Shown one piece after another: positions 1-64,000 of a stretch of DNA of 64,000 nt. How positions within the stretch are numbered: position 1 is the stretch's first letter; each line of letters opens with the position of its first letter. The translations under genes and the position numbers were made by a program. The stretch covers positions 490 through 64,489 of the forward strand of contig CAYXQO010000008.1 in the NCBI GenBank assembly GCA_964467475.1, given 5' to 3'. Source of the stretch: an uncultured Syntrophomonadaceae bacterium (GTDB lineage: Bacteria > Bacillota > Dethiobacteria > DTU022). The notes beneath the pieces are model-generated. The model was not told where the DNA came from. It saw only the letters and a list, made by a program, of their open reading frames with translations, and did no database searches.

Positions 1-2
1 AT

Positions 3-323
3 AGTGTGCACCGGCTCTTTGCCCGCGAGGTGCCCGCTGATTCTGATGGGCGCAAAAGGGGCCCGGACGGGATTGCGTTGCAGCTTGAAGAGCGGTTGAA
101 TGAATTTATCGGCCCAGGGGGAATAGTGCAGAGCAGGGAAGCTGCCCTACAGCGCGACATGCAGCAGGCAGCTGAACGAATTGAAATGCTCGAAGACCGC
201 ATGGAAATGCGCGAAAATCGCTTAGTCCGGCAGTTTACCTTTATGGAACAGTACATCGCCCGGATGCAGGAACAAACCGGGTTGATAGGCAGCCTTGAGG
301 CCGGGCAGCAGCAGGCAGAATAA
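3..323 (+). CDS. fliD: Flagellar filament cap protein, C-terminal part (5' end outside window)
   Basis: Coiled-coil C-terminus ...RLEMRENRLVRQFTFMEQYIARMQ is typical of FliD_C; directly upstream of fliS; frame open from window start. Confidence 0.85.
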   Translation, partial: SVHRLFAREVPADSDGRKRGPDGIALQLEERLNEFIGPGGIVQSREAALQRDMQQAAERIEMLEDRMEMRENRLVRQFTFMEQYIARMQEQTGLIGSLEAGQQQAE

Positions 324-356
324 AATAAAGAAATTAATGATTGGAGTGACTAACTG

Positions 357-782
357 ATGAGCGCAATGGGAGACCCTTATAAAAACTACCGCCGCACGCA
401 GGTGGAGACTGCCGATCAGGCCACACTTTTACTGATGCTTTACAGCGGGGCCTTGAAATTTTTACGGATGGGTCGCAAAGCGATAGAGGATAATAACATT
501 GAAGAAACCAACCGGCAGTTAGGACGGGCCCAGGATATCCTGTGCGAATTGATGGGGTCATTAAACCCCGATACGCCCGAACTTTCAGGGAGACTTTTTC
601 AGCTTTATGAATACATGCACTACCAGTTAGTGCAGGCCAATGTTAAAAAAGATGTGGCCATCATCGGAGAAGTGGAAGGGATGCTTAATTCGCTCCTGGA
701 AGCCTGGCAGGCTGTAGTTAACGAGCAGAAGGCTGCCAACCAAACGGGTGAGGAGAAAACTACCACCGACTTTAAGGGTTAA
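357..782 (+). CDS. fliS: Flagellar export chaperone FliS
   Basis: YRRTQVETA...LLLMLYSGAL...AQDILCELMGSLN...LYEYM motifs. Confidence 0.95.
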   Translation: MSAMGDPYKNYRRTQVETADQATLLLMLYSGALKFLRMGRKAIEDNNIEETNRQLGRAQDILCELMGSLNPDTPELSGRLFQLYEYMHYQLVQANVKKDVAIIGEVEGMLNSLLEAWQAVVNEQKAANQTGEEKTTTDFKG

Positions 783-980
783 GTTTGCCGGCAAAGGGTT
801 TGTTTTTTGCCGGTTAGGGGTAAATTGCAGGTGCCGGGGAAGGAGTCCCCGGCACTGCAGCCTAAAAAAGGAACGCTGCTTCTAACATTAACTTCTTCTT
901 TAAAAAAAGCAGGAATTTTTCTACTAAAAAGAGAAACCCCGGCAGTAATGATTTAAAGGCCCCAGGGAGGTTTCGCGTCT

Positions 981-2885
981 TTGAGTAAAATACCCGTAGC
1001 GCTAAAACTGGCGATTGTTTATCTGCCCGCCGGGCTTGCTATTTTTTTTCTAAGCGCTTACGAATGGTGGATTAATCTTTTAGCTGCTGTTTTAGCCCTG
1101 GTGATAGCAGTAGTGCTCTGGGCTTTATTGCCGGAAGGAAAGGATCAGGGGCAGAGGATTGCTGCTGTTAAAGGCGGCCGCAAGAATGACGAATTCCATA
1201 ATCTTTTGGCAAGTACCTCCGGCACCGGCAATACCATGGTATTTTCAGCGCGCAAAATCAAGGCCAGTACCCAGGCGATCAGGGAATCGCTTGCTGAAAT
1301 GGCGCAGGCCTTAGAAAGGGTCGCCGAAGGCAATACGAAGGTAGCAAGTTCTGTCGAAGAAGTTAACCGGCAACTTAAAACAATCGAAGATCAGATGTCA
1401 GCGGCAGTGGAAGCAGGCGAAAGGTTGAAAGAGGAGGCGGAGCAAACCGGTGCGGCGGTGGAAAAGGGACGCGGCGCTCTGGCTAATTCTTTAGAAAGTA
1501 TTGCTGAAAATGAAGCGGTAATTTTGGAGGCCGGGGAAGCTGCCGAAGAACTGGCTACTTTTTCTAAGAATATTTACAAAGTGGTTGATACGATTAAGGG
1601 GTTTGCCAAGCAGACCAACCTGCTGGCTTTAAATGCCAGTATCGAAGCCAGCAGAGCAGGGGAAGCAGGACGCGGCTTTGGAGTGGTGGCTGACGAGGTA
1701 GGCAAGCTGGCCGGTAATTCATCGCAGGCAGCCGAAGAAATCGGTCGCTTGATCAACGAAGCAGATGTCCTGATGAAAAGGGTCAAGCAAAACACCGATC
1801 ATACCAGGGAGTCCTTAGAACAGCAGAAAGAATATACCAACGCGCTGCGTGCTTCCTTTGAAGAGATCGACAACTACACTCAAACGACCAACCAGAGGAT
1901 AGTTGACATAAAAGGGGCTAACGAGGCCTTGTATGATGCGGTGGTGGGAATTAAGAGCGCAGCCGAGGAAATGTCTGCAGTGACCCGGCAGTCGGCAGCT
2001 TCCTCGCAGGAAATCAATGCCACTGCAACTAAGCAACAGGAGGCTGCCGGTGAAATCAGCGATGCCACTGCCAGTTTGACCCGCTTAATTGAAAACTTCA
2101 AAGATGAAACTGATAAGTACGATATCCCCAAGGTTGGCTATATTAACTGGACCAGTGAAATAGCCAGCGCTTACCTGTTTAAAAACTGGTACAGGAGAGA
2201 TACCGGCCGTGATGTTATCTTAGTCGAAATCGAAGGAGATGCCTTAAGTGAAATGTACGGTGCTTTAGCTTCAGGTGAGTTTGATTCCACGGTTTCCTGC
2301 TGGACTCCGGGGATGCATGAGCAGCACGTAGAAGCGCACCGGGACAGCCTCGAGGTGCTCGGCACTAACCTGGCCGGGGCAAAGATCGGGCTGGTTGTCC
2401 CCGACTATGTGAGCATCAACAGTATCGAAGAGCTTAACTCCGGGGCCGAATATTTTGGGAACACCATCTATGCCATCGAAAAAGAAGCGGGCGTGACCAG
2501 GTTGGCTGAACAGGCGGTCAAAGATTACGGCCTGGACTTTAACTTTTCTTATGGCAACAACCAGAGTGTGGTCGAGGCTATCGAAAAAGCGATGAAAGAA
2601 AAAAAATGGGTCCTCATTACCGGCTGGGTCCCGGAGGCGATGTTCGATCGGTTCCCGCTTAAATTTTTAGATGACCCCAGGCAGTCTTTCGGCGGTGAGA
2701 AACATATTAAGACGGTTACCCGGCCGGGGCTCAAAAATGATCACCCGAAACTTTACCGGGCCCTGCAGCGTTTCAGGTGGAGCGTTGAAGATGCCAACGC
2801 TTTTCTTGCCTTGATCAACAAGGGAGAGAGCCCCGATAAAGCGGCAGAAAAGATGCTTGAGAACATTGATCACCCCCTGGTTTAA
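981..2885 (+). CDS. Methyl-accepting chemotaxis protein with C-terminal OpuAC/ProX-type (glycine betaine) binding domain
   Basis: Two N-terminal hydrophobic helices; MCP hairpin [34 protein letters not shown]; C-terminal GYINWTSE...CWTPGMH...[11 protein letters not shown]...GWVP...KFLDDP motifs of OpuAC-family proteins. Confidence 0.9.
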
Positions 2886-3145
2886 CCCCTTCTAGCTGTA
2901 ATTTTTTTGTTTAAACCTATTTTTTTTACCAGCAGCATCCCCAAATAATTAAGATATGTTTCATTCTTTGTTGAGATATGAAGGTTTTTTTGTAATTTTT
3001 TATGTATTAAAAAAGGAGATTTTATTAATTTGGCGAAACCTGTAAATGTTTACAGAAATAACACGTCACGGGGGTACTGGTTATTAGCGAGAAGCATAAA
3101 CAAACCCGTCTGCCAGCGGGAAAAAATCCCAGCATTGCTCCTCAG

Positions 3146-4933
3146 TTGGAAGTGCTCTTTATCGCCGATCACTGCCCGGATGTACTCTGGTCTTATAACC
3201 TTGACCAGAAGTGCTGGAACTACATCAGCCCCTCAATCAAGCGGTTGACCGGGTACAGTGTGAAAGAGGCCATGTCTTTGTCCTTAGAACAATTACTAAC
3301 CCCGGTTTCCTATCATTTCTTCAAGGAACAATCTGCCTTGCGCCTGGAAGTATTCTTAAATGATCAGTCGAAACCCCACATGAGCCGCGATGAAGTGGAA
3401 ATAATTTTAAAAGACGGCTCTGTTACCTGGTGTGATGTAACCTCGCAGTGTATCCGCAACGAAAAGGGGGAGTTGACCCTGACCGGGGTGACCCGCTGCA
3501 CCCGGGATCCCGGGATTGAAGAAGAAGGCCTGCGGGTGGCGCTGGCCAAGTACCGCGATATTTTTAACTCTATCGAAGAGGGTTATTATGAAACGGATTT
3601 GCGCGGGCAACTTGTCTTTTTTAACGATGCAGCCGCCCGAATTTTTGGTTATACCCGCACTGAACTTGCTTCTACCAGTTACAAAAAGCTTTTTAAAGAA
3701 CCAGGGTTTGTTTTTCAGCATTTCAACCAGGTATATTTATCAGGAGAGCCCGAAAAAGGTTTAACCCTGGAAGCGCTGCGCAAAGACGGCAGTTCCACTT
3801 ACATAGAGGTTTCTATCTCACCTGTATTTGATGATAACGGCTCGGTAACCGGTTTCCGGGGACTGGCCCGTGATGTTAACGAACGGGCTGTTTTTCAGCA
3901 GCAGCTTGAGTATTACAGTATGCACGATCAACTGACCGGGCTTTACAACCGCAACTACTTCGAAGAAGAACTGCGCAAGATGAGCAAAAGCCGCGATTAC
4001 CCGATTACCATGATATCAGCCGATGTTAACGGGTTGAAGCTGATTAACGATACCATGGGTCATGAGCACGGCGATCTTTTGTTGCGGGCAGCGGCACTGG
4101 TGCTAAAAGACTCTCTGCGCGGCTCGGATGTGTTGGCCCGGGTTGGCGGTGACGAGTTCTCGGCGATCTTGCTGCGGGCGGACGAAAAAATTGCTGAAAA
4201 GGTAATTGCCCGGATCAGGGATAATGTTAGAAAATATAACATTGAACATCCCGAAATGTACTTAAGCCTTTCTTTAGGGATGGCTACTGCGCATGGCAGC
4301 GACACAGAGATGAGCGAATTGTTCAAGCAAGCCGATGATGATATGTACCGCGATAAATTTGCTCCCGGTTCCCGGACGCGGGGTAAAATTTTAAAGAAAC
4401 TGCTTTCCGCCCTGGAAAAAAGGGACTATATTGCAGATGGCCACAGCAAAAGGTTGTCGCATTATTGTCGCAAACTTGGCCAGATGGTGGGGCTTTCTTC
4501 CCGCCAGCTGGCTAACCTGGCACTTTTGGCCCAGGTGCACGACCTGGGCAAGGTAGCGATTCCCGAACAAATCCTGTTTAAGGAAGGGCCTTTAAGTGAA
4601 AAAGAATGGCAGATCATGAAAGAACACCCCGAAAAGGGCTACCGGATTGCCCTGGCATCTAATTATTTGACCGGCGTGGCCGGGTTGATTTTAAAGCACC
4701 ACGAGCGCTGGGACGGCAGCGGTTATCCCCTGGGCTTGAAGAAGCAGGAAATACCGTTGGAATGCCGAATTATTGCCATAGCCGATACCTATGATGCAAT
4801 GACCAGCCAGCGGGCTTATAACCGCAGGAAGAATCAACAGGAGGCTTTAGATGAGCTGCGCCGCTGTGCCGGCAGCCAGTTTGACCCGGACCTGGTAGAG
4901 AAGTTCATCAACCTCCTCCAGGAGCAGCAATAG
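3146..4933 (+). CDS. PAS-PAS-GGDEF-HD-GYP c-di-GMP synthase/phosphodiesterase (start uncertain)
   Basis: Two PAS-like domains; RGSD I-site plus RVGGDEF; VHDLGK and HHERWDGSGYP. Confidence 0.92.
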   Translation: MEVLFIADHCPDVLWSYNLDQKCWNYISPSIKRLTGYSVKEAMSLSLEQLLTPVSYHFFKEQSALRLEVFLNDQSKPHMSRDEVEIILKDGSVTWCDVTSQCIRNEKGELTLTGVTRCTRDPGIEEEGLRVALAKYRDIFNSIEEGYYETDLRGQLVFFNDAAARIFGYTRTELASTSYKKLFKEPGFVFQHFNQVYLSGEPEKGLTLEALRKDGSSTYIEVSISPVFDDNGSVTGFRGLARDVNERAVFQQQLEYYSMHDQLTGLYNRNYFEEELRKMSKSRDYPITMISADVNGLKLINDTMGHEHGDLLLRAAALVLKDSLRGSDVLARVGGDEFSAILLRADEKIAEKVIARIRDNVRKYNIEHPEMYLSLSLGMATAHGSDTEMSELFKQADDDMYRDKFAPGSRTRGKILKKLLSALEKRDYIADGHSKRLSHYCRKLGQMVGLSSRQLANLALLAQVHDLGKVAIPEQILFKEGPLSEKEWQIMKEHPEKGYRIALASNYLTGVAGLILKHHERWDGSGYPLGLKKQEIPLECRIIAIADTYDAMTSQRAYNRRKNQQEALDELRRCAGSQFDPDLVEKFINLLQEQQ

Positions 4934-4968
4934 ATTTATTCAACCAGATTTGATGGGAGAGTTTAATT

Positions 4969-6870
4969 TTGACCTCCGGCGGCAACAATGAAAGGAAACA
5001 ACCAGATAAAAGAAATAGTCCTGGCTGTAGCCCGGAAGAGGAGCAAAGTGCTTGCGCAGAAGAAAAAGGTTCGTCAGCAGGTGAGGAGAACAACCCTGCA
5101 AAACGGCGAATGAAAGATCAATTGACCCTGGAGCAGCTGCAAGGTTTTTTTGAGGTGGCCCTGGATCTTTTGTGCATCGCTGATACAGACGGCAACTTTA
5201 TCAAGGTTAACCGGGCCTGGGGAGATATTCTGGGTTATCGGGCAGAAGAACTTGAAGAGAGAAAATTCCTCGAATTTGTGCACCCCGAGGACTATGATGC
5301 AACTATCGCGGTTATGTCCAAACTGGGAAAACAGGAGCTTGTCATAAATTTTACCAACCGCTACCGCGCTAAGGACGGCAGTTACCGCTATATTGAATGG
5401 CGTTCTCACCCTCACGGAAAACTAATCTATGCGGCAGCCAGGGATATCACCGAGCGTAAAACGACCGAAGATGCTTTGCGAGAAAGCGAAGCGCGCACCC
5501 GGGCGATGGTGGAAGCGATCCCTGATACGTTTTATCTTTTCAGCAAAGAAGGATGTTACCGCGATGTGCAGGTTAAAGATGACGCTTTGCTTCATCCTGC
5601 AGAGAGAGAAGCTTACCGGGCCGGGCAGTTGATTGGGCAAAACGTCGGTAGCTTGCTGCCACCGGAAATTTCCGGACTTTTGCTTGAAACAATTAACCGG
5701 GTTTTAACTGGTGGCGAACTGCAGGTGGTGGAATACAGCTTAACCGTTAACGGGAGCAAGAAACATTTCGAAGCGCGGATGGTCGCCACAAACGCAGATG
5801 AAGTGGTTTCTATCGTTCGCGATGTGACTGCGACCAGGGAAAGTGAGGCCGAACTTAAGTACTTAAGCCTGCATGATCCTTTGACCGGCCTTTATAACCG
5901 CGCCTATTTTGAAGATGAGTTGGTTCGTCTCGAGGATGGGAGGCAATACCCGGTGACGATTATTTCAGCTGATCTTGACGGATTAAAATTGATCAACGAT
6001 GTTTTGGGTCATAAAGATGGAGACAATCTTTTGCTATCCTGCGCCGGGGTGCTTAAGGAATCTTTGCGCAGCTCTGATGTGTTGGCCCGGGTGGGCGGGG
6101 ATGAGTTTGCGATAATCCTGCCCCGGACCGGCCGGGAAGAAGGGGAAAAAGTGATTGACCGGATCCGGCACCAGGTAGAGCAGTACAACCGGCTTTATTC
6201 GGCCCTGCCGCTTAGTATTTCCCTGGGGTTGGCAGTGGCTGAAAGTTCGTTGCAGCCCTTAGAAGAATTATATAGCGAGGCGGACCGGGGAATGTATAAA
6301 GATAAATTACAGCGCAGCCGTGATGCGCGCGATGAAATTGTGCGGGCCTTGTTGGCTTCGCTGTTTTTGCGTGAGGGCATGGGTGAAGCTCAAAACGAGC
6401 AGGTCCAGGAATTTTGCATTAAAATGGGACAAAAGGCAAAGCTTAGTGAAAATCAGCTGGCCGATTTGCACCTGCTTGCCCAGGTATATGATCTGGGTAA
6501 AGTCACCGTGGAAGAAGGTATCTTCTACAAAGAGGGCAAACTGACTGAAGCAGAGTGGGAAGAAATCAGGCAGCATTCAGAAAAAGGCTACCACATCGCT
6601 GCTGCTTCATCTGATTTGTCCGGGGTGGCAGACTTGATTCTCCGGCACCATGAAAACTGGGACGGTTCCGGCTATCCCCTGGGCTTGCAGGGAGAAGAGA
6701 TCCCGATTGAGTGCCGTATTTTAGCGGTAGTTGATGCTTATAATGCGATGGTTAATAAAAGAAGTTATGGTCCGGTTTTGAGCACCCTCGAGGCAATTCA
6801 AGAACTCGACCGCTGTGCTGGACGGCAGTTCGATCCCGCCATGGTTCCATTGCTTGCAGCCGTAGTTTAG
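4969..6870 (+). CDS. PAS-PAS-GGDEF-HD-GYP protein with degenerate HD motif
   Basis: PAS domains; RSSD plus RVGGDEF; VYDLGK instead of HD; HHENWDGSGYP. Confidence 0.92.
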   Translation: MTSGGNNERKQPDKRNSPGCSPEEEQSACAEEKGSSAGEENNPAKRRMKDQLTLEQLQGFFEVALDLLCIADTDGNFIKVNRAWGDILGYRAEELEERKFLEFVHPEDYDATIAVMSKLGKQELVINFTNRYRAKDGSYRYIEWRSHPHGKLIYAAARDITERKTTEDALRESEARTRAMVEAIPDTFYLFSKEGCYRDVQVKDDALLHPAEREAYRAGQLIGQNVGSLLPPEISGLLLETINRVLTGGELQVVEYSLTVNGSKKHFEARMVATNADEVVSIVRDVTATRESEAELKYLSLHDPLTGLYNRAYFEDELVRLEDGRQYPVTIISADLDGLKLINDVLGHKDGDNLLLSCAGVLKESLRSSDVLARVGGDEFAIILPRTGREEGEKVIDRIRHQVEQYNRLYSALPLSISLGLAVAESSLQPLEELYSEADRGMYKDKLQRSRDARDEIVRALLASLFLREGMGEAQNEQVQEFCIKMGQKAKLSENQLADLHLLAQVYDLGKVTVEEGIFYKEGKLTEAEWEEIRQHSEKGYHIAAASSDLSGVADLILRHHENWDGSGYPLGLQGEEIPIECRILAVVDAYNAMVNKRSYGPVLSTLEAIQELDRCAGRQFDPAMVPLLAAVV

Positions 6871-8222
6871 CTTTTATTTTTTCCGGACAAATTTACGGTG
6901 ATGTGGGCTCCGCCCGCCGGGTTGTTTTCTACGTTGATATATCCCTTGTGTTTTTCCACTATTGCCCGGGAAATTGCCAGTCCCAGGCCGCTGCCGCCGT
7001 TTTTTCCTTTGCCGGCAAAGGGGTCGAACGCTTTTTTCAGCTGCTCGGGCTTAAACCCGGGTCCATCATCTTTTACATGAATTTCCCCTTCTTTAACCGT
7101 AAGCGAAACCCTGTGTTCAGCATGCTGCAGGGCGTTGCTGAGCAGGTTTAACATCAGCCGGTGGATTTTTTCAGGGTCCCCCTCAATTACCTGTTCTTCC
7201 GGCCCAAAACTTGTTTCAAGCTCGATATTATTTTCCAGGGCCAAGCTGTGGACCGCGTGGACTGCTTCGTTTACAGCGTCTTCCAGGTTTAGCTGCTCAA
7301 AATTATAGCTTTCGTGCGGGGATTCCATTTTGGAAAGGTAGATAAATTGATCGACCAGCGCTTTCATCCTGCCTGATTCTTTGATAATAATATCTAAACT
7401 CTGATCGGCTTCTTCGGGTGAGATTACCCCGTCTTTTAAGGCTTCGGCATAACCCTGGATCGACATCAGGGGGGTTTTTAGTTCGTGTGAGCTTTTTTGG
7501 AAAAATTCTTTCTGGGCCCGGTCGTATTCGGCCAGTTGCCCGGCCATATCGTTAAAAGTGTCTGCCAGTTCTTCGAGTTCGTCGCCGGTTTTAATATCGA
7601 GCTTGCTGTCAAAATTACGCCCGGCCAGTTCAGAAGCCCTTTCTTTAAGCTGTTTTAAGGGGCCCACTGCGTAGCGAGTGGCAAAAACTCCGGCAAATAA
7701 GGATACAACGGCGCCAACTCCTCCGGCAAAAACCAAAATACCTAAAATGCTACGGTTGAGTTGAGTCAGGACATCTAGCTGGGAGTAGAGAATTAAAGAA
7801 GCCTGGTTATGGTCACCGCCCCTGATAACCGGGAACTCCACGGCAACCCGGTCTCTTTCTACCAGGCTTTCTGTTTCACTTTCGCCGTCAGCCAGCTCCA
7901 AAAATGCTTCGTTGAGCATTTCCGCGCCCGGCGGGTATGCTTCGATATCGCTGCTTTCGATAATGGTCCCGTTTTGTTCGATGAGGACGTAATCGGCGTA
8001 GGCAATCCGGTTGGCCAGGTTAAAAAAAGCGCCCCGCATCCGGCCACTGCCATGCATGTCATCGTGGATAGCCGAGGCAGACAGGGTTTCCGCTACCCGG
8101 TGCAGGCTGCGGACGGTGTCGTTGATCAGGTACTGGCGCACTGTGAAGGTAAAAGCTAAGGCTAAAACAGTAAAAGAAACCAGTAAAACGATCAAGTAAC
8201 CTGAAAAAATGCGTTTAAACAT
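6867..8222 (-). CDS. HAMP-domain sensor histidine kinase
   Basis: 2 TM segments, HAMP, H-box SHELKTPL, N-box NLLSNAL, G-boxes DDGPG and GSGLGL. Confidence 0.95.
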   Translation of the reverse strand: MFKRIFSGYLIVLLVSFTVLALAFTFTVRQYLINDTVRSLHRVAETLSASAIHDDMHGSGRMRGAFFNLANRIAYADYVLIEQNGTIIESSDIEAYPPGAEMLNEAFLELADGESETESLVERDRVAVEFPVIRGGDHNQASLILYSQLDVLTQLNRSILGILVFAGGVGAVVSLFAGVFATRYAVGPLKQLKERASELAGRNFDSKLDIKTGDELEELADTFNDMAGQLAEYDRAQKEFFQKSSHELKTPLMSIQGYAEALKDGVISPEEADQSLDIIIKESGRMKALVDQFIYLSKMESPHESYNFEQLNLEDAVNEAVHAVHSLALENNIELETSFGPEEQVIEGDPEKIHRLMLNLLSNALQHAEHRVSLTVKEGEIHVKDDGPGFKPEQLKKAFDPFAGKGKNGGSGLGLAISRAIVEKHKGYINVENNPAGGAHITVNLSGKNKS

Positions 8223-8889
8223 CGAGTTTGTAACCGTAGCCCCACACTGTGGAAAGCTGCGGCAGAGCTCCTTTCTCGCGTATTTTTTTGCGGATTCTTT
8301 TTACCGTGTCATCAACGGCCCGGTCTTCCCCTTCGTAATCAAAACCCCAAACCTTTTCCAGCAAATTTTCCCTGCTGTAAGGACAGTTGGGGGAAGCGGC
8401 CAAGGTGTTTAGCAGCTCAAATTCCTTGGCAGTCAGCGAAATCTCTTCGTTGTTGATTGTCACTACTCGCTTTTCCGGGTAGATTACCATGTTTTTCAGG
8501 GGCAATTCTTTGGCCTCGTTTTCTACCGGCTGCAGCCGCCGGAAAACAGTTTTTACGCGGACGATTAGCTCCCGCGGGCTGAACGGTTTGGCCAGGTAAT
8601 CATCACCGCCTAATTCAAGCCCGAGAACCCGGTCGAATTCTTCACCGCGGGCGGAAACAAAAATTATGGGCTGGTTGTACTTTTCCCTGATCGAGCGGCA
8701 AAGGGCGAGGCCGTCCGAACCGGGTAGCATAATGTCTAAGATAAACATATCCGGTGTGCTGCTGACCAGGGCATTTTCCAGTTCTTCAGCCGAGGAAAAG
8801 GTGCGCACGGTAAAGCTTTCTTTTTCCAGGTACTTCCTGATCAGTTCGCGGATATTTTCTTCGTCGTCAACAACCCAGATTACGGCCAT
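8215..8889 (-). CDS. OmpR/PhoB-family response regulator
   Basis: VVDDE, LDIMLPG, AKPFSP receiver motifs; winged-helix C-terminus TVWGYGYKL; overlaps the kinase start. Confidence 0.95.
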   Translation of the reverse strand: MAVIWVVDDEENIRELIRKYLEKESFTVRTFSSAEELENALVSSTPDMFILDIMLPGSDGLALCRSIREKYNQPIIFVSARGEEFDRVLGLELGGDDYLAKPFSPRELIVRVKTVFRRLQPVENEAKELPLKNMVIYPEKRVVTINNEEISLTAKEFELLNTLAASPNCPYSRENLLEKVWGFDYEGEDRAVDDTVKRIRKKIREKGALPQLSTVWGYGYKLDV

Positions 8890-8933
8890 AAAAAGAGGCT
8901 CCTTGCAGATTATTTAAACCATTATTTTTTATA

Positions 8934-8962
8934 ATTGTAGCTTTCAACTGCCATAATGGCAA
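8934..8962 (-). promoter_or_regulatory. sigmaA-type promoter of the two-component operon with a palindrome over -35
   Basis: Minus strand TTGCCA-17-TACAAT; palindrome TGCCAT-A-ATGGCA at 8949-8961. Confidence 0.55.
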
Positions 8963-9154
8963 GTAAGATACAGAAATCCACGGGGACAGGGGAAATCCCC
9001 GTGGATTAAATCTATATTAAGCCGGAGGGGCCCCTTTACCGGGGGTCACCGGGGCCGGGGACCTCCTTCGGCGTTTGCCCGAAACAGCCGGTTTAAGTTC
9101 ATGTTGTTACATTCCATGCTGTCACCGGCTGTTTCACTGCTAAGTGAGGGTTAT

Positions 9155-9568
9155 TTAATCGGCACCTTGCTGCTTGTTTTTATTAAACCCGCTTTCGCCT
9201 TTTTCAAGGCCGTGGTGGCGGTTGTGGTTTCCTCTTTCACCGAAACGGTCTGTTAATTCTTCGGGGACCACGTCTTGCAAAGCGTCACGTTTTTCTTCTT
9301 TAAATTCAGAGCGTTGTTCATGTTTTTCCCGGAACTCCTCATATTTGCCTTCATCTCTTAAGGTTTGCATTTCTTCCCTGAGCAGGGCCATTTTTTCCCG
9401 GTAATCCTCGATGATGCTTGAAAACTGCTCTTGTTCTTCTTCACTCAAGTTCTCTTTTACGCATTCTGCATGCCCCTGGGGGCCTTGTCCGTTTACGGCA
9501 TAAGCTACCGAGCCAAGGGCCAGCAAAGCTGCTACCAGTAGGACGGTGGTTACTAAAGTCTTGTGCAT
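9155..9568 (-). CDS. Small secreted helical protein (Spy/CpxP/ZraP-like by architecture)
   Basis: Signal peptide ending AYA; charged helical body; His/Gly-rich tail; upstream of a two-component system on the same strand. Confidence 0.7.
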   Translation of the reverse strand: MHKTLVTTVLLVAALLALGSVAYAVNGQGPQGHAECVKENLSEEEQEQFSSIIEDYREKMALLREEMQTLRDEGKYEEFREKHEQRSEFKEEKRDALQDVVPEELTDRFGERGNHNRHHGLEKGESGFNKNKQQGAD

Positions 9569-9729
9569 TGTTTTATATCCTCCTTTTCAGTTGCTCTTTT
9601 ATTTAACCTTGCAGTTATCAGTATAAAAGGGAAAACAGGCACAATCATGGAAAAGATATTAAGGTTTTATTAAAATTTTGTGGGAATACGGTTTGCTAAT
9701 CAGAAATTATGTCGTTATAATTAAAAGGT

Positions 9730-9751
9730 CATTGCAACCGCTCTATCGCAA
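9730..9751 (+). repeat. 22-bp fragment of the dispersed MITE-like element
   Basis: CATTGCAACCGCTCTATCGCAA is identical to 18657-18678. Confidence 0.6.
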
Positions 9752-9833
9752 AAGCACCTGCTCTGAAATGTAGCAAAGCAGAGCAGATCTATTTTTGTTC
9801 GTTTAATAAGCTTTTTATTGGAGGTAATAATAG

Positions 9834-10574
9834 TTGCACGAAATACTTAACATCACCTTGATTGGTTTGGCAGCGGGCGTAATCGGTACGGGTTCAGGCA
9901 CAATAATTGCCCTGTTTATAAATAATCCCAGTCGCTCTGTCCTGGGTTTTATCCTCGGGTTTGCCGGGGGGATTATGCTGGCGATAGTAATGACCGACTT
10001 GCTTCCGGAAGCGGTGGAGGCAGGAAATTTCTTGACCGCTTTTAGCGGTTTGCTGGTCGGCTCCTTATTTATTCTCATCCTTGATTTAAAAATGCCTCAT
10101 TTTCACTTTTTTGAATCCGGTGACGAGCTGGCCCGTTTTATTCGCACCGGGACGATTTTGGGGCTGGGGATTGCTATGCATAATCTGCCTGAAGGTATCG
10201 CCATTGGGGCCAGTTATGTCGCTTCTCCTGCGGTGGGGTTTGCCCTGGCAGTGACCATAGCTCTTCATAATATCCCTGAGGGTATTGCCATGGCCTGTCC
10301 GCTTTGTGTCGGCGGAATGCGCCGGCGCTGGATTTTAGTTTACACTGCCTTAGCCGGTTTCCCGATGGGGTTGGGTGCATTTATCGGCAGCAGCCTGGGT
10401 TCGGTATCGCCTTTCTTCTTATCTGTTTCTTTGGGGTTTGCCGCCGGGGCTATGCTCTACATAATTTTTGGGGAACTGATCCCGGGGGCGCAAAATTCGG
10501 GGCAGAGTTATGCGGGCACTTTCGGTGCGGTTTTCGGAACTATTGCCGGTATTCTCTTGCTCTCTGTAATATAA
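9834..10574 (+). CDS. zupT: ZIP-family divalent metal transporter
   Basis: Multi-TM; twin motifs HNLPEG and HNIPEG; GFAAGAMLY. Confidence 0.88.
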   Translation: MHEILNITLIGLAAGVIGTGSGTIIALFINNPSRSVLGFILGFAGGIMLAIVMTDLLPEAVEAGNFLTAFSGLLVGSLFILILDLKMPHFHFFESGDELARFIRTGTILGLGIAMHNLPEGIAIGASYVASPAVGFALAVTIALHNIPEGIAMACPLCVGGMRRRWILVYTALAGFPMGLGAFIGSSLGSVSPFFLSVSLGFAAGAMLYIIFGELIPGAQNSGQSYAGTFGAVFGTIAGILLLSVI

Positions 10575-10653
10575 ACTTCCCTGTAACACTATAATTATCT
10601 ATGCTTAACCATGCTGCCCGGCCCGGTAAAGCCGACAGGCAATTTTGCTTTAT

Positions 10654-12870
10654 TTAATGTGCTTGTTTTTGCTGCTGCATGATAAAGGATAAGAAGACAT
10701 GGACCAGTTCGGGGTCGAACTGGGTCCCGGCATTTCTTTCTATCTCGGTCAGCGCTTCCTTGGAGTTTGCCGCTTTTTGGTAAGGCCGTTCGTGGGTCAT
10801 TACGTCATAGGCATCGCAGATGCTTAAAATCCGGCATTCTAAGGGGATTTCTGTACCTTTTAGTCCCAGGGGGTAGCCGTTGCCGTCCCAGTGCTCGTGG
10901 TGGCTCAAGATCAAGTTGGCGATCCCGGCTAAGTCGGAGGAAGAAGAAGCAATGCGGGATCCTTTTTCCGGGTGCAGCTTCATTATTTCCCACTCTTCTT
11001 CGGTTAGCGGGCCCGGCTTGTAGAGGATATGGTCGGGAATACCTACTTTGCCCAGGTCGTGTACCCGCACGAGCAGGGCCAGATCGGAAATTTGTTTTGA
11101 ATCAAGGCTTAATTTTTCTGCGAACTTCATGCACAGCTCTTCTAAGCGCTCAATGTGCCCCTCTGTGATATAGTCTCTTTCAGCAAGGGCTGCAGTGAGA
11201 CTCTGCACTACACCGTTGCGCGCGCTTTTACTGCGATGCAGCTTATCCCTGAACATCAAATCGTCGGCTTGTTTGACCAGTCTCTTAAGCGGGATGCTGT
11301 CTTTTTCCGCCGTAGCCACTCCCATAGAAACGCTCAAGGGCAGCTCGGGGTTATGGTTGTTGTAATGGGCTACCTGGTAGCGGATTTGCCGGGCCAGGCA
11401 TTCTCCTTCGGTTTTACCCGTAAGAGGGAGGATTGCTGTAAATTCATCGCCGCCGACCCGGCCTAAAACGCCGTTGTGATCAAAGGTTTCTTTCAAGATA
11501 TCGGCGCAGATTTTTAGCAGCCGGTCGCCCGCTTCGTGGCCGATCGTATCGTTGATTAGTTTGAGCCCATCAATATCGATGGAAATAATTGTGACCGGGT
11601 AACTGGGTTCTTCTGCTAAAAATTTCAACTTGGCTTCGAAGAAAGCTCGGTTGTAAAGACCGGTCAACTGATCGTGATAACTGAGATAGTATAGTTTTTC
11701 TTCACTGTAATCAAGGGCTTCTTCCGCGGTGGTTAGTTTTTTGAGCATGCTCTCCATTTCCTGGTTTGTTTTTTTTAGTTCCTTTTCGTTCTCCGTTAAC
11801 TGATAGAAATATTCCTGGGCTTTATCAAGCAAACTGTTGATTGTCTCGGTGAGAAGGGCCATTTCGTTGTTTTTCGGAGCAGGCAGGCGGTAAGAGAGAT
11901 CCCTGTCAACTTCAACTTTGCGCAAATTGTTTTCAAGCTGCAGCATGGGTTTGTGCACATGGATATGGTTGTAAGCCAAAAAGAGCAGGGCGATCAGCAA
12001 GGAGGCCGTGCCGGCAAATAAAAATTCGGCGGTCATTTTTTCCGAGCTTCCGGTAAAAACACTAAAAGGAATATAGGAGGCCATGTGCCAGCCGGTATCT
12101 TCGATCGGCAGGTAGGCCATGTAGCCGTTTTTTTCTGCCAGGTTTATGCGGGCAACCCCGTTTTCAATATTGTCAACCTTTTTTTCACCGTATTTTTCTT
12201 CAAAAGTAACCAGTTCGCCATGTGGGTTGTATCCCAGCTTCGGGTGGGCCAGCAAGTGTCCTTCTTTGTCGATTAGGAAAGAAAATTCGCCTTCTTCCAC
12301 TTCCCGAGCAGCTTCTGCGGTTTCAATCAGGTGGTTGATTTTATCAATGGGGATATCGCCACCGACAACGCCCAGGAATTCTTTGTCCGGACAGTACACC
12401 GGGTGGGCAATAGTAAAGATTACATCATCCCGGCTGGCGTTGATAAAAGCTTCGGTGAAAACGGTATCACCTTTTTCCCTGGCCTGGTTGTACCAGGGGC
12501 GTTCGCAAAGGTCGAAACCAGGGGGTGGTTCCCAGCCGCTGGCATTGATCATCTCGTTTTCGGGAGTGCCGAAATAGATCGAGTTGAACCCATCGTTATT
12601 TTCTAAGAGGGAACGCAAGTAGAGCAATATTTCCTCATCGTCCCACTGCTGTAGAGCAATGAAGTCTCCGGCTGCCTCGATGGTATGGGTATGTTTGTTC
12701 AGCCAGCCGTTAATTTCTTCGCTTTTGGAGTGGACAGAAAGCTCCGCCGCCTTACGGGCTTGTTCCTGCAAATGCTGGTTGGTCCCATGATACTGGTAGT
12801 ACCATCCACTAAAAAAGACAATTATTAGGATGAAGGCGAGAATGTATAAGTTCCTGACCAAACGCTGCAA
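10654..12870 (-). CDS. dCache-HAMP-GGDEF-HD-GYP membrane c-di-GMP enzyme
   Basis: TM, Cache (RPWYNQA...FTEAFINA), TM, HAMP, RVGGDEF, VHDLGK, HHEHWDGNGYP. Confidence 0.93.
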   Translation of the reverse strand: MQRLVRNLYILAFILIIVFFSGWYYQYHGTNQHLQEQARKAAELSVHSKSEEINGWLNKHTHTIEAAGDFIALQQWDDEEILLYLRSLLENNDGFNSIYFGTPENEMINASGWEPPPGFDLCERPWYNQAREKGDTVFTEAFINASRDDVIFTIAHPVYCPDKEFLGVVGGDIPIDKINHLIETAEAAREVEEGEFSFLIDKEGHLLAHPKLGYNPHGELVTFEEKYGEKKVDNIENGVARINLAEKNGYMAYLPIEDTGWHMASYIPFSVFTGSSEKMTAEFLFAGTASLLIALLFLAYNHIHVHKPMLQLENNLRKVEVDRDLSYRLPAPKNNEMALLTETINSLLDKAQEYFYQLTENEKELKKTNQEMESMLKKLTTAEEALDYSEEKLYYLSYHDQLTGLYNRAFFEAKLKFLAEEPSYPVTIISIDIDGLKLINDTIGHEAGDRLLKICADILKETFDHNGVLGRVGGDEFTAILPLTGKTEGECLARQIRYQVAHYNNHNPELPLSVSMGVATAEKDSIPLKRLVKQADDLMFRDKLHRSKSARNGVVQSLTAALAERDYITEGHIERLEELCMKFAEKLSLDSKQISDLALLVRVHDLGKVGIPDHILYKPGPLTEEEWEIMKLHPEKGSRIASSSSDLAGIANLILSHHEHWDGNGYPLGLKGTEIPLECRILSICDAYDVMTHERPYQKAANSKEALTEIERNAGTQFDPELVHVFLSFIMQQQKQAH

Positions 12871-13051
12871 CTAAATCGCCCCTAAAACAAATTTAAACGG
12901 TTCTACTCTACTCTGGTGTTGAAAAGTTTTCCGGTTGATTAATATCGTAGGTAATCTTGATGTGGAGATATTATATCACACCAAAATGAATTTAAGCCAG
13001 CTAATTTATAAAATTACTAGTTGTAATTTTTCGAACCTTTTTCAGGAAAAA

Positions 13052-13453
13052 TTAGTGCAGGGTGTCTTCTTCCGGGTTTTTCAGGACTGAACCACGGTGA
13101 GGGATAACTTTCCTGACCCCGCCTTTTGGATCGGGAACATCGCCCCGGTAGCGGGGAATAATATGGATGTGGAAGTGAAAGACAGTCTGGCCGGCCGCAG
13201 ATCCTACATTAGCTCCGATATTGTATCCGTCGGGGTTATATTTTTGCTGGAGGTATTCCTTCACCTTGTGAGTTAACCTGACCATGGCGGTATGCTCCTC
13301 AAAAGAGGCCTCGAAATAGGTTTCCACATGGCGCTTGGGAATAACCAGGATATGACCCCGGTTTACAGGGCAGCCATCATAGAAGGCCAGGGCAAGTTCA
13401 TTTTCGGCAACTACGTTAAGTTTTTCGCGCCTGCAAAAAATGCAAGATTCCAA
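13052..13453 (-). CDS. HIT-family nucleotide hydrolase
   Basis: CIFC N-terminus, GHILVIPKRH, histidine triad HFHIH; start reassigned to TTG at 13453 behind AAGGAGG. Confidence 0.92.
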   Translation of the reverse strand: MESCIFCRREKLNVVAENELALAFYDGCPVNRGHILVIPKRHVETYFEASFEEHTAMVRLTHKVKEYLQQKYNPDGYNIGANVGSAAGQTVFHFHIHIIPRYRGDVPDPKGGVRKVIPHRGSVLKNPEEDTLH

Positions 13454-13604
13454 TGAGAAAGTCCTCCTTGTTATTTGCAGGGAGGTTTGTTCATGTTCCC
13501 AGCCTCCCCAGGGCCTGTTGACCCTGCTCATTACTATAACATATTTTAAGGATTCCCTGACAGATGATTTAAAAACTGATTTTTGGAGGTACAAAAAACA
13601 GGGC

Positions 13605-13629
13605 AGGATATTTTAACGGGCTGGTGAAT
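13605..13629 (+). promoter_or_regulatory. sigmaH-type promoter
   Basis: AGGA-17-GAAT upstream of the CAP-domain gene. Confidence 0.55.
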
Positions 13630-13676
13630 TATTAAGAACAGATCTTAAATAACCAGCGAGCAATGGGAGTTGCCTG

Positions 13677-14378
13677 ATGAAACTAAAAAAATCCACATTT
13701 GCCTGTTTGTTTGCCTGTTTGATTGTTTTGTTTTCTGCCATCGGTTTTTACTATGCTCCGGGTGCTGCAGCCGGTGGTAACACGACCGAAGAGGACTTTT
13801 GCGGGGAGTCGGCATTTGATTTTTTGGGTATGATCTACCAGGGGCAGGCACTTTTCACAGGTGAAGGAGGTAAAACAGCGCGGCCAGAACCGTCGCCCGG
13901 CTTTGATATTTCTCTTCCCTCTGAAGAAAGTATGCCGCCTCACCCGGCCAGGGTAGCGGCTGCAGAGAGCAGCAGTGGCAGCGGGGTTTCGCTCAGCAGG
14001 AGCGAGCAGCAAATGCTCAGCTTGATCAACCAGGCCAGGAATAACGCCGGACTGCCTTCTTTGCAAGTATGCAGCCGCACTACTACAGCAGCCCGGGCGA
14101 AAAGCAGGGATATGGCCCAGAACAATTATTTCAGCCATACTTCTCCCACTTACGGCCGCTTTACCGTTCTGCTGAACCATTACGGGGTCAGCTACCGCAC
14201 GGCGGCGGAAAATATTGCCTGGAATACCAGCGGCAGTGCAAATACTGCGCATAACAGCTTCATGGGTTCACCTGGCCACAGGCGAAATATATTAGGTGGC
14301 AATTTTAATTACGTCGGAGTGGGAGTCTATTCCAGTGGCGGTCGCACTTATTTTACTCAACTGTTTGTGGGCCGCTGA
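13677..14378 (+). CDS. Secreted CAP/SCP-domain protein (YkwD-like)
   Basis: Signal peptide; MLSLINQAR...KSRDMAQNNYFSH...AAENIA...SPGHRRNIL. Confidence 0.9.
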   Translation: MKLKKSTFACLFACLIVLFSAIGFYYAPGAAAGGNTTEEDFCGESAFDFLGMIYQGQALFTGEGGKTARPEPSPGFDISLPSEESMPPHPARVAAAESSSGSGVSLSRSEQQMLSLINQARNNAGLPSLQVCSRTTTAARAKSRDMAQNNYFSHTSPTYGRFTVLLNHYGVSYRTAAENIAWNTSGSANTAHNSFMGSPGHRRNILGGNFNYVGVGVYSSGGRTYFTQLFVGR

Positions 14379-14401
14379 TCATTTTAAGGAGGAGCAGTGA
14401 A

Positions 14402-15763
14402 ATGAAAAAATATGATCTCATTGTTATTGGTGCGGGAACGGCGGGGATGAACCTTACCTACCCTCTGGCCGCACAGGGGTGGAACGTGGCTGTTGTGGAA
14501 AATAACCATGTGGGGGGAACCTGTATAAATATTGGCTGCATTCCTTCAAAAGCTTTGATCAGCTCAGGGCGGGCAATGCAGATGGTCCGTGAAGCGAAAA
14601 AATGGGGAGTTGTTGCCGGAGAGCCGCAGGCGGACTGGCCGGCGATGGTAGAGCGCAAAAACGAGCTGGTCGGGAAAATTCGTTCCCGCGGCTATAAAAA
14701 TATTGATCGTAATGATAAAATAACCCTTTATCAAGGCAGGGCAGCTTTTAGCGCGCCGGGCACATTAGAGGTTAACGGTGAAACCATCTCTGCCGGTAAA
14801 ATTGTTATTGCCGCCGGGGCGCGTACAGCTGTGCCCCCCTTGTCCGGCTTAAGCGACCTTGACTATCTCACTTCCACCTCGGTAATGGAGATGGAAACCC
14901 TGCCTGAGAGTATGCTGATTTTAGGCGGCGGTATTATCGCCCTTGAGTTTTCCCAGTTATTTCAACGCCTGGGGGTGGATGTTACCATCGTGCAGCGTGG
15001 TGATCGCCTTGCCCCTAACTTGGATCCGGAGATTTCTGATGAAATCCGCAGGGTCCTCGAGGAAGAAGGGGTTAAAGTTAAAACCGGCACCAAGATCAGC
15101 TCGGCCGGCAAAGAGGCTGAATCTGTTTATTTAATTGATGAAACTGAAAGCGGACCTGAGCGCTACACTGCCGATCAGATTCTGGTATCCACGGGACGAG
15201 CTCCCAATACCGATCAGCTTTCCCTGGAAAAGATAGGGGTCGAAACCGATAGCAGGGGTTTTGTAGTCGTCGATGAGCACTTTAAAACAAGCGCCGAGGG
15301 TATTTATGCTATCGGTGATGTAATCGGCGGAATGATGTTTACCCACAAGGCCTGGCATGATGCCAGCCTGTTAAGCCGCCATCTTGCCGGTGGAGAAAAA
15401 ATTGATCCGTCTAACCGGCTGATCCCGTTTGCCATATTTACCGAGCCGGAAATTGCCGGGGTCGGACTGGATCAAAAGTCAGCGGTTGAGGCGGGATACC
15501 AGGTTAAAATCCATCATTATCCCTTCCGTTTCCAGGGGCGGGCCAGGGCTATGGAAAAGTACGACGGTTTTATCAAGATGACCGTGGAACAAGATAGTGG
15601 TAAAATTTTAGGGACGCACATGATCGGCCCGGAAGCAGGTGAGTTGATTCATGAGTTGATCACCGCCATTTATTTCGGAGCCACGGTCCAGGATTTGAAG
15701 AACATGATCCATGTGCATCCTACCTTATCTGAAGCAATCATTAATACAGCGAGCGCAGGGTAA
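14402..15763 (+). CDS. Class I pyridine nucleotide-disulfide oxidoreductase (dihydrolipoamide dehydrogenase family)
   Basis: GAGTAG FAD motif; GGTCINIGCIPSK redox disulfide; GGGII NAD motif; C-terminal HPTLSE. Confidence 0.9.
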   Translation: MKKYDLIVIGAGTAGMNLTYPLAAQGWNVAVVENNHVGGTCINIGCIPSKALISSGRAMQMVREAKKWGVVAGEPQADWPAMVERKNELVGKIRSRGYKNIDRNDKITLYQGRAAFSAPGTLEVNGETISAGKIVIAAGARTAVPPLSGLSDLDYLTSTSVMEMETLPESMLILGGGIIALEFSQLFQRLGVDVTIVQRGDRLAPNLDPEISDEIRRVLEEEGVKVKTGTKISSAGKEAESVYLIDETESGPERYTADQILVSTGRAPNTDQLSLEKIGVETDSRGFVVVDEHFKTSAEGIYAIGDVIGGMMFTHKAWHDASLLSRHLAGGEKIDPSNRLIPFAIFTEPEIAGVGLDQKSAVEAGYQVKIHHYPFRFQGRARAMEKYDGFIKMTVEQDSGKILGTHMIGPEAGELIHELITAIYFGATVQDLKNMIHVHPTLSEAIINTASAG

Positions 15764-15824
15764 CAGAAAAAACAGGGTGCTTTCTTTTCTTTTTGCCCTT
15801 TGCTTTTCCTGAGGAGGTTTTTCA

Positions 15825-17030
15825 ATGTTTAAATATATAGTTATCGCTATGAGTGCAGCCCTGGTTATTGCTTTACCCGCCGGGGCTTTTTCCAGTGAAG
15901 GTTTGCCTGAAAAAGCCTATGAACAAGAAGAATCTCTTGAGGAAAACGAGCTTTTTGAAGAAGAACCCCCCGGTGAAATGCCACCTGATGCGCCGCCGGA
16001 TGAAGTCCCTGCTGAAGAAGAACACTATTACCGGGGGCGGGTTGTCGAGATTACAGACACCAGAGAAGATGACCAGCAGTACTTTACCGCGATTGAACAG
16101 GAGCTGGTGGTTGAGCTGACCAGCGGCCCTTACCGGGGAGAAAAGATTAATATTATCAATACCTACTTTGCCGGTGACCCGGTTTATGATTTCCTGGTGG
16201 AAGAGGGGCAAGAGGTAATCGTGGTCGCTTTTGGCGAGGAAGGTGATTTTAGCGAAGCCTACGTGCACGATTTAGCCCGCGACCGGGGAGTTTACTACCT
16301 GGTGGGACTATTTATGCTGGGCCTGCTCGTGGTCGGCCGGATGAAAGGTTTGAAAACGATTATCACCCTGGCGGTGACTGTGCTCCTTATCTTTCAGTTT
16401 TTACTTCCCCTGCTGCTTTTGGGCTACAGCCCGGTGCCGCTGGCCATAGTAACTGCCGCCCTGGCGATTACCTTTACCCTGTTTGTGATCGGTGGACTGA
16501 ACATGAAATCGCTGGTAGCGATCCTGGGCACGATCAGCGGGGTGGTCGTGGCCGGGCTAATGGCTTTTCTGGCCGGCAGCATTGCCCGCCTGACCGGCTT
16601 TGGCACCCATGAAGCGCAGATGCTTTACTTTCTCGATCACACCATCGATTTCCGGGGTCTGCTTTTTGCCGGGATCATCATCGGCTCCCTGGGGGCGATT
16701 ACCGATATCGGGATGTCGGTGGCTTCGGCGGCCGCTGAAATCAAGGAAGCCAAACCGGAGATTTCCGGCCGCGAACTATTCAAGGGGGCATTTAATGTAG
16801 GCCGTGATATTATGGGCACGATGGCCAATACCTTGATTCTGGCTTATGTGGGTGCGGCAACCCCGATGCTCCTTTTGGTGATGGGCTACGAGATGGACTG
16901 GCTGAGGGTGGTTAATATGGATTTGATTGCGACCGAATTTGTCCGCGGGGCAGCCGGCAGTATCGGCCTGGTCACTGCCGTGCCGGTTACCGCTTTCCTG
17001 GCGGCGTATTTAATGGTTCGCAGGAGTTAG
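15825..17030 (+). CDS. YibE/F-family membrane protein
   Basis: Acidic exported N-domain followed by multi-TM region with GAITDIGMSVAS and GRDIMGTMANTLILAY. Confidence 0.88.
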   Translation: MFKYIVIAMSAALVIALPAGAFSSEGLPEKAYEQEESLEENELFEEEPPGEMPPDAPPDEVPAEEEHYYRGRVVEITDTREDDQQYFTAIEQELVVELTSGPYRGEKINIINTYFAGDPVYDFLVEEGQEVIVVAFGEEGDFSEAYVHDLARDRGVYYLVGLFMLGLLVVGRMKGLKTIITLAVTVLLIFQFLLPLLLLGYSPVPLAIVTAALAITFTLFVIGGLNMKSLVAILGTISGVVVAGLMAFLAGSIARLTGFGTHEAQMLYFLDHTIDFRGLLFAGIIIGSLGAITDIGMSVASAAAEIKEAKPEISGRELFKGAFNVGRDIMGTMANTLILAYVGAATPMLLLVMGYEMDWLRVVNMDLIATEFVRGAAGSIGLVTAVPVTAFLAAYLMVRRS

Positions 17031-18442
17031 CCTGCCGCATTTTTGCCGGCGATCCGTCCCATTACCAGGCATTCGGTAATAGCGCAGCTGCCAAGCCGGC
17101 AGGCACCGTGGACTCCGGCGGTTGCTTCACCGGCGGCAAAAAGGCCTTCGATGGGTCCCTGGTCGCGATGAATCACCCGGGTTGAAGTGTCCACCTGGAT
17201 TCCGCCCATAGTGTAGTGTACTTTTGGCCACATGCGCATGGCGTAGAAAGGCGGGTGGACCAGTGGAACAGCGTCTTTTTGCACAGGTTTACAGAAGTCA
17301 CGGTCTTCTTTTAGCTCAATCATTTCATTGAACCGTTTCATGGTGGCCTCAAATTTGTTTTTCTCCATTTTGTAATGGGCTGCCAGTTCACCGGAAGTGT
17401 CAAAACAGCGGACTACCTCTTTATTGAGGGCCCTGGTTAGATCCCAGCCTGCCCGGGTTACTGCTTTTTCATCGGCAATACCGATAGCCGGATGTCCGAG
17501 CGCTAACATGGCTTCAGAAAGCATCTTGCGATCACCGAGTTCGTTAACAAAACGCTCCCCGGTTTTCGGGTCGACCATCATACCAAGCGGAATGGCAACA
17601 TATTCGCCGAACATGGGCCCCGTGCCGAAACCCTTCTCGTCGGGTGAAGTAGAGGGAGCGAGCTGGATCCGGGATAATTGGACCGGGTTGGCTCCTATGC
17701 TTAAAGTTTCCTTAATTATTTCAGCGGTAGCAAAACGCATGTTGGTGCTTTGCAAGTTCTCATCCAGGCGGGGATCCTGCGCTGCACGAAAGGCAATGTC
17801 GCTGCTGAAGCCCCCGGATGAGACGATTACCGCTTTTCTGGCAAAGCAGTTTGTTTTCTGCCCGGCGTCCTGATCACTTCTGTTATTGCCCTTGCTGAAA
17901 CGGTGGTTGAAGATAGTCTTAACCCCTGTGACTCTATTTTTATCCGGGGTGGTGATCAAAGATTCCACGTAGACCTGCAGGTAGACGGGGACTTTTAATT
18001 TTTTTAGCCGGGCCAGTTGTTTTTCGATCAGGTCTTTTCCCGATATTGACACCGGGGTATAGCTGCGGGCAATATTATGGCCGCCGAAAAGATCCACCCG
18101 GTTTAAAAATTTAACTCCCAGGTAGTCCCTGGCCCAGTAGAAGGCCTCTTTCGCATTTTCGGTCACAGTCTTTACCAGCTCCGGGTAATTCAGTCCTTCT
18201 CCGGCGGCAAGCATATCATCGTACATCTGCCCGGGAGAGTCGCTAATCCCTCTTTGTTCCTGGTAATCCGTTCCCGGGGCGGCGATGCCGCCATGGCTGA
18301 TCCGGGAGTTGCCCCCGGCAGAGCCCATTTTTTCGAGCACTATTACCCGGCAACCGGCTTCAGCTGCCTCGATTGCCGCTGCCAGCCCGGCAAAGCCGGA
18401 GCCGATCACGATTACGTCAGTTTCCAGGTCATATCCAGGCAT
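17027..18442 (-). CDS. Flavocytochrome c / fumarate reductase-family flavoprotein
   Basis: GSGFAG, GGNSRISHGG, HYTMGG, GLFAAGE, RLGSCAI; no signal peptide; start set at ATG behind AGGAG. Confidence 0.9.
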   Translation of the reverse strand: MPGYDLETDVIVIGSGFAGLAAAIEAAEAGCRVIVLEKMGSAGGNSRISHGGIAAPGTDYQEQRGISDSPGQMYDDMLAAGEGLNYPELVKTVTENAKEAFYWARDYLGVKFLNRVDLFGGHNIARSYTPVSISGKDLIEKQLARLKKLKVPVYLQVYVESLITTPDKNRVTGVKTIFNHRFSKGNNRSDQDAGQKTNCFARKAVIVSSGGFSSDIAFRAAQDPRLDENLQSTNMRFATAEIIKETLSIGANPVQLSRIQLAPSTSPDEKGFGTGPMFGEYVAIPLGMMVDPKTGERFVNELGDRKMLSEAMLALGHPAIGIADEKAVTRAGWDLTRALNKEVVRCFDTSGELAAHYKMEKNKFEATMKRFNEMIELKEDRDFCKPVQKDAVPLVHPPFYAMRMWPKVHYTMGGIQVDTSTRVIHRDQGPIEGLFAAGEATAGVHGACRLGSCAITECLVMGRIAGKNAAG

Positions 18443-18491
18443 GTGGATCACTCCTTTAAATTAATTGTCCGGGCTTGTATTTTTGTAACTG

Positions 18492-18708
18492 CTCAGCCGT
18501 GCTGCCTTTGGACTGGTGACGGCTCATCACGGGTAATGGCAACGACTCAGCTGCAGGCTTTCGCTTTGGTTGCCCTCGGCATTCGCCATCCATGGCTCAG
18601 GCCTCGGCGGCCTGCTTCCATGCAGGCCGACCGGCTACAACCTTTGCTTCGTCGGCCATTGCAACCGCTCTATCGCAATGTCTTCAGTCCAAAGGCAGCA
18701 CGGCTGAG
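18492..18708. mobile_element. Non-autonomous MITE-like element with 24-bp perfect terminal inverted repeats
   Basis: CTCAGCCGTGCTGCCTTTGGACTG (18492-18515) / CAGTCCAAAGGCAGCACGGCTGAG (18685-18708); internal palindromes; partial copies at 23410 and 9730. Confidence 0.7.
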
Positions 18709-18763
18709 TATACACGTATTTTTTAGCTTCCTTAAGTATAGTCCCTTAGTATCGACATTAGGA

Positions 18764-20167
18764 TCAACACTGGAGCAAAGCTACTGTTTCCACATGGCCG
18801 GTATGGGGAAACATGTCAAGTGGCTGGGCAATGGAAGCGCTGTAACCGACTGCTTGCAGATGGTTTAAGTCCCGGGCAAGGGTGGCCGGGTTGCACGATA
18901 TATAGATGATCCGTTCTGCCCCTGCCTTACTGACAGCATCAAGCAGCTCCTGTGAACAACCCTGGCGGGGTGGGTTCAGGACAATCGCCTTTGGCTGCCT
19001 TCCTTCGTCTAAAAGATCGGGGGTTTCTTCTACCCGGGCATGGACAAAGTGAAGATTGAGCATTTCGTTTAAAACAGCGTTTTCTTTAGCATCTTTTATC
19101 GCTGCTGCTTCAGAATCTACCCCGATTACTTCTTCGGCAGTCTGCCCCAGGTAAAGGGAAAAGTTCCCGGTACCGCAGTAAAGATCGAAGGCGGTGCGCG
19201 GCCTGCCGCACAGGGAGGCGGCCTGCTCGTAAAGTACAGCGGCCTGCTGCGGGTTTACCTGGAAAAAAGAGTCGGGTGATAAGTGGTAGCGGAAAGGTTC
19301 GATTATTTCTTCCAGGCCGGGCTCACCCCACAGGGTTAAATGGTTCCGGTTACTTTTTCCGGGTATCAGGAGGGTGATTCCTGATAGCGGGACTTCGCTG
19401 GTTCTGCCCAGTATGCCCGCCAGTTTGCTGTATTCTTTTTTTAATTGCCCCGGGTCCTTCCGGGCTGCGGCGCCAGGGGGAATTAAGGTAACCAGGCAGT
19501 TTCCGGTGGCAAAGGAAGTGCGGATGGTGGCCTCCTCAACCGGCAGAAAGACTTCCTGATTGCTTTTTCCAATGCCGGCTTTTTGCCTCTTCCCGGTATG
19601 GTTATTGAGCACGGTGCGCAGGGTGTTGATTGTCCTTGAAGCGTGGGGATGGAGGGCCGGGCAGTCCTCGATGTTGATGAGCCGGTGACTTTGCCGCCGG
19701 TAAAAGCCGCCGGTGACCCGGCCTTTCTCTATGGAAAAATGAACCCGGGCCTTGTTTCGGTAATGCCAGGGGTTCTCCATGCCGAGAACCGGCCGGGTTA
19801 TTATTTCTGCATTATCCAGGCCGGCAATGCGTTTTAAGGTTTCTGCGACCCGCTTTTTTTTCCAGGCAAGCTGTCCCGTGTAGTCGAGATGTTGTAGCTG
19901 GCACCCCCCGCAGGAAAAAAAATATTTACAATGCGGGGTTATCCGGTTTGGAGAAGCCTTTTCTACAGCAAGCAGCCTGGTTTCCCCGTGGTTTTTACGG
20001 AGTCTTTTTACTTCAGCGCTGACAACTTCCCCGGGCAAAGCCCCAGGCACAAACAGGGTAAAGCCATCTGTTTTGCCCACACCTTCGCCCATGTGATTGA
20101 GGTCGTTTATTTCAAGTTTTATAACCTGCCCCGGTTGGCAGGGCGGTTTTTTCATCTTTCCCATCAA
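18764..20167 (-). CDS. rlmD: 23S rRNA (uracil-C5)-methyltransferase RlmD/RumA
   Basis: TRAM domain; CxxxxxCGGC Fe-S motif; FFQVN; DLYCGTG; NPPR; YISCNP; DMFPHT. Confidence 0.93.
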   Translation of the reverse strand: MMGKMKKPPCQPGQVIKLEINDLNHMGEGVGKTDGFTLFVPGALPGEVVSAEVKRLRKNHGETRLLAVEKASPNRITPHCKYFFSCGGCQLQHLDYTGQLAWKKKRVAETLKRIAGLDNAEIITRPVLGMENPWHYRNKARVHFSIEKGRVTGGFYRRQSHRLINIEDCPALHPHASRTINTLRTVLNNHTGKRQKAGIGKSNQEVFLPVEEATIRTSFATGNCLVTLIPPGAAARKDPGQLKKEYSKLAGILGRTSEVPLSGITLLIPGKSNRNHLTLWGEPGLEEIIEPFRYHLSPDSFFQVNPQQAAVLYEQAASLCGRPRTAFDLYCGTGNFSLYLGQTAEEVIGVDSEAAAIKDAKENAVLNEMLNLHFVHARVEETPDLLDEGRQPKAIVLNPPRQGCSQELLDAVSKAGAERIIYISCNPATLARDLNHLQAVGYSASIAQPLDMFPHTGHVETVALLQC

Positions 20168-20199
20168 TTCACCAGGTTTCTGTGTATTTATGCTTCTGC

Positions 20200-20451
20200 C
20201 TATAATTTCGCCAGCCTGGCGATGTAAAGGACCAGCACCGCGCCTAAGAAAGCGACAACTATCGTGCTTATATTAAACCCTGTGATTGCGTTGTGGATAT
20301 TGAACAGCGCTCCGGCCAGCCAGCCGCCTACAAGTGCGCCGACAACCCCGATAATCATATTGCCGATCAGGCCGAAACCTTTGCCTTTCATTACCAGGCC
20401 GGCCAACCATCCGGCAATTAGACCGATTAGCAGCCAGGAGATAATCCCCAT
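20200..20451 (-). CDS. GlsB/YeaQ/YmgE-family (transglycosylase-associated) membrane protein
   Basis: WLLIGLIAGWLA...GNMIIGVVGALVGGWL...AFLGAVLVL. Confidence 0.9.
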   Translation of the reverse strand: MGIISWLLIGLIAGWLAGLVMKGKGFGLIGNMIIGVVGALVGGWLAGALFNIHNAITGFNISTIVVAFLGAVLVLYIARLAKL

Positions 20452-20740
20452 TTTGCTCACCTCTTTTTCGGCAAACCACTGTGCTTACAGTTGTGTCTGG
20501 TTTGCATGGTTAAATCATATTTCGCTAAGATAGAGGCAATTTCCTTTACCACCGGGGAAATAAATATAACGACAAGGGCAATTTGTAGCAGGATAAAGCC
20601 CGGCGGCATGGCGGTTAAAAAAATTGTTTATCGGGGAAGGTATCTTTCCGGCAGCAGCGAATTATTTTTCTCGGTCACCAATTGTTTACCCGCCCTGTTT
20701 GCAAGGAAAAGAAAAAGGCAAGGAAAGGAACGTGAGCTTG

Positions 20741-21223
20741 ATGGAAATTGAACCGAAGGAAAAACTTGACCCCAGGGCTTTAAAAGCGTGGTTTTTCAGC
20801 GGCCTGCTCTGGGGTCTGCTTTTAATGATTGTCCCGGTAGCGTATTTTATCTTAAACAACCTGTTTTGGAATTTGCCTCTTTTTTACGGCTGGCTTGGTG
20901 CCGGTGCGGTAGTTTTATTTATCCTCTGGGAAGCGGTGATCATTCCCAAGCTCAAGTTACACTTTTGGCGCTATGAGATCAGGGAAGAAGAGATTGATAT
21001 CCGCCACGGGGTATTTATTATCAGACGGACGCTGATCCCTATGGTCAGGGTGCAGCATGTCGATACCGAACATGGCCCGGTGATGCGCCTGTTTAACCTG
21101 GCTACCCTGCGCATCTCCACCGCTGCTACTAACCACCGGATCCCCGCCCTTTCCAGGGAAAAGGCTGCGGAGTTGCGCGGAGAAATATCGGCCCTGGCCC
21201 GGGTGAGTGATGAAGATGTATGA
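20741..21223 (+). CDS. bPH_2 (PH-domain) membrane protein, YdbS-like
   Basis: WRYEIREEEIDIRHGVF...IPMVRVQHVD...GPVMRLF; overlaps downstream partner. Confidence 0.88.
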   Translation: MEIEPKEKLDPRALKAWFFSGLLWGLLLMIVPVAYFILNNLFWNLPLFYGWLGAGAVVLFILWEAVIIPKLKLHFWRYEIREEEIDIRHGVFIIRRTLIPMVRVQHVDTEHGPVMRLFNLATLRISTAATNHRIPALSREKAAELRGEISALARVSDEDV

Positions 21224-22733
21224 ACAAAAGCGCCAACATCCGGTAATGATTCCTCTGGCCACCCTCAAGGCAATACCCTACTTGTTGGCTCCCCTGGCAG
21301 TTGTTGTATTTCAGCGTTTTGCCGAGGGCAACTTTTTACAAGCGCTGTTTATTTTTGCCGCAGGCATCGGGGTTTTGCTCGTAGGGATCCTGCCTTTCCA
21401 GGTTCTAAGCTGGGCATACTACACTTACCGCTTTGAAGCCGGTTACCTGCATATTAAGCAGGGAGTGATTTTTAAGAAAGAGCGTTCCATCAAACGGGAA
21501 AGAGTGCAAACGGTTAATATCACCAGGGGGATTATCCAGCGTTTGTTCGGCCTGGCCGGCCTGCAGGTGGAAACCGCAGGCGGCGGCGCGGAATCAGAGC
21601 TTAGCCTGGATGCTGTAACCCTGGAAGAAGCTTACCGGATTAAACGTAACCTCGAAGGTTCTGCAGAAAGGGGTGGTGATGCAGCAGGGGAGGAAACAAG
21701 TGGCGAGAAGGCCACCTGGGGTATTGATGCTGTGATTGAAACTGCCCTTCCGGTAAGACAAAAGGCCGGAGCCGTAGAAGAAGAGAGCCCAAGCGAGGCG
21801 GAAACGGTTTACCAGGCCAGTTACCCCGAGCTTTTTTTGGCAGGCGCCACCTCAGGTGGGTTTTTAGTGCTCTTTTCCATCCTCGGAGTTATTTTTTCCC
21901 AGGTAGCCCCCTATATCCCGGAAACTTTCTGGGAATTTTTACTCGAGCAGGTTACTTCTATTGCGGCAGTAACGATAGCCCTGGTAGTTTTTGTGCTGCT
22001 GCTTTTGTCCTGGATAATTTCTACCGTTACATTTGTAGTGCAGCATGCCAATTTTACACTCAGGCGCAGTCAGGACCGGTTACAAATTTCCTGGGGCATA
22101 ATCGAGCAAAAGCAGCTGGCCCTTAATTTAAATCGGCTCCAGGCCCTGGCCATCCATGAAGGGATTATCCGCCAACCTTTTGGTCGCTGTGCTTTAATTG
22201 CGGAGGTGGCAGGCGGCGGTTCTAAAGAGCAAAATTATGTTACCCTGCTTTTCCCCCTTCTACGCAACAGTGAACTTCCCGGTTTCTTGGAAAAAATTCT
22301 GCCCGAATATCGCCTGCCCTCCGAGATGGTTCCCCTTCCCCGCAGGGCTTTACGCCGCTATATTTTCCGGGCAGTGGCCTTGAGCCTGCTGGTGATAATT
22401 CCCCTGCAGTGGGCTCCTTACGGCTGGCTTGCTTTCCTGCTTTTGATCCCTGCCTTTTTCTGGGGCAGGAGCCGTTACTATGCCGGTGGCACGGCGGTTG
22501 ATGAACAGCAGCTTTCTTTTCGTTTCCGCTTTATCAACCGCTTCCGGGTTCTCATGCGGCGTAACTGTATTCAGTCTTTCCAGGTAAGCGTTAACCCCTT
22601 TCAACGCTGGTGGAACCTGCGCACAGTGCGGGCCTGGGTTTTGTCCTCTCCGGAGGGGAAGTCTTTCCAGGTAACTGATACCGAGCAGGAAGAAGCAAGT
22701 CGCCTGTGGGAATGGTACTCGCGGACGAAATAA
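21207..22733 (+). CDS. bPH_2-repeat membrane protein, YdbT-like
   Basis: Repeated GVIFKKERSIKRERVQTVNI and RLQALAI units between TM segments; paired with YdbS-like gene. Confidence 0.88.
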   Translation: MMKMYEQKRQHPVMIPLATLKAIPYLLAPLAVVVFQRFAEGNFLQALFIFAAGIGVLLVGILPFQVLSWAYYTYRFEAGYLHIKQGVIFKKERSIKRERVQTVNITRGIIQRLFGLAGLQVETAGGGAESELSLDAVTLEEAYRIKRNLEGSAERGGDAAGEETSGEKATWGIDAVIETALPVRQKAGAVEEESPSEAETVYQASYPELFLAGATSGGFLVLFSILGVIFSQVAPYIPETFWEFLLEQVTSIAAVTIALVVFVLLLLSWIISTVTFVVQHANFTLRRSQDRLQISWGIIEQKQLALNLNRLQALAIHEGIIRQPFGRCALIAEVAGGGSKEQNYVTLLFPLLRNSELPGFLEKILPEYRLPSEMVPLPRRALRRYIFRAVALSLLVIIPLQWAPYGWLAFLLLIPAFFWGRSRYYAGGTAVDEQQLSFRFRFINRFRVLMRRNCIQSFQVSVNPFQRWWNLRTVRAWVLSSPEGKSFQVTDTEQEEASRLWEWYSRTK

Positions 22734-22840
22734 CCGCAATTCGGCTTATGCAACTAAACCGGCTACCTGATTGTCTTAAGTATAGAAACCACTGCAGTGA
22801 GGTTAATATAAGTGAAAGATCTAAGAAGGGGGTATTTGGG

Positions 22841-23287
22841 ATGTTCGTCAAATACATACTGCTAATTGCCCTGGTTCCGCTGATGCTATTTGCTTACGGG
22901 TGCGCTGAACCTGCTGAAAACGGGGGAATGGAGGAAACAGTTATCGAACCGCTTAAACCTGAAGAAGGGCTGCCGGCAGAAATTGAAGGATGGATTGAAG
23001 AAAATAAATACGGTTTTGGTGGCCACACCCATGTTTATGATGATCAGCTCTACATTTTGGCAACCTACGGGGAAATGCCGACAGGCGGCTACAGCGTGGA
23101 GATTACTGAAATAGTGGAAAAAGATGACCGGTTGGAGGTCAGTGTCCACTATACTGCCCCGGAAGAAGGAGAGCCGGTCACCCAGGCAATAACCTACCCG
23201 TACGACCTGGTGATAGTTGAAGAAACTGAGCTGCCGGTTGACTTTGTTACTACCGGGGATGATGATGTAGAAGGCTTGAGGGATTAG
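22841..23287 (+). CDS. PrcB C-terminal-family lipoprotein
   Basis: Lipobox AYGC; GEMPTGGYSVEI...VTQAITYPY motif. Confidence 0.8.
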   Translation: MFVKYILLIALVPLMLFAYGCAEPAENGGMEETVIEPLKPEEGLPAEIEGWIEENKYGFGGHTHVYDDQLYILATYGEMPTGGYSVEITEIVEKDDRLEVSVHYTAPEEGEPVTQAITYPYDLVIVEETELPVDFVTTGDDDVEGLRD

Positions 23288-23302
23288 TAAGATCAAGGAA
23301 GA

Positions 23303-23335
23303 GCCCGTCTCATGATGAGGCGGGTTTTTCTTTTT
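23303..23335 (+). terminator. Rho-independent terminator
   Basis: GCCCGTCTCA-TGA-TGAGGCGGGT followed by a T-tract. Confidence 0.8.
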
Positions 23336-23409
23336 GCTATAATAACTGTAAGAGTAGCGGTAAAAGGGTAAGAGTTAACTATAGAGAATGATTGTGTATG
23401 CGTGTCTAA

Positions 23410-23494
23410 TCAGCCGTGCTGCCTTTGGACTGAAGACGGCTCACCTAAGGGTAATGGCAGCGACTAAAGCTTTCAGGCTTTCACTTAGGTTGCC
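23410..23494. repeat. Truncated, diverged copy of the left end of the MITE-like element
   Basis: TCAGCCGTGCTGCCTTTGGACTG...GACGGCTCA...GGGTAATGGCA...CAGGCTTTC...GGTTGCC aligns to 18493-18574. Confidence 0.75.
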
Positions 23495-23607
23495 TTTTAG
23501 TGTTAGCAATATAAGGCTCGGGGGAGGGTGGTATTGCTTCCATGCAAGGAAGCAAGACCCCCGTCCCCCTGCTTCTAAAGGGAAAAATAGGGGCAGGTTT
23601 TGAAAAT

Positions 23608-24711
23608 ATGGCAAACAAGACACCAGATGAAAGCAAACTACAGCGCCGGTTCAGCAGGCGACGGTTTGTCAAGCTGCTTCTTGCAGCAGCTGCTGCTTTG
23701 GGGCTAAGCGGTTGTGCCGGTTTCTTCGGTTTGGATGAGGAAGAAGCCGAACCGGAAGAGGAGCCGCTGGATGAGAAAGTAGATGACAAGAAAGATAAAA
23801 GTGAGGCGGAAAAGCGCCGGGAAGAAGAGAAAAAGGCTGAAGAACCTGGTCCGGAAAAAGAAAAAGGCGTAGCCGGCATGCCGCTCAGGGAACTGGGTAA
23901 AACCGGCTGTATGGTCAGCATTCTCGGCCTGGGCGGTTCTTTTACAGTTGCAGCAAAAGACAGGCCGGAGGAAGCAGAAAAAATGGTCCACCGGGCCCTG
24001 GACTTAGGGGTTAACTATATTGATACGGCTCCTTCATACGGGGCCAGTGAAGAAAATATCGGCAGAGCACTTAAAAAACGTCGCAGCGAAGTATTCCTGG
24101 CGAGCAAAACTATAGAGCGCACTTATGATGGGACGATGAAGCTTTTCGAGCAGAGCTTAAAGCGGCTGCAGACAGATCATCTTGATTTGCTGCAAATCCA
24201 CGGCTTGCATTCTGAAGAGGAACTTTCGCAAGTAATGGCAGAAGGCGGTGCCCTGGAAGCGCTGGAAGAATTAAAAAAGGAAGGTTTGATTCGTTTTACC
24301 GGGGTGACCGGGCACAGGGATCCCGCTGTGTTACTCGAAGCCATCGAAACCTGTGATTTTGATTGCGTCCTGCTCTCTTTGAACCCGGCGGATCCTTTTT
24401 ATCAGCCTTTACAGGAAGCTGTATTGCCCCGGGCCCGGGAGAAAAACATGGGTATTATTGCTATGAAAATAGCCGCCTACGGCCGCCTGTTCCGGGAGAA
24501 TGGCCTTGAGAGGATGGAAAAAGCTTTAGGGTATGCCTTGAGTTTTCCGGTCAGCACAGCAGTAGTGGGAATGTCCGACCTTGATGAGCTGGAGGAAAAT
24601 GCGCGCCTGGCCAAAGAATATGAGAAGCTTTCCCCGGAAGAGCTGCAGCGTTTAGAAGAGCTGGTGGAACCTTATCAAGGTGAAGTTAATTTTTTCAAAA
24701 AAGATTGGTAG
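23608..24711 (+). CDS. Aldo/keto reductase with Tat lipoprotein signal
   Basis: SRRRFVK twin-arginine motif, lipobox LSGC, charged linker, AKR motifs GLGG, DTAPSYG, ASK, LLQIH. Confidence 0.88.
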   Translation: MANKTPDESKLQRRFSRRRFVKLLLAAAAALGLSGCAGFFGLDEEEAEPEEEPLDEKVDDKKDKSEAEKRREEEKKAEEPGPEKEKGVAGMPLRELGKTGCMVSILGLGGSFTVAAKDRPEEAEKMVHRALDLGVNYIDTAPSYGASEENIGRALKKRRSEVFLASKTIERTYDGTMKLFEQSLKRLQTDHLDLLQIHGLHSEEELSQVMAEGGALEALEELKKEGLIRFTGVTGHRDPAVLLEAIETCDFDCVLLSLNPADPFYQPLQEAVLPRAREKNMGIIAMKIAAYGRLFRENGLERMEKALGYALSFPVSTAVVGMSDLDELEENARLAKEYEKLSPEELQRLEELVEPYQGEVNFFKKDW

Positions 24712-24808
24712 AAAAGGTTTTCTCAAGCCATAGTTTTTTAGCCTGTTTACAAAGAGGAAGCTCTAATATCCTGGGTTATCTTTAAAATACACTAAGGAGG
24801 TTTTTTTG

Positions 24809-25009
24809 TTGCCAACCATATTTTTTTACGGACCGGAGTTGGATAAAGAGAAAAAGCGGGAGATGATTGAATCATTCACTGAAACAGCCAGCAAGGCAAC
24901 CGGAATCGACAAGTCTGCTTTCGTGGTCTACCTGCGGCCTTCAAGACCGGAAGATGTAGGTGTAGGTGGGCAGTTGTTGGAAGATAAAAAGAAGCAGGAA
25001 TCCGGGTAA
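24809..25009 (+). CDS. 4-oxalocrotonate tautomerase-family protein (DmpI-like)
   Basis: TTG start gives the catalytic Pro1 (M-PTIFFYGP); DVGVGG motif; strong RBS. Confidence 0.85.
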   Translation: MPTIFFYGPELDKEKKREMIESFTETASKATGIDKSAFVVYLRPSRPEDVGVGGQLLEDKKKQESG

Positions 25010-25084
25010 GATGGCATCTTTTCTCCGGGGGAAAGTTTATGCCCGGGAAAATTTATTGCCGGCTTTTCGATTGAAAGCTAATGA

Positions 25085-26332
25085 TCAAGTTGCATTATTT
25101 GTTAGCAGTGTGCCACGGCAAAAAGTTGCCTGGACGTTGTAATGATCGTCTAAAACGACCAGGTCGGCATCTTTGCCTGTTTCCAGGGAGCCTTTACGTT
25201 TGCTTGTACTGATTACCCGGGCCGGGTTGATTGTCGCAGCGGGGAGCACTGCTTCCAGACTTAAGCCTGACATTTCCACGGCCCCCTTCAGGGCCTGGTT
25301 CATGGTTAAAACACTGCCGGCCAGGTTACCGTTTTCAAGGAAGGCTTTCCCCTGCCGGTAGATAATTTTTTTATCGCCAAGAAGGCATTCACCGCCGGGC
25401 AGCCCGCAAACGGCAAGAGCATCTGTAACCAGGACGGTTTTTCCTCCGGGCTTGGCCCGGAAAAAAAGATCTACCGCGGCAGGATGGGTGTGCACACCAT
25501 CAGCAATGATTTCCGCCGAAAGCCGGTCATCTGTGAGAGCTGCCCCGAGCACTCCCGGGGAGCGGTGGTGAAAGCGGCGCATTGCCGAGAAAGTATGGAC
25601 GACGTGGCGCAAGCCGCAGGCCACTGCTTGCTCTACTTCTTCCACGCTTGCCCCGCTGTGCCCGAGCGCTACTGTCACCTCTTTGTTCTTCAGGTAGCTG
25701 ATTGCCTCCAAGGCATGGGGGAGTTCAGGAGAAAGGGTGAGTATTTTCAGGTTTTCGCCCAAAAAAGCGGCCAGGTCTTCGATTAATTCTGCTTCCGGGT
25801 TTTTTAAGTATTCCATGCTGTGTGCGCCCTTGTACCAGGGGTTTAAGAAAGGGCCTTCTAAGTGCATCCCCAAAATTTCAGGTGAACCAGGGCCCTGCCT
25901 TTTGCGTATGGCGGAGAGATTACTTGCTGTTTGTTTTAAATGTTCAATCGGGGCTGAAACCATGGTCGGCACCAGTGCAGTGGTTCCACCAGAGGTACCG
26001 TGATGGTAAATGGCTTTTTCACCTTCTTTACCTGAAGCAATCGTGAAATCGAATCCTAATGCACCGTGCACATGGATATCTACAAATCCGGGCATAATTT
26101 TATACTCGCAGCAATCGATTAAAAGATGCCGGTCTCCGGTTTTTGCCTGGGGCGGGTCTCCTTTAAAAACCTGTTCGAGAATGTTTCCGCGGATTACCAC
26201 GCCGCCATAAAATTTCTCCCAGGGGGTGTAGACAATCCCGTTATAGAGGGTAAAACAATCTAATTTACTTGATCTGATTGTGCCGGCGCTTTCACTGATT
26301 GTAATTATGCTAGGTTTGCCTTTTTCTTGCAA
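25085..26332 (-). CDS. nagA: N-acetylglucosamine-6-phosphate deacetylase
   Basis: PGFVDIHVHG, HLEGPF, KGAH, GHS, HTFSAM, VTDA, LAGS. Confidence 0.93.
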   Translation of the reverse strand: MQEKGKPSIITISESAGTIRSSKLDCFTLYNGIVYTPWEKFYGGVVIRGNILEQVFKGDPPQAKTGDRHLLIDCCEYKIMPGFVDIHVHGALGFDFTIASGKEGEKAIYHHGTSGGTTALVPTMVSAPIEHLKQTASNLSAIRKRQGPGSPEILGMHLEGPFLNPWYKGAHSMEYLKNPEAELIEDLAAFLGENLKILTLSPELPHALEAISYLKNKEVTVALGHSGASVEEVEQAVACGLRHVVHTFSAMRRFHHRSPGVLGAALTDDRLSAEIIADGVHTHPAAVDLFFRAKPGGKTVLVTDALAVCGLPGGECLLGDKKIIYRQGKAFLENGNLAGSVLTMNQALKGAVEMSGLSLEAVLPAATINPARVISTSKRKGSLETGKDADLVVLDDHYNVQATFCRGTLLTNNAT

Positions 26333-26351
26333 GCTAATATGACCCTCCCTC

Positions 26352-26999
26352 TTACCGGGGCTTTTCTGCTTTGTTGTGGTGGAGATTTTCTTTGAACAAA
26401 TGATAAGCGGTGAAATAGGGAGTCGATTTACTTTCTAAAATCCGGTAATTAAGATGTTGATATAGCTCTTTGTTTATTTCGTCTCCGGTATACAGGTATA
26501 TACCCGAGGCGCTGCTGTCGGCAGAACATACCTGGTCGGCTTTTTCAAGCAGCAGACGGCCGATGCCCTTGCCCTGGTGGGCAGGGTGGACAGCCAAACC
26601 TTCCAAAGAATAGTGTTTTTTCGGCAGGTTGCCTGGTGGTTGTACTGCTGTGCTCAAGTGGGTAGCCTTTATAAATTGCGGCATCAACCAGGCAAAAGCA
26701 GGTAAGTTTGGTAGGAGGCGGCGCAGGTGCAGTCCAAAAGGAATTTTCACATGCGGGGACCTTAAGATAAACATGCCGAGCAAACTCGAGTTCTCAAAAG
26801 CCCCGTATGCTTGGTGTCCCGCTTCCAGGTACAAAGATAACTTGTAGCGGACCGCCTGGAAATAAACCGCTCGGCTTTTTTGATGAGACAAATCCAACAG
26901 GGATTTTGTAAAAGCTTCTTTCTTGAAAGCATCAAGAAATAGATCAACTGCCCGGTCTAAATCTTTTTCCTGCAGTAAAGAGACCCTTGTATTGCTCAT
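26352..26999 (-). CDS. GNAT-family N-acetyltransferase
   Basis: LAVHPAHQGKGIG acetyl-CoA motif A. Confidence 0.85.
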   Translation of the reverse strand: MSNTRVSLLQEKDLDRAVDLFLDAFKKEAFTKSLLDLSHQKSRAVYFQAVRYKLSLYLEAGHQAYGAFENSSLLGMFILRSPHVKIPFGLHLRRLLPNLPAFAWLMPQFIKATHLSTAVQPPGNLPKKHYSLEGLAVHPAHQGKGIGRLLLEKADQVCSADSSASGIYLYTGDEINKELYQHLNYRILESKSTPYFTAYHLFKENLHHNKAEKPR

Positions 27000-27305
27000 A
27001 TTTAAAAGTGCTCCTGTACTAGTTTAAAGTGCTGCTTCTAATCACAGCCGGGTTGAAATAATTATATCATTTGATGTCTAATTTTCCAGGATCTATTGAA
27101 ATAGAATGCGTTTTCAACGCCTATTTGCCGGTATAAAAGAGCAAGCTTTAGCTGAGGTTAAAAGTAATGCCTTGAATTAATCATCAGGTATGATAAAATT
27201 ACAAAAGCCAGTGTCAAAAATATGGCTCTTTTTATTCAGGAGTATTTCCTGCTACTAGCAGAGTGGATTTAAATTTCGGGTTAAATAGGTTAACGGAGGT
27301 TGGTT

Positions 27306-27917
27306 ATGGTCAAGAGGGTTTTTTGTTTGGCGTTTTGCTTTCTTGTTTTACTTTTTGCTTTTGGATGTGGAGATACTAACGATGAACCTGTTGCCGGTGA
27401 TGATGAAATTGCGATTGAAGTAGCTAATCATACTGAAGAAATAATGATTTCACATGTGTTGTTTTACGGTACCGATCTTGATGAATGGGGCGAAGACCTC
27501 TTGAACGAGGATGAGATTGAACCCGGCGATGAAAGAATCTTCATCATGCCTGAGGGTGAATACACGGTTATCCCGATGACCTATAATTACTACTTGTTGC
27601 CGTCAGCAAGGAACATCAGCGAAGATTATACCCTTGAAGTAGGAGAAGAGGGTAAGTTCCCTATCCAGGTCACCAATCAAAAAGAAGTAGATATCGGCTT
27701 TATCTATTTGTCTCCCAGCGAAAGTGAAGATTGGGGGGAGGACTGGCTAGGTGATGAAGTGCTTCCTGCCGGTACTACCAGGTATTTCTTTGCCGAACCT
27801 GATACATACGATATTATGATCCTGGACTTAGAAGGCGAACCGGTTTTAGACGGTTACGATATAGAAGTTGATAGTGAAAGGCGGTTTATCATCGAAGAAG
27901 GGGAGATGGATGATTAA
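27306..27917 (+). CDS. Acidic lipoprotein of unknown function with two internal repeats
   Basis: Lipobox AFGC; duplicated units DEWGEDLLNEDEIEPG...EGEYTV and EDWGEDWLGDEVLPAG...PDTYDI. Confidence 0.75.
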   Translation: MVKRVFCLAFCFLVLLFAFGCGDTNDEPVAGDDEIAIEVANHTEEIMISHVLFYGTDLDEWGEDLLNEDEIEPGDERIFIMPEGEYTVIPMTYNYYLLPSARNISEDYTLEVGEEGKFPIQVTNQKEVDIGFIYLSPSESEDWGEDWLGDEVLPAGTTRYFFAEPDTYDIMILDLEGEPVLDGYDIEVDSERRFIIEEGEMDD

Positions 27918-27918
27918 T

Positions 27919-29058
27919 TTAACCTGTTTGCCCGGTTCTCCACAGCCTGAGTGCCTCGGCGCTTTTTATTTCGAGCAGTTCCGGCCCCCGGGAAATTGAT
28001 TCTTCCAGAGACAGCGGTCCATCGGCCACAGCAAAGCAGGCAGTGATGCCTTCCCGGTGAAAAACGTCCAGGTCGCCCTCAAGACTGCCCGCAAGAGCGA
28101 TGACCGGAACATTGTATTTAGCTGCACGCCTGGCTACGCCTACCGGTGCCTTGCCGTGGGCTGATTGGCCGTCTAACTTGCCTTCCCCGGTAATCAGCAA
28201 ATCTGTGCCTGGCAGGTATTGATCAATTTTCAAAGCATCAAGGACCAGTTCAATCCCGGAGCGGAGTTCTGCTCCTAAAAATGTAATCAACCCGGCTCCC
28301 AGGCCTCCAGCCGCTCCGGAGCCCGGAATTTCATTGACCTCTAACCCGAGGTCTTTTTTGATCACCCGGGCATAGTTTTGCAGTGCCCGGTCCAACTGTT
28401 CCACCATTTCTGGCGTAGCCCCTTTTTGAGGTCCGTATACATAAGCAGCCCCGTTTTCTCCGGTCAGGGGGTTATTCACGTCGCAGGCCACCAGTGTTTC
28501 TACCTGTCTCAGGCGGGGGTCAAGGCCGGAAATGTCGATTTTTTCAAGTTTTTCAAGGGCTACTCCCCCGGTTTCCAGTTCTTTTCCAAACCGGTCATAA
28601 AATTTTGCTCCCAGGGCCTGGGCCATACCCGCGCCCCCGTCATTGGTGGCACTACCACCGATTCCAATGATCAATCTGCTGCAACCGTGGTCCAGGGATG
28701 CCTTAATTAGTTCCCCGGTTCCATAGGTGCTGGTAAAAAATGGGTTTCTTTCTGCTTCCGGGATTAAGTGCAGGCCGGATGCCGCAGCCATTTCTATTAC
28801 ACTCGTGTTCCCTTCATCGGTAAGGCCCCAGACAGCTTCTACCGGCTTGCCCAGTGGTCCGGTAACTGTACTGGTTTGCAGGTTGTCCCGGTTTTTCCCG
28901 GCCAGGGAATCCACCAGTCCTTCTCCACCGTCCGACAGGGGCAAGAGAACCAGTTTTGCACCGGGCAGAACATTTGCTGCCGCTTTTTTTATTCGCTCGG
29001 CAGCTTCGGGAGCAGACATGCTACCTTTGAATTTATCGGGGGCAATAATCAGCTGCAT
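27919..29058 (-). CDS. Glycerate kinase (GlxK/GarK family)
   Basis: IIAPDKFKGS, PLSDGGEG, EMAAASG, GIGGSATNDGG, TGEGKLD, GKAP. Confidence 0.95.
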   Translation of the reverse strand: MQLIIAPDKFKGSMSAPEAAERIKKAAANVLPGAKLVLLPLSDGGEGLVDSLAGKNRDNLQTSTVTGPLGKPVEAVWGLTDEGNTSVIEMAAASGLHLIPEAERNPFFTSTYGTGELIKASLDHGCSRLIIGIGGSATNDGGAGMAQALGAKFYDRFGKELETGGVALEKLEKIDISGLDPRLRQVETLVACDVNNPLTGENGAAYVYGPQKGATPEMVEQLDRALQNYARVIKKDLGLEVNEIPGSGAAGGLGAGLITFLGAELRSGIELVLDALKIDQYLPGTDLLITGEGKLDGQSAHGKAPVGVARRAAKYNVPVIALAGSLEGDLDVFHREGITACFAVADGPLSLEESISRGPELLEIKSAEALRLWRTGQTG

Positions 29059-29216
29059 AGAATCCCTCCATCTTAAAATTTCTATATCCGGAGGGGCAAT
29101 CCTTTTTTTGGGAGGTTAAATTTTTTCTATATACCCTTGGGGGTATTTATGTTATAATAAGAGTAGTTCTTAAATTAAGCTTGTTCCTAAGCTAAACTCA
29201 TTAGGGAGGGATATTA

Positions 29217-29492
29217 GTGGCTAAAATAAAATTAACCCAGGCTGCTCTTGAAAAGATGAAAAACGGTGGCGCACCATACACTCTCTACCTGAAATGTAGT
29301 GGAGGTTGAGGGGGAACAACTGTATCCCCTGCCGTGACTGCAGGTAAACCGGAAATGGAGGAAAATTTTCAGGAGATAGAAGTCGAAGGGATTCCCTTTT
29401 ATGTGCGTAACGAAATGGCCGGTAATGCTTACCAGGTAGACTGGGTTGGCATTTGGAAGATTGGCACTTTTGTGGTAAAAGAATTGCAATAG
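29217..29492 (+). CDS. Small HesB/IscA-like selenoprotein (in-frame UGA at codon 31), 91 aa
   Basis: GGAGGG RBS plus GTG; reads MAKIKLTQAALEKMKNGGAPYTLYLKCSGG-TGA-GGTTVSPAVTAGKPEMEENFQEIEVEGIPFYV...KELQ-TAG; downstream part has no own RBS and looks coding; absent from ORF track. Confidence 0.75.
29328..29344 (+). promoter_or_regulatory. Candidate bacterial SECIS hairpin
   Basis: CCTGC-CGTGACT-GCAGG; apical loop begins 23 nt after the UGA and has G at its second position. Confidence 0.5.
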
Positions 29493-29498
29493 GTAGAC

Positions 29499-29533
29499 AA
29501 ATATCGGGACGGTTTAAACCGGTCCCGATATTT
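29499..29533. terminator. Bidirectional terminator between convergent selenoprotein and rubredoxin genes
   Basis: 12-bp perfect inverted repeat AAATATCGGGAC / GTCCCGATATTT. Confidence 0.75.
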
Positions 29534-29583
29534 GTTTGCGGTTTTTGTTTCCTCCGGCATGCTGTTTGAATCTGTCCAGGTAA

Positions 29584-29754
29584 TCAACCGGTTTCCGGAA
29601 CGGCTTGAAATTCGTCTTTATCAGCACCGCAGACGGGACATTTCCAGGTATCGGGAAGGTCTTCGAAAGCAGTGCCCGGGGAAATGCCGTTATCGGGATC
29701 GCCCTTCTGGGGATCATAAGTGTAGTCGCAGAGTTCACACATGTAGCTTTGCAT
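29584..29754 (-). CDS. Rubredoxin (56 aa)
   Basis: [56 protein letters not shown]; two CxxC motifs; GGAGG RBS; below the ORF-track length cutoff. Confidence 0.96.
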
Positions 29755-30002
29755 TTTTATTCCTCCAGAATTTAAGTTTTAGTTAAGCCTACCGGTAACA
29801 GGCTTTTTAAAATAATAGTTGATCAAGCTTAATATGTCAAACAATTTAAGCCTGCTACTAAAAAAAGGTAAAATTGCTCAGCTATTATAAGGCTACTGGT
29901 TAAATTGCCTGGATTTTCATTACTGGCTTATCAGGCTTAATATAAAAAACACTGAACAGGCACAGGTACATTAATTATAGAAGCACAAGAAAGGATGTAA
30001 GT

Positions 30003-30731
30003 TTGATGCGTGTGTGGGACATTCATCCCGGTTACTTATCCAGGCAGAATCTGCTTGGCCAACATGCTGAAATCCACGCTCTTTACAGCGTTATTTCGGG
30101 GAATAAAAAAGGTTATTCGCAGCACCCAGAAACAATGCGCTGGAAAGATAACCTAAAAGGGCTTGTGCATATCCACGAGCTTACGGTTTTAGAAATGCAG
30201 CTCCGGGGCTTCAATCATTTTAGTCCCTGCGAAAAGGGGACTGAGAATTATAGTTATCCAGGCTCAGTTAGCGACCCTGTGTATGTTGATCCACCAGCAA
30301 AGCAGATCGAAATCCTCTTTGAAAAATACCGGCAGAATGATGCTTCCCGCAGGATCCCGCTGCCCGGGAATGCTTTTGAGTTCTGGGCACATCATAAATA
30401 CTCGGTGATGGCCCGCGGCTACAACCACTACAAGGAAATCCAGGCTCATCTGCGGGGAAAAGAAAAATACCCTCTAACTGAAGCAGGTCCTTTTATCGAG
30501 CAGATTTTGAAGATCATAAAAGAGCCGGTTCCCATTAAGGGGCTTGCCAACGTAGTCGATCATCTCTGGGGTTATTTCAAAAATGAAGCTTCTATTGAAG
30601 AGAAAGAAATATACTTGCACCGGGAACCCGGGGACTTACCTCACCTGGTTAACTTTTTCTACACTCTTGCCCGGAAATATAACCGGCTTTACTTGCTGCA
30701 CTCGACAATTTTTGCAGATTTTACAGGGTAA
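30003..30731 (+). CDS. Pyrimidine-dimer DNA glycosylase-like domain fused to DUF1722-like domain
   Basis: N-terminal MRVWDIHPGYL...LLGQHAEIH...HPETMRW; C-terminal HLWGYFK...LLHSTIF. Confidence 0.7.
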   Translation: MMRVWDIHPGYLSRQNLLGQHAEIHALYSVISGNKKGYSQHPETMRWKDNLKGLVHIHELTVLEMQLRGFNHFSPCEKGTENYSYPGSVSDPVYVDPPAKQIEILFEKYRQNDASRRIPLPGNAFEFWAHHKYSVMARGYNHYKEIQAHLRGKEKYPLTEAGPFIEQILKIIKEPVPIKGLANVVDHLWGYFKNEASIEEKEIYLHREPGDLPHLVNFFYTLARKYNRLYLLHSTIFADFTG

Positions 30732-30892
30732 AGCATTAGTCAAATTTTACTGAAACAGCTAAAAGTAGCCGGGCCCTTTTGAGCCCGGCTTTCCAAAGTT
30801 TTCATAACGCATCTCTCCTTGTAGTTTTTTGTATTTTCACGCCTGTAAGCGTAAATCCCTTTTTGTAAGGGTTAAAACATTTGAAATGGGTG

Positions 30893-30933
30893 TTGACAAA
30901 CTGACAATAAATATCCTATAATTTTTATAGGAT
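30893..30933 (+). promoter_or_regulatory. sigmaA promoter of the iscS-like operon with palindromic operator over -10
   Basis: TTGACA-18-TATAAT; inverted repeat ATCCTATA-5-TATAGGAT at 30913-30933. Confidence 0.7.
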
Positions 30934-30996
30934 TTATATAGATATTTTGAGTTGCAGTCAAGAGTAATTAGCAAAATCTTAAAGGAGCTGTTAGTT

Positions 30997-32193
30997 ATGA
31001 AATCAATCAACCTTGATTATATCGCGGCTACGCCGGTAGATGATGCTGTTTTACAGGTGATGCTACCCTTTTTTAAAGAAGATTATGGCAATCCCTCTAG
31101 CGGACATACTCTCGGGGAAAAACCGCGTCAAGCCCTGGAGGATGCCAGGGAGAAAGTGGGACGCCTGATTGGTGCTGAAAGCAAGCAGGTCATTTTTACT
31201 GCTTCTGCCTCGGAAGCCAACAACCTGGTAGTCAAGGGGTTGATTGCCGCGGGGAAAAAGAGAGGCAACCATATAATATCTTCTGCGATTGAGCATTTTT
31301 CTGTGCTAAACCAGCTGAAGACCCTGCAAAAAGAAGGCTTTGAGGTGACCTTGCTGCCGGTAGACCGCCACGGATTAATCGATCCACAGGCTTTAAAAGA
31401 GGCGATCACCGACCGAACTATCCTGGTTACCATTCAAACCGCTAACCCGGAGATTGGCACTATTCAACCGGTCAAGGAGCTGGCTGCAGTGGCCCGCGAA
31501 AACGAGATTCCCTTCCATACCGATGCGACTGCGGCGGCGGGTTGGATACCGATTGATGTGGATGATATGGGGGTTGACTTGCTATCCCTGGCCGGTGACC
31601 AGTTTTACGGCCCCAAGGGTGCGGGAGCCCTGTTTATGCGGAAAGGAATCAGGGTGCGGCCGCTGATAGAAGGTGGTATCCAGGAGAAAGGCTTAAGGGC
31701 AGGCACGGAGAATGTTCCCGCTATAGCGGGGCTCGGTGAAGCGGCGAAGCTGGCTTATGAAACGATGGAACCACGCACACAAAAAGTTGCTTCCTTCAGG
31801 GACCAGCTTAAAGACAGCTTGTTTAAAGAAATTCCTCATTTGCATTTAAATGGGCACCCCGAAAAGCGCCTGCCCCATAACTTGAACATTTCGGTTGAGT
31901 TTGTTGAAGGGGAGGCGCTGCTGATGCGTCTGAACATGGCCGGCATTTATGTGTCAAGCGGTTCATCCTGTACTTCACAGGCGCTTAAGTCTTCACATGT
32001 TTTGCAGGCAATCGGTGTCTCCCCGGAACTGGCCCAGGGCTCGCTGTTGCTCGCAGCCGGCAAGGATAGCAATGTAGAAGACATACCTTACATTACTGAG
32101 CAATTTTCCCAGGTTGCCGAACTGTTGCGGAAGATGTCGCCGCTTTACCATCAGTATCTGAAGGAGGGAAAGATCAATGCCAATGTACAGTGA
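30997..32193 (+). CDS. iscS: IscS/NifS-family cysteine desulfurase-like protein lacking the PLP lysine
   Basis: GNPSS, EH, NPEIGTIQP, RAGTENV, SSGSSC all present; LSLAGDQFYGPKG replaces S-x-HK-x-YGPKG. Confidence 0.88.
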   Translation: MKSINLDYIAATPVDDAVLQVMLPFFKEDYGNPSSGHTLGEKPRQALEDAREKVGRLIGAESKQVIFTASASEANNLVVKGLIAAGKKRGNHIISSAIEHFSVLNQLKTLQKEGFEVTLLPVDRHGLIDPQALKEAITDRTILVTIQTANPEIGTIQPVKELAAVARENEIPFHTDATAAAGWIPIDVDDMGVDLLSLAGDQFYGPKGAGALFMRKGIRVRPLIEGGIQEKGLRAGTENVPAIAGLGEAAKLAYETMEPRTQKVASFRDQLKDSLFKEIPHLHLNGHPEKRLPHNLNISVEFVEGEALLMRLNMAGIYVSSGSSCTSQALKSSHVLQAIGVSPELAQGSLLLAAGKDSNVEDIPYITEQFSQVAELLRKMSPLYHQYLKEGKINANVQ

Positions 32194-32596
32194 AGAAGTA
32201 ATGGAGCATTTTACAAATCCGCGCAATATCGGTGAAATTGAGAACCCGGACGGGATTGGCGAAGAGGGCAACCCGGTGTGTGGTGATATGATGAAATTTA
32301 CGATTAAGGTTAATGACGGCAAACTAGAAGATGTTAAGTATTTTACTTTTGGGTGTGGGGCTGCTATTGCCGTATCGAGCATGGTTTCAGAGATGGCCAA
32401 GGGAAAAACCCTGGAAGAAGCCTTGAACATCACCAATAAGCAGGTTGCCGAAGCGCTCGGAGGATTACCTGGTAATAAAATGCACTGTTCCAACCTGGGT
32501 GCAGATGCCTTGCACAAGGCTATCCAGGATTACATGGAAAAGCAGGGTATTCAGCCGAAAGAGCAATCATCAGAGAGGAGCGCTGGAAATGAGTGA
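32177..32596 (+). CDS. iscU: Fe-S scaffold IscU/NifU N-terminal type
   Basis: MEHFTNPRN, NPVCGD, FGCGAAIA, KMHCS (three conserved Cys). Confidence 0.95.
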   Translation: MPMYSEEVMEHFTNPRNIGEIENPDGIGEEGNPVCGDMMKFTIKVNDGKLEDVKYFTFGCGAAIAVSSMVSEMAKGKTLEEALNITNKQVAEALGGLPGNKMHCSNLGADALHKAIQDYMEKQGIQPKEQSSERSAGNE

Positions 32597-32960
32597 AAAT
32601 AAACTGAACAGGGTAAATGAAAAGGAGAGGCTTTGCAGCTGTCCGTTTTGCGACCAGCCGATTTGCCCGGACACCTCGGAAGAAATTTTTACCTGCAGAA
32701 ACGATGGCAGGTTAAAAATACACCTGGTAGACTGTGTCGGGCTCTTCTGTCCGGTACCGGTAATGCGGGCCAAAGAAGAAATAGATCAGCTGGGAGCCGG
32801 TAGTTTAATGGAGCTCGTTGCCGACGATCCGGCTTCGGCGGAAGATATACCTCGCTGGGCCAAGCGGGCAGGCCACAGCCTGGTCAAGGTGGAACAGGTT
32901 GGTGATGAGTACCATTATTATGTTTTAAAAGAAAGCGAGGATAAACCTAAAAATGGCTGA
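32589..32960 (+). CDS. TusA/SirA-family sulfurtransferase with Cys-rich N-terminal extension
   Basis: VDCVGLFCPVPV (CPxP), DDPASAEDIPRWA; N-terminal CSCPFCDQPICP...C. Confidence 0.85.
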   Translation: MSENKLNRVNEKERLCSCPFCDQPICPDTSEEIFTCRNDGRLKIHLVDCVGLFCPVPVMRAKEEIDQLGAGSLMELVADDPASAEDIPRWAKRAGHSLVKVEQVGDEYHYYVLKESEDKPKNG

Positions 32961-33327
32961 AAAGAAAAAAATTCTTTACGTGCAAACCAGCGGGACAGAT
33001 ACCCCGGAAAAACTTTATGCTCCCTTGATCCTGGCTCAAACTGCCAGGGCAATGGATGTGGAACCTGTAGTTTATTTTTTGGGCAAGGGGCTAAATAACT
33101 TAATCAAAAAGGAGGCGGAACAGGTTAAAGTTGGTGATTTTCCGAGCCTTTTTGAGATTTTGCAGCAAACAGCCGCACAGGGTGTTAAAATAATGGCCTG
33201 CCAGCAAAGCTTGCAGTTGTTCGGCGGCAAAATCAAGGAGGAAGATTTAATTAAAGAAGCAACTATTGCCGGCGCCGCCACTTTAAACGATCTGGCTCTT
33301 GATGCTGATGCAGTGCTGACCTTTTAA
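32953..33327 (+). CDS. DsrE/DsrF-like sulfur relay family protein
   Basis: YAPLILA, VYFLGKG, KIMACQQSL, GAATL, DAVLTF. Confidence 0.82.
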   Translation: MAEKKKILYVQTSGTDTPEKLYAPLILAQTARAMDVEPVVYFLGKGLNNLIKKEAEQVKVGDFPSLFEILQQTAAQGVKIMACQQSLQLFGGKIKEEDLIKEATIAGAATLNDLALDADAVLTF

Positions 33328-33379
33328 AAAAAGTTGCTCAGCAATAACAAAAAAACAAATAAAAACTTTGCCGTCCGGA

Positions 33380-33404
33380 AGGAATTTTTTTTACCATGGC
33401 GAAT
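33380..33404 (+). promoter_or_regulatory. sigmaH-type promoter of the TRAP operon
   Basis: AGGA-17-GAAT. Confidence 0.55.
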
Positions 33405-33562
33405 TGTAAAAGGCGTAGCATGGTAGGACGGCAGGGTTTGTAATGTAATTATGCCGGTTATAAAGCCGGTATATTTTTGCCCTCTAATACTCCCGTCCGG
33501 AGTATTTTATTTTTTGCCCTGGCCGTTGATCAGCGATCAACTTTCAGAGGAGGTAGTGAAAA

Positions 33563-34654
33563 GTGAAAAAGAAACTGGTACTTACGGGATTGGCACTGCT
33601 GCTGATATTAGCGGCCGGGTGCGCTGCCGAAGAAAACGGCGAAGCGGATCCGGAAGAAGCAGATGTAGAAGAAACAGCAGTGGAAGAAGAAGCGGTAGAA
33701 GAAGAGGGGGAGGTGTATGAGTTTACCCTGGCTCACTTTTTCCCGGCCGGTCACCCGGCGGAAACAGAATTGGTTCAGGGTTGGGCCGAAGAACTGGAAC
33801 AGGCCAGCGAGGGCCGGATCGAGATAACCAGTTATCCGGGGGGAACCCTTCTGGACCCGGATGATACGTACGAGGGAGTCGTTGAAGGGATTGCCGATAT
33901 TGGGCTTTCGGCCTTCTTTTACAACCGGGGCCGCTTTCCTGTGCTGGAAGTGTTTGAACTGCCCGGGATTGTTTATGAGGATTCATCTATGGCCAGTAAA
34001 GTAGCCTGGGAAGGGATTAAGGAACTGGACCCGGCTGAAATCCAGGACACAGAGCTTATGTATGTGCTTGCTACCGGCCCGGGAGATTTGTTTACCAAAG
34101 AGCCGGTAGAGAGCCTTGAAGACCTACAGGGAATGAAAATCAGGGTTGCCGGGTTAAGCGCGGAAACGCTTAACTTACTGGGCGCCGCCCCGGAAGCGAT
34201 GCCGCAAAATGAAGCGGAAGAAGCTTTGATGCGTGGCAGGGTTGACGGAAACCTGGCACCGGTTGAAGTTTTAAAAGGTTGGAACCATGCGGAGCATACC
34301 GATTACTTGACCAGGACACCTTTTCTTTACAATGCTTTGTTTTACGTAACCATGAACCAGGAGAAATGGGAGAGCCTACCTTCCGACCTGCAGGAAGTTT
34401 TTCTTGAAGTAAACGAGAGCTTTCATGAAGAAGTAGCTGCCGGCTTGTGGGACCTTCAGAATGAAGAAGCGCTTGAGTGGGCGGTTGAAGAAACCGGTCA
34501 GGAAGTAATTGAGCTTAGTGAAGAAGAAAAAGAGCGGTGGATCGAAAAGGTTCAGCCGGTCCAGGAAGATTTTAAATTTAAAATGGATGAACTGGGCCAT
34601 GATGGGGGCGAAATTCTTGATACCGTTAAACGGTTGGCCGAAGAATATCGTTAG
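33563..34654 (+). CDS. dctP: TRAP transporter substrate-binding lipoprotein
   Basis: Lipobox AAGC; YPGGTLL, EGIADIG, LQGMKIRV, RGRVDG motifs. Confidence 0.9.
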   Translation: MKKKLVLTGLALLLILAAGCAAEENGEADPEEADVEETAVEEEAVEEEGEVYEFTLAHFFPAGHPAETELVQGWAEELEQASEGRIEITSYPGGTLLDPDDTYEGVVEGIADIGLSAFFYNRGRFPVLEVFELPGIVYEDSSMASKVAWEGIKELDPAEIQDTELMYVLATGPGDLFTKEPVESLEDLQGMKIRVAGLSAETLNLLGAAPEAMPQNEAEEALMRGRVDGNLAPVEVLKGWNHAEHTDYLTRTPFLYNALFYVTMNQEKWESLPSDLQEVFLEVNESFHEEVAAGLWDLQNEEALEWAVEETGQEVIELSEEEKERWIEKVQPVQEDFKFKMDELGHDGGEILDTVKRLAEEYR

Positions 34655-34759
34655 TCCTTGCTCATGGATTTACCTTAACATGCCCGATATTGATTAACTG
34701 TTAATACTCAGCACGGCTGAGAAAAAACGATTAACTTTATAAAATGAAGGACAGATCTG

Positions 34760-35251
34760 TTGATGCAGTTATTTGAAACAATAGTGATCAAACTAAGCCG
34801 CGGCCTTGATTTTTTGGCTGGAATTATATTGGCTGCCACTGCTTTCCTGGTGGTGGCCAATATAATGGGCCGGGTTCTTTTACAGCAATCATTCCTGGTG
34901 GCCCACGAAGTGGTCGGTTTTCTCACCGCCGGTGTAATCGGCCTGGCCTTAGCCCGCTGCGCCCTGGAAAACGGACACATCTCCGTTGAATTTCTGGTAG
35001 AAAAACTGCCGAAACCGGTGCAGCGGTACATCGAGATAGCGGTAAATTTACCTGTTTTTGCTTTTCTGTTGTTTATCACATTCAACTTATTTAATTACGG
35101 TTGGCGCATTGCTGAAAGTGGAGAGGTTTCTCCGACCATCCAGCTTGCCTTTTACCCCTTTATTTACCTGGTCGGCCTTGGGTTTTTTGTGCTTTCCCTG
35201 GTAAACTTGCTGAAAATTATTAAGTTGATTGCCGGGGGTGAGCATCAATGA
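34760..35251 (+). CDS. dctQ: TRAP transporter small permease
   Basis: 4 TM; GHISVEFL motif. Confidence 0.9.
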   Translation: MMQLFETIVIKLSRGLDFLAGIILAATAFLVVANIMGRVLLQQSFLVAHEVVGFLTAGVIGLALARCALENGHISVEFLVEKLPKPVQRYIEIAVNLPVFAFLLFITFNLFNYGWRIAESGEVSPTIQLAFYPFIYLVGLGFFVLSLVNLLKIIKLIAGGEHQ

Positions 35252-36558
35252 ACCCGGAAATGGTTGGTACTATTGGTATTTTGGCATTCTTTCTATTAAT
35301 GGCTTTAAAAATTCCGATTGCCTATGTTATGGCTATAGTTGGAGTTGCCGGGTTTGGCTATTTGACCTCAACCGGGGCGGCATTTTCAATGGTTTCAGCC
35401 GAACTGTTTTCCACCTTTTCCCGTTATTCACTGAGTGTAATCCCCATGTTTGTCTTAATGGGGTTCCTTGCTTTCCATGCCGGGATGGGGGCCAGGCTTT
35501 ACGACCTGGCTTACAAACTGGCCGGCCACCTGCCGGGTGGTTTGGCGGTGGCAACTCAGGCTACCTGCGCCCTGTTTGGGGCGGTATGCGGTTCTAACAC
35601 GGCAACTGCTGCGACCATCGGGGCCATTGCCCTGCCCGAGATGCGCAAGTACAACTATAACTCTTCCCTGTCTACAGCCAGCGTGGCCGCCGGCGGCGCC
35701 CTGGGGGTATTGATCCCGCCGAGTGTGATTTTTATCGTCTACGGGATTTCCGCCGAGCAATCGGTGGGGCAGCTGTTTTTGGCCGGCATCATCCCCGGTT
35801 TTCTGCTTATGTCTCTTTACATGCTGGTTATCTACATTAATGCCAGGCGCAACCCGGAACTGGGTCCTGCGGGCCAAAAAGCCAGCTGGCGTGAGCGTTA
35901 CCTGGCCCTGGGTGGTGGTCTTTTCGAAGTTATGGTTGTTTTTGCAATATCGCTGGGCGGTCTTTTTGCAGGCTGGTTCATGCCTACGGAAGCAGGTGCG
36001 GTAGGGGTGGCCGGGGTACTCCTGGTCACGGCCTTAAAGGGGCGGATGAACTTAGCGATAATCCGTCAGTCCCTTGCCGACACCACCCGGACTACGGCGA
36101 TGATCATGCTTCTTGTAGCAGCGGCGGTAATTTTCGGGCGCTTTATGGCAGTCAGCCGCATTCCTTTTGCCATGGCCGAGTGGGCGGCGGAATTGGCCTT
36201 ACCCTCGTTCGCCGTCATTGCCCTGATTCTATTAATCTACCTGGTTCTGGGTTGCTTTATTGATGCCCTGGCTTTGATATTGCTAACAATCCCTATATTT
36301 TTACCGGTAGCGGTAGATGTTCTCGGTTACGATCCGATCTGGTTTGGGGTGATTATCGTGATGGTAGTGGCAATGGGGGTGATTACTCCCCCGGTGGGGA
36401 TGAATGTATATATTGTCAAGGGAGTGGCGGGTGATGTGCCGCTAGAGGTTATTTTTAAGGGGGTATGGCCTTTTTTATTTGCGATTATCCTGGCCCTGGC
36501 GCTTTTAATCATGTTTCCCGGTCTTGCCACCTTCTTGCCATCGCTGGTTCAATCCTAG
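35248..36558 (+). CDS. dctM: TRAP transporter large permease
   Basis: IPMFVLMG, FGAVCGS, GGALGVLIPPS, TPPVGMN. Confidence 0.95.
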   Translation: MNPEMVGTIGILAFFLLMALKIPIAYVMAIVGVAGFGYLTSTGAAFSMVSAELFSTFSRYSLSVIPMFVLMGFLAFHAGMGARLYDLAYKLAGHLPGGLAVATQATCALFGAVCGSNTATAATIGAIALPEMRKYNYNSSLSTASVAAGGALGVLIPPSVIFIVYGISAEQSVGQLFLAGIIPGFLLMSLYMLVIYINARRNPELGPAGQKASWRERYLALGGGLFEVMVVFAISLGGLFAGWFMPTEAGAVGVAGVLLVTALKGRMNLAIIRQSLADTTRTTAMIMLLVAAAVIFGRFMAVSRIPFAMAEWAAELALPSFAVIALILLIYLVLGCFIDALALILLTIPIFLPVAVDVLGYDPIWFGVIIVMVVAMGVITPPVGMNVYIVKGVAGDVPLEVIFKGVWPFLFAIILALALLIMFPGLATFLPSLVQS

Positions 36559-36632
36559 GCAAATAAAGGTATTTTTATGAAGGCCGAATCGTTATATAAT
36601 GGGGATAAACTACAGGAGCAAGGGGAAGCATC

Positions 36633-37052
36633 ATGAAAAACAAGCCGCTCTTTATTTTTATAGTTACCTCCACGGCAGTTATTTTCCTGACCGTGCTGGT
36701 GGGCATGGTTTTGGTCCCGGAAGCCTTGAAAACCGAGCGGATAGAAATTGAAAATATTAATCTTGAGAAGGTGCCCGATGGCGCTTACTACGGATCTTTT
36801 GAATCTGTCTTAACAGCAGCCAGTGTTTTGGTCAGGATTGAAGACCAGCGTATTGTCGAGATACGGTTAGTTGAACATGTGCATAGCAACGGCGCAGCGG
36901 CGGAAAGAGTATTGGACCGAGTTTTGGACGAGCAGTGCCTGGATGTGGACACCGTCAGCGGGGCAACAGCCAGCAGTAAGGTCTTGCTAAAAGCGGTCGA
37001 GGATGCTTTAGTATATGCTTTAGAAGAAAAAGATGGGCATAGCGATGATTAG
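36633..37052 (+). CDS. Membrane-anchored FMN-binding domain protein
   Basis: N-terminal TM; DGAYYG; VDTVSGATASS (covalent flavinylation motif). Confidence 0.88.
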   Translation: MKNKPLFIFIVTSTAVIFLTVLVGMVLVPEALKTERIEIENINLEKVPDGAYYGSFESVLTAASVLVRIEDQRIVEIRLVEHVHSNGAAAERVLDRVLDEQCLDVDTVSGATASSKVLLKAVEDALVYALEEKDGHSDD

Positions 37053-37064
37053 TGTATTTCCTTC

Positions 37065-38036
37065 CTAACTTTCAGCAAGCAGCACTTCACTTAAAGGAAC
37101 GGGTTCTAAGCCGCGGTCGCGCAGCCCGGTAATGATGTCCGGAATGGCGGCGATATCTTCATCGATGAAGTGCAGTAAAATTATACTGCCGCCCTGGGCA
37201 TTGTTAAGCACATGCCGGGTGATGTTTTCGGTGGTATACGGGTTATTTTGCAGTGCATGCAGGGTTTCGATATCCCAGAGGATAGTAAACATGCCTTGCT
37301 CGGCGACGATTTCCTGGATCCTTTCTTTGTGCCAGCGCTGCCCCGAGGAATAACCGTCCCGGTAAGGGGGCCGGAAAAAAAGAGTGCGGTAATCTTGCTC
37401 AAGAGATTGATCCACCGCTTTTTGCCAGTTTTTAAGTTCTTCTTTTATTTTTTCGTTGGATTGATAAGATAGATAGGGATGAGTGTAAGTGTGGTTACCT
37501 AATTCGTGGCCTTCATCAACAGCGCGTTGCCAGACTTCGGGCTGCTGTTCGACGATATCGCCCTTGGGGAATAATGTGGCTTGCACGTTGTATTCCTTAA
37601 AATAATCAAGGGCCCTATGGGTAAGTGATTCCGCGCCGCCGTCGTCTATGGTAATTGCCACTTTGTTTGTTTCGCGGCTGCCGTGTTCGATGATGGTCTC
37701 AGAGCGCATCATCTTGTTTTCTTCCCGCAATTTCTCATTTTCCTCGAGTAATTCCTGGTTTTTCTCGTGAATTTCTTCGTATTTTTCTTCCAGATCAGTA
37801 TTATCTTGTTCCACTTTTTCTAAGCGGCTTTCCAGGGAGTCGAGTTCTTTTTCAAGGACTTGTGCTGCCCTGTGCTGGTTGATACTAAAAACAGCGAGCA
37901 CTCCGATTATACTCAGCATAATCAACATAATCATATACAGGGCTACCCGCATAAATATTTGTTTTTTGGCGTACCTGTTTTTCCTGGAGTTGTAGTGGTT
38001 GTTATAGCTGTAGTTGGACTGGTGATTATTTGCCAT
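37065..38036 (-). CDS. Membrane-anchored polysaccharide deacetylase with coiled-coil stalk
   Basis: TM, coiled coil, NodB motifs TIDDG, HTYTH, FRPPY, ILLH. Confidence 0.9.
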   Translation of the reverse strand: MANNHQSNYSYNNHYNSRKNRYAKKQIFMRVALYMIMLIMLSIIGVLAVFSINQHRAAQVLEKELDSLESRLEKVEQDNTDLEEKYEEIHEKNQELLEENEKLREENKMMRSETIIEHGSRETNKVAITIDDGGAESLTHRALDYFKEYNVQATLFPKGDIVEQQPEVWQRAVDEGHELGNHTYTHPYLSYQSNEKIKEELKNWQKAVDQSLEQDYRTLFFRPPYRDGYSSGQRWHKERIQEIVAEQGMFTILWDIETLHALQNNPYTTENITRHVLNNAQGGSIILLHFIDEDIAAIPDIITGLRDRGLEPVPLSEVLLAES

Positions 38037-38283
38037 CGATCGATTTCCCCCTGCCGGATTGTTTAAGATTCCCTTTTAATCGCTTATATGGTAACCTATA
38101 AAGTAATATAAGACAACAGGAAAATTATTTTCTCGCCCTGGCCAGGTATTGGTTTGCCAGGGGTAGGACTCAGCAAGAGCAGAGTACCCCCTGAGTACTT
38201 GTTTTTAAGTTGTAATTGCTCAGCCACTTTAATGTTAACACAAAGTATTTAAACAACCGGTCAAATAAGACCAGGTAAAGGAA

Positions 38284-38886
38284 GTGATCATTTTGAAGAC
38301 CCTGCTTGCAGTAGCTCCCAGCCCTCGTCGCAACGGCAACAGTGAAACTCTTTTAAAAGAATTTAGCCGTGCGGCAGAGGAAGCGGGCTGGCAGGTGGAT
38401 TTGATCCGCGTAAACAGCATGAACTTCAAGCCCTGCCAGGCCTGCGACAAATGCGCTAAAGACGGGAAATGTATTTTAAAAGACGACATGCAGGATATTT
38501 ATCCAAAGATGATTGAGGCAGACGCCCTGGTGGTGGCCAGTCCGGTAACTTTCGGTTCTCTCAATGCCCAGCTTAAAATGCTTATCGACCGTTTCCAGTG
38601 CTGGTGGCATGCCAAGTTTAACTTGAAAACTCCGTTTGTGCCGGATAAGCCAAAACGCCGGGGCTTTTTTATCTGCGTCGGTGCTCTCGAACGCGAACGT
38701 TACTGCGAAAACGCCATTGAAATCATCAAGGTTTTCTTTGTCAACATTAATCACAAGTTTGCAGGCAGCCTTTCATTCAGAGGCTATGATGAAAAAGGTG
38801 CGATTGCAAACGACCCGGAAGCACTGCAGAAGGTGTACCGAGCCGGCAAAGACTTCATTGAAGAAGTAGAAGCGAGCTTAAAATAA
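38284..38886 (+). CDS. Flavodoxin-fold / iron-sulfur flavoprotein family (NADPH-dependent FMN reductase-like)
   Basis: SPRRNGNS, CQACDKCAKDGKC, SPVTFG, KMLIDRF. Confidence 0.88.
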   Translation: MIILKTLLAVAPSPRRNGNSETLLKEFSRAAEEAGWQVDLIRVNSMNFKPCQACDKCAKDGKCILKDDMQDIYPKMIEADALVVASPVTFGSLNAQLKMLIDRFQCWWHAKFNLKTPFVPDKPKRRGFFICVGALERERYCENAIEIIKVFFVNINHKFAGSLSFRGYDEKGAIANDPEALQKVYRAGKDFIEEVEASLK

Positions 38887-38929
38887 ATGTGCCAGAGGGA
38901 CGGGGTACTTGACAACATTTAAACTAAAA

Positions 38930-38971
38930 AAGGGGCCGGGCCTTTCTGATGGGGAAAGGTACCGGCCCCTT
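38930..38971. terminator. Bidirectional terminator
   Basis: AAGGGGCCGG...CCGGCCCCTT stem flanked by A- and T-tracts, between convergent genes. Confidence 0.75.
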
Positions 38972-38985
38972 GTTTTTGTTTAACC

Positions 38986-41610
38986 TTAGACCTGTTCTGT
39001 TTCTTTAGTTTCTTCGCTTGCCTGGCTGAATGCAAGGCCTTCTGTGCCTGTGCTGATCATGATCGGGGTTTCGGTGCTGATTTCGCCTGCAATAATCCGG
39101 CGGGAAAGCGGGGTTTCCACTTCATTTTGGATAACCCGTTTCAGCGGTCTTGCCCCGAAAGCGGGATCGTAGCCTTTTTCGGCCAGTTGGGCCAGGGCTT
39201 CATCGTCCCACTTGATCGTCAGTCCGGCGGTATCTTCAAGGCGCCTGGTTAACCGCTCAAGCAGCAGCCCGGCGATTTGGTGGACCTGGTCTTTTTCTAA
39301 GGCCTTAAAGACAATGGTTTCATCTACACGGTTTAAAAATTCCGGGCGGAAATGCTGCCTCAGCAAGCCTAAGACAGTGCTTTTCATCTGCTCATAATCT
39401 CCGCCCTTTTCGTGGAAGGAAAGGATCTCCTGGCTGCCAATATTGGAAGTCATGATCAGGATTGTGTTCCTGAAATCAATGGTCCTGCCTTTGCCGTCGG
39501 TTAGCCGGCCGTCGTCTAAAATTTGCAGCATGGCGTTAAACACGTCATGGTGTGCTTTTTCGATTTCGTCGAAAAGGATTACACTATACGGCTTGCGCCT
39601 GACGGCTTCGGTTAGCTGACCTCCTTCTTCGTAGCCCACGTAACCCGGTGGTGCACCGATCAGGCGGGCTACAGTGTGTTTTTCCATGTACTCGGACATA
39701 TCGAGGCGGATCATGTTGCGCTCGTCATCAAACAGAGCCTCGGCTAAGGCCCGGGCCAGTTCGGTCTTGCCCACACCGGTCGGACCGAGAAAGATGAAGC
39801 TACCTACCGGCCGGTTGGGATCTTTAACCCCACTGCGGGCCCTTAGTACTGAGTCGGCCACAGCTTTAACCGCCTCATCCTGTCCGATCACTCTCTCATG
39901 GAGGATTTCATCGAGGCGAACCAGCTTTTCGCGTTCTCCCTCCAGGAGGCGGCTTACCGGGATACCGGTCCAGCGATTGACTACCTGGGCAATTTCAGTT
40001 TCGCTTACTTCTTCGTTTAAAAGCATATCTTCTTTCTGCTTTTTGGCCAGGTGTTCTTCTTCAGCCTGCAGGCGCCTTTCAAGTTCGTTCAGGCGTCCGT
40101 ATTTCAATTCAGCCGCCCGGTTTAAGTCGTACTCACGTTCGGCCTTTTCGATCTCAGTGCGGATTTCGTCGATTTCTTTTTTGAGTTGACGCACCCTGGC
40201 AATGGACTGTTTCTCGGTTTGCCACTGCGCTTTCATCGCATCGGCCTGGCTGCGCAACTCGGCCAACTCTTGGCGCAGTTTTTCCAGGCGTTCCTGTGAT
40301 GCTTTATCTTTTTCCTTGTTCAAGGCCGCTTCTTCGATCTCTAACTGCATTATTCGGCGAGTGATTTCATCTAAAGCCGTCGGCATGCTGTCAATCTGGG
40401 TGCGCAGGTGGGCTGCCGCCTCGTCGATTAAATCGATCGCCTTATCGGGCAGGAAGCGGTCGCTGATGTAGCGGTCAGATAATTCGGCGGCTGCAATCAA
40501 TGCACTGTCCTGGATCCGCACGCCGTGGTGCACCTCGTAGCGTTCCTTCAGTCCACGCAGGATCGAAATAGTATCTTCTACCGAGGGCTGATCGACCTGT
40601 ACCGGCTGGAAACGCCTCTCTAAGGCGGCGTCTTTTTCGATATTCTTGCGGTATTCATCGACGGTGGTAGCCCCGATGCACTGCAGTTCTCCGCGGGCAA
40701 GCATCGGTTTAAGCATGTTGCTGGCATCCATGCCGCCCTCTGCGGCCCCGGCGCCAACCACATTGTGGAGCTCGTCGATGAACAAAATAATTTTACCTTC
40801 CGCGTCCTGGACTTCTTTTAAAACCGCCTTGAGCCTTTCTTCAAACTCGCCGCGGTACTTTGCACCGGAGACGATGGCGCCCATGTCTAAAGCGATTACT
40901 TTTTTGTCTTTGAGTCCTTCGGGGACATCGCCGGCGATGATTCTCCGGGCCAAACCTTCGGCAATTGCCGTTTTCCCCACGCCGGGATCCCCAATTAAAA
41001 CAGGGTTGTTCTTGGTCCGGCGGGAAAGGATTTCCATTACCCGGCGGATCTCCTCGTCACGGCCGATTACCGGATCGAGTTTGCCCCGGGAGGCCAACTC
41101 GGTTAAGTCTTTTCCGTAGCGCATTAACGCTTCGTAAGTTTCTTCCGGGTTATCGCTGGTTACCCGCTGGCTGCCGCGCACGATCTTCAGCGAATTCAGC
41201 AGCTTGGAGCGGTCCAGGTTGAACTGCCCGAACAGTTTTTTCAAATCGTCGTCTCCTTCTTCGGTCAGGGCCAGAAGGAGGTGTTCCACGCTGGTGTATT
41301 CATCTTTTAGCTGTTTTGCTTCCTGTTCGGCCTTTGATAATACCCGGGCCATGGAAGAGCTCATCTGCAAAGGCCCGTCGTAACCGGAAACCCGCGGCAT
41401 GGCGTTGATCTGGTTTTCAAGCTCATTTTTAAACGAGTTTACATCAACTTCCGCGTGTTCTAAGAATTTGCCGGCCATCCCTTCCTCTTGTTCGAGCAAA
41501 GCCAGAAGCAAGTGTTTTGGGCCAACAACCTGATGTCCCCGGTTAACGGCGATTTCCTGCGCTGTATTCAAAGCTTCCCTGGTTTTATTGGTTAAACGCT
41601 CTAAATCCAT
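38986..41610 (-). CDS. clpB: ATP-dependent disaggregase ClpB
   Basis: Two AAA+ modules ([16 protein letters not shown]), middle coiled coil, GARPLKR. Confidence 0.97.
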
Positions 41611-41612
41611 AT

Positions 41613-41903
41613 TTATTCACCTACTTTCTTGCGTAGACGTTCGATTTCGTCTTGCATATTTTCTATTTTTTCCAGCAAATCTACAATAATGCTTGCGCCG
41701 ATTGTGTTCACGCCAAGATTTCTTTTAAGGCGGATCGCCTTGTTCAACCGGCGCAGATCCTCATAATGAATAGTCTGGTTTTCATCGATATCAATGATGC
41801 CCAGTTCTTCATAAGCATCCAGGATATCGGGATGATATTCCAGCTGATATGTGGTTATTTTTTCTTCCGTGTCCGTATGACAGTGGATTTTTACCAGCTT
41901 CAT
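41613..41903 (-). CDS. Chaperone modulator CbpM / MerR-HspR-like protein
   Basis: [32 protein letters not shown] pattern; overlaps the dnaJ stop. Confidence 0.78.
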
Positions 41904-42976
41904 TCTGCTTCCACCCCGCTTTTACGCATTTCGTAGAGCTGCTTGTAGAGGTTTTTCTCCTCTTCGCTCAAGTCCTGGGGTGTGTCAACGACCAGGCGCA
42001 CATACTGATCTCCCCGGGATTTATTTTTCCCCGGGAACCCTTTACCGCGCAGGCGCAGTTTGTTGCCGCTGCGGCTGCCGGCCGGCACTTTGACATTGAC
42101 CGGTCCGTCGAGGGTATCCACTGTTATTTTATCCCCAAATATTGCCTGGTCGGGGCGGATTACGGCATCGGTTTCAACGTGGTTGTCCTTAAGCTTGAAT
42201 TTGGGGTGCGGTTTCAGGCGAACCTTCAAGAAGAGATCCCCTTTCGGCGCACTTCCCAGGCCGCTGCCGCCCTGTCCTTTCAGGCGGATCCGGCTGCCTT
42301 CTTTTACCCCGGCCGGTACATGGACATCGAGATTTTTTTCTTCCGGCACCGACCCGGTACCGCCGCACTGTGGACAAAAGTTGCGGCCGCTGGTTCCGGC
42401 GCCGCTGCACTGGGGACAAACGGCGCCGCCTGAAACCCGGATCTGCTTGGTGGTTCCCCGGTAAGCTTCTTCTAAGCTAAGCTCAATTTCGCTTTCCACG
42501 TCTTCACCCTTCACCGAACCGCGCTGACCTTTGCGCCCCGCACGGCCGGCTCTTCCGGCGGATCCTGCTCCTCCTGCGGTTCCGGCTGCGGCTCCTTCAC
42601 CGAAAAACATCTTGAAGAAATCGCTGAAGCCGCCGCCAAAGATATCTTCAGCGTCAGCACCGCCGAAATCGCCGGAGGTATAGAAGCGGACACCGCCCAT
42701 ACCGGGTGCTCCCTGCTGGAACCCGGAAAAGTCCTGTCCATCTTTCCACCTGCTGCCCATCTGGTCATATTGTTTTCGTTTTTCCGGATCGATTAAGACC
42801 TCATAAGCTTCGTTAACTTTCTTGAACTCTTCTTCGGCTTTTTCTTTTTCGCCTGGTGGATGCAGGTCGGGGTGCCATTTCCGGGCCAGCTTCCGGTATG
42901 CTTTTTTTATTTCTTCTTCCGAGGCGTTGCGGTCAACCCCCAGAATCTGATAGTAGTCCTGATATTTTACTGACAT
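41900..42976 (-). CDS. dnaJ: DnaJ/CbpA-class co-chaperone with two CxxCxGxG motifs
   Basis: J-domain HPD, G/F-rich region, CPQCSGAG and CPQCGGTG, C-terminal GDLFL and LRLRGKG. Confidence 0.92.
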
Positions 42977-43012
42977 ACCAATTCCCCCAACTTCTTAAGC
43001 ATATTGCCGCTG

Positions 43013-43732
43013 CTATTCGTCTTTTCCATTATCTTGATTTTCCTCGTTATCATGGTATGATTCATTGCTGTCTCTTGATTCTTTTTCTTCTGCCTGTCCT
43101 TCCTGCTCCGCCGGCCTGGAAGCCACCATGACCCGGGCCGGCCTCAGCAGGATATCGCCAAGTTTGTAACCGGTGGTAATTTCTTCAGCTACACAACCTT
43201 CCGGGTGTTGGTTGGTTTCAATGTAGCCGATACCTTCCTGGTCTTCTGGGTCGAAGGGCTTGCCCAGGCAGTCGACAGGCCTGACCCCGTGTTTATCTAG
43301 AAGCTCATAGAACTGCCGGGCCATGATGTTGATTCCTTCGGCCGCGGCCTGGTCCTGAACTTGTTTTCTTGCTTGTTCGAAGTAATCCAAAAAGGTGAGT
43401 AAATCGGTTAATATATCTTTTTTGGCATGGAGTTTTTTATTCTCGATTTCCCGCTCCATGCGTTTGCGTAAATTATCTAAATCTGCCCGGGTACGGGTAT
43501 GCTTCTCTCTTTCTTCTTCGAGTTCCCGGCGCAGGGTTTCGATTTCTTCTTCAAGATCGGGCTTTTCTTCAAACCAGTAGGGCTTTTCTTCTCTTTGCTT
43601 TTCCTGCCCTTTTTGAGCAGCTTCGTTACCCGATCCTTGGAACTTTTTGGTTTCTTCTTCGTTCATCTTTTCATTTGTTTCCTTATTTTTGTTATCGTTA
43701 TTTTCACCCATGTTCCTTTTTTTCATATCCAT
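43013..43732 (-). CDS. grpE: Nucleotide exchange factor GrpE
   Basis: RADLDNLRKR, GKPFDP, GYKLGDILLRPARVMV. Confidence 0.93.
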   Translation of the reverse strand: MDMKKRNMGENNDNKNKETNEKMNEEETKKFQGSGNEAAQKGQEKQREEKPYWFEEKPDLEEEIETLRRELEEEREKHTRTRADLDNLRKRMEREIENKKLHAKKDILTDLLTFLDYFEQARKQVQDQAAAEGINIMARQFYELLDKHGVRPVDCLGKPFDPEDQEGIGYIETNQHPEGCVAEEITTGYKLGDILLRPARVMVASRPAEQEGQAEEKESRDSNESYHDNEENQDNGKDE

Positions 43733-43829
43733 ACCTCCAACTTAAAGGTTCTTAAAAGCAGGGCCGGGAAACTTTTAAGAACCGGCCCTGCTCATGAACC
43801 CCTAACCGTTTACAACTAACGGTTACGGT

Positions 43830-45737
<1,908 letters not shown>

Positions 45738-45923
45738 AGATATTCACCTCATTTCCTTTCGTATTTTGGGTTATTTGTTTAAGCGATATCCGGGGCAACC
45801 CGCCGGCACTTTAACCGGCAAAATTAAATTCGATTTTATTCGGGTTTGCCCCAAGCTTTTAAATTTGCCTGTAAAACTTTTATATTCTTACCTGCTCTGG
45901 CCCGCTCAAGTGGGCCGGCATTT

Positions 45924-46286
45924 TTATTCCATCAACCCGTCGCTGGCCACTTTTACCCAGACGCAATCTGCTGCGTGACCGGCCAGCTCTTCCTTGATTT
46001 TTTTGTGCACTGCCTCGATATCTTTCTGGGTTTGGCTAAAAATTTGGTTACAACCGTCATCTAAATTTAAGTCGATTCCTTCCTGGGCAATGCGGTTAAC
46101 TGCTTCTAAGTGTTCATATATCTGGTTGTACTTTTCCCTGGTGGCCAGGGCATCGCGCATCATTTCTGCTTCTTCCTCGTCTAACAGCTCGAACTTTTCT
46201 TTCGGTGCCCCGCACTTTGGGCAAATATCAGGGGGTTCTTCTCCTTCGTGCAGGTAACCGCACACTTCACAACGCCACATTTTCAT
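45924..46286 (-). CDS. Rubredoxin-like domain protein with helical C-terminus
   Basis: WRCEVCGY...PPDICPKCGAPKEKF. Confidence 0.85.
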   Translation of the reverse strand: MKMWRCEVCGYLHEGEEPPDICPKCGAPKEKFELLDEEEAEMMRDALATREKYNQIYEHLEAVNRIAQEGIDLNLDDGCNQIFSQTQKDIEAVHKKIKEELAGHAADCVWVKVASDGLME

Positions 46287-46308
46287 TTTTTTAATCCCCT
46301 TTCATTGG

Positions 46309-46746
46309 TTATTGTATTCTCAGGCAAAGCCTTAGCTTTTCTCCTTTAGATGCCCGGGCCAGTTCTCGGTCCAGGGTGAGGATCATTAGTTCGGGAAACT
46401 CCCGCTGCAGGGTTTTTGCCGTGGCCAGGTGCCACAGGCCCGATCCATGTAGTGGCCACCTCCTGGCCAATTGCCGCAGGGCCATGTTATCAGGCACTAT
46501 ATTTAACCTGCTCCACGGACCGGATTCGAGTAGATCAAAGATTGATTCGATCAGCATTTCCGGCAGCAGGTTTTCCCTCTGGATCCGGTTGATCACCGTA
46601 TAGGCTTCAGCGATGGTCAGGGTGGTTAAAAGATGAACTCCCCTTTGTTGTGCTTTTTCCTTGACCAGCTCGCTGTGCTTGTCCTTGAACAGGTACGACA
46701 GGAGGGCGGATGAGTCCCAGTAAATTACCGCCATCCGCTCATTCAT
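46309..46746 (-). CDS. vapC: PIN-domain (VapC-family) toxin
   Basis: YWDSSAL, TIAEA, LWHLATA, TLDREL; overlaps the antitoxin stop. Confidence 0.82.
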   Translation of the reverse strand: MNERMAVIYWDSSALLSYLFKDKHSELVKEKAQQRGVHLLTTLTIAEAYTVINRIQRENLLPEMLIESIFDLLESGPWSRLNIVPDNMALRQLARRWPLHGSGLWHLATAKTLQREFPELMILTLDRELARASKGEKLRLCLRIQ

Positions 46747-47029
46747 TATTGCGCTCCTCCTTGATAAACTTTTGGGCATATTCTTCCGGTAGTTCAATCG
46801 GTTCTTCCGGTTCCTGTTTCCCGTCTTGTGAGCAAACCTCGATTAGCCCGCAGCTTTCATAGTTTCTGATCCTTTCTTCTAAGGAAAGGGTTTTTCTCTC
46901 TGCCGGAACCAGCTTGGCAACGGGTGTTCCCCGGTCGGTGATGATTATTTCCATCCCGCTGCGGACGTCCCGGATCAATTTGCTTAAATTTATTCTTGCT
47001 TCGCGGATGCCGATATAGTTTTTCTTCAT
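46739..47029 (-). CDS. Phd/YefM-family antitoxin
   Basis: IGIREARINLSKLIRDV...EIIITDRGTPVAKLVP. Confidence 0.9.
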   Translation of the reverse strand: MKKNYIGIREARINLSKLIRDVRSGMEIIITDRGTPVAKLVPAERKTLSLEERIRNYESCGLIEVCSQDGKQEPEEPIELPEEYAQKFIKEERNNE

Positions 47030-47042
47030 TGCAATCACGCCC

Positions 47043-47067
47043 TAATGTAGTCACTGTTACTACATTA
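47043..47067. promoter_or_regulatory. Probable toxin-antitoxin autoregulatory operator
   Basis: Perfect inverted repeat TAATGTAGT-7-ACTACATTA just upstream of the antitoxin start. Confidence 0.65.
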
Positions 47068-47309
47068 AATTATAGGGGTGGTGATCCGGTTTGTCAACAG
47101 TTTTTGTGTACACAGGCACCACATTTTCGAAAAAAATTTTTTAAAGGAGCTAAGCTTTGTAATTACCTATCCATTACAAGGCCGTGGGCAGGAATAAACC
47201 GGCTCCTGTCGAATTATTAAATTATAAGTTAGAGATACCCAAAAACACTGATGCCGGTGATCAATCAGGAAAAGGAAGCTTAGGCCGGCGAAAGGAGAAT
47301 CAGCTTAAT

Positions 47310-48056
47310 TTGCTATCCCTGGAGAATATAAACCTTGAGTTCCAGTCAGAAGAGAAGAAAATCCCAATCTTACATGATATCAACTTAAACTTCGAGGCCG
47401 GCAAGATGTATGCGATAACCGGGCCTAACGGCAGCGGAAAGTCCTCGGTAGTCCGGGTGGCCATGGGAATCTACAGGCATACATCCGGCCGGGTCCTTTA
47501 TAACGGGGAAGATATCAGCGAGCTTGGCATATCTGAGCGGGCCAGGAAAGGCATCGGTTATGCTTTTCAGCATCCACCCCGGTTTAAGGGAATGCCGGTC
47601 AAAGACATGCTGGAAATGGCCATGAAATACTCAGACAGCGTAAATTGCCAGGTGCTCCGCGATATTGGGCTCTGCCCGGACGAATACCTGGAGCGAACTT
47701 TGGATAACAGCTTGTCCGGCGGGGAAATCAAGCGTATTGAAATTGCCACCCTGCTGGCCCAAAATCCAAAGATGCGTATTTTTGACGAACCGGAAGCAGG
47801 CATTGATCTGTGGAGCTTTGAACAATTAATCAATGTAATCGGGGGAACCCACCGCGAAGATACTTCCACCGTGGTCATCTCGCACCAGGAGAAAATCTTA
47901 AATATGGTAGATGAAATTATCCTTATTGAAGATGGCACTGTCAGTATGCGCGGCAGCAGAGATGAAATTTGGCCCCGGATCAAAGCAAGCGCGGAGTGTT
48001 CTTGCCGTTACAATTGCCAACAGGAGGGAGAAATCTATGCTGACTGCCCTCGATAA
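47310..48056 (+). CDS. sufC: SufC-like (SmsC-type) ABC ATPase with Cys-rich tail
   Basis: GPNGSGKS, AFQHP, LSGGEIKRIE, DEPEAGID; tail CSCRYNC...C; start at TTG behind AGGAG. Confidence 0.85.
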   Translation: MLSLENINLEFQSEEKKIPILHDINLNFEAGKMYAITGPNGSGKSSVVRVAMGIYRHTSGRVLYNGEDISELGISERARKGIGYAFQHPPRFKGMPVKDMLEMAMKYSDSVNCQVLRDIGLCPDEYLERTLDNSLSGGEIKRIEIATLLAQNPKMRIFDEPEAGIDLWSFEQLINVIGGTHREDTSTVVISHQEKILNMVDEIILIEDGTVSMRGSRDEIWPRIKASAECSCRYNCQQEGEIYADCPR

Positions 48057-48954
48057 AAAACTTTTAGAAGAAGTGGCCGATCTGCACGGTGAACCGCCCG
48101 GGGCATTTAATATCCGCAAAGACGGCAAAGGTATTGAACGTCGCTCTTTAGAGGGCATTGAAATAACCCCGAAAAAAGATCAACCCGGCATTGATGTAGT
48201 GGTCGCCGAGGGAAAGGAAGGAACTGTCCACATCCCGGTAATTCTTACCGAGAATGAACTATCAGACCTGGTTTACAATCATATCGATATTGGGTCGGGG
48301 GCAAATATAACCCTGGTTGCCGGCTGCGGTATCCATAACCCCGGCTCCGGAAAGAGTCAGCACGATGGGGTCCATGAAATATATGTGCGTAAAGGGGCCC
48401 GCTTAGTTTATACCGAAAAGCATTTTGGTGAGGGCGAAGATAGCGGGGAACGGGTGCTTAATCCCAAGACCGTCCTGTATGTTGAAGAAGGGGGTTATGC
48501 TGAACTGGAACTGGTCCAGATCAGGGGGGTCGACAAAACCTCGAGAGTTACAGAGGCTGAAGTAAAAGCTGGTGGACGCCTGGTGATGTATGAACGCCTG
48601 CTTACCCACGGCGAACAATCGGCAAACTCCGACGTGGTGGTTAAACTGATGGGTGAGGAGAGCACTGCTCGCATTATTTCCCGTTCTGTAGCCCAGGACA
48701 ATTCCAGACAGAGTTTTTACCCCCGCCTTTTGGCCCACGGTCCCGGACGCGGGCATGTGGAGTGTGACTCAATCATTATGGACCATGCTACAGTACGCTC
48801 GGTTCCTGAAATTTGGGCAGAAAATGCCGAGGCTGAACTGGTCCACGAAGCAGCTATTGGTAAAATTGCCGGGGAACAGCTGACTAAACTGATGGCCCTG
48901 GGCCTTACCGAAGAAGAAGCGGAAGAGGCGATCATCAGCGGCTTCCTTAAATAA
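48037..48954 (+). CDS. Single SufB/SufD-family scaffold (SmsB-type)
   Basis: GAFNIRKDG, HIPV, GCGIHN, GHVECDSII, HEAAIGKIA. Confidence 0.88.
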   Translation: MLTALDKKLLEEVADLHGEPPGAFNIRKDGKGIERRSLEGIEITPKKDQPGIDVVVAEGKEGTVHIPVILTENELSDLVYNHIDIGSGANITLVAGCGIHNPGSGKSQHDGVHEIYVRKGARLVYTEKHFGEGEDSGERVLNPKTVLYVEEGGYAELELVQIRGVDKTSRVTEAEVKAGGRLVMYERLLTHGEQSANSDVVVKLMGEESTARIISRSVAQDNSRQSFYPRLLAHGPGRGHVECDSIIMDHATVRSVPEIWAENAEAELVHEAAIGKIAGEQLTKLMALGLTEEEAEEAIISGFLK

Positions 48955-48972
48955 AATTACGGGGGTTGTTTT

Positions 48973-49959
48973 TTGAGCATAATCACAATTTCGCGTGAGT
49001 TCGGCAGCGGAGGTGAGGCTGTAGCCCGCCTTGTGTCTCAAAAAACGGGGTTTCTTCTAATTAACAAAGATTCGATTGCCCGGGGGCTGGCCGAACACGG
49101 CATCGAACCGCCCGGGGAAGGTCTTGAAGATCTTGACTTAGAACAAGACGAAGCCGCCCGCAGTTATATCGAGGCAACCCATGAATATATTTACGACCTG
49201 GCTATCCGCAACGACCTGGTGATTTTAGGTCGTGGTGGTTCGATCTTGTTTAAGGATTACCCCCCGGCCTTACATGTAAGGATTATTGCGCAATTTACCA
49301 GGCGCGTTCAGCGGGTGATGAAAACATACGATCTCAATTCCGATACGGCAGTCAAACTGGTCAAGGAAAAAGATCGCAACATGATCCGCTACTACCGTCA
49401 GGTTTTCGATGTTAACTGGAACAACCTGCGCCTTTATAACCTGGTTCTCAATACAGAGATAATGGAATTAGAAGATGTAGCTGACATCATTGTCGGAGCG
49501 TACCGCATTCATGCCGAACCACGGGAAATTAAAGATGCTCCTCCGAAACCTGAAATCGAAGACAGCGTCTTTGCCACCCCTGCCGAGAACGAAACAGAGC
49601 ATTTTATGCACTCCAGTGAGGAGGAATTCGCTCATATGCTTGATTTTTACCGGATCCGCTGGGAATATGAGCCGCGGACATTCCTCCTGGAGTGGGATAG
49701 TGAAGGCAACGTGGTGGAAGCTTTTTCCCCCGATTTTTATTTGCCCGACCAGGCCCTTTTTATAGAGCTGACCACCCAGAAGCCGAAACAGGCCTGGAAA
49801 AAGAACCGTAAAATTAGGCGCATGAACGAGCTATACCCTCATATCAATGTCAAGTTGATTGATAAACGGGGCTTTGAAAGCCTGCTTAAAAAACACAGCA
49901 TCGATCAGGAGCAGGATGATCGCCGGGATGATTATGAAGATGAAGGAGAGGAAACTTGA
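48973..49959 (+). CDS. Cytidylate-kinase-like domain fused to a PD-(D/E)XK-like domain
   Basis: ITISREFGSGG...VILGRGG...LHVRIIA; C-terminal HSSEEEFA...WEYEPRTF...PDFYLP...FIELTT. Confidence 0.8.
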   Translation: MSIITISREFGSGGEAVARLVSQKTGFLLINKDSIARGLAEHGIEPPGEGLEDLDLEQDEAARSYIEATHEYIYDLAIRNDLVILGRGGSILFKDYPPALHVRIIAQFTRRVQRVMKTYDLNSDTAVKLVKEKDRNMIRYYRQVFDVNWNNLRLYNLVLNTEIMELEDVADIIVGAYRIHAEPREIKDAPPKPEIEDSVFATPAENETEHFMHSSEEEFAHMLDFYRIRWEYEPRTFLLEWDSEGNVVEAFSPDFYLPDQALFIELTTQKPKQAWKKNRKIRRMNELYPHINVKLIDKRGFESLLKKHSIDQEQDDRRDDYEDEGEET

Positions 49960-50504
49960 GCGATCAAAAGTTTTACGGGGAAGACCAGCTAAAAATAATT
50001 TTCACCCGGGAACAGATCGAAGAAAAAATTAATGAGCTGGGCAAAAATATTTCTGAAGACTATGCAGACAAGGATTTGATTATGGTCGGTGTCCTGCGTG
50101 GCAGCACCTATTTTTTAGTTGATTTGACCCGTAAAATGCAGATTCCTTTTGCCATAGATTTTATCAGTATTTCCCATTACAGCGAACAGACCGATTCCAC
50201 CGGGGTGGTCAGGATCACCAAGGATTTAGACTTAAGCGTCAGCGGTAAGCATGTGCTTATCGTTGAAGATATAGTCGACACAGGTTTGAGCCTCGGTTAT
50301 TTGCTGCGCAACATAAAAACCAGGAACCCTGCCGGCCTTAAGGTTTGTACTCTCTTGAATGTGGAAGCGCGGCGCATCGTGGATGTGCCCGTTGACTACA
50401 AGGGTTTTGATATTCCCAATATATTCGTGGTCGGTTATGGCCTTGACTATAATGAGAATTATCGAAACCTGCAGTTTATCGCTGAGTTTAATCGTCCCCA
50501 GTAG
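49956..50504 (+). CDS. hpt: Hypoxanthine phosphoribosyltransferase
   Basis: GVLRG, VLIVEDIVDTGLSL, FVVGYGLDY. Confidence 0.96.
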   Translation: MSDQKFYGEDQLKIIFTREQIEEKINELGKNISEDYADKDLIMVGVLRGSTYFLVDLTRKMQIPFAIDFISISHYSEQTDSTGVVRITKDLDLSVSGKHVLIVEDIVDTGLSLGYLLRNIKTRNPAGLKVCTLLNVEARRIVDVPVDYKGFDIPNIFVVGYGLDYNENYRNLQFIAEFNRPQ

Positions 50505-50687
50505 ACCTCTGTTTACTAATTATCTTAACTCGCTAGACTTGCAAAGGCATGTTCGGTGGCCAAAGCGTATTCGGTCCAATGCTAACCAAACAGGTGCGAA
50601 GGCTTACTTTCCTGAAGGCCGCGAAGAGACGGCACCGGTCTAAAATGCAGCAAGGCCTGAGCAGACACAAAAAAAGTACATAAAAGA

Positions 50688-51000
50688 ACCAGGTTCCAAC
50701 AGACCTGCGGTTTTGCCTGCAGAACCTGACTTCTACCGACCCTCTACGGTTGTTCCGTCACCTCTACAGGCGACTTTCCAACCTCCGGCCAGTTTCTTCA
50801 GACTCTGCGCTGCGGTTTTTCCGGCGCTTCCCGGTTAAGTTCGGTTTTACCCTGAACTTTACCTTTCTGCTGCCGTCCCTTGCAGCTGCCTGGTTCTCCT
50901 GGATACTGTCGGTTTTTCAATCAAGGCTTTCGCCTTTTTCTTCCACCGGTTTCTCCTCTTGAACCAGACCCGGCTTGCCTTGAGCCTCTCGGAACCTGGT
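50688..51000 (-). ncRNA. Candidate stand-alone structured ncRNA (~313 nt), family not recognised
   Basis: Promoter immediately upstream; 5' and 3' ends complementary (ACCAGGTTCC / GGAACCTGGT, extendable to ~16 bp); multiple hairpins; U-rich 3' flank; no credible ORF. Confidence 0.65.
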
Positions 51001-51006
51001 GAAATT

Positions 51007-51035
51007 ATAATAGCATGGTCTGCCTGTTATGTCAA
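51007..51035 (-). promoter_or_regulatory. Near-consensus sigmaA promoter driving the candidate ncRNA
   Basis: TTGACA-17-TATTAT with extended -10 TG; 6 nt separate it from the A at 51000. Confidence 0.8.
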
Positions 51036-51245
51036 TAGTTTTTTTAATATTTTTTTTAAAAAAATTATTGGATTATTTTACCTGCCTCCCTGTGCCCTAA
51101 ATAGAAGCAAAAGCCTGACTTACAAATTTAAACTACCGGCTTTTTGCAAAAAAAAAGAAGGTGAAAACACCTAAAAAACAGAAATTTAACTTCAAGAAAG
51201 TAGTATATTCACGAAGGAACTGTATTTTTGCAGGAGGTGCCTCTA

Positions 51246-52559
51246 GTGTCTGGAGCTGAAAAACTGGAAAGGAAGTATGTTTTGCGCCCCTGGTCGGTCC
51301 AGGGGACGATGCCTTACGATGAAATTACCGGTGGGGAAGGCTGCTGGTTCTGGAACCGGGAAGGAAAAAAATACCTGGACTTTTCCTCGCAGTGGGTGAA
51401 CACCAATATCGGACACCAGCACCCGAAAGTGGTGGAAGCGATTAAAGAGCAGGCAGAAAAGCTTTGCTTTATCGCTCCTAATTTTGGCAGTGAACCCCGG
51501 GCGAAACTGGCTGAAAAAGTTATCCGGTACACCCCGGGAGACTTAAACAAAGTATTTTTTACTTTAGGCGGTGGAGAATCGAACGATAATGCCATTAACC
51601 TGGTTCGCCAGGTAACCGGGCGCTATAAAGTGATGAGCCGCTACCGATCCTACCATGGCTCCACTCTAGGCGGGCTCAGTATAAGCGGCGATCCCAGGAG
51701 GATCTCAGCGGAACCGCTCATGCCCGGTGTAGTCCGTTTCTTCGACCCGTACTGCTACCGCTGCAGTTTCGGCCAGAGTTACCCGGGTTGCAAGCTGGAA
51801 TGCGCCGAACATGTCCGGGAAATGATGCTTTATGAAGGACCTGAAAGTATAGCTGCTGTTTTTGTCGAACCGGTAACCGGAACAAATGGTGTCTTTATCC
51901 CTCCGAAAGAATACCTGCCCCGCTTAAGAGAAATTTGTAATGAATTTGGCGTGCTGCTGGTAGCCGATGAGGTTATGTCGGGCTGGGGTCGCACCGGTGA
52001 ATGGTTTGGTGTGGATAACTGGAATGTAGTCCCTGATGTGATTACCATGGCCAAGGGAATTACTCAAGGGTACGTCCCCCTGGGAGCAATCGTGGTCAAC
52101 CAAAAAATTGCCGATTATTACGAGGATAAAATGTTCATGTACGGACTCACTTACAGCGGGCATCCCCTGGCCTGTGCCGCCGGCATAGCCACCATCGAAG
52201 TATTTGAAGAAGAAAATATCCTTGGTAATGCAAAGCAGATGGGAGAAAAGCTTTCAAGCGGCTTGCAGGAACTAAAAGATAATCATCCAGCCATCGGTGA
52301 TGTGCGCTCAATCGGGCTTTTTTCAGCGATTGAACTGGTAAAAAACCGGGAGACCAGAGACCCCCTGGCTCCCTGGAACGGGCCGGATCCGGGGATCATG
52401 GGCCGGGTCAAGGAGTGCCTTCGTGAAAAGGGCGTTTATGTTTATCTGCGCTGGAATAACCTGTTTATTGCCCCGCCGCTTTCAATTAACGAAGAAGAGC
52501 TAAAATTTGGCCTGGAGGCGGTAGACCGGTGCCTGGAGTTGGCTGACAAAGAAATCTAA
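51246..52559 (+). CDS. Class III PLP aminotransferase (omega-amino acid / taurine:pyruvate-like)
   Basis: YLDFSSQ, SYHGST, EPVTG, ADEVMSGWGRTG, MAKG, TYSGHP. Confidence 0.92.
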   Translation: MSGAEKLERKYVLRPWSVQGTMPYDEITGGEGCWFWNREGKKYLDFSSQWVNTNIGHQHPKVVEAIKEQAEKLCFIAPNFGSEPRAKLAEKVIRYTPGDLNKVFFTLGGGESNDNAINLVRQVTGRYKVMSRYRSYHGSTLGGLSISGDPRRISAEPLMPGVVRFFDPYCYRCSFGQSYPGCKLECAEHVREMMLYEGPESIAAVFVEPVTGTNGVFIPPKEYLPRLREICNEFGVLLVADEVMSGWGRTGEWFGVDNWNVVPDVITMAKGITQGYVPLGAIVVNQKIADYYEDKMFMYGLTYSGHPLACAAGIATIEVFEEENILGNAKQMGEKLSSGLQELKDNHPAIGDVRSIGLFSAIELVKNRETRDPLAPWNGPDPGIMGRVKECLREKGVYVYLRWNNLFIAPPLSINEEELKFGLEAVDRCLELADKEI

Positions 52560-52685
52560 TTAGGTTGTAAGTGGGTCACCGGTTGTGCGTTCATGCAATA
52601 TTTTGCCCAGGTTTTTAATAAATTAGCCTGATTGGCTCCTGGCAGGATATTTTGGCAAAATGCTTAAAAAAATGGACTCATTTTG

Positions 52686-52714
52686 TTGACAAAAGAGTAG
52701 GAATAATTTAAAAT
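52686..52714 (+). promoter_or_regulatory. sigmaA promoter of the tandem-riboswitch leader
   Basis: TTGACA-17-TAAAAT. Confidence 0.75.
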
Positions 52715-52780
52715 ATATATAGATGTAGATGGCTGTATAATTATGGCACCCGGTTGAGTTAGCTTCCGGGGCTACCGGAA

Positions 52781-52885
52781 AAACCTGGACGATAAAGGCA
52801 AACCTGTTGAAAAACAGGGGCGCAAAGCTAAAGGGTCTACGGCTCAACTAAAGAGCTAGGACAGCCTGGCTGCCGAAGCAGGGTT
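52781..52885 (+). promoter_or_regulatory. c-di-GMP-I (GEMM) riboswitch 1
   Basis: GGCAAACC-TGTT-GAAA-AACAGG-GG-CGCAAAGC...GCTGCCGA; G20 (52797), A47 and C92 (52873) equivalents present. Confidence 0.92.
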
Positions 52886-52962
52886 TTTTTATTCAAAAGT
52901 GGAGGTTAAAAGTTGCTTTGGCCTGGAACTGGCTTATGAAAAGGCCGTTTCCGGGCAAAAAA

Positions 52963-53058
52963 ACCTGACCGACAAAGGCAAACCTGTCGAAAGGCAGGGA
53001 CGCAAAGTTCAGGGTCTAAGGCTCAGTTTATGAGCTACGATAGCCTGACTGCCGAAAC
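52963..53058 (+). promoter_or_regulatory. c-di-GMP-I (GEMM) riboswitch 2 (tandem)
   Basis: GGCAAACC-TGTC-GAAA-GGCAGGG-ACGCAAAG...ACTGCCGA; G20 (52977) and C92 (53052) equivalents present. Confidence 0.93.
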
Positions 53059-53080
53059 TGGTTTTGTTTTACCTTTGTCG

Positions 53081-53106
53081 GTCCCTCATGAAGGAGGGAC
53101 TTTTTT
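53081..53106 (+). terminator. Riboswitch expression-platform terminator that also hides the SD
   Basis: GTCCCTC-ATGAAG-GAGGGAC-TTTTTT; AAGGAGG (53091-53097) lies in the loop and 3' arm; GTG start at 53107. Confidence 0.85.
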
Positions 53107-54336
53107 GTGACAAAAAATGATTTTTTATTAAATGGTAACTTCTTTTTTCCCGCAGTGTTTTCCGGTCTAGTTTCAGCCTGGAAGAACAAAGTCTATGTTT
53201 TCTTTGCCTCGCTGATCCTGCTTTTATTTTTAAGCATACCCGCCAGGGCGGCTGTGGAAGAATTTATTGTTAAGGCTGATGATGGTGTTTACAGCAAATT
53301 TTCTTATGAAGAGCTTCTAGACTCTTACGCCCTGAAGTTGATGGGCAAAGAAGGAGCGCTCTACGAAGAGTTTGCAGCAAAAGAGGTTGTCGCCCTTAAA
53401 ATATCCGGGCACGGCTATTTTGATTACAAAGATATTCTCGATTATTATGCCGGATCTTTAAGCAACGGCGATAAGTTTGATTTGCTACAGTATGCTGGTA
53501 ACGGTAATGCCAGGCAGGCCGAATTACCGGGGAATATTGAGACGGTTTCCCCCTCCGGTGGAGAAATCCCGGCCGGTGATGCAGGTCCAGAAGGTGATAT
53601 AAAAGAGGAAAAAGATGAGGAATTGGGGTTAGATGAAAGATCTGGTAATGAAAAAGAAAAGAATGATAATGACAAAGAGGAGGAACGGGAAGAAGAAAGC
53701 AGCCGGGATGAAGAATCTGATGATGAAGGAAGTAACGAAGAGAAAGAAAATAAAGAAGAGGAAATAGAAGAGGAGGAGAAAGAAGGGGAAGATAAAGAAG
53801 AAGAAAATAAAAATGAAGATGATTCGGAACCGGGATCATCCGGTGAAGAAACTCAGATCCTGGGGCAGGCTGAAGTCAGCTTGGATGAGGCTGTAAGCTG
53901 GGCCCAATCCAACAATGCTCATCAAAGATATGTAGATGCTGCCCCTTATTACTGGGAGTTTGGTGAAAAGACCGGGATTCGCCCGGAAGTACTTTATGCT
54001 CAGGCGGCGTACGAAACCGGGTTTGGGCGTTTTGGCGGAATTGTTCCGGCGGAGTACAATAACTGGGCAGGTATCAAAAAAGGCGGGGTTAATGGTGACG
54101 AGCCCGAAGACCATGAAGAATTTGCCTCTCCTGAAGACGGGGTCAGAGCTCATTTTAACCATATGGGTGCCTATGTCGGAATTTCTCCGGTTGGTGAAAC
54201 CCACGACCGCTATGACTCTGCTACCCGGATGTCCTGGGCCGGAAAGGTGGAAACAGTTGAGGATTTAAGCGGTAAGTGGGCCCCTTCTGATTCATACCAC
54301 GAACGCATTGTGGAGATGATTGACGAAATGAAATAA
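53107..54336 (+). CDS. Secreted glucosaminidase (GH73-like) with uncharacterised N-domain and acidic linker
   Basis: Signal peptide; E/K/D-rich linker; RPEVLYAQAAYETGFG...NNWAGIK...EDGVRAH. Confidence 0.85.
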   Translation: MTKNDFLLNGNFFFPAVFSGLVSAWKNKVYVFFASLILLLFLSIPARAAVEEFIVKADDGVYSKFSYEELLDSYALKLMGKEGALYEEFAAKEVVALKISGHGYFDYKDILDYYAGSLSNGDKFDLLQYAGNGNARQAELPGNIETVSPSGGEIPAGDAGPEGDIKEEKDEELGLDERSGNEKEKNDNDKEEEREEESSRDEESDDEGSNEEKENKEEEIEEEEKEGEDKEEENKNEDDSEPGSSGEETQILGQAEVSLDEAVSWAQSNNAHQRYVDAAPYYWEFGEKTGIRPEVLYAQAAYETGFGRFGGIVPAEYNNWAGIKKGGVNGDEPEDHEEFASPEDGVRAHFNHMGAYVGISPVGETHDRYDSATRMSWAGKVETVEDLSGKWAPSDSYHERIVEMIDEMK

Positions 54337-54428
54337 AGCTTGCCCAGTATATTATGCATTAAGAGTAAATGCCGGGTTTTATTAAAAGTTTTTAAGGTTG
54401 ATCAAGAAGAGAATTAACTTTAAATAAA

Positions 54429-54456
54429 AAAGGGGGCTACAGAAACCGCCCCCTTT
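54429..54456. terminator. Bidirectional terminator
   Basis: AAAGGGGGC...GCCCCCTTT between convergent genes. Confidence 0.7.
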
Positions 54457-54479
54457 ATAATCTTAAATTGCTTCGGTTG

Positions 54480-55028
54480 TTACTTTTCCCTGGGCATGCA
54501 AATTATTTCCTTGATTGTAGTGTTGAAAAACTGGTTGGAGTGATCCGGTACAAGCACACAGGCAGCGTCTGCGCCACCACCTGTGCCACCGACAGCGATA
54601 ATTTCTTCGCCATGGGGGATCAGGCCGGCATCCAAAGCCATCACGCTTACCTCGACACCTACTTTAATTCCCTGTCCGAAGATGCGCAAGGATGCTGATA
54701 TAATTTCAGCCGGGTAAACCCCCTCGAACTTAAAGCGCAAGGCCCGATCGACTCCTGCAAGCAAGTGGGTTGTAGTTAGTACCTTAATCCCTTGTTCCTG
54801 CAATTTTTTACGGGTTTCCAGCTCCATTTCATCTGCCCCGGGGCCCTTGAATCCTACATGGTGGGTAACACATACCACTTCAAGCCCTTTCCCGGCGAAC
54901 AACTCTGCCGTCGCTCCACTGTTGGATGCCACGACCACGTGATTGATCCCCAGTTCTTTTGCCCGCTTACAAACTGCATCCACAGTTGCCTCAGTATTTT
55001 TAGCGCCCTTTTTCTGCCAGTAATGCAT
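54480..55028 (-). CDS. Stand-alone pyruvate kinase C-terminal (PK_C, COG1751-type) protein
   Basis: NTEATV, VVVASNSGATA, VTHHVGF, FGQGIKV, IAVGGTGGGAD. Confidence 0.85.
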   Translation of the reverse strand: MHYWQKKGAKNTEATVDAVCKRAKELGINHVVVASNSGATAELFAGKGLEVVCVTHHVGFKGPGADEMELETRKKLQEQGIKVLTTTHLLAGVDRALRFKFEGVYPAEIISASLRIFGQGIKVGVEVSVMALDAGLIPHGEEIIAVGGTGGGADAACVLVPDHSNQFFNTTIKEIICMPREK

Positions 55029-55283
55029 GCTTAAAACCTCCGTTTCATGATTTGTTTTTTACTCCCCGGTTTTATTAATAATTCTTCAGGGAATTTAAAT
55101 TTCCTATTAATTTCTTTAGGGTAACATATGGAGGATTTGGGTGCAGCTGTAAAACTTATAATATAAACGGTAATAATGGAAAAAAATTAATTATGCAGGC
55201 AGGATTTAGAGTATTTGATTTAGAATAATATGTTCGCCACAAGCAGTTATGTTTAAATTTTGAGGGGATTTGCATTAATTATG

Positions 55284-55312
55284 TTGACAAATGCTAAACG
55301 GGCTGATAATAT
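55284..55312 (+). promoter_or_regulatory. sigmaA promoter upstream of riboswitch 3
   Basis: TTGACA-17-TAATAT with extended -10 TG. Confidence 0.65.
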
Positions 55313-55370
55313 TATTATGAAAAATTAGAAATATTTGTTGTGTGTTAATAAATTTAAACGTGCTTTGGCG

Positions 55371-55473
55371 AACCTGACCGAGAAGGGCAAACCTGTTGAA
55401 AGGCAGAGGGCGCAAAGCTATAGGGCCTAAGGCTTTATCCAAAGCTAAGGCAGCCTGGCTGACGAAGCAGGTT
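55371..55473 (+). promoter_or_regulatory. c-di-GMP-I-class riboswitch 3 (variant: C92A and a 1-nt P2 insertion)
   Basis: GGGCAAACC-TGTT-GAAA-GGCAG-A-GGG-CGCAAAGCTATAGGGCC...GCTGACGA. Confidence 0.85.
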
Positions 55474-55523
55474 TATTCGTATCTCTTTTTTTAGGCTGAC
55501 TGTCGGGTTAGGAGGTTTCCTGG

Positions 55524-57092
55524 ATGAGCAGGGCGATGTGGCGTAAAAAAAAGCGCAGAAAAAAAATCAAACTTAATCCCACTATCTTGGTCGGCTTTGC
55601 CACCGTAGTGCTGGTTGCAACTGTACTGGCTCTGGTGTTAACGGACAGTTTTGGGGTAGCTTCTTCACTGCGCCAGGTATTTGCCACCAGCAGTGTAGAT
55701 ATGGTTGATGAAGACGGAACCGAAGTGATTGACGGGGACTATACCATAGATTCTCCCGGCGTGAGACTGGAAGATGTGCGTATTACAGGTGATTTGCATC
55801 TAGCTTCCGGTATTGGCGATGGGGAAGTGGATTTGGTCGACGTTACCGTGGAAGGAGCAGTCCTGGTCCAGGGTGGCGGGGTCAAATCTATTTTTATGCT
55901 CAACTGTGATTTTGCGGAAGTCAAGGTAAACAGGCCTGACGGGCGAGTGCGTTTGGTCGCCTCCGGTGAAACAATTATCGACCAGGTCAGCCTGGAGACA
56001 GGAACAAGAGTGGTGGAAAACCTTTCAGGTGGAACAGACGGCATCCGCTCTGTAGAGGTTAAGACCGATGAAAAAATTGAACTCGGCGGAGAATTTGAAA
56101 CGATTAAAGTAGCGGTGCAGGATGCCAAAGTAGTCATAGACAGTGAGAAAATAGAGCATTTGCGAGTAGACAGCAATGCTTCCGGATGCACTTTTGAATA
56201 TCCGGATGGTATGGTGATTGAGAATATGCGCCTTCAAGGAACTACTTATCTTTTTGGTCGCGCAGAAGTAAATCAGGCCCTTATTTCGGCTTCCGGGGTT
56301 TCGGAATTGGAAGGCAATTTCAACCAGCTCAGGGTGACCTCTGAAGCCGGTAAATTTGAATTGATCGAAGGGTCATATTTTAAAGAATTAGATGTAGCCA
56401 AGGATGCTCTGAACAATGTTTTCAGTGCAGGGGAAGATGTGATTATTGATTACCTGGTTTTAAACGAGGCTATCACCATGCAAGGTGCCGGCACGATTGA
56501 AAGTGTCCTGGTGAATGCTGCCGGTTCTACCCTGGAACAAATCCCTGAAGAAATCGAGTTTACCGGAGAAGTAAGTATAATTATTGACGGTCACGAGATA
56601 TCAAGCCCGGAAATGCTTAAAGCTTTGCTTGAACATGGTGATCCCCATTATACTACAGCGGATACCGCTGATGTGGGGATTGAAGAAAGCGAACCTGAAC
56701 CCGATCCCGAACCTGATCCGGAGCCTCCAGAAGAAGCGGAGTCGGAAGAAGAGCCTGAACCTGAAGTTGAATCAGACGATGAAGGTGTTGAAGAAGAGGA
56801 TAGCGATGTTGCTGCCGGCGGTGAAGGCGATGAAGAAAGGGAAACGATCCCAGACTTTGCATTAGACATTGTGATTCCGAGCCAGGAAGAAAGAGACCGG
56901 TTGTCGTTGCATGGTAAAAACTTGGTTTATATCTCTTTGCAAACTGACAACCCGGAAGAATATATAGTAGTGATACCGGGACTGGAAATAAGGTACTTAG
57001 AAGATGTGCAACTGTTTTACGGGGTAGTCGATGAAAGCGTGGAAGAAGCTGCTTTAAAAGAAGATCTTACTGTCCAAAGTAGGAATGAATAA
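55524..57092 (+). CDS. Membrane-anchored surface protein with S-layer-associated beta-solenoid-like domain and acidic Pro/Glu linker
   Basis: Basic N-terminus plus TM; GDYTI...GIGDGEVDL..VTVEG.V.V.GGG..SI repeats; EPEPDPEPDPEP tract. Confidence 0.72.
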   Translation: MSRAMWRKKKRRKKIKLNPTILVGFATVVLVATVLALVLTDSFGVASSLRQVFATSSVDMVDEDGTEVIDGDYTIDSPGVRLEDVRITGDLHLASGIGDGEVDLVDVTVEGAVLVQGGGVKSIFMLNCDFAEVKVNRPDGRVRLVASGETIIDQVSLETGTRVVENLSGGTDGIRSVEVKTDEKIELGGEFETIKVAVQDAKVVIDSEKIEHLRVDSNASGCTFEYPDGMVIENMRLQGTTYLFGRAEVNQALISASGVSELEGNFNQLRVTSEAGKFELIEGSYFKELDVAKDALNNVFSAGEDVIIDYLVLNEAITMQGAGTIESVLVNAAGSTLEQIPEEIEFTGEVSIIIDGHEISSPEMLKALLEHGDPHYTTADTADVGIEESEPEPDPEPDPEPPEEAESEEEPEPEVESDDEGVEEEDSDVAAGGEGDEERETIPDFALDIVIPSQEERDRLSLHGKNLVYISLQTDNPEEYIVVIPGLEIRYLEDVQLFYGVVDESVEEAALKEDLTVQSRNE

Positions 57093-57116
57093 AGCTGATT
57101 GACCGGAGGTGCGCCG

Positions 57117-58973
57117 GTGCTGGATTATTTGAAGAAAACAAGTCTGATTGTAACAGCGGTTTTAGCCCTGTTATTTTGGGTTGCCTCACCCGTGGAAGCT
57201 GCCGTGAAAGCATTTGTCGTTACAAACGACCAGGGCAGTTATTATGAATACAACTACGAAGATCTACTTGATGCCTATGCTTTGAAACTCGTAGGTGATT
57301 CAAATGGTTTTTACGAGGATTATGCTGAGAAAGAATTGTATGCCCTGGTTAATCATGACGGAGAACATATTGATTACAAGGATGTGCTTGATCGTTATGC
57401 CGAAGCGATTGCCTTAGGAGAGAGGTTTGATTTAGAAGAATATATTACCGGTGATCAAGCCAAGAAACTTGAGATTTCTAAAGAAATCAATTCTATAACC
57501 CCGGACTCCGACAAAGTGGCAACTTCCGGGGGAGCCTCTACCATCAGCAATCCCGGAATGGACTTAGGAGATTTGTTGGCGGAGTTTGATCCCCCGGGTT
57601 CGCGATCACCGATTGTCGGTGCGGCAGGTGTCATGGAAGAACAGGCGATGAAATGGGCAGAGGAAAATAATGCGGCAGAGGAATTGCTAGAGCTTGTCCC
57701 GCTTTACTGGGAGTACTCCGAAAAAACTGGGATGCGGCCGGAAGTGCTTTTTGCTCAGGCCGCCCTGGAAACTAACCTGGGCCATTACAGCGATGAAGTT
57801 CCTTCTGACCGGCATAACTATGCCGGGATTTTAAAAGGTGACGCTAAAGAAGACGATCCGGAAAACTATGAAAAATTTGAAGATCCCGAAGAAGGTGTTC
57901 GGGCCCACTATAATCATATGGCCGCTTATACGGGATTAAGCCCGATCGGCGATACCCACGACCGTTATAACGTGGCTGCTGCACAGTCCTGGTCCGGCTC
58001 TGTAATCTATGTCGAGGATTTAAGTGAAAGGTGGTCGCCTTCTGAGGACTATCACCTGTATATCCTGGCCGTTATGGAACAGATAGCAAATACCGAGGTG
58101 GAAAGCCTGAAAGAGGAAGAGCCCGAAGATCCGGAAGATCCCGAAAGAGAGATACCTGAGAAGGACCGGGAAGAAAAAATCGAAGATCTTGAAGACAGGG
58201 AACACGTTGCTGTCGATGTTGCCGATATAACCGTTCTTAATTTGAGAAGTGGGCCGAGCACCGATTACGAAGTTTTAGACCGTTTGGTTAGAGGTACTGT
58301 GCTTGAAGTTACCGCCAATGAGGGAATATGGTTAGAGGTGATTACCCCGGATGATAAAGAAGGCTGGGTCCACGGTGACTATGTCAGGCCGGTTGACTTA
58401 TCGGAAAACCCCTTTGAAGGCAACTACATCATTCTTGATCCTGGACACGGCGGGGCTGATCCAGGGGCTGTCGGGGAAAGCGGACTGATGGAAAAAGAAG
58501 TTACTCTGGCTGTGGCCACTTACCTGGAAGAAATGCTCATTGAAGCCGGGGCCAGGGTGAAAATGACCAGGAGCGGCGATCAAACTGTCAGCAACAGTAA
58601 AAGGGTTGAGCTGGCCAATGAAGAAAATGCCGATGTTTTCGTCAGTATTCATGCCAACGCTTACAGCGATCCCGAGTCAAACGGTATAGAAACCTATTAT
58701 TGCTCCAACAGCGATGAGGGTGATGCCGGTAAATTCCTGGCCCAGCAGCTGCAGCGCGAAATGATTTCCGCGCTCGGTTTAAGAGACCGCGGGGTAAAAA
58801 CTAGGAGCTTCATGGTCTTGAAGGAAACAAAAATGCCCTCGGCCTTAGTGGAAATCGGGTTTGTGTCGAACCCTGATGAAGAAGCGATGCTGGAAAAAGA
58901 AGAAACCAGGGAAAAAGCGGCAGAATCGCTCTTTTACGGGCTTGAAACTTACCTGCGTAAGTTCAGGGAGTAA
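57117..58973 (+). CDS. Bifunctional autolysin: N-domain + glucosaminidase + SH3b + N-acetylmuramoyl-L-alanine amidase (Amidase_3)
   Basis: AQAALET; LNLRSGPSTDY...GWVHGDYV (SH3b); ILDPGHGG, EKEV, SIHAN, VEIGF. Confidence 0.92.
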   Translation: MLDYLKKTSLIVTAVLALLFWVASPVEAAVKAFVVTNDQGSYYEYNYEDLLDAYALKLVGDSNGFYEDYAEKELYALVNHDGEHIDYKDVLDRYAEAIALGERFDLEEYITGDQAKKLEISKEINSITPDSDKVATSGGASTISNPGMDLGDLLAEFDPPGSRSPIVGAAGVMEEQAMKWAEENNAAEELLELVPLYWEYSEKTGMRPEVLFAQAALETNLGHYSDEVPSDRHNYAGILKGDAKEDDPENYEKFEDPEEGVRAHYNHMAAYTGLSPIGDTHDRYNVAAAQSWSGSVIYVEDLSERWSPSEDYHLYILAVMEQIANTEVESLKEEEPEDPEDPEREIPEKDREEKIEDLEDREHVAVDVADITVLNLRSGPSTDYEVLDRLVRGTVLEVTANEGIWLEVITPDDKEGWVHGDYVRPVDLSENPFEGNYIILDPGHGGADPGAVGESGLMEKEVTLAVATYLEEMLIEAGARVKMTRSGDQTVSNSKRVELANEENADVFVSIHANAYSDPESNGIETYYCSNSDEGDAGKFLAQQLQREMISALGLRDRGVKTRSFMVLKETKMPSALVEIGFVSNPDEEAMLEKEETREKAAESLFYGLETYLRKFRE

Positions 58974-59131
58974 TAGGAGATTGTGGATTTATTCGGCAAC
59001 ATATGACAATTTTAGAAACGTAAAGTTAAGTAACCAGTAAAAATAAGTAAAAAAAACTTGATTTATAAGAATTGAAGGTATAAACTTGGATTATACAGGA
59101 ACCAGAATAGAAAAAATTTTACACGAAAAGA

Positions 59132-59156
59132 AGGATATATTATTTTGAAAGAGAAT
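59132..59156 (+). promoter_or_regulatory. sigmaH-type promoter upstream of the cohesin/dockerin cluster
   Basis: AGGA-17-GAAT. Confidence 0.5.
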
Positions 59157-59358
59157 AGGATAAAGGAGAAATTTTTTAAAATAAGGAAAGGTGTCTTTAT
59201 TTGTAGTTTTGATAAGAGTATTTCTTTTCATGGTATATTACTTTGAATAATGGAGGTGAATCAGGATAATAAAAAAGTTATCTGAAATATGTGCTTGCAT
59301 GGTGAAATGCTAGAGAGAGAAATAAGCACAAGATTATTTTTTAAAGGGAGAGAATAAA

Positions 59359-60024
59359 ATGTTAGGACCAATTAAAAACGGAACCTTATTTTGTGTTATT
59401 TTGGTTTTTGTTCTGATGTTTTCCGTGTTTACGGCCCAGGATGTACAGGCCAATGATTCGGAGGAAGGTAAGGATGCTGCGATCCGAGCCGCGGTTGAAG
59501 CTATTAAAGACATCCGCCGTTCACCGGATCGTATTGTGTCTTTAAACCAACGCGCTGTCGATGATGTAGCGAGGGCAAGATCCCTGGTGGAAGAAGCTAA
59601 AGATGAGTATGGTGTTAACGAAGAGGATATTGCCAATATAGATACCTTAAGGGAGTCTGAGAAGCGAGTAGATAAGCTTTTGGCTGTTGAAGAAGCCAAA
59701 GAAGCAATGGATGAACTCCCACCCCCCTCAGAAGCAACTGCAGCAGATAAACCTGCCATAGAAAGAGCCCGTGAACTTGTTAATATAGCTAAAGAGGATT
59801 ACGGTGCGAGCCGTTTTGATTTATGCTGGGGTCTCGATCGGTTGGAGGAAATAGAGGAGAAAGTGGATCCCGATCCCGACCCTGATCCAGAGTTGCCTCC
59901 CACAGGCGGGTTGACCACTTCAGTTATATCAGGCCTGGTACTAACAGGGGCTGGTTTGCTGTTCGTTGGCAAAAGGTATGGAAGAAATAAGCATAAAAGA
60001 TACAGTAAAAGGACCTACAGGTAA
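59359..60024 (+). CDS. Sortase-anchored protein with two ~65-aa helical repeats
   Basis: Signal peptide; repeats A..EA..A...LP...D...V..AR.LV..AK..YG; DPDPDPE-LPPTG-TM-basic tail. Confidence 0.85.
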   Translation: MLGPIKNGTLFCVILVFVLMFSVFTAQDVQANDSEEGKDAAIRAAVEAIKDIRRSPDRIVSLNQRAVDDVARARSLVEEAKDEYGVNEEDIANIDTLRESEKRVDKLLAVEEAKEAMDELPPPSEATAADKPAIERARELVNIAKEDYGASRFDLCWGLDRLEEIEEKVDPDPDPDPELPPTGGLTTSVISGLVLTGAGLLFVGKRYGRNKHKRYSKRTYR

Positions 60025-60128
60025 AAATTAATAAGGGGTTACTGCTATTCTAGAAGGAGAAATAAAGGAGGGTAGTTTGAAACCTCATTAAGATCGGATA
60101 TTTTGAAAAATAAAGGGGTGTACTGAAA

Positions 60129-61136
60129 ATGAAGTGCTTACAAAAGAAAAAACCATTGTTGGTAACGCTGGCTTTAAGCGTAGCTTTGCTGATGGCCTTT
60201 TCGTTGGCTGCTTTTGCTTCCGATGGAGTCAAGTTAGGCGTCAGTGATGAGTCGGGGGATGTTGGTGATGAGGTTACTGTTGAAATAACAGCTGAAAATG
60301 CACTCGATCATGAAGGTGGTCAGTTTGACCTTTCCTTCGATGATGATGTTGTCGAGCCAGTATCCGCATCAAGAGGAGCAATGGTACCCGATATATCGGG
60401 TAACCTTTTTGACTACAACCTTGAGCTGGAAGATGGCAAGCTGAGAATAATGTGGGTTATTGCTGAAGGTGCTGAAGAAGATTCCGGAGTGATTGGAACA
60501 ATTGACTTTGAAATCCTTGAAGAAGGGGAAACGGATTTAACCTTCAGCAACATTGTCTTTTCTCCTGAGGGTGTAGAAGCAGCTGATCCCAGCGCTGGAA
60601 GCATTGTTTATGAAGAACCGGTAGATGAAAAGCAACAGGCAATCGATGAGGCAAATGAAGCAATTGCTGCGCTTCCTGCCGTAGAAGACATTACTCTTGC
60701 CGACAAGGAGGATGTTGAAAACGCTCGCGACCTTGTGAACAAGGCCAAAGAACTGGGTGCGGTAGATGATGACTTTGATGAGCTGAGTAAGTTGGAAGAT
60801 GCCGAAGAGAAAATTGTCAAGTTAGAGGCAATTAAGGAAGCAGACGATGCTATCTTAGCCCTGCCGCACGTTGATGTCTTGACTCTTGATGACAAGCCAG
60901 ATGTGGAAGCAGCCCGGGCCCTGGTCAACAGGGCGAAGGAAGATTATGGGGCGGTAGATGAGGATTTTGAGTATCTGTCCACCCTGGAAGCCTGCGAAAA
61001 CAGGATCAAGGAACTGGAAGGGGAAGTGCCCACCCCGCCGACCGGTGATTTGAACTACCTGCTGCCACTGGGGTTGCTGGTTGTGCTGGCCGGGCTCTTG
61101 TTTTACATCAAGCGCAGTAAGGCAGCAGTTAAGTAA
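60129..61136 (+). CDS. Cell-wall-anchored cohesin protein (cohesin + 2 helical repeats + TPPTG sorting signal)
   Basis: GDVGDEVTVEI...GGQFDLSFD...G...GKLRIMW...SGVIGTIDFEI cohesin pattern; TPPTG-TM-KR tail. Confidence 0.82.
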   Translation: MKCLQKKKPLLVTLALSVALLMAFSLAAFASDGVKLGVSDESGDVGDEVTVEITAENALDHEGGQFDLSFDDDVVEPVSASRGAMVPDISGNLFDYNLELEDGKLRIMWVIAEGAEEDSGVIGTIDFEILEEGETDLTFSNIVFSPEGVEAADPSAGSIVYEEPVDEKQQAIDEANEAIAALPAVEDITLADKEDVENARDLVNKAKELGAVDDDFDELSKLEDAEEKIVKLEAIKEADDAILALPHVDVLTLDDKPDVEAARALVNRAKEDYGAVDEDFEYLSTLEACENRIKELEGEVPTPPTGDLNYLLPLGLLVVLAGLLFYIKRSKAAVK

Positions 61137-61253
61137 AAAGATAAAAAATAAATAATTAAAAGTAGTGATGCGGCGGTGATAAATCGGTCGCCGTCGCATC
61201 AACTTAAATATGGTTTTACTTATTAATAATAAATAAAGGATGTTAATGCAGTA

Positions 61254-61934
61254 ATGATCACTTTACTAAAAGTAAATATCAAAAAGGTGTTGCTTATAAC
61301 AGCTGCTTTGACCTTGGCTCTTTCTTTTAAAGGGGATGTATATGCTGGTGAGGGGTTAAAGCTTACAGCAACTGAAGATGAAGGAAAACCTGGTGAGCAG
61401 GTTGTGATTGAAATAAATGCAGAAAACGCTGCAGGGACAGAAGGTGGACAGTTCTTGCTTAACTTTGACCAGGACTTGCTTGATCCAGTAGCCGCTGATT
61501 CCGGTCAGCTTGTTGAGGATGCGGAAAGCAACTTGTTTATGGTGAATAAAGAATATGGCGAAGGTCAGCTAAAATTCATGTGGGTTACTGCCCTGGCAGA
61601 TACCGCAGATTCTGGAACTGTTTGCGAGATAACCTTTGATTTGCTTGGTGAAGGCACCACAGCCCTTGAATTTACAGAGATCGTAGTCTCTCCAGATGAT
61701 TTTACTGTAGCCGAGGCAGTTTCGGGGAAGGTAAGAATTGACGATGCGGGGGTGGATAAGGAGGAAAATGAAGAACCTGAACAACCTGAAGAAGATAACA
61801 GGGAAGAAGAGGTGGCTGCCGCTGAAGCAGAAACTAATGGTACAGCGCTGGTTATAGGACTGATTGTTGTAGCAGCGCTGGCAGCAGTCGGTTATGTGGC
61901 TTTCCGGAAATTCAAAAAGTCCGCAAAATATTAG
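61254..61934 (+). CDS. Membrane-anchored single-cohesin protein
   Basis: GKPGEQVVIEI...GGQFLLNFD...GQLKFMW...SGTVCEITFD; acidic linker; C-terminal TM plus RKFKK. Confidence 0.82.
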   Translation: MITLLKVNIKKVLLITAALTLALSFKGDVYAGEGLKLTATEDEGKPGEQVVIEINAENAAGTEGGQFLLNFDQDLLDPVAADSGQLVEDAESNLFMVNKEYGEGQLKFMWVTALADTADSGTVCEITFDLLGEGTTALEFTEIVVSPDDFTVAEAVSGKVRIDDAGVDKEENEEPEQPEEDNREEEVAAAEAETNGTALVIGLIVVAALAAVGYVAFRKFKKSAKY

Positions 61935-62044
61935 AGATAAATAAACTTAAACCAGGGAGAAGTAAAGATTAATTGTATTTAATTGTTTGAATGCATTTTA
62001 CCTGTTTTTTGTAATCACTTAATAATGAAAGTGAGGTTATTAAA

Positions 62045-64000
62045 ATGCCGAAATCTACAAGAAAGAGAGCAGGGGCAAAAACATCTATCGTTTTGCTTTC
62101 CATCTTTCTTTTCCTAATTATATTCTCTCCGGCCGTTTTTGCCGAAACCGGTAAACTTGGGGATATTAACGACGATGGGGAAGTTGATGTGCGTGACGTA
62201 GTCCTGGTTATGCGGCACGTGCTGGTATTGGAAGAGTTAGATGAAGACCAGCAAAGACGAGCAGATGTTGATGGTGACGGAGAAATCGATGTTCGCGACG
62301 CCACTTTAATTATGCAGTATGCGCTGGGGATTATCGACGAATTCCCCTATGATTTACCAGAAGTAGTTAGCGTAAGAGCAATTGATCGTTCCACCATTGA
62401 AGTAGAGCTATCTGAAGACGTAGCCGAAGAAGCAGCTGAAGATCCCGACTATTACCAGGTAACCGTAGGCAATGAATCGGTGGAAGTAGAAGATGTTGAT
62501 TATGATGCTGATGACAGAATCGCGGAGCTTGAAGTCGATCTGGAAGGCAAGTCCGGAGTTCTTGTGGTAAATGGAGTAGAAGCAGAAGAAAAAGTCCCGC
62601 CAATTCCAGATTTTACTGAAATTTCGGCGCTTGAAGCTGCTTTGGAAGTGGTGATGTACTTTAATACTCCTATTTATGCAGATGATGACTTAGATCCTGG
62701 CGATGATATTATCCTGAAGGTTGCCGGCGATGATGTTGGAGACAACTTCGAGGTTGAAATCCCTGACGAAAAAGATGATGCGGAAGACGAAGTTATCTTA
62801 AAGATAACTGATACTGATTACAGGCCTGAAGCCAATGATTCAGTCCGTGTAGAACTTGACATTGATGGAGCGGAAAAAATCTTCAATGTTTGGGATGAGC
62901 CCATGGAACAGCCCAGGGTTTATATAACTACTGCTACACCTGATGATGAAAATCCACGTTTCGAAGAAATACTTGCCTTTGAGGAAAGTAATTTTGTTGT
63001 AGCATATTTTTCCAAACCAGTTAATACTTCCGGTGACGATATTAATGTCGGCCCGGCTAGAGAAGAAGTTAGAGTCACCGGGGAAGATGCAGACGGCACC
63101 CCGCTTGAATACGATGGAGATAAAATACATGCTTTATCGCGGGATGAGGAACAAGAAGGGCTTAGAATCGAGCTAGATGATGCAATCCCGGAAGGCTCAG
63201 AAATAACGGTTAGTTTTGGCACCGACGCGGGAAGGAAAATTAAAGATCGCGCCGGTAATACCCTTGCAGGCACTTACACCAGGTCCGCAACAGCAGTAGA
63301 AGGTCCTACCCTGGAAGATGCAGAAGTCACAAATCTCAGCTTTGACATAGACGATCAAACCCAGGAATTCTCGGTGAAGCTTGTAGGAGCCATGGATGAA
63401 GGGCAAGAGCTTACCATCGATTTAACCGAAGCTGCAGGAGAAGGAATAGATTACCATCCGTTTAATACTCGCTATGAGGTTGATGGAGCTGATGGTGATG
63501 TTTCCTTCGATGATGATGTAATCACATTTGAAGCAGAAGAAAATATCGATGACGGAACTGTACTTACAATAACAGCAGAAGAAATCGACACTACTGGTAT
63601 TGGTGATGTTGTAGAAGATATCGAAGTAGTCTTTGAACGCTCAGAAGTAGGAGCTACTATTGTCGCTGAATTCGACGTGGTGGCCGGCCTTGGCGATTTA
63701 GCTATAGATGCTATGTACGAATTAAAATCGCCTGCCGATGATGTATACGAAGAAGTGGACTTGCTTGCTTCCGGCCAGGATGACCATACGGTGGAATTTA
63801 CCTTCACCTTGAAAGGCACCCTCGAGGAAGATGAGTATGTGGAAATTGATGTAAGCGAGCTCGTAGATGCTGGAGTAACCTTTGATGAGGAAGCAATTGA
63901 ATGGGACAACAACGACCTGGATGTAGAGTTAGATAACGATACGTTTACTATTACCGCTGAAGATGATGATATCGATACCGGAACAGAAATAACAGTTACC
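62045..64000 (+). CDS. Large acidic surface/S-layer-like protein with N-terminal dockerin (3' end outside window)
   Basis: Open frame of 652 codons from ATG 62045 (not in ORF track); signal peptide AVFA; LGDINDDGEVDVRD...ADVDGDGEIDVRD dockerin; Ig-like beta-rich D/E-rich repeats. Confidence 0.9.
   Translation, partial: MPKSTRKRAGAKTSIVLLSIFLFLIIFSPAVFAETGKLGDINDDGEVDVRDVVLVMRHVLVLEELDEDQQRRADVDGDGEIDVRDATLIMQYALGIIDEFPYDLPEVVSVRAIDRSTIEVELSEDVAEEAAEDPDYYQVTVGNESVEVEDVDYDADDRIAELEVDLEGKSGVLVVNGVEAEEKVPPIPDFTEISALEAALEVVMYFNTPIYADDDLDPGDDIILKVAGDDVGDNFEVEIPDEKDDAEDEVILKITDTDYRPEANDSVRVELDIDGAEKIFNVWDEPMEQPRVYITTATPDDENPRFEEILAFEESNFVVAYFSKPVNTSGDDINVGPAREEVRVTGEDADGTPLEYDGDKIHALSRDEEQEGLRIELDDAIPEGSEITVSFGTDAGRKIKDRAGNTLAGTYTRSATAVEGPTLEDAEVTNLSFDIDDQTQEFSVKLVGAMDEGQELTIDLTEAAGEGIDYHPFNTRYEVDGADGDVSFDDDVITFEAEENIDDGTVLTITAEEIDTTGIGDVVEDIEVVFERSEVGATIVAEFDVVAGLGDLAIDAMYELKSPADDVYEEVDLLASGQDDHTVEFTFTLKGTLEEDEYVEIDVSELVDAGVTFDEEAIEWDNNDLDVELDNDTFTITAEDDDIDTGTEITVT

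Follow-up and report, generated by a model that had tools for sequence, protein, structure and literature searches.

The fusion gene, its surroundings and its family

In the window, which is the whole 64,000-nucleotide stretch of DNA that was analysed, a gene at 981..2885 encodes a 634-aa protein in which an MCP signalling module is fused to an OpuAC domain (MCP::OpuAC). All positions given here are those of the window, and all mapped features lie on the + strand. The gene starts with TTG at 981 and stops with TAA at 2883-2885. A Shine-Dalgarno sequence, AGGGAGG (964..970), stands 10 nt 5′ of the start codon, whose position is common to the aligned homologues, which open with M[ST][KR]IP. Two late flagellar genes stand 5′ of mcp::opuAC, the 3′ end of fliD (3-323; Pfam FliD_C, 9.3e-11) and fliS (357-782; Pfam FliS, 1.1e-37), and the order flagellin-flaG-fliD-fliS-mcp::opuAC is repeated in a relative that is 60% identical. 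Five genomic contexts were compared. In these five, no conserved linkage of mcp::opuAC to betaine transporter or catabolic genes was found, no ABC transporter genes flank it and no osmoregulatory genes are adjacent to it. A promoter and terminator scan of 700-3200 returned nothing exceeding shuffled expectation. The source habitat of the host is soda and salt lakes, where betaine ranks among the main solutes and substrates.

The same 634-aa ORF was found, identical, on five independent contigs from different samples, and metagenome contigs of three runs cover the whole gene without an indel. The soda-lake and salt-lake metagenomes in which the identical ORF is present date from 2012-2022. The first-pass annotation had named a stop or frameshift splitting the two domains in other assemblies as a sign of error, and none was seen. 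Could the fusion still be an artefact, either a misassembly or frameshift that fuses two genes, or an OpuAC domain that is actually extracytoplasmic? Beyond the transporter-type name that NCBI gives to one relative ('glycine betaine ABC transporter substrate-binding protein'), nothing speaks for this. The identical contigs, the indel-free runs and an architecture common to 31 clusters all argue against it, as does the topology described below, and we regard it as extremely improbable.

The architecture proved to be rare when its spread was surveyed, comprising about 31 clusters when grouped at 90% identity and about 18 when grouped at 50%. Named family members are anaerobic Bacillota or Halanaerobiales, the cluster names being mostly without taxonomy. 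A motif-pattern search of genome contigs used a generic MCP tip motif, so that the matches listed were mostly ordinary MCPs; among the matches listed, a Halanaerobiales MAG (L007) was the only fused relative. Profile matches of about 870 aa in two stretches were considered as larger fusions and rejected, being double-MCPsignal proteins or permease plus tandem-OpuAC transporters. In a tree, the fused OpuAC domains cluster in clades of their own, apart from 35 of the 36 stand-alone substrate-binding proteins (SBPs), indicating that the fusion is old and has been maintained.

Membrane anchor and signalling module

The protein begins with a membrane hairpin (990..1127) of TM1 (residues 4-24) and TM2 (residues 29-49), as judged from hydropathy, the helices of the AF2 model and K/R residues on both cytoplasmic flanks. 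On the Kyte-Doolittle scale with 19-residue windows, the 634-aa protein rises to TM-like values just twice, near residues 4-24 and near residues 29-51, with AYEWW between the two. The outer loop comprises some 4 residues and there is no periplasmic domain. Past residue 60 the hydropathy maximum is 1.11, far under TM-helix level, and beyond residue 120 hydrophobic segments are absent from all 31 relatives. Because no hydrophobic segment follows residue 60 (residue 120 in the relatives), the OpuAC domain must, on this predicted topology, be cytoplasmic. The MCP hairpin must be cytoplasmic as well because contact with CheA and CheW is needed, which speaks against an extracytoplasmic OpuAC domain. 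The first-pass annotation had proposed two N-terminal TM helices with essentially no extracellular sensor, an MCP hairpin followed by a complete OpuAC/ProX-type domain, nothing TM-like between the two, and a cytoplasmic binding domain. Hydropathy, AF2, Pfam and the 31 relatives bear out this reading, which is sharpened here by the very short loop and by the lack of HAMP. A TM segment between the two domains, which it had likewise named as a sign of error, was not found.

The TM hairpin is poorly conserved and is the least conserved folded part of the protein (33% mean pairwise identity). It is followed by a linker, residues 50-66 (1128..1178), which is disordered in the AF2 model (pLDDT <50), gives no HAMP match and has a mean pairwise identity of 18%. 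The linker occupies the place where HAMP stands in ordinary MCPs, and in alignments with Paenibacillus and Sporosarcina MCPs, residue 67 falls on the residues that directly follow their HAMP domain. No HAMP domain was matched by Pfam in the 634-aa protein. Nor was one found by Pfam, even at E<=1, in the subgroup P0023-29, which carries about 22 extra residues including 'SGDLT'; only the distant relative P0147 has one (Pfam). The AF2 model of the whole protein has a pLDDT of 80.6, disorder at residues 50-65 and a pTM of 0.51, at which its inter-domain geometry is unreliable. It shows helices at 4-24, 29-49, 67-225 and 231-378, followed by a connector of 5 residues and, at 384-628, by an alpha/beta domain.

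The MCP kinase-control module (1179..2114; Pfam, AF2 and Foldseek) consists of an N-arm, residues 67-225, and a C-arm, residues 231-378, and takes the form of an antiparallel coiled-coil hairpin in the AF2 model, with the tip RAGEAGRGF at residues 225-233. MCPsignal (PF00015) matched residues 174-335 (4.9e-32, 111.6 bits against a Pfam cut-off of 34.6). A 27-residue tip segment is conserved at 0.89-0.90, with N218, E222, G227, G230, G232 and F233 invariant. The 159 and 148 helical residues of the two arms correspond to about 44 heptads, as counted on the AF2 model and not by a class-specific HMM alignment; in the MCP classification of Alexander and Zhulin, the 44H class is said to have 44 heptads in the cytoplasmic bundle and to be assigned by class-specific alignment. 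Residues 67-378 match the portion of ordinary MCPs from after HAMP to the C terminus, end to end. Aligned with the Paenibacillus MCP, the bundle shows no net indel; with the Sporosarcina MCP it shows one gap, of 7 residues. In Foldseek, the module matched 2CH7, a receptor of T. maritima, and models of B. subtilis McpB.

Conservation along the protein peaks at the hairpin tip, at the start of the N-arm and at the junction of helix and OpuAC. The N-arm peak is a family-specific motif, residues 71-100 (1191..1280), where the arm begins near the membrane; it is conserved at 0.69-0.82 versus 0.5-0.65 in the arm middles, and L75, L76, T79, F88, S89 and R91 are nearly invariant in the relatives. This pattern suggests that the segment may be part of an input junction. 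Two methylation/deamidation-type motifs, ASSQEINA (Q343-E344) and ATKQQEAA (Q352-Q353), were found in the C-arm by regular expression and conservation (1998..2048), spaced by about one heptad. Both fit the consensus [ASTG]xx[EQ][EQ]xx[ASTG] for methylatable Glu/Gln pairs and are predicted sites; E or Q stands at position 343 in 29/31 and at 344 in 31/31, and Q352 is present in 31/31.

The OpuAC domain and its putative betaine site

In the AF2 model, the connector KYDIP (residues 379-383; 2115..2129) leads from the last bundle helix to strand 1 of the OpuAC domain. Residues 361-400 around it are conserved at 0.71-0.92, and P383, K384, G386 and Y387 are nearly invariant. The OpuAC domain itself, a type II SBP, spans residues 384-628 (2130..2864; Pfam, PDB matches and Foldseek) and is the best-conserved region of the protein (66% mean pairwise identity among 31 relatives). 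OpuAC (PF04069) matched residues 384-627 (1.3e-49, 169.6 bits against a Pfam cut-off of 21.2) and profile positions 4-256 of 257 are covered, indicating that the domain is complete. The best PDB sequence matches were 3L6G (1e-44) and 2B4L (3e-44), and the fold compared with 3L6H, which is closed and betaine-bound, gave a TMt of 0.89 and an rmsd of 2.1 Å (Foldseek). Membership in the transporter SBP class was considered and rejected, since the domain follows a cytoplasmic bundle, has no signal sequence or TM segment before it, and has no flanking ABC genes in five contexts.

The first-pass annotation had pointed to the Trp residues of INW, CWTP and GWVP and to a His; the three Trp align with their counterparts in the L. 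lactis and B. subtilis OpuACs, and the His with its B. subtilis counterpart. The first cage Trp, W390 (INW; 2148..2150), corresponds to L. lactis W330 and B. subtilis W178 and is conserved in 29/31. The second, W441 (CWTP), corresponds to L. lactis W377 and B. subtilis W225 and lies in the stretch C440-W441-T-P-G-M-H446 (2298..2318), in which H446 (WTPGMH) aligns with the carboxylate-binding His of B. subtilis, H230; the Trp is conserved in 31/31, the His in 28/31 and the Cys in 29/31. G504-V505 (2490..2495) correspond to the L. lactis carboxylate binders G437/V438, which act via backbone amides, with Gly in 28/31 and Val or Ile in 31/31. The third cage Trp, W549 (GWVP; 2625..2627), corresponds to L. 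lactis W484 and B. subtilis W72 and is conserved in 31/31; in OpuAC, the equivalent Trp moves in when the domain closes (PMC2861598). Thus all six glycine-betaine contacts of the L. lactis and B. subtilis domains are kept and are conserved through the core clade, despite about 45% sequence divergence among the relatives. As a side observation, C440 is the sole Cys of the 634-aa protein.

The ligand may instead be another onium compound, such as choline, carnitine, DMSP, TMAO, dimethylglycine, ergothioneine or ectoine, and the receptor a cytoplasmic sensor for it. Ligands from across the OpuAC fold family include all of these compounds (Foldseek list; PMC10443332), and in a second clade with the MCP::OpuAC architecture the first aromatic residue is variable and an Arg-rich loop is present. 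This altered pocket indicates that specificity has shifted within the architecture. In the clade of the protein studied here, however, the three Trp, the His and the G-V carboxylate loop are all kept, and the closest sequence and fold matches are betaine-specific OpuACs, not ChoX, OpuBC, TmoX or EgtUC. Another ligand is thus unlikely for this protein.

Canonical OpuAC domains bind betaine with an affinity in the micromolar range. The L. lactis and B. subtilis OpuACs, with an identical pocket, show high-affinity betaine binding, and Wolters et al. traced affinity differences among OpuACs to regions outside that pocket (PMC2861598). For this reason, the affinity could be tuned with the contacts unchanged.

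Proposed working and comparison with known systems

The usual chemoreceptor input is an N-terminal sensor together with HAMP. As judged from its sequence, the only recognisable sensor of MCP::OpuAC is the C-terminal OpuAC domain with its intact, conserved putative betaine site. We consider it fairly probable that the protein is a membrane-tethered, long (~44-heptad) Bacillota-type chemoreceptor that senses cytoplasmic betaine via this domain. Both the outside sensor and the HAMP relay would have been lost, and the TM hairpin probably just holds the receptor in the membrane array. Glycine betaine, or a closely similar betaine with a carboxylate, for example proline betaine, would be held between the two lobes, and its binding would close the OpuAC domain like a Venus flytrap. 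A conserved link of only five residues joins lobe I to the C-terminal bundle helix at its end, and this end is predicted to lie beside the N-arm start with its family-specific conservation. Closure would therefore be expected to alter the packing of the membrane-proximal four-helix bundle, at the site where HAMP normally injects the signal. The bundle change might then alter CheA activity at the hairpin tip, and the conserved EQ pairs of the C-arm might serve adaptation by CheR, CheB or CheD. We infer this coupling path from conservation only, because the inter-domain geometry of the AF2 model is unreliable. The output would be taxis steered by the cytoplasmic betaine level, and its most plausible form may be transport-coupled betaine taxis, in which the receptor rapidly registers betaine uptake. 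Whether the receptor could also report osmotic state would hinge on the real affinity of the OpuAC domain.

A further reading, that of the first-pass annotation, is possible but doubtful: osmotaxis, in which an OpuAC domain with much weaker affinity reads the cytoplasmic betaine pool and the cell navigates salinity gradients; hyperosmotic stress would raise the pool via uptake or synthesis, and instantly via water loss. The soda-lake and salt-lake origin of the host, the related fusions in Halanaerobiales and the cytoplasmic position of the OpuAC domain are consistent with it. On the other hand, the pocket is identical to that of high-affinity transporter domains, and betaine accumulation in the cell would saturate such a canonical site; betaine taxis coupled to uptake is therefore no less likely than osmotaxis. 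Moreover, shifts of the pool by uptake or synthesis need minutes, compared with the seconds in which chemotactic comparison and adaptation operate, and none of the five contexts has an adjacent osmoregulatory gene. In a variant of this reading, the pool would act as a built-in reporter of cell volume. Upon an osmotic shift water moves in a fraction of a second, so that the concentration of an accumulated, non-metabolised solute changes at once, and a low-affinity OpuAC domain on an adapting, log-sensing array could then give temporal osmosensing. This would require a K_D near the pool level, tens of millimolar or more, tuned outside the conserved pocket, and we hold it to be decidedly unlikely.

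It is also conceivable that the OpuAC domain is not an input at all and serves as a structural, clustering, localisation or betaine-buffer module, with signalling that is constitutive or passes through the membrane hairpin, for example by membrane state. No HAMP or other known relay joins the domain to the bundle, AF2 places the domains relative to each other with low confidence, and the C terminus of TlpD serves localisation and not sensing (PMC13001251). However, a scaffold would not keep a Trp prism, a His and a backbone loop. The ligand contacts are conserved, the OpuAC domain is the most conserved region and the TM hairpin the least conserved folded part, and the junction and the neighbouring start of the N-arm are conserved too. 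We judge a non-input role to be quite improbable and retain cytoplasmic betaine sensing by the OpuAC domain as the preferred reading.

Substrate-binding proteins have been described as extracytosolic, feeding chemoreceptors from outside (PMC8050422, PMC9602780). In MCP::OpuAC, a full ABC-type binding domain appears to have been relocated to the cytoplasm, at the far end of the signalling bundle, with its ligand site long kept intact. A literature search for MCPsignal plus OpuAC, or for a cytoplasmic betaine chemoreceptor, found no description, an entry in a review table being conceivable. If the proposed signalling is true, the Venus-flytrap motion of an SBP could drive an MCP bundle directly without a TM or HAMP relay, which would be a compact natural design for biosensor engineering. 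Halophilic and alkaliphilic anaerobes would then steer by an internal solute, tying the uptake of osmoprotectants or methyl substrates to motility. To our knowledge, a dedicated molecular receptor for osmotaxis has never been identified, and MCP::OpuAC would be a candidate for it. The analysis also calls for a database correction, as the relatives are currently named ABC transporter binding proteins or hypothetical.

The OpuA substrate-binding domain of L. lactis (3L6G, 3L6H, 7AHC) and the OpuAC of B. subtilis (2B4L) share the fold of the fused domain at 32-38% identity, and the Trp prism, the His and the G-V contacts to the carboxylate are common to them and the fusion. Like its counterpart in L. 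lactis OpuABC, the fused domain is attached through its N terminus to the polypeptide before it and does without a signal peptide. The transporter domains are extracytoplasmic and feed an ABC translocator, whereas the fused domain lies behind a cytoplasmic MCP bundle, falls in a separate clade and has no ABC genes nearby. The residue in front of the second cage Trp is Cys in the fusion and Ala in the transporter domains, and after the third the fusion has Glu where they have His (GWVPE versus GWSPH).

On the receptor side, B. subtilis McpB and T. maritima TM1143 (2CH7) have the same length of kinase-control module, the same tip sequence and the same EQ-motif region as the fusion. They possess a periplasmic sensor and HAMP and end about 20 residues past the bundle; the fusion lacks both and continues into OpuAC. 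Choline and glycine betaine are sensed by the dCache chemoreceptors S. meliloti McpX and P. aeruginosa PctD (PMC10443332), in which an N-terminal periplasmic Cache outside the cell signals via TM2 and HAMP, elements that are not present in the fusion. In H. salinarum, the OpuAC-family protein CosB confers specificity for glycine betaine, choline and carnitine on the chemotaxis transducer CosT (Matilla et al. 2021, PMC8050422). Unlike the OpuAC domain of the fusion, which is covalently attached, C-terminal and cytoplasmic, CosB is a protein of its own, secreted and anchored, and it works through the extracellular domain of CosT. Binding-protein-mediated chemotaxis of the CosB/CosT or MBP/Tar type was excluded by the fused cytoplasmic SBP and the 4-residue outer loop.

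The first-pass annotation had called the architecture inverted. The C-terminal, cytoplasmic placement of the presumed sensor stands, and the arrangement is less unprecedented than that term implied, as H. pylori TlpD and other CZB receptors carry a cytoplasmic sensor C-terminal to the signalling (MA) domain (PMC13001251). The sensor position is all that is shared with TlpD, as Pfam matched no CZB domain in the 634-aa protein. By analogy, TlpD-type receptors are the best precedent for input via the C-terminal end of the bundle. TlpD is soluble and carries a small zinc-binding helical CZB domain, whereas the fusion is membrane-anchored and carries a bilobed SBP fold of 250 residues.

Domain organization and membrane topology

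The receptor gene was called as one long ORF at 981-2885 on the forward strand, encoding 634 aa from a TTG start preceded by a ribosome-binding site (AGGGAGG, 964-970, +). Pfam placed the chemoreceptor signalling domain MCPsignal at residues 174-335 (E 4.9e-32) and the glycine-betaine-type substrate-binding domain OpuAC at residues 384-627 (E 1.3e-49; profile positions 4-256/257), both far above the curated cut-offs, in agreement with the MCP-OpuAC fusion claimed in the first-pass annotation. In NCBIfam, named chemoreceptors and choline-binding proteins were matched below threshold only, so the protein belongs to no curated equivalog. A 19-residue Kyte-Doolittle scan showed only two hydrophobic peaks, at about residues 4-24 and 29-51, separated by a four-residue turn (Y-E-W-W) and flanked on both sides by K/R (K3, K9 and five more in residues 51-75). 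The maximum beyond residue 60 was 1.11, well under the membrane-helix level, and no TM-like peak was present after residue 120 in the hydropathy of any of the 31 family members, supporting the earlier claim that no TM segment separates the two domains. In an AlphaFold2 model built from the family alignment (mean pLDDT 80.6), helices at residues 4-24 and 29-49 and a disordered stretch (50-65) were followed by a very long hairpin of two helices (67-225 and 231-378), a connector of five residues and an alpha/beta domain (384-628). Contact with CheA and CheW requires the hairpin to lie in the cytoplasm, and as no hydrophobic segment comes after it, OpuAC is predicted from topology to be cytoplasmic too.

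The receptor part was compared with ordinary Bacillota MCPs. Residues 67-378 aligned from the first post-HAMP residues to about 20 residues before the C-terminus, with zero net indel against a Paenibacillus MCP and one 7-residue gap against a Sporosarcina MCP. Whereas those MCPs possess a HAMP domain and end about 20 residues past the bundle, no HAMP was detected by Pfam in the query, TM2 was followed only by a poorly conserved, disordered linker of 15-20 residues, and OpuAC started at the point where an ordinary MCP stops. The modelled hairpin helices (159 and 148 residues, ∼44 heptads) are consistent with the 44H class, judged by helix length and alignment, and Foldseek matched them to the T. 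maritima receptor 2CH7 and B. subtilis McpB models. The hairpin tip was nearly invariant in the family, and two methylation-type motifs (ASSQEINA and ATKQQEAA), both on the C-arm and one heptad apart, were conserved.

The predicted betaine-binding pocket

The top solved-structure sequence matches of the OpuAC domain were betaine-specific OpuACs from L. lactis (3L6G and 7AHC, E 1e-44) and B. subtilis (2B4L, E 3e-44), the latter as a circularly permuted match, with its two segments in exchanged order. In Foldseek, the modelled domain fitted L. lactis 3L6H, the closed form with betaine bound (TM-score 0.89, rmsd 2.1 Å, 253 columns), better than the open form (0.77) or the binders of choline, TMAO, DMSP and ergothioneine. 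The L. lactis site consists of a Trp prism, with a His and the G437 and V438 backbone contributing hydrogen bonds, and W484 swings inward when the lobes close (Wolters et al., PMC2861598). Contacts were mapped by residue-by-residue alignment to both OpuACs, and conservation was counted in the 31-sequence family. The three cage Trp and the His after WxP, reported earlier as kept, aligned with the published betaine contacts: W390 (L. lactis W330, B. subtilis W178; 29/31), W441 (W377, W225; 31/31), W549 (W484, W72; 31/31) and H446 (the L. lactis His five residues past the second Trp, B. subtilis H230; 28/31). This L. lactis His is printed as H392 in PMC2861598 and is residue 382 by our count. G504-V505 corresponded to L. 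lactis G437-V438 (G in 28/31, V or I in 31/31). The sole Cys of the query, C440 (2298-2300), immediately precedes the second cage Trp (SCWTP) and was present in 29/31 relatives, at a position where transporter OpuACs carry Ala (SAWLP). In the cytoplasm C440 would be kept reduced, and it could contact the ligand or confer redox sensitivity on the site.

Distribution, origin and conservation of the fusion

A stop or frameshift splitting the domains was sought in other assemblies; the ORF was intact, and five contigs, assembled from different samples, encode the identical 634-aa protein. Near-identical DNA was present in soda-lake and salt-lake metagenomes of several studies (2012-2022). In three metagenome runs one contig covered 781-3100 whole, differing from the window only by a 1-nt change (T>G) and a 1-nt deletion at 901-902. 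This site lies in an A/T-rich spacer about 80 nt 5′ of the start codon and may be a promoter-region polymorphism. The architecture was found in 31 of 5.8 billion 90 %-identity clusters (72-25 % identity, 601-680 aa), and ∼18 clusters with MCP and OpuAC collinear in that order emerged when all 1.84 billion representatives at 50 % identity were searched with a profile. The receptor design is real, conserved and rare. Named members came from Desulfitibacter sp. BRH_c19, 'Clostridia' and 'Bacillota' MAGs and one Halanaerobiales MAG. Profile-search matches of ∼870 aa were rejected as double-MCP proteins or transporter fusions. A large set of these (P0154-P0179), unrelated to OpuAC, carries two complete tandem MCPsignal domains, some with HAMP, which is in itself unusual.

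No stand-alone OpuAC protein exceeded ∼42 % identity to the fused domain. When fused domains and 36 stand-alone binding proteins were placed in a maximum-likelihood tree, the query's clade was monophyletic (SH-aLRT 96), 35/36 stand-alone proteins formed their own clade (96), and a supported branch set apart every fused domain together with a single short stand-alone sequence. This tree is compatible with a single ancient fusion and incompatible with recent capture of the OpuAC domain. The short sequence is P0190, a 260-aa protein retrieved by the profile search, whose domain starts at residue 2, so that it lacks a signal peptide and lipobox. It fell next to the fused clades in an unresolved position and represents either part of a fusion gene or a free-standing OpuAC of the cytoplasm.

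A second clade (P0030, P0031, P0141-P0145, P0148-P0150; related locus L091:1522-3501) has the same architecture with another pocket. Its first aromatic position varies (Y/F/W/S), its motifs read APWxP and TGWQPH, and EKEAGV gives way to an Arg-rich loop (ERKTFVG/QRRTxIG). In one member the gene adjoins a molybdenum hydroxylase (Fer2/FAD/MoCoBD) and a gene of the aromatic-amino-acid-lyase family. The cytoplasmic ligand of this clade may therefore be a different one, possibly the betaine of an aromatic amino acid.

Within the core clade, to which the query belongs, mean pairwise identity was 66 % in OpuAC, 59 % in the hairpin tip region, ∼48 % in the helical arms, 33 % in the TM hairpin and 18 % in the linker. 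A 10-residue profile showed three peaks outside OpuAC: the tip (residues 201-240), the membrane-proximal N-arm start (71-100, a family-specific motif) and the C-arm end with the connector (361-390). In the four-helix MCP bundle the N-arm start and C-arm end sit side by side. Such a pattern would be expected of an input domain coupled to the membrane-proximal end of the bundle, not of a passive appendage. In the proposed mechanism, betaine binding would close the two OpuAC lobes, with W549 as the counterpart of the in-swinging L. lactis W484. The last bundle helix, carrying lobe I via the rigid, conserved connector, would be shifted or stiffened against the N-arm start in a HAMP-like effect, and the changed helix packing would alter CheA control at the tip, 22 heptads distant. 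EQ pairs would serve adaptation, and the TM hairpin would most simply be an anchor keeping the receptor in the polar membrane array.

Possible function and relation to known systems

fliD-fliS precede the receptor gene, and in a 60 % identical relative the fusion gene is preceded by flagellin-flaG-fliD-fliS, consistent with a role in motility. The Desulfitibacter fusion gene adjoins a soluble MCP gene; the contexts of the remaining relatives were unrelated. The spacer from fliS to the receptor gene contains two GC-rich hairpins at 787-858, GCCGGCAAA...TTTGCCGG and GTGCCGGGGA...TCCCCGGCAC; the terminator scan did not call them, since they have no trailing T-run. Downstream, three GGDEF and HD-GYP hybrids are encoded within 10 kb (3146-4933, 4969-6870 and 10654-12870 (-)), with PAS sensors in two and dCache in one; c-di-GMP turnover genes thus adjoin flagellar and chemotaxis genes in the window.

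The first-pass annotation proposed osmotaxis through the compatible-solute pool. The soda- and salt-lake habitat suits this reading, and halophilic anaerobes carry relatives. Its most interesting form would be a volume sensor, with the accumulated solute as concentration reporter. Transporter OpuACs bind betaine with micromolar affinity. The query pocket is identical to those of high-affinity betaine transporter domains (PMC2861598) and so would be saturated in a cell with tens to hundreds of millimolar betaine. Pool filling is also slow relative to chemotactic adaptation. The osmotic reading would be possible with an affinity tuned from outside the pocket, an effect shown by Wolters et al. 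(PMC2861598). Within the model of a cytoplasmic betaine sensor we rank first transport-coupled betaine taxis, an influx read-out which avoids both site saturation and slow pool filling; betaine would be an osmoprotectant or a methyl/carbon source in a cell with a low free pool. In the five neighbourhoods of the query and relatives, genes for betaine transport or metabolism showed no conserved association with the fusion.

JGI automatic annotation detects both domains, so the architecture is visible in databases yet uncharacterised. One fused receptor, P0015 (NCBI MGM0652632.1), is annotated 'glycine betaine ABC transporter substrate-binding protein' and other relatives 'hypothetical protein'; owing to these wrong names, chemoreceptor surveys based on product names would miss the family. 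In the literature library searched, no paper on OpuAC with MCPsignal, or on cytoplasmic chemoreceptors with glycine betaine, was found. We infer that the query is a chemoreceptor whose SBP-type sensor is C-terminal and cytoplasmic. SBPs in signalling have been reviewed as extracytosolic, and the sole OpuAC-chemoreceptor link in those reviews is Halobacterium CosB (PMC8050422; PMC10443332), a separate protein acting on CosT, whereas the OpuAC of the query is fused and cytoplasmic. The quaternary-amine chemoreceptors McpX and PctD sense with periplasmic Cache domains (PMC10443332), in contrast to the C-terminal OpuAC described here. Archaeal surveys mention C-terminal cytoplasmic sensors generically (PMC9680633), and the query shares this sensor position with CZB receptors such as TlpD (PMC13001251).

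Follow-up and report, generated by a model that had tools for sequence, protein, structure and literature searches.

A lysine-less IscS linked to TusA and DsrE in Bacteria and Archaea, a candidate route of cysteine-independent sulfur delivery to IscU

We examined, in a 64 kb window (the whole stretch of DNA that was analysed), a four-gene operon encoding an IscS without the Schiff-base lysine, an IscU scaffold and members of the TusA and DsrE families, and found a conserved association between the genes for lysine-less IscS and those for TusA and DsrE. We read the operon as serving cysteine-independent delivery of sulfur to the IscU scaffold, with a probability of roughly 55%. The sulfidic habitat proposed in the first-pass annotation agrees with the origin of the sequence, soda-lake sediment metagenomes. 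The operon and its candidate signals are as follows.

30893..30922, + strand: candidate sigma-70-type promoter, TTGACA-18 nt-TATAAT, 12/12 consensus match, 75 nt 5' of iscS; a consensus match only, as such sites are not above shuffled expectation region-wide
30997-32193, + strand: lysine-less iscS (misS-like), 398 aa; PF00266, E=5.8e-69
32177-32596, + strand: iscU/misU scaffold gene; PF01592, E=2.1e-47
32589-32960, + strand: tusA-family sulfur carrier gene, 123 aa; PF01206, E=1.2e-22
32953-33327, + strand: dsrE-family gene, 124 aa; PF02635, E=7.1e-20
33450-33473 and 33486-33506, + strand: two intrinsic-terminator-like hairpins after dsrE, by pattern match only

The four genes overlap and are translationally coupled under one consensus promoter, with terminators behind them; overlaps of 17 nt (iscS/iscU), 8 nt (iscU/tusA) and 8 nt (tusA/dsrE) bear out the tight packing claimed beforehand. 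The iscS start has AAGGAG 8 nt 5' of the ATG and an N-terminus (MKSINLDY) common to homologs, and the true start of tusA is ATG 32589, as opposed to TTG 32445 of the mechanical open reading frame. Judged from their pattern, the hairpins at 33450..33506 likely mark the operon end. The neighbouring genes are unrelated (Pyr_excise/DUF1722 upstream, a TRAP transporter downstream), and the iscS-iscU pair is minimal, without adjacent chaperone, carrier or regulator genes (HscAB, IscA, Fdx or IscR). No other class-V desulfurase was found in the 64 kb window by tblastn and by Pfam scans of all open reading frames of at least 90 aa; one further PLP enzyme is encoded there, a class-III aminotransferase (51228-52559), and for Fe-S assembly the window otherwise has just a SufC/SufBD-like pair that lacks sufS. 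An Rfam search gave no regulatory RNA match near the operon, its 5' leader included, and none of the RNA runs checked for the operon contained the iscS gene.

The window IscS has the class-V aminotransferase fold (the PF00266 match spans residues 4-334), matches IscS and NFS1 entries of the PDB at E<=1e-88 and reaches E=1e-125 against solved IscS structures, while scoring under the NCBIfam equivalog cut-offs for both NifS (469.8 vs 530.75 bits) and IscS (393.4 vs 548 bits). Alignment with E. coli IscS (from NC_000913) placed D201-Q202, encoded by GAC-CAG at 31597-31602 (+) within SLAGDQFYGPKG, in the His205-Lys206 columns, so the Asp-Gln for His-Lys exchange reported earlier is borne out. The same is true of the second motif change, in which HTDATAAAG aligns with HVDATQSVG of E. 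coli and Gln183 is thus replaced by Ala179, and of the intact persulfide loop, SSGSSCTS, whose Cys325 corresponds to E. coli Cys328. Beyond these, we found Arg354 replaced by Leu351, Asn155 by Pro151, Ser203 by Ala199 and Thr12 by Ala11 (E. coli residues first); His100 and Asp176 (E. coli His104 and Asp180) are retained. Lysine occupies the Lys206 column in all 167 lysine-containing relatives aligned, a column that itself defines the grouping, and the Lys206/Gln183/Arg354 triad is jointly replaced in 56 lysine-less relatives. In E. coli IscS both Lys206 and Gln183 are experimentally indispensable, a change of either abolishing activity (PMC9978102). On these residues, the window IscS is almost certainly a pseudo-desulfurase, predicted to be unable to work as a PLP-dependent cysteine desulfurase; lacking the residues for the PLP Schiff base and for cysteine binding, it would be unable to make its own persulfide.

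That the protein is still an enzyme, holding PLP or PMP non-covalently for a different reaction or desulfurating through another base, is very improbable. The equivalents of His104 and Asp180 are invariant in the alignment even among lysine-less proteins, and PMP or PLP is present in crystals of Archaeoglobus fulgidus IscS2 (PMC8918507), both of which speak for it. Five pocket residues, the arginine for the substrate carboxylate among them, have nevertheless been swapped for non-equivalent side chains, and the residue at the lysine position varies over the lysine-less clade (Q, D, V, R, S, T), unlike a conserved alternative catalytic residue. The A. fulgidus protein, even as the D199K variant, is moreover reported to show no gain of normal PLP chemistry (PMC8918507).

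An assembly error or a decaying pseudogene can be set aside with near certainty as the explanation of the missing lysine. Contigs from four independent soda/salt lake metagenome runs had no variant at 31597-31602, the four assemblies being identical at the GAC-CAG site, and Asp-Gln, alanine in the Gln183 column and the intact Cys loop recurred in 120/120 of the closest database homologs, which are 66-82% identical. Neither the reading frame nor the Cys loop is broken, and dN/dS is about 0.04-0.05 for iscS and 0.02-0.15 over all four operon genes, with synonymous sites saturated. The residue losses have been kept under purifying selection.

The partner proteins retain the residues expected of an Fe-S scaffold and of sulfur carriers. 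In translation, IscU has all its cluster residues (Cys35, Asp37, Cys60, His103, Cys104), carries LPGNK where LPPVK is expected and passes the TIGR03419 NifU_clost cut-off (196.3 vs 187.9 bits). Membership of the TusA family, with its two-layer alpha/beta domain, is clear for PF01206 (79.9 bits vs a cut-off of 28.6), with E. coli TusA (1DCJ/3LVJ) as the best solved match to the domain, while the protein stays under the NCBIfam equivalog cut-offs for TusA (55.9 vs 78 bits), YedF (43.3 vs 79) and YeeD (34.7 vs 147.5). Its catalytic Cys54 lies in a CPxP motif (GLFCPVP) that aligns with GLRCPEP of E. coli, an extra Cys49 (DCVGLFCP) is kept in 21/21 module-linked TusA sequences, and a 44 aa N-terminal extension carries five cysteines (C16, C18, C21, C26, C36) that are conserved in 13 Syntrophomonadaceae orthologs. 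The DsrE protein likewise belongs to its family (PF02635, 71.8 bits vs a cut-off of 22.7) and is under the NCBIfam cut-offs for DsrE2 (39 vs 210 bits) and TusC (24 vs 94); its closest structure is 3MC3. Identity to the aligned proteins from Archaea and Actinomycetota is 54-57%, with 45 invariant columns, an invariant N-terminus (KILYVQTSG) and a single, invariant Cys83 (ACQQS) in 8/8 aligned sequences of Bacteria and Archaea and 17/17 in another set.

Linkage was examined in both directions. The forward test comprised 80 species-representative loci, 29 with lysine-less and 51 with lysine-containing IscS. A tusA and/or dsrE gene adjoins 23/29 lysine-less loci, the six unlinked ones being two cut by contig ends and four from Endomicrobiia, where lysine-less IscS-IscU occurs without tusA or dsrE; none of the 51 lysine-containing loci had tusA or dsrE, iterated profile searches included. 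Among loci with enough flank only, 11/13 lysine-less and 0/31 lysine-containing ones are linked (Fisher p=1e-8, kinship ignored). The reverse test started from the window-type DsrE subfamily, in 33 metagenome loci that extend 1.5 kb or more to either side of the gene: an IscS-like gene lies within 2.6 kb in 30, lysine-less in 29 of these, and tusA is present in 31. The proposed co-occurrence of lysine-less IscS with tusA and dsrE is thereby supported from either side, at 23/29 vs 0/51 forward and 29/33 in reverse.

Gene order differs between lineages, so linkage has been kept through rearrangements. With S for iscS, U for iscU, T for tusA and D for dsrE, the order is S-U-T-D in Bacillota, S-U-D-T in Chloroflexota, D-S-U(-T) with optional tusA in Actinomycetota, T-D-S(-U) with optional iscU in Archaea, and T-S-U in Bathyarchaeia and Ferroglobus. 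What the first-pass annotation had described as a bacterial Fe-S unit tied to TusA and DsrE holds as to the tie, given the rearranged synteny across phyla, and fails as to "bacterial": the module is commoner in Archaea.

In a neighbour-joining (NJ) tree, which A. fulgidus IscS2 entered through its 'ND' relatives rather than its own sequence, 55/56 lysine-less sequences fell into one clan without a lysine-containing member, and the lysine-less state required 2-3 changes vs about 50 under shuffled labels. Strict monophyly, present in the NJ point tree, was rejected as a claim: the exact split had a bootstrap of 3/100, and of 0/100 after removal of the 15 most discriminating columns, for which reason we claim strong clustering only. 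Because the lysine-less sequences cluster, the linked loci are not independent observations, and one ancestral event may underlie their association with tusA/dsrE.

The closest studied counterpart is the IscS2-IscU pair of A. fulgidus (AF0564/AF0565; PDB 4EB5, 4HVK, 4R5F), which shares the type I IscS fold (E=1.5e-111). The likeness that had been noted extends to three losses, the lysine (to Asp), Gln183 (to Ala) and Arg354 (to Leu) all having gone in IscS2 too, with the Cys loop kept and iscU immediately downstream. The two differ at the His-Lys site, Asp-Gln in the window and Asn-Asp in A. fulgidus, and the window protein also loses Asn155; the host is a Syntrophomonadaceae-like bacterium with the order S-U-T-D in place of the archaeal T-D-S-U, and the five-cysteine TusA extension of the window is absent in Archaea. 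A dsrE homolog adjoins iscS2 on its upstream side, and Archaeoglobus neptunius has the full row tusA-dsrE-iscS-iscU. The A. fulgidus dsrE homolog, 10 bp upstream of iscS2, is damaged: homology runs 54 nt 5' of the annotated ATG, and a search for a frameshifted N-terminus found that a stop codon, and no start codon, precedes this upstream homology. No sequence matching Methanosarcina acetivorans IscS1 (MA0808; IscU1 MA0807) was present among the retrieved proteins for a comparison of its neighbourhood. A. fulgidus IscS2 is reported to be inactive and to coordinate the cluster on IscU through a cysteine (PMC8918507; PMC7585200), and how [2Fe-2S] assembly runs on this pair without desulfurase activity is unknown according to a review (PMC8918507). 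The A. fulgidus studies, as summarised in reviews, do not mention the neighbouring DsrE/TusA. A full-text literature search found no paper joining TusA/DsrE with lysine-less IscS or IscU, an earlier mention being possible.

Three further systems share parts of the window operon. TusD acts within a TusBCD heterohexamer in the E. coli relay for tRNA 2-thiouridine (IscS-TusA-TusBCD), which has the IscS, TusA and DsrE/TusD families and the conserved CPxP cysteine of TusA in common with the window. It differs in that its IscS is catalytically active and the sulfur donor to TusA, while the window IscS is predicted to be inactive, and in its TusBCD: the operon has no second DsrE-type gene, and tusB, tusC, tusE and mnmA are absent, as are shdr and dsr genes. 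When E. coli TusA is bound to IscS, a distance of 4 Å separates their active cysteines (PMC11302665). The sHdr/rDsr cascades of sulfur oxidisers also encode TusA and a single-cysteine DsrE-type protein side by side, their TusA/DsrE3 proteins being persulfide or thiosulfonate carriers (PMC11094781), but feed dissimilatory sulfur oxidation complexes, whereas the partner in the window is IscS/IscU. The MIS system of anaerobic Archaea and Bacteria (MisS-MisU), the least studied Fe-S system (PMC13066941), resembles the window in its two-gene IscS-like/IscU-like core without HscAB, IscA, Fdx and IscR, its clostridial NifU-type IscU and its coexistence with a SufC/SufB-like pair. The MIS desulfurase is described as active (PMC12192291; PMC13066941), whereas the window protein has lost the desulfurase residues, and the window adds two sulfur-carrier genes.

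For the preferred reading, cysteine-independent delivery of sulfur to IscU, we infer which proteins touch, which way the sulfur flows, where it comes from and that Fe-S clusters are the end product, as follows. In this model the lysine-less IscS retains the IscS fold, the surfaces for dimerisation and partner docking, and its mobile loop with Cys325. The DsrE-like (Cys83) and TusA-like (Cys54) proteins would acquire sulfane sulfur from sources other than the cysteine pool, possibly from polysulfide, elemental sulfur or persulfides, or from sulfide after an oxidative capture step. TusA would dock on the lysine-less IscS as E. coli TusA does on IscS and pass the sulfur to Cys325, from which it would go to IscU; in addition, a cysteine of the lysine-less IscS may serve as the fourth ligand of the [2Fe-2S] cluster as it forms.

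Several points count against this model, among them the Endomicrobiia without tusA or dsrE, the possible single origin of the linkage and the archaeal modules without adjacent iscU. TusA and DsrE carry sulfane (S0) sulfur, and it is not obvious why they would be required if clusters were built from plentiful free sulfide. In E. coli the canonical flow starts at IscS and reaches the DsrE homologs by way of TusA, the reverse of the direction proposed. An unlikely alternative has IscS-IscU build clusters directly from free sulfide and Fe2+, as proposed for A. fulgidus, with the lysine-less IscS only a Cys ligand and TusA/DsrE acting downstream, to remove sulfur or clusters, or as buffers of sulfane sulfur that shield the machinery where polysulfide abounds. 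The canonical flow and the soda-lake sediment habitat favour this alternative, as do the suggestion that sulfide supplies IscS-IscU in A. fulgidus (PMC8918507) and the ability of the MIS and SMS systems to use sulfide (PMC13066941; PMC12192291), which has been shown for SMS-type pairs (PMC12192291). It leaves unexplained why TusA/DsrE are linked to the lysine-less forms and to 0/51 active-type loci, and an IscS without cysteine-derived persulfide would have nothing to pass on unless it were loaded otherwise.

The output of the module may also be broader than Fe-S clusters. Adjacent iscU is missing from 15/33, roughly half, of the archaeal T-D-S modules, so Fe-S assembly may not be the sole output, and Geoglobus has SepCysS-like, DUF169, thiI, tusA, lysine-less iscS and iscU genes in one consecutive row; together these observations suggest that the core function may be a general sulfur relay. 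The lysine-less IscS would then be no more than a docking platform and persulfide carrier that, with TusA and DsrE, shares out sulfane sulfur among several acceptors (ThiI, SepCysS, MnmA-type or Moco enzymes), with IscU an optional client or its cluster needed by the relay. E. coli IscS serves as a hub for these partners (PMC11302665). Against such a hub, translational coupling ties iscU to iscS on one side and to tusA on the other, both in the window and in 12/12 Syntrophomonadaceae loci with enough sequence, and no thiolation enzyme genes were found among the window open reading frames scanned; we hold it to be improbable, if the least so of the alternatives.

The wider proposal is tentative, and we rate it at somewhat less than even odds: strict anaerobes of both domains would share an old, widely distributed and hitherto undescribed sulfur-supply module, made up of TusA, DsrE and lysine-less IscS, which loads the IscS cysteine loop with environmental sulfane sulfur instead of sulfur from cysteine. 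Through the linkage, TusA and one particular DsrE subfamily become concrete candidates for the sulfur donor, and the lysine-less arrangement is seen not to be an oddity confined to Archaea. It also carries a warning for annotation: hundreds of entries named 'cysteine desulfurase family protein' are probably unable to desulfurate cysteine. With four small soluble proteins the sulfur-donor question is open to direct test, and cultured carriers of the module are available in A. neptunius, Ferroglobus placidus and Geoglobus acetivorans. If true, the proposal would answer how IscS-IscU pairs of the A. fulgidus type get their sulfur, and the five-cysteine extension of TusA in soda-lake Bacillota would contribute a separate metal or cluster site. 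Sulfur would then enter Fe-S pathways, and possibly those of thiolation, by a third route in addition to cysteine desulfurases and free sulfide.

The first-pass annotation had described a lysine-less IscS-like protein (IscS*, gene iscS*) encoded in a tightly packed operon with iscU, tusA, and dsrE. The four genes are indeed arranged in this way in the window and overlap by 17, 8, and 8 nt.

Genes of the operon (coordinates, strand, product, Pfam match)
30997-32193, same strand as the other three, iscS-like, Aminotran_5 (E = 5.8e-69)
32177-32596, same strand as the other three, iscU, NifU_N (E = 2.1e-47)
32589-32960, same strand as the other three, tusA-like, TusA (E = 1.2e-22)
32953-33327, same strand as the other three, dsrE-like, DsrE (E = 7.1e-20)

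A perfect candidate promoter (TTGACA-18-TATAAT) lies 75 nt 5' of the operon, and the stretch 3' of dsrE has two terminator-like hairpins. The gene immediately 5' of the operon (30003-30731, +) encodes a pyrimidine-dimer glycosylase domain fused to DUF1722; a rubredoxin (29584-29754, −) is encoded on the opposite strand, and the TRAP transporter DctP, DctQ, and DctM (33563-36558, +) 3' of the operon.

Alignment with E. coli IscS (from NC_000913), which served as reference for residue numbering, confirmed the replacement of the His-Lys pair: Asp201-Gln202 (GAC-CAG, 31597-31602, inside SLAGDQFYGPKG) align with His205-Lys206. The Gln of the DAxQxxG motif is likewise replaced (Gln183 by Ala179), as are Arg354 (Leu351), Asn155 (Pro151), and Ser203 (Ala199). 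Retained are His100 (= His104), Asp176 (= Asp180), and Cys325 (= Cys328), the latter in the persulfide loop SSGSSCTS that had been read as intact. Activity of E. coli IscS needs each of His104, Asp180, Gln183, Lys206, and Cys328 (PMC9978102); two of these five are gone from IscS*, together with the substrate-site Arg, and IscS* scores under the NCBI curated cut-offs for NifS and IscS. A sequencing error was rejected, as the site is variant-free in contigs of four independent soda/salt lake metagenome runs. The 120 best homologs (66-82% identity) from a search of 5.8 billion proteins all share Asp-Gln, an Ala in place of Gln183, and the intact Cys loop. The operon is under selection: in comparison with four orthologous loci, pN is only 0.06-0.24 although synonymous sites are saturated, and dN/dS, where calculable, is 0.02-0.15 for all four genes.

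Soda-lake sediment MAGs of Syntrophomonadaceae and Bacillota are the nearest genomes. Lysine-less IscS as such has precedents in A. fulgidus and M. acetivorans (IscS1). A. fulgidus IscS2, the second-best solved-structure match (SSNDIYGPKG / DATASVG / GTLLLTLGR in a PDB alignment), has jointly lost Lys206, Gln183, and Arg354 as IscS* has, which bears out the likeness proposed earlier; IscS2 reportedly lacks desulfurase activity and contributes a Cys as ligand of the cluster on IscU (PMC8918507, PMC7585200). A series of lysine-containing desulfurases (9WEW and others; E = 3e-125, His-Lys present) ranks first. Entries 9WEW, 9WEP, 9WER, 9WF8, 9WFB, 9WFE, and 9WFY are point variants of one 406-aa 'cysteine desulfurase' (DHI/DHA-ATTP, IGH/IMH-SNNE, DAAQ/DAVQ/DAAP, SFT/SFS-AHK, VRF/VVF), several of whose varied positions are on or beside active-site columns separating lysine-containing from lysine-less groups.

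The lysine is absent from 22 of the 150 nearest representatives of 50%-identity clusters, with diverse replacements (NQ, ND, QQ, SA, HT, HR, and others). Among 223 aligned relatives, loss of Gln183, Arg354, Asn155, His205, and Thr12 goes with the lysine-less state. In a neighbour-joining tree, one clan holds 55 of 56 lysine-less and no lysine-bearing sequences, and the state requires 2-3 changes vs ~50 with shuffled labels. Few origins, mostly in one old clade, are likely but not proven, because the bootstrap for the exact lysine-less split is weak (3/100).

Co-occurrence with tusA and dsrE, suggested from the single operon, was borne out at 80 loci of species-representative genomes, including profile searches for both genes: tusA and/or dsrE were found at 23 of 29 lysine-less loci and beside lysine-containing iscS at 0 of 51. 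After filtering by flank length, the counts were 11/13 lysine-less vs 0/31 lysine-containing loci (p = 1e-8, kinship ignored).

Residues at the His205-Lys206 site, lineage, and gene order
DQ, Syntrophomonadaceae, iscS-iscU-tusA-dsrE
NQ, Dehalococcoidia, iscS-iscU-dsrE-tusA
ND, Bathyarchaeia, tusA-iscS-iscU
ND/NE, Thermoplasmata, (tusA-)dsrE-iscS
QQ, Actinomycetota, dsrE-iscS-iscU(-tusA)

Two of the six remaining lysine-less loci end at a contig edge and four are from Endomicrobiia (SV), the sole lysine-less lineage that breaks the association. These four loci (L029, L033, L035, L040) encode Ser-Val at the His-Lys site and a DAVSACG or DAVCACG motif, and have no tusA/dsrE within 6 kb; iscU adjoins at three and was not detected in L029. 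In the reverse direction, metagenome contigs searched with a DsrE-subfamily alignment yielded 33 loci flanked by 1.5 kb or more on either side. An IscS-like gene was at most 2.6 kb away at 30 of these (lysine-less in 29/30) and tusA was present at 31, in the orders tusA-dsrE-iscS (n = 15), iscS-iscU-tusA-dsrE (n = 8), and tusA-dsrE-iscS-iscU (n = 5). Full-text search, with key subscription papers outside its reach, found no publication joining lysine-less IscS to TusA/DsrE or on bacterial members.

Cultured carriers include A. neptunius (tusA-dsrE-iscS*-iscU, dsrE intact with 119 aa) and Ferroglobus placidus (tusA-iscS*-iscU). Geoglobus acetivorans (CP087714, locus L166, 482-5612) has consecutive genes for a SepCysS-like PLP enzyme (SGHKS motif), DUF169, thiI, tusA, iscS*, and iscU; with SepCysS-like and ThiI genes directly 5', persulfide-consuming enzymes thus cluster with the module. 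In A. fulgidus, a dsrE homolog (locus L081, 5635-5991, AE000782; annotated length 94 aa) lies 10 bp 5' of iscS2, and tusA 6 kb off beside a pyridine-nucleotide disulfide oxidoreductase gene. Similarity to full-length DsrE extends 54 nt 5' of the ATG, with a stop and no start codon ahead of this segment, and dsrE of strain DSM 4304 appears N-terminally disrupted.

IscU of the window has complete cluster residues and scores above the clostridial NifU equivalog cut-off. The nearest solved relative of the TusA domain is E. coli TusA, crystallised also on IscS. All 21 module-linked TusA have the catalytic cysteine of the CPxP motif and, five residues before it, an additional one (DCxGLxCP). An N-terminal TusA extension (residues 1-44, 32589-32720; C16, C18, C21, C26, C36; CxCPxCDxxICP...C) without Pfam match is conserved in 13/13 Syntrophomonadaceae orthologs, absent from archaeal, Chloroflexota, and Actinomycetota TusA partners, and possibly a Zn or Fe-S site. 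DsrE has a single invariant cysteine, 54-57% identity to aligned archaeal and actinobacterial proteins, and an uncharacterised nearest structure (3MC3).

Homology search and Pfam scans detected no other class-V aminotransferase in the window. A second desulfurase-free Fe-S assembly pair (47184-48954) comprises a divergent SufC-like ABC ATPase (47184-48056) and a SufBD-core protein (47911-48954), without sufS, sufE, sufU, or sufD beside it. Both proteins score under the NCBIfam SufC, SufB, and SmsB cut-offs; the pair resembles the SMS type, which was shown to use sulfide (PMC12192291). Signalling by c-di-GMP is dense, with three PAS or Cache sensor proteins with GGDEF and HD-GYP-type (HD_5) domains (3146-4933, 4969-6870, 10654-12870) alongside c-di-GMP-I riboswitch aptamers (52788-52878, 52967-53056, 55376-55466; Rfam, 66-84 bits). 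The tandem pair precedes a glucosaminidase gene (53107-54336) and the third an unknown 522-aa ORF (55524-57092) followed by an amidase/SH3/glucosaminidase gene (57099-58973), so these cell-wall hydrolases appear c-di-GMP-controlled. The protein encoded at 981-2885 joins an OpuAC glycine-betaine-binding domain to a methyl-accepting chemotaxis signalling domain and is possibly a compatible-solute chemoreceptor, which would fit a soda/salt lake host. Local GC drops to ~44% at two adjoining genes for cohesin-domain proteins (60129-61136, 61254-61934).

Residue losses, selection, and linkage are shown, and they fit best with IscS* acting as a persulfide receiver and partner of the scaffold, not as an enzyme. 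Sulfane sulfur would be loaded onto its Cys325 loop by DsrE and TusA and pass on from there to IscU; docking, direction of flow, sulfur source, and product of this route are putative. Three points weigh against this reading: sulfur canonically flows from IscS to TusA in E. coli, about half of the archaeal modules have no adjacent iscU, and the Geoglobus neighbours are of thiolation type. These keep alive both a general sulfur relay and direct use of sulfide with TusA/DsrE downstream. The link of lysine-less IscS to TusA/DsrE opens an acknowledged question to testing.

Follow-up and report, generated by a model that had tools for sequence, protein, structure and literature searches.

A conserved leader with two unlike c-di-GMP-I aptamers upstream of a predicted secreted glucosaminidase gene

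Introduction

c-di-GMP-I riboswitches often come in tandem, and such pairs are generally taken to be two like-minded switches that together sharpen a response. The leader described here, from a 64-kb window (the whole stretch of 64,000 nucleotides that was analysed) of an uncultured Syntrophomonadaceae bacterium, raises the question of whether its two aptamers act in the same direction. An initial annotation had proposed that they do not: aptamer 1 would be an ON switch and aptamer 2 an OFF switch, leaving the downstream glucosaminidase expressed only at intermediate c-di-GMP. All the sequence features named in that proposal are present at the coordinates it gave. Of the logic built on them, the OFF switch of aptamer 2 is supported, whereas the ON switch of aptamer 1 via a weak hairpin is not. 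We tentatively favour, at a probability of roughly 45%, that aptamer 1 acts in the same direction (OFF) as aptamer 2. The polarity of aptamer 1 is the weakest step of the explanation that we propose.

Results

All features discussed here lie on the + strand. A sigma-70/sigma-A-type promoter (TTGACA-17 nt-TAAAAT, 52686-52714) matches the consensus at 11 of 12 positions, and transcription should start at approximately 52721; in the alignment, a TTGACA...TATAMT promoter stands at a comparable position in most related tandem loci. The regulated gene (open reading frame 53107-54336, GTG start at 53107) encodes 409 amino acids. A membrane/signal segment at the N-terminus is followed by a conserved N-terminal domain and an acidic linker, and the C-terminal domain is a glucosaminidase (PF01832, E = 1.1e-13). 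The predicted product is a secreted peptidoglycan hydrolase. Upstream of the gene, a repeat finder returned the units 52779-52890 and 52959-53069 as direct repeats of 80-82% identity with a period of 179-180 nt. A third riboswitch is located 2.4 kb downstream.

The comparison set consisted of 74 loci from a DNA pattern scan of metagenomes, and about 59 related units from metagenomes underlie our description of the module. A protein-based genome scan for orthologous leaders yielded a single locus (L003), whose orthologous first aptamer reaches 74.3 bits with the RF01051 model. The module runs from the promoter through aptamer 1, a GC-rich hairpin, aptamer 2 and a Shine-Dalgarno (SD)-sequestering hairpin to the gene of a secreted cell-envelope enzyme: glucosaminidases, transglutaminase-like proteins (cf. 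COG1305) and one CWB2-anchored M10 protease. Judged from these alignments, it is a conserved two-aptamer leader in soda-lake Firmicutes related to Syntrophomonadaceae. The first and second aptamers are distinct conserved sub-types with different 5' strands (ACGAUAA versus CCGACAAA). Their cores are often near-identical within one locus, which suggests recurrent duplication or conversion.

Aptamer 2 (52967-53056) is a canonical c-di-GMP-I aptamer (RF01051, 84.1 bits against a gathering score of 35), with the consensus nucleotide at all three ligand-contact equivalents (G52977, A53000 and C53052, corresponding to G20, A47 and C92 in Vc2 numbering). Its 5' strand GACCGACAAAGG (52967-52978) is the exact reverse complement of CCTTTGTCGGTC (53072-53083), as the initial annotation had observed; these two sites and no others turn up in the window when up to one mismatch is allowed, with 0.24 expected by chance. 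The repeat finder extends the complementary arms to 16 nt at 94% complementarity, so that the antisequestor or antiterminator strand (53068-53083) faces 52967-52982, including the G20 equivalent and P1a. It overlaps a hairpin that sequesters the SD and also serves as the stem of an intrinsic terminator (GGUCCCUC/GAGGGACU, 53080-53101; 8 pairs, 5 of them G-C, and a 6-nt loop in the terminator scan), followed by a U6 tail (53101-53106). The SD sequence GGAGG (53093-53097) lies in the 3' strand of this hairpin, 9 nt before the GTG start. The antisequestor helix and the hairpin share 3-4 nt (53080/81-53083), and the free energy of the hairpin is -13.3 kcal/mol when complete, compared with -3.8 kcal/mol for the 4 bp left once the antisequestor forms.

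Both of these competing helices are maintained in the family. Over 36 distinct sequences the antisequestor pairing holds in 90% of cells, as opposed to 37-55% when slid, and L073 shows a single compensatory change, from C-G to U-A; the SD hairpin is 97.9% paired over 36 distinct sequences, with three compensatory pairs, and 2 of 500 shuffles were as good. Since the U6 tail is missing in four loci (L009, L033, L040 and L075), SD masking is the function that is universally conserved. In folding models of 15 loci, enforcing P1 of aptamer 2 gave the complete SD hairpin in all 15, and leaving the aptamer free gave the antisequestor in 8-9, with the base of the hairpin at 0.03-0.25. The ligand-binding strand of aptamer 2 thus has a conserved alternative partner overlapping the terminator/SD hairpin, as is characteristic of OFF-type switches, and both the alignment and the folding in most loci agree with the OFF logic first proposed. 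We consider aptamer 2 as an OFF switch to be well supported by sequence conservation and modelling. In the window itself, the basal pairs of the SD hairpin stay at about 0.6 in every state of the equilibrium model, and two ligand-free folds (-48.7 and -47.7 kcal/mol) are only 1 kcal/mol apart; because of this, the switch is here predicted to be partial and may be leaky or under kinetic control. The aptamer fold is at -40.5 kcal/mol, leaving a gap of about 8 kcal/mol that c-di-GMP binding could plausibly pay, given class I affinities.

The surroundings of aptamer 2 offer further pairings. The A-rich flank plus CCU (52957-52966) can pair with GGUUUU (53060-53065) by sequence and folding; covariation of this flank with the U-rich tail was not detected (tail permutation, p = 0.5). 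In the minimum free energy (MFE) structure, which is ligand-free, the 3' end of aptamer 2 goes into a small hairpin, GAAAC-UGGUUUU-GUUUU (53054-53070), that is stacked against the antisequestor helix; across the family, the corresponding GAAAC/GUUUC pairing holds in 62% of cells. Units of the aptamer 2 type also occur alone before the same gene families, which indicates that aptamer 2 is a self-sufficient switch. No unit of the aptamer 2 type, alone or in tandem, is without both U-runs (tail and hairpin), and a trend towards complementary use of the two was non-significant (Spearman -0.19, p = 0.29).

Aptamer 1 (52788-52878) also belongs to the c-di-GMP-I clan: both aptamers are recognised by covariance models (RF01051, clan CL00126), and the best match of aptamer 1 is c-di-GMP-I-GGC (RF03167, 69.0 bits against a gathering score of 59). 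Its ligand-contact equivalents are G52797, G52820 (a G at the A47 position) and C52873, and a GAAA (GNRA) tetraloop is present at 52809-52812, as at 52989-52992 in aptamer 2. The two-helix c-di-GMP-I fold is backed by compensatory changes in the family. Among 19 first-aptamer units the P1a stem exists in 13 distinct versions and is 99% paired; across first, second and single aptamers there are 13, 10 and 15 distinct versions, 98-100% paired. Given the Rfam clan match and these varied yet paired stems, aptamer 1 is, on comparative grounds, a genuine and selected aptamer.

What this aptamer would act upon is less apparent. Its 5' flank AAAAACCUG (52779-52787) can extend P1 by pairing with CAGG-G-UUUUU (52879-52889) in the ensemble, with a probability of 0.97 for CCUG:CAGG (ensemble of 52779-52883). 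CCUG is kept in the first aptamers of tandem loci, and the search pattern had placed no constraint on it. Beyond CCUG, covariation between the A-rich flank and the U-rich tail was not found when tails were permuted among loci (p = 0.17 and 0.12), nor were cross-pairings between the tail of aptamer 1 and the flank of aptamer 2 (p = 0.11) or the flank of aptamer 1 and the tail of aptamer 2 (p = 0.53). The U7 run after aptamer 1 (52884-52890) could be a terminator tail, a pause site or the 3' strand of the P1 extension. In one related locus (L061), which has a classical OFF platform, the tail GGGUUUUUUU toggles, when read by eye, between the 5' flank and an AAACCC antiterminator, and on this basis we regard the U-rich tail as a possible P1 strand. 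Almost every unit of the family, whether first, second or single, has a U-rich run behind it, and the tails contain TTNTTT-like runs.

The initial annotation had instead assigned to aptamer 1 a weak terminator, CCU-G-GCU[GCCGA]AGC-AGG (52865-52882), built from the 3' strand of P2, C92 and the 3' strand of P1 and followed by G52883 and the U7 run. The element exists as described, at -6.4 kcal/mol (-8.7 kcal/mol once pairs with the first U's are permitted) and with the C92 equivalent C52873 in the loop, and the terminator scan left it unlisted owing to its bulge. The ON function attributed to it fares worse. The hairpin is a peculiarity of this genome: the window copy is the strongest of the family, where such hairpins average -2.7 kcal/mol and are lacking from 6 of the 19 first aptamers; in the ortholog L003 the inner 3 bp are gone, and hairpin strength shows no association with U-run quality in the family. 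Without any ligand constraint its predicted ensemble occupancy is 0.002, against 0.97 for the competing pairing of the same CAGG with the CCUG of the 5' flank, and it loses to P2 or to an alternative 7-bp hairpin. The same tail and U-run stand behind the aptamer 2-type switches that occur alone. A first terminator that forms only without ligand, as a band-pass would demand, was therefore not found in silico, and aptamer 1 is probably not an ON switch via this local hairpin, as far as folding and conservation can tell.

The spacer between the aptamers contains UUGCUUUGGC (52913-52922), which can form 10 bp with the 3' end of aptamer 1 (52872-52881) at a pairing energy of -15.5 kcal/mol (z = -2.9 versus shuffled linkers). 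This pairing is also present in the full-leader MFE structure; as a conserved spacer partner it is significant only in the window, the mean z over 19 loci being -0.58. A GC-rich hairpin of 8 + 6 bp (52921-52956; spacer -24.4 kcal/mol, z = -3.65) lies directly 5' of the A-run flank of aptamer 2 and is followed by A's, not U's. Nearly all tandem loci have an equivalent hairpin, with differing sequences. A leader peptide behind a recurrent GUGGAG spacer motif was considered and rejected, as start codons, spacing and frames are not conserved. The only conserved features 3' of aptamer 1 are the P1 extension (CCUG:CNGG), the U-rich run and the GC hairpin; comparisons of hairpins, tail covariation and spacer partners found no conserved terminator or platform specific to aptamer 1 in the family. 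In the window, its candidate platform amounts to the 4-bp P1 extension or the weak local hairpin, plus the U-run.

Discussion

We propose the following scenario for the leader. Without ligand, the 5' strand of aptamer 2 (52967-52982, including the G20 equivalent) would pair with 53068-53083 and strip the basal 3-4 bp off the hairpin at 53080-53101. With ligand, the aptamer would keep its 5' strand, the full hairpin would form and bury the SD sequence, and the U6 tail would allow termination. High c-di-GMP would consequently turn the hydrolase off. In Clostridioides difficile, the secreted protease gene zmpI is reportedly repressed by a class I c-di-GMP riboswitch as well. In our preferred reading, aptamer 1 would work in the same direction: ligand would lock its P1 next to the U-run and so increase pausing or termination, or the aptamer would help aptamer 2 in some other way. 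The OFF response would then become steeper or tighter, in a pseudo-cooperative manner or by two mechanisms, instead of turning into a band-pass. Several observations speak against this part of the scenario. The P1 stem beside the U-run is just 4 bp long and has a U-U mismatch in five first aptamers, the U-run is poor in about 4 of 18 first aptamers (tails read by eye), and we can cite no earlier case in which a P1 locked by its ligand is itself the stem of a terminator. Moreover, single units of the aptamer 2 type retain their elaborate second hairpin, which suggests that a P1/U-run site is weak on its own.

The opposite polarity for aptamer 1, ON in front of an OFF-type aptamer 2 and both responding to one ligand, would have the hydrolase made only at intermediate c-di-GMP, and we consider it rather unlikely. 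It could come about by two routes. In one, the local hairpin at 52865-52882 and the U7 run would terminate transcription only when the aptamer is empty. These elements are at their strongest in the window and share the layout of the validated ON switches Bc3-5, so an ON logic for aptamer 1 keeps some plausibility; against it stand the lack of conservation, the negligible occupancy and the competing P2 and 7-bp hairpins described above. In addition, an ON terminator made of tail and U-run would render single units of the aptamer 2 type self-defeating. In the other route, the 5' strand of an empty aptamer 1, CGAUAAAGG (52790-52798), would be a decoy for the antisequestor (53072-53080) and leave the hairpin of aptamer 2 intact. 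This pairing (9 bp, -13 kcal/mol) dominates the full-leader MFE structure with both aptamers free, and enforcing P1 of aptamer 1 increases the antisequestor pairing of aptamer 2 in 6 of 15 modelled loci, a gain that points towards an ON-like action. We rejected the decoy as a conserved element, since its strength is confined to loci in which aptamer 1 has CGAUAAAGG, and most loci show a weak pairing (median about -7 kcal/mol, versus -18 to -21 kcal/mol for aptamer 2's own strand). Either route needs aptamer 1 to respond at lower ligand concentrations than aptamer 2, yet a non-consensus G or U at the A47 position, which should if anything weaken binding, is found in 11 of 18 first and 4 of 17 second aptamers. 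We thus doubt that the module, across at least 17 loci and several cell-envelope enzyme families, is a natural RNA-only c-di-GMP band-pass filter.

Aptamer 1 might also have no output of its own, being a duplicated aptamer that decays slowly or assists folding or kinetics (for instance as extra ligand-dependent structure or a pause before aptamer 2), with aptamer 2 alone in charge. The missing aptamer 1-specific platform, the aptamer 2-type units that work alone elsewhere and the near-identical cores, with their hint of duplication or conversion, would all fit. We judge this improbable: all core nucleotides are kept in the first aptamers together with compensatory stem changes, and the ACGAUAA strand and the spacer hairpin are conserved in at least 15 loci and at least three gene families, which argues for selection on a function. 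Less probable still is a two-input gate, in which aptamer 1, as a GGC variant with G at the A47 position, would sense a signal other than that of aptamer 2 and the leader would integrate two ligands. The best Rfam match of aptamer 1 is indeed RF03167, and Weinberg and colleagues, who discovered the GGC variant class (2017), are said to have left its ligand open; our literature search on the GGC variant or on A47G affinity found nothing usable. The G20 and C92 equivalents of aptamer 1 are unaltered, the ortholog L003 has A at position 47 in both aptamers, and A, G and U interchange at this position in first, second and single aptamers, and within the gene families concerned all combinations are seen (G,A; A,A; U,G and G,G). 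Since orthologous aptamers that are otherwise identical can differ at position 47, the variation seems to reflect tuned affinity or drift, not a ligand class of its own, and we rejected a two-ligand gate based on the GGC call as the main reading. An OFF action of aptamer 1 alongside aptamer 2 stays our preferred, if tentative, reading.

Through this module, c-di-GMP is predicted to repress peptidoglycan hydrolases, transglutaminase-like proteins and a protease anchored to the wall, in Firmicutes that are anaerobic and alkaliphilic. The role of aptamer 1, be it a same-sign checkpoint, a coupler to aptamer 2 or an opposite-sign gate, would show how two aptamers for the same ligand can be wired. 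An opposite-sign gate, if true, would be the first natural band-pass riboswitch known to us, and our literature search found no example of a natural band-pass tandem riboswitch. Muranaka and Yokobayashi (2010, cited in PMC10265488) engineered a synthetic band-pass with the logic of the initial proposal by placing a TPP ON and a TPP OFF riboswitch in tandem, which lends the idea some credit.

Among natural systems, opposite-sign effects of one ligand have been proposed within a single c-di-GMP-I leader, Bc1, where the unfolding of terminator T1 would go along with masking of the RBS and AUG (Liu et al., 2024, PMC11218506). This incoherent control makes an opposite polarity more conceivable here, but in Bc1 one aptamer is combined with two terminators and a net response in vivo was not seen, whereas our leader has two aptamers that may be of opposite polarity. 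The Bc3-Bc5 triple tandem of Bacillus thuringiensis (Zhou et al., 2016, PMC4759541) resembles our leader in its tandem class I aptamers and in a terminator assembled from the 3' strands of P3 and P1 together with the C92 equivalent, the same layout as the hairpin at 52865-52882. In that case, however, all three units are ON switches and the authors computed the terminator conformation as the stabler ligand-free fold, while the hairpin in the window is weak and non-conserved and the downstream unit is of the OFF type. Tandem c-di-GMP-I riboswitches before COG1305 transglutaminase-like genes in Bacillota have already been listed (PMC12452182), and this gene family is among those under the module described here. 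A further comparison may be drawn with the pseudo-cooperative tandem c-di-GMP-I riboswitches, of which 347 doublets and 12 triplets were catalogued (Sherlock et al., 2022, PMC9481103): two class I aptamers share one 5' UTR with no ORF between them, and the second has a full platform. In those tandems each riboswitch is complete with its own platform, whereas aptamer 1 has no conserved terminator. The module described here is instead a conserved pair of two distinct, unlike sub-types separated by a conserved hairpin, with a clear OFF switch in second place and, in first place, a well-kept aptamer without a recognisable platform.

Architecture and relatives of the tandem leader

Rfam covariance models run over the whole window returned three c-di-GMP-I-clan aptamers, all on the + strand. 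The first aptamer of the tandem, T1 (52788-52878), matches RF03167 "c-di-GMP-I-GGC" best (69.0 bits; gathering score 59), and the second, T2 (52967-53056), matches RF01051 (84.1 bits); the two units are direct repeats with 80-82% identity and a period of 179-180 nt. A near-consensus promoter, TTGACA-17-TAAAAT (52686-52714), lies upstream of T1, and the regulated ORF downstream of T2 (53107-54336, 409 aa, GTG start) ends in a mannosyl-glycoprotein endo-beta-N-acetylglucosaminidase domain (PF01832, E = 1e-13). Every sequence element named in the initial annotation is present at the position given there: a local hairpin at the 3' end of T1 (52865-82; CCU-G-GCU[GCCGA]AGC-AGG, then G and U7), GACCGACAAAGG (52967-78) with its exact complement (53072-83), and a hairpin plus U6 (53080-53101) whose 3' strand holds the SD GGAGG, 9 nt upstream of the start codon. 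GACCGACAAAGG and its complement are the sole two matches in 64 kb (0.24 expected), and the complementary arms lengthen to 16 nt at 94%.

When genomes were scanned at the protein level, one orthologous locus emerged, L003, from a Syntrophomonadaceae MAG of soda-lake sediment (54% protein identity), with the same promoter-T1-T2 leader. Scanning metagenomes with AACCTGNNCGANAANGGCAAACC yielded 74 loci, mostly from soda-lake sediments, from which 81 aptamer units were extracted and 59 distinct ones analysed. These were grouped as T1 (first of a tandem, 5' strand G[GAC]ACGAUAA[AU]GG), T2 (second of a tandem) and S (single, platform same as T2). About 20 tandem leaders are distinct, with a spacing of 128-184 nt. 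The regulated genes encode glucosaminidases of the window type, transglutaminase-like proteins with a membrane anchor (PF01841) and an M10 protease that carries CWB2 wall-binding repeats; tandem c-di-GMP-I riboswitches upstream of COG1305 transglutaminase-like genes in Bacillota are already on record (PMC12452182).

The third aptamer (55376-55466; RF01051, 66.1 bits) belongs to a separate unit (55284-55523) with its own TTGACA promoter and G at the A47 position, upstream of a 522-aa protein without Pfam match (55524-57092) that is followed by a glucosaminidase-SH3-amidase_3 autolysin (57099-58973). This unit has the CCUGGCUG(A)CGAAGCAGG hairpin of T1, its start codon is flanked by CCUG and CAGG copies, and its 5' strand CCUGACC has a possible pairing partner in GGUUAGG at the SD. 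L014 carries a near-identical unit and L054 an ortholog. Between the two riboswitch-controlled operons a 182-aa protein with only a PK_C (pyruvate-kinase C-terminal) domain is encoded on the - strand (54480-55028). Both hydrolases (53107-54336 and 57099-58973) have a common N-terminal domain outside Pfam, FxVxxDDGxYxxxxYEELLDSYALKLxG..., which recurs in many riboswitch-controlled genes of related loci and is followed by long acidic or PE/PD-repeat linkers.

The second aptamer as a probable OFF switch

T2 is probably an OFF switch, as first proposed: the antisequestor pairing and the SD hairpin are conserved in relatives and folding models agree. Pairing of the 5' strand GACCGACAAAG(G) with the antisequestor (C/A)CUUUGUCGGUC holds in 90% of cells over 36 distinct T2/S sequences, compared with 37-55% in slid controls, and L073 shows a compensatory C-G to U-A change. 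The adjoining hairpin GGUCCCUC/GAGGGACU is 97.9% paired, a level equalled by only 2 of 500 shuffles, and carries compensatory changes in three pairs. In every case the SD forms the 3' strand of this hairpin. Because the hairpin lacks a U tail in four loci (L009, L033, L040, L075), SD masking appears universal and termination an addition in most loci. The antisequestor covers the equivalent of G20, a c-di-GMP contact in Vc2 numbering, and the 5' nucleotides of P1, and would therefore exclude ligand binding; its helix shares 3-4 nt with the base of the hairpin. In folding models, enforcing T2 P1 gave the complete hairpin in all 15 tandem loci, and unconstrained folding formed the antisequestor, with the hairpin base falling to 0.03-0.25, in 8-9 of 15.

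In the window, two ligand-free folds (-48.7 and -47.7 kcal/mol) are more stable than the aptamer-plus-hairpin fold (-40.5 kcal/mol) by about 8 kcal/mol. They combine a 12-bp antisequestor with a short hairpin or an 8-bp antisequestor with the full one (full -13.3, residual 4 bp -3.8 kcal/mol). Since these folds lie 1 kcal/mol apart and the hairpin base stays near 0.6 in all states of the ensemble, the predicted switch must be kinetic or partial.

In loci with an AUG-AAG start (e.g. L027:5312-5479, L030:3837-4002), the antisequestor CUUUGUC can also pair with GAUGAAG, the start codon plus first Lys codon; there, SD and start codon could both be buried in one long hairpin of the ligand-bound fold. 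The window counterpart is UGUC/GACA only.

Possible contribution of the first aptamer

Judged by its sequence, T1 is a genuine aptamer: the core is conserved in first aptamers, and their P1a stems, 13 different ones among 19 units, are 99% paired. T1 matches RF03167 best because G52820 occupies the position of A47, another c-di-GMP contact. Non-A nucleotides stand there in 11/18 T1, 4/17 T2 and 10/24 S units; in the window T1 has G, in L003 both aptamers have A, and in L019 T1 has U. Against a gate in which T1 senses another ligand, any of A, G and U can stand there in T1, T2 and S units alike, in every combination and ahead of the same genes; such a gate is very improbable, and we read the variation as tuning or drift. 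As the position switches among orthologous aptamers, some family members would be assigned to the Rfam "GGC" variant and not to canonical c-di-GMP-I, which suggests that this variant, at least here, is not a separate functional class.

The best explanation, to which we give a probability of about 0.45, is that T1 acts with the same sign as T2 or as its helper, tightening the OFF response. The initial annotation had instead proposed band-pass control, T1 being ON through ligand relief of its local hairpin and T2 OFF, with expression at intermediate c-di-GMP. The T2 half is supported; in favour of the T1 half, the terminator of Bc3-5, validated ON switches, is made of exactly the same pieces (PMC4759541). 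Other evidence speaks against the T1 half: the hairpin averages -2.7 kcal/mol in the family, with the window (-6.4) as the extreme, is 0.0 kcal/mol in 6 of 19 first aptamers, which include the best U7 runs, and in L003 its inner pairs GCU/AGC become GCC/AAC, leaving 4 bp and a 10-nt loop. The ensemble of 52779-52883 gives this hairpin a probability of 0.002; the partner of CAGG is instead the upstream CCUG (52784-87), at 0.97, and the 5' arm of the hairpin is occupied by P2 or an alternative 7-bp hairpin. The same tail, CNGG plus a U-rich run, is found after T2 and S units as well (mean U count T1 6.4, T2 5.2, S 6.2 of 8); were it a ligand-relieved terminator, expression of the many single OFF units would always be blocked. 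Band-pass control could also arise by another route, as in the full-leader MFE the free T1 5' strand (CGAUAAAGG) captures the T2 antisequestor and leaves the hairpin untouched (9 bp, -13 kcal/mol), and in 6 of 15 loci T2 paired more with its antisequestor once T1 P1 was enforced. However, most loci offer only a weak decoy of this kind (median about -7 versus -18 to -21 kcal/mol for the T2 strand), and if G47 weakens c-di-GMP binding, the T1 response would need more c-di-GMP than that of T2, the wrong order for such a gate. Band-pass control is thus doubtful; that T1, with its conserved core, has no output is less likely still.

Several features of the tail and spacer might serve T1 in other ways. 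The P1 extension CCUG:CNGG is conserved; covariation between A-rich flank and U-rich tail was not significant in any combination tested. L061 has a classical OFF platform whose U-rich tail toggles between flank and antiterminator, so such a tail is able to act as a P1 strand in this clade. TTNTTT is a NusG-dependent pause signal in Bacillus; many tails resemble it, and the U-runs may therefore be pause sites giving the aptamers binding time. A GC-rich hairpin of varying sequence lies immediately 5' of the T2 flank in nearly every tandem. In the window alone, 52872-81 (T1 3' end, including the C92 equivalent) is complementary over 10 bp to 52913-22, in the linker just before this hairpin (-15.5 kcal/mol, z = -2.9).

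In L040:3491-3886 and the identical L062, U6 follows the spacer hairpin, which resembles a genuine intrinsic terminator serving the first aptamer, and the second unit is an SD sequestor without U tail; by sequence, this would be a clearer two-platform (bi-mechanism) form of the module. GUGGAG(G) recurs in the spacer of the window (52899-52940), L003, L011, L013, L019, L031, L041 and L050 and can pair with CC[A/G/U]C(C) immediately preceding CCGAA in T1; the window copy of the motif is followed by an 8-codon TTG ORF that is not conserved elsewhere.

Comparison with known systems

Same-ligand tandems have been described as pseudo-cooperative or bi-mechanism, in a review that counts 347 c-di-GMP-I doublets and does not mention ON/OFF mixtures (PMC9481103). 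Incoherent control has been proposed inside one c-di-GMP-I leader, Bc1 (PMC11218506), and an engineered band-pass, as cited in PMC10265488, joined ON and OFF TPP switches. Tandem c-di-GMP-I riboswitches are thus already known; what is new here, in contrast to known same-ligand tandems, is an unlike pair whose first aptamer is platform-poor.
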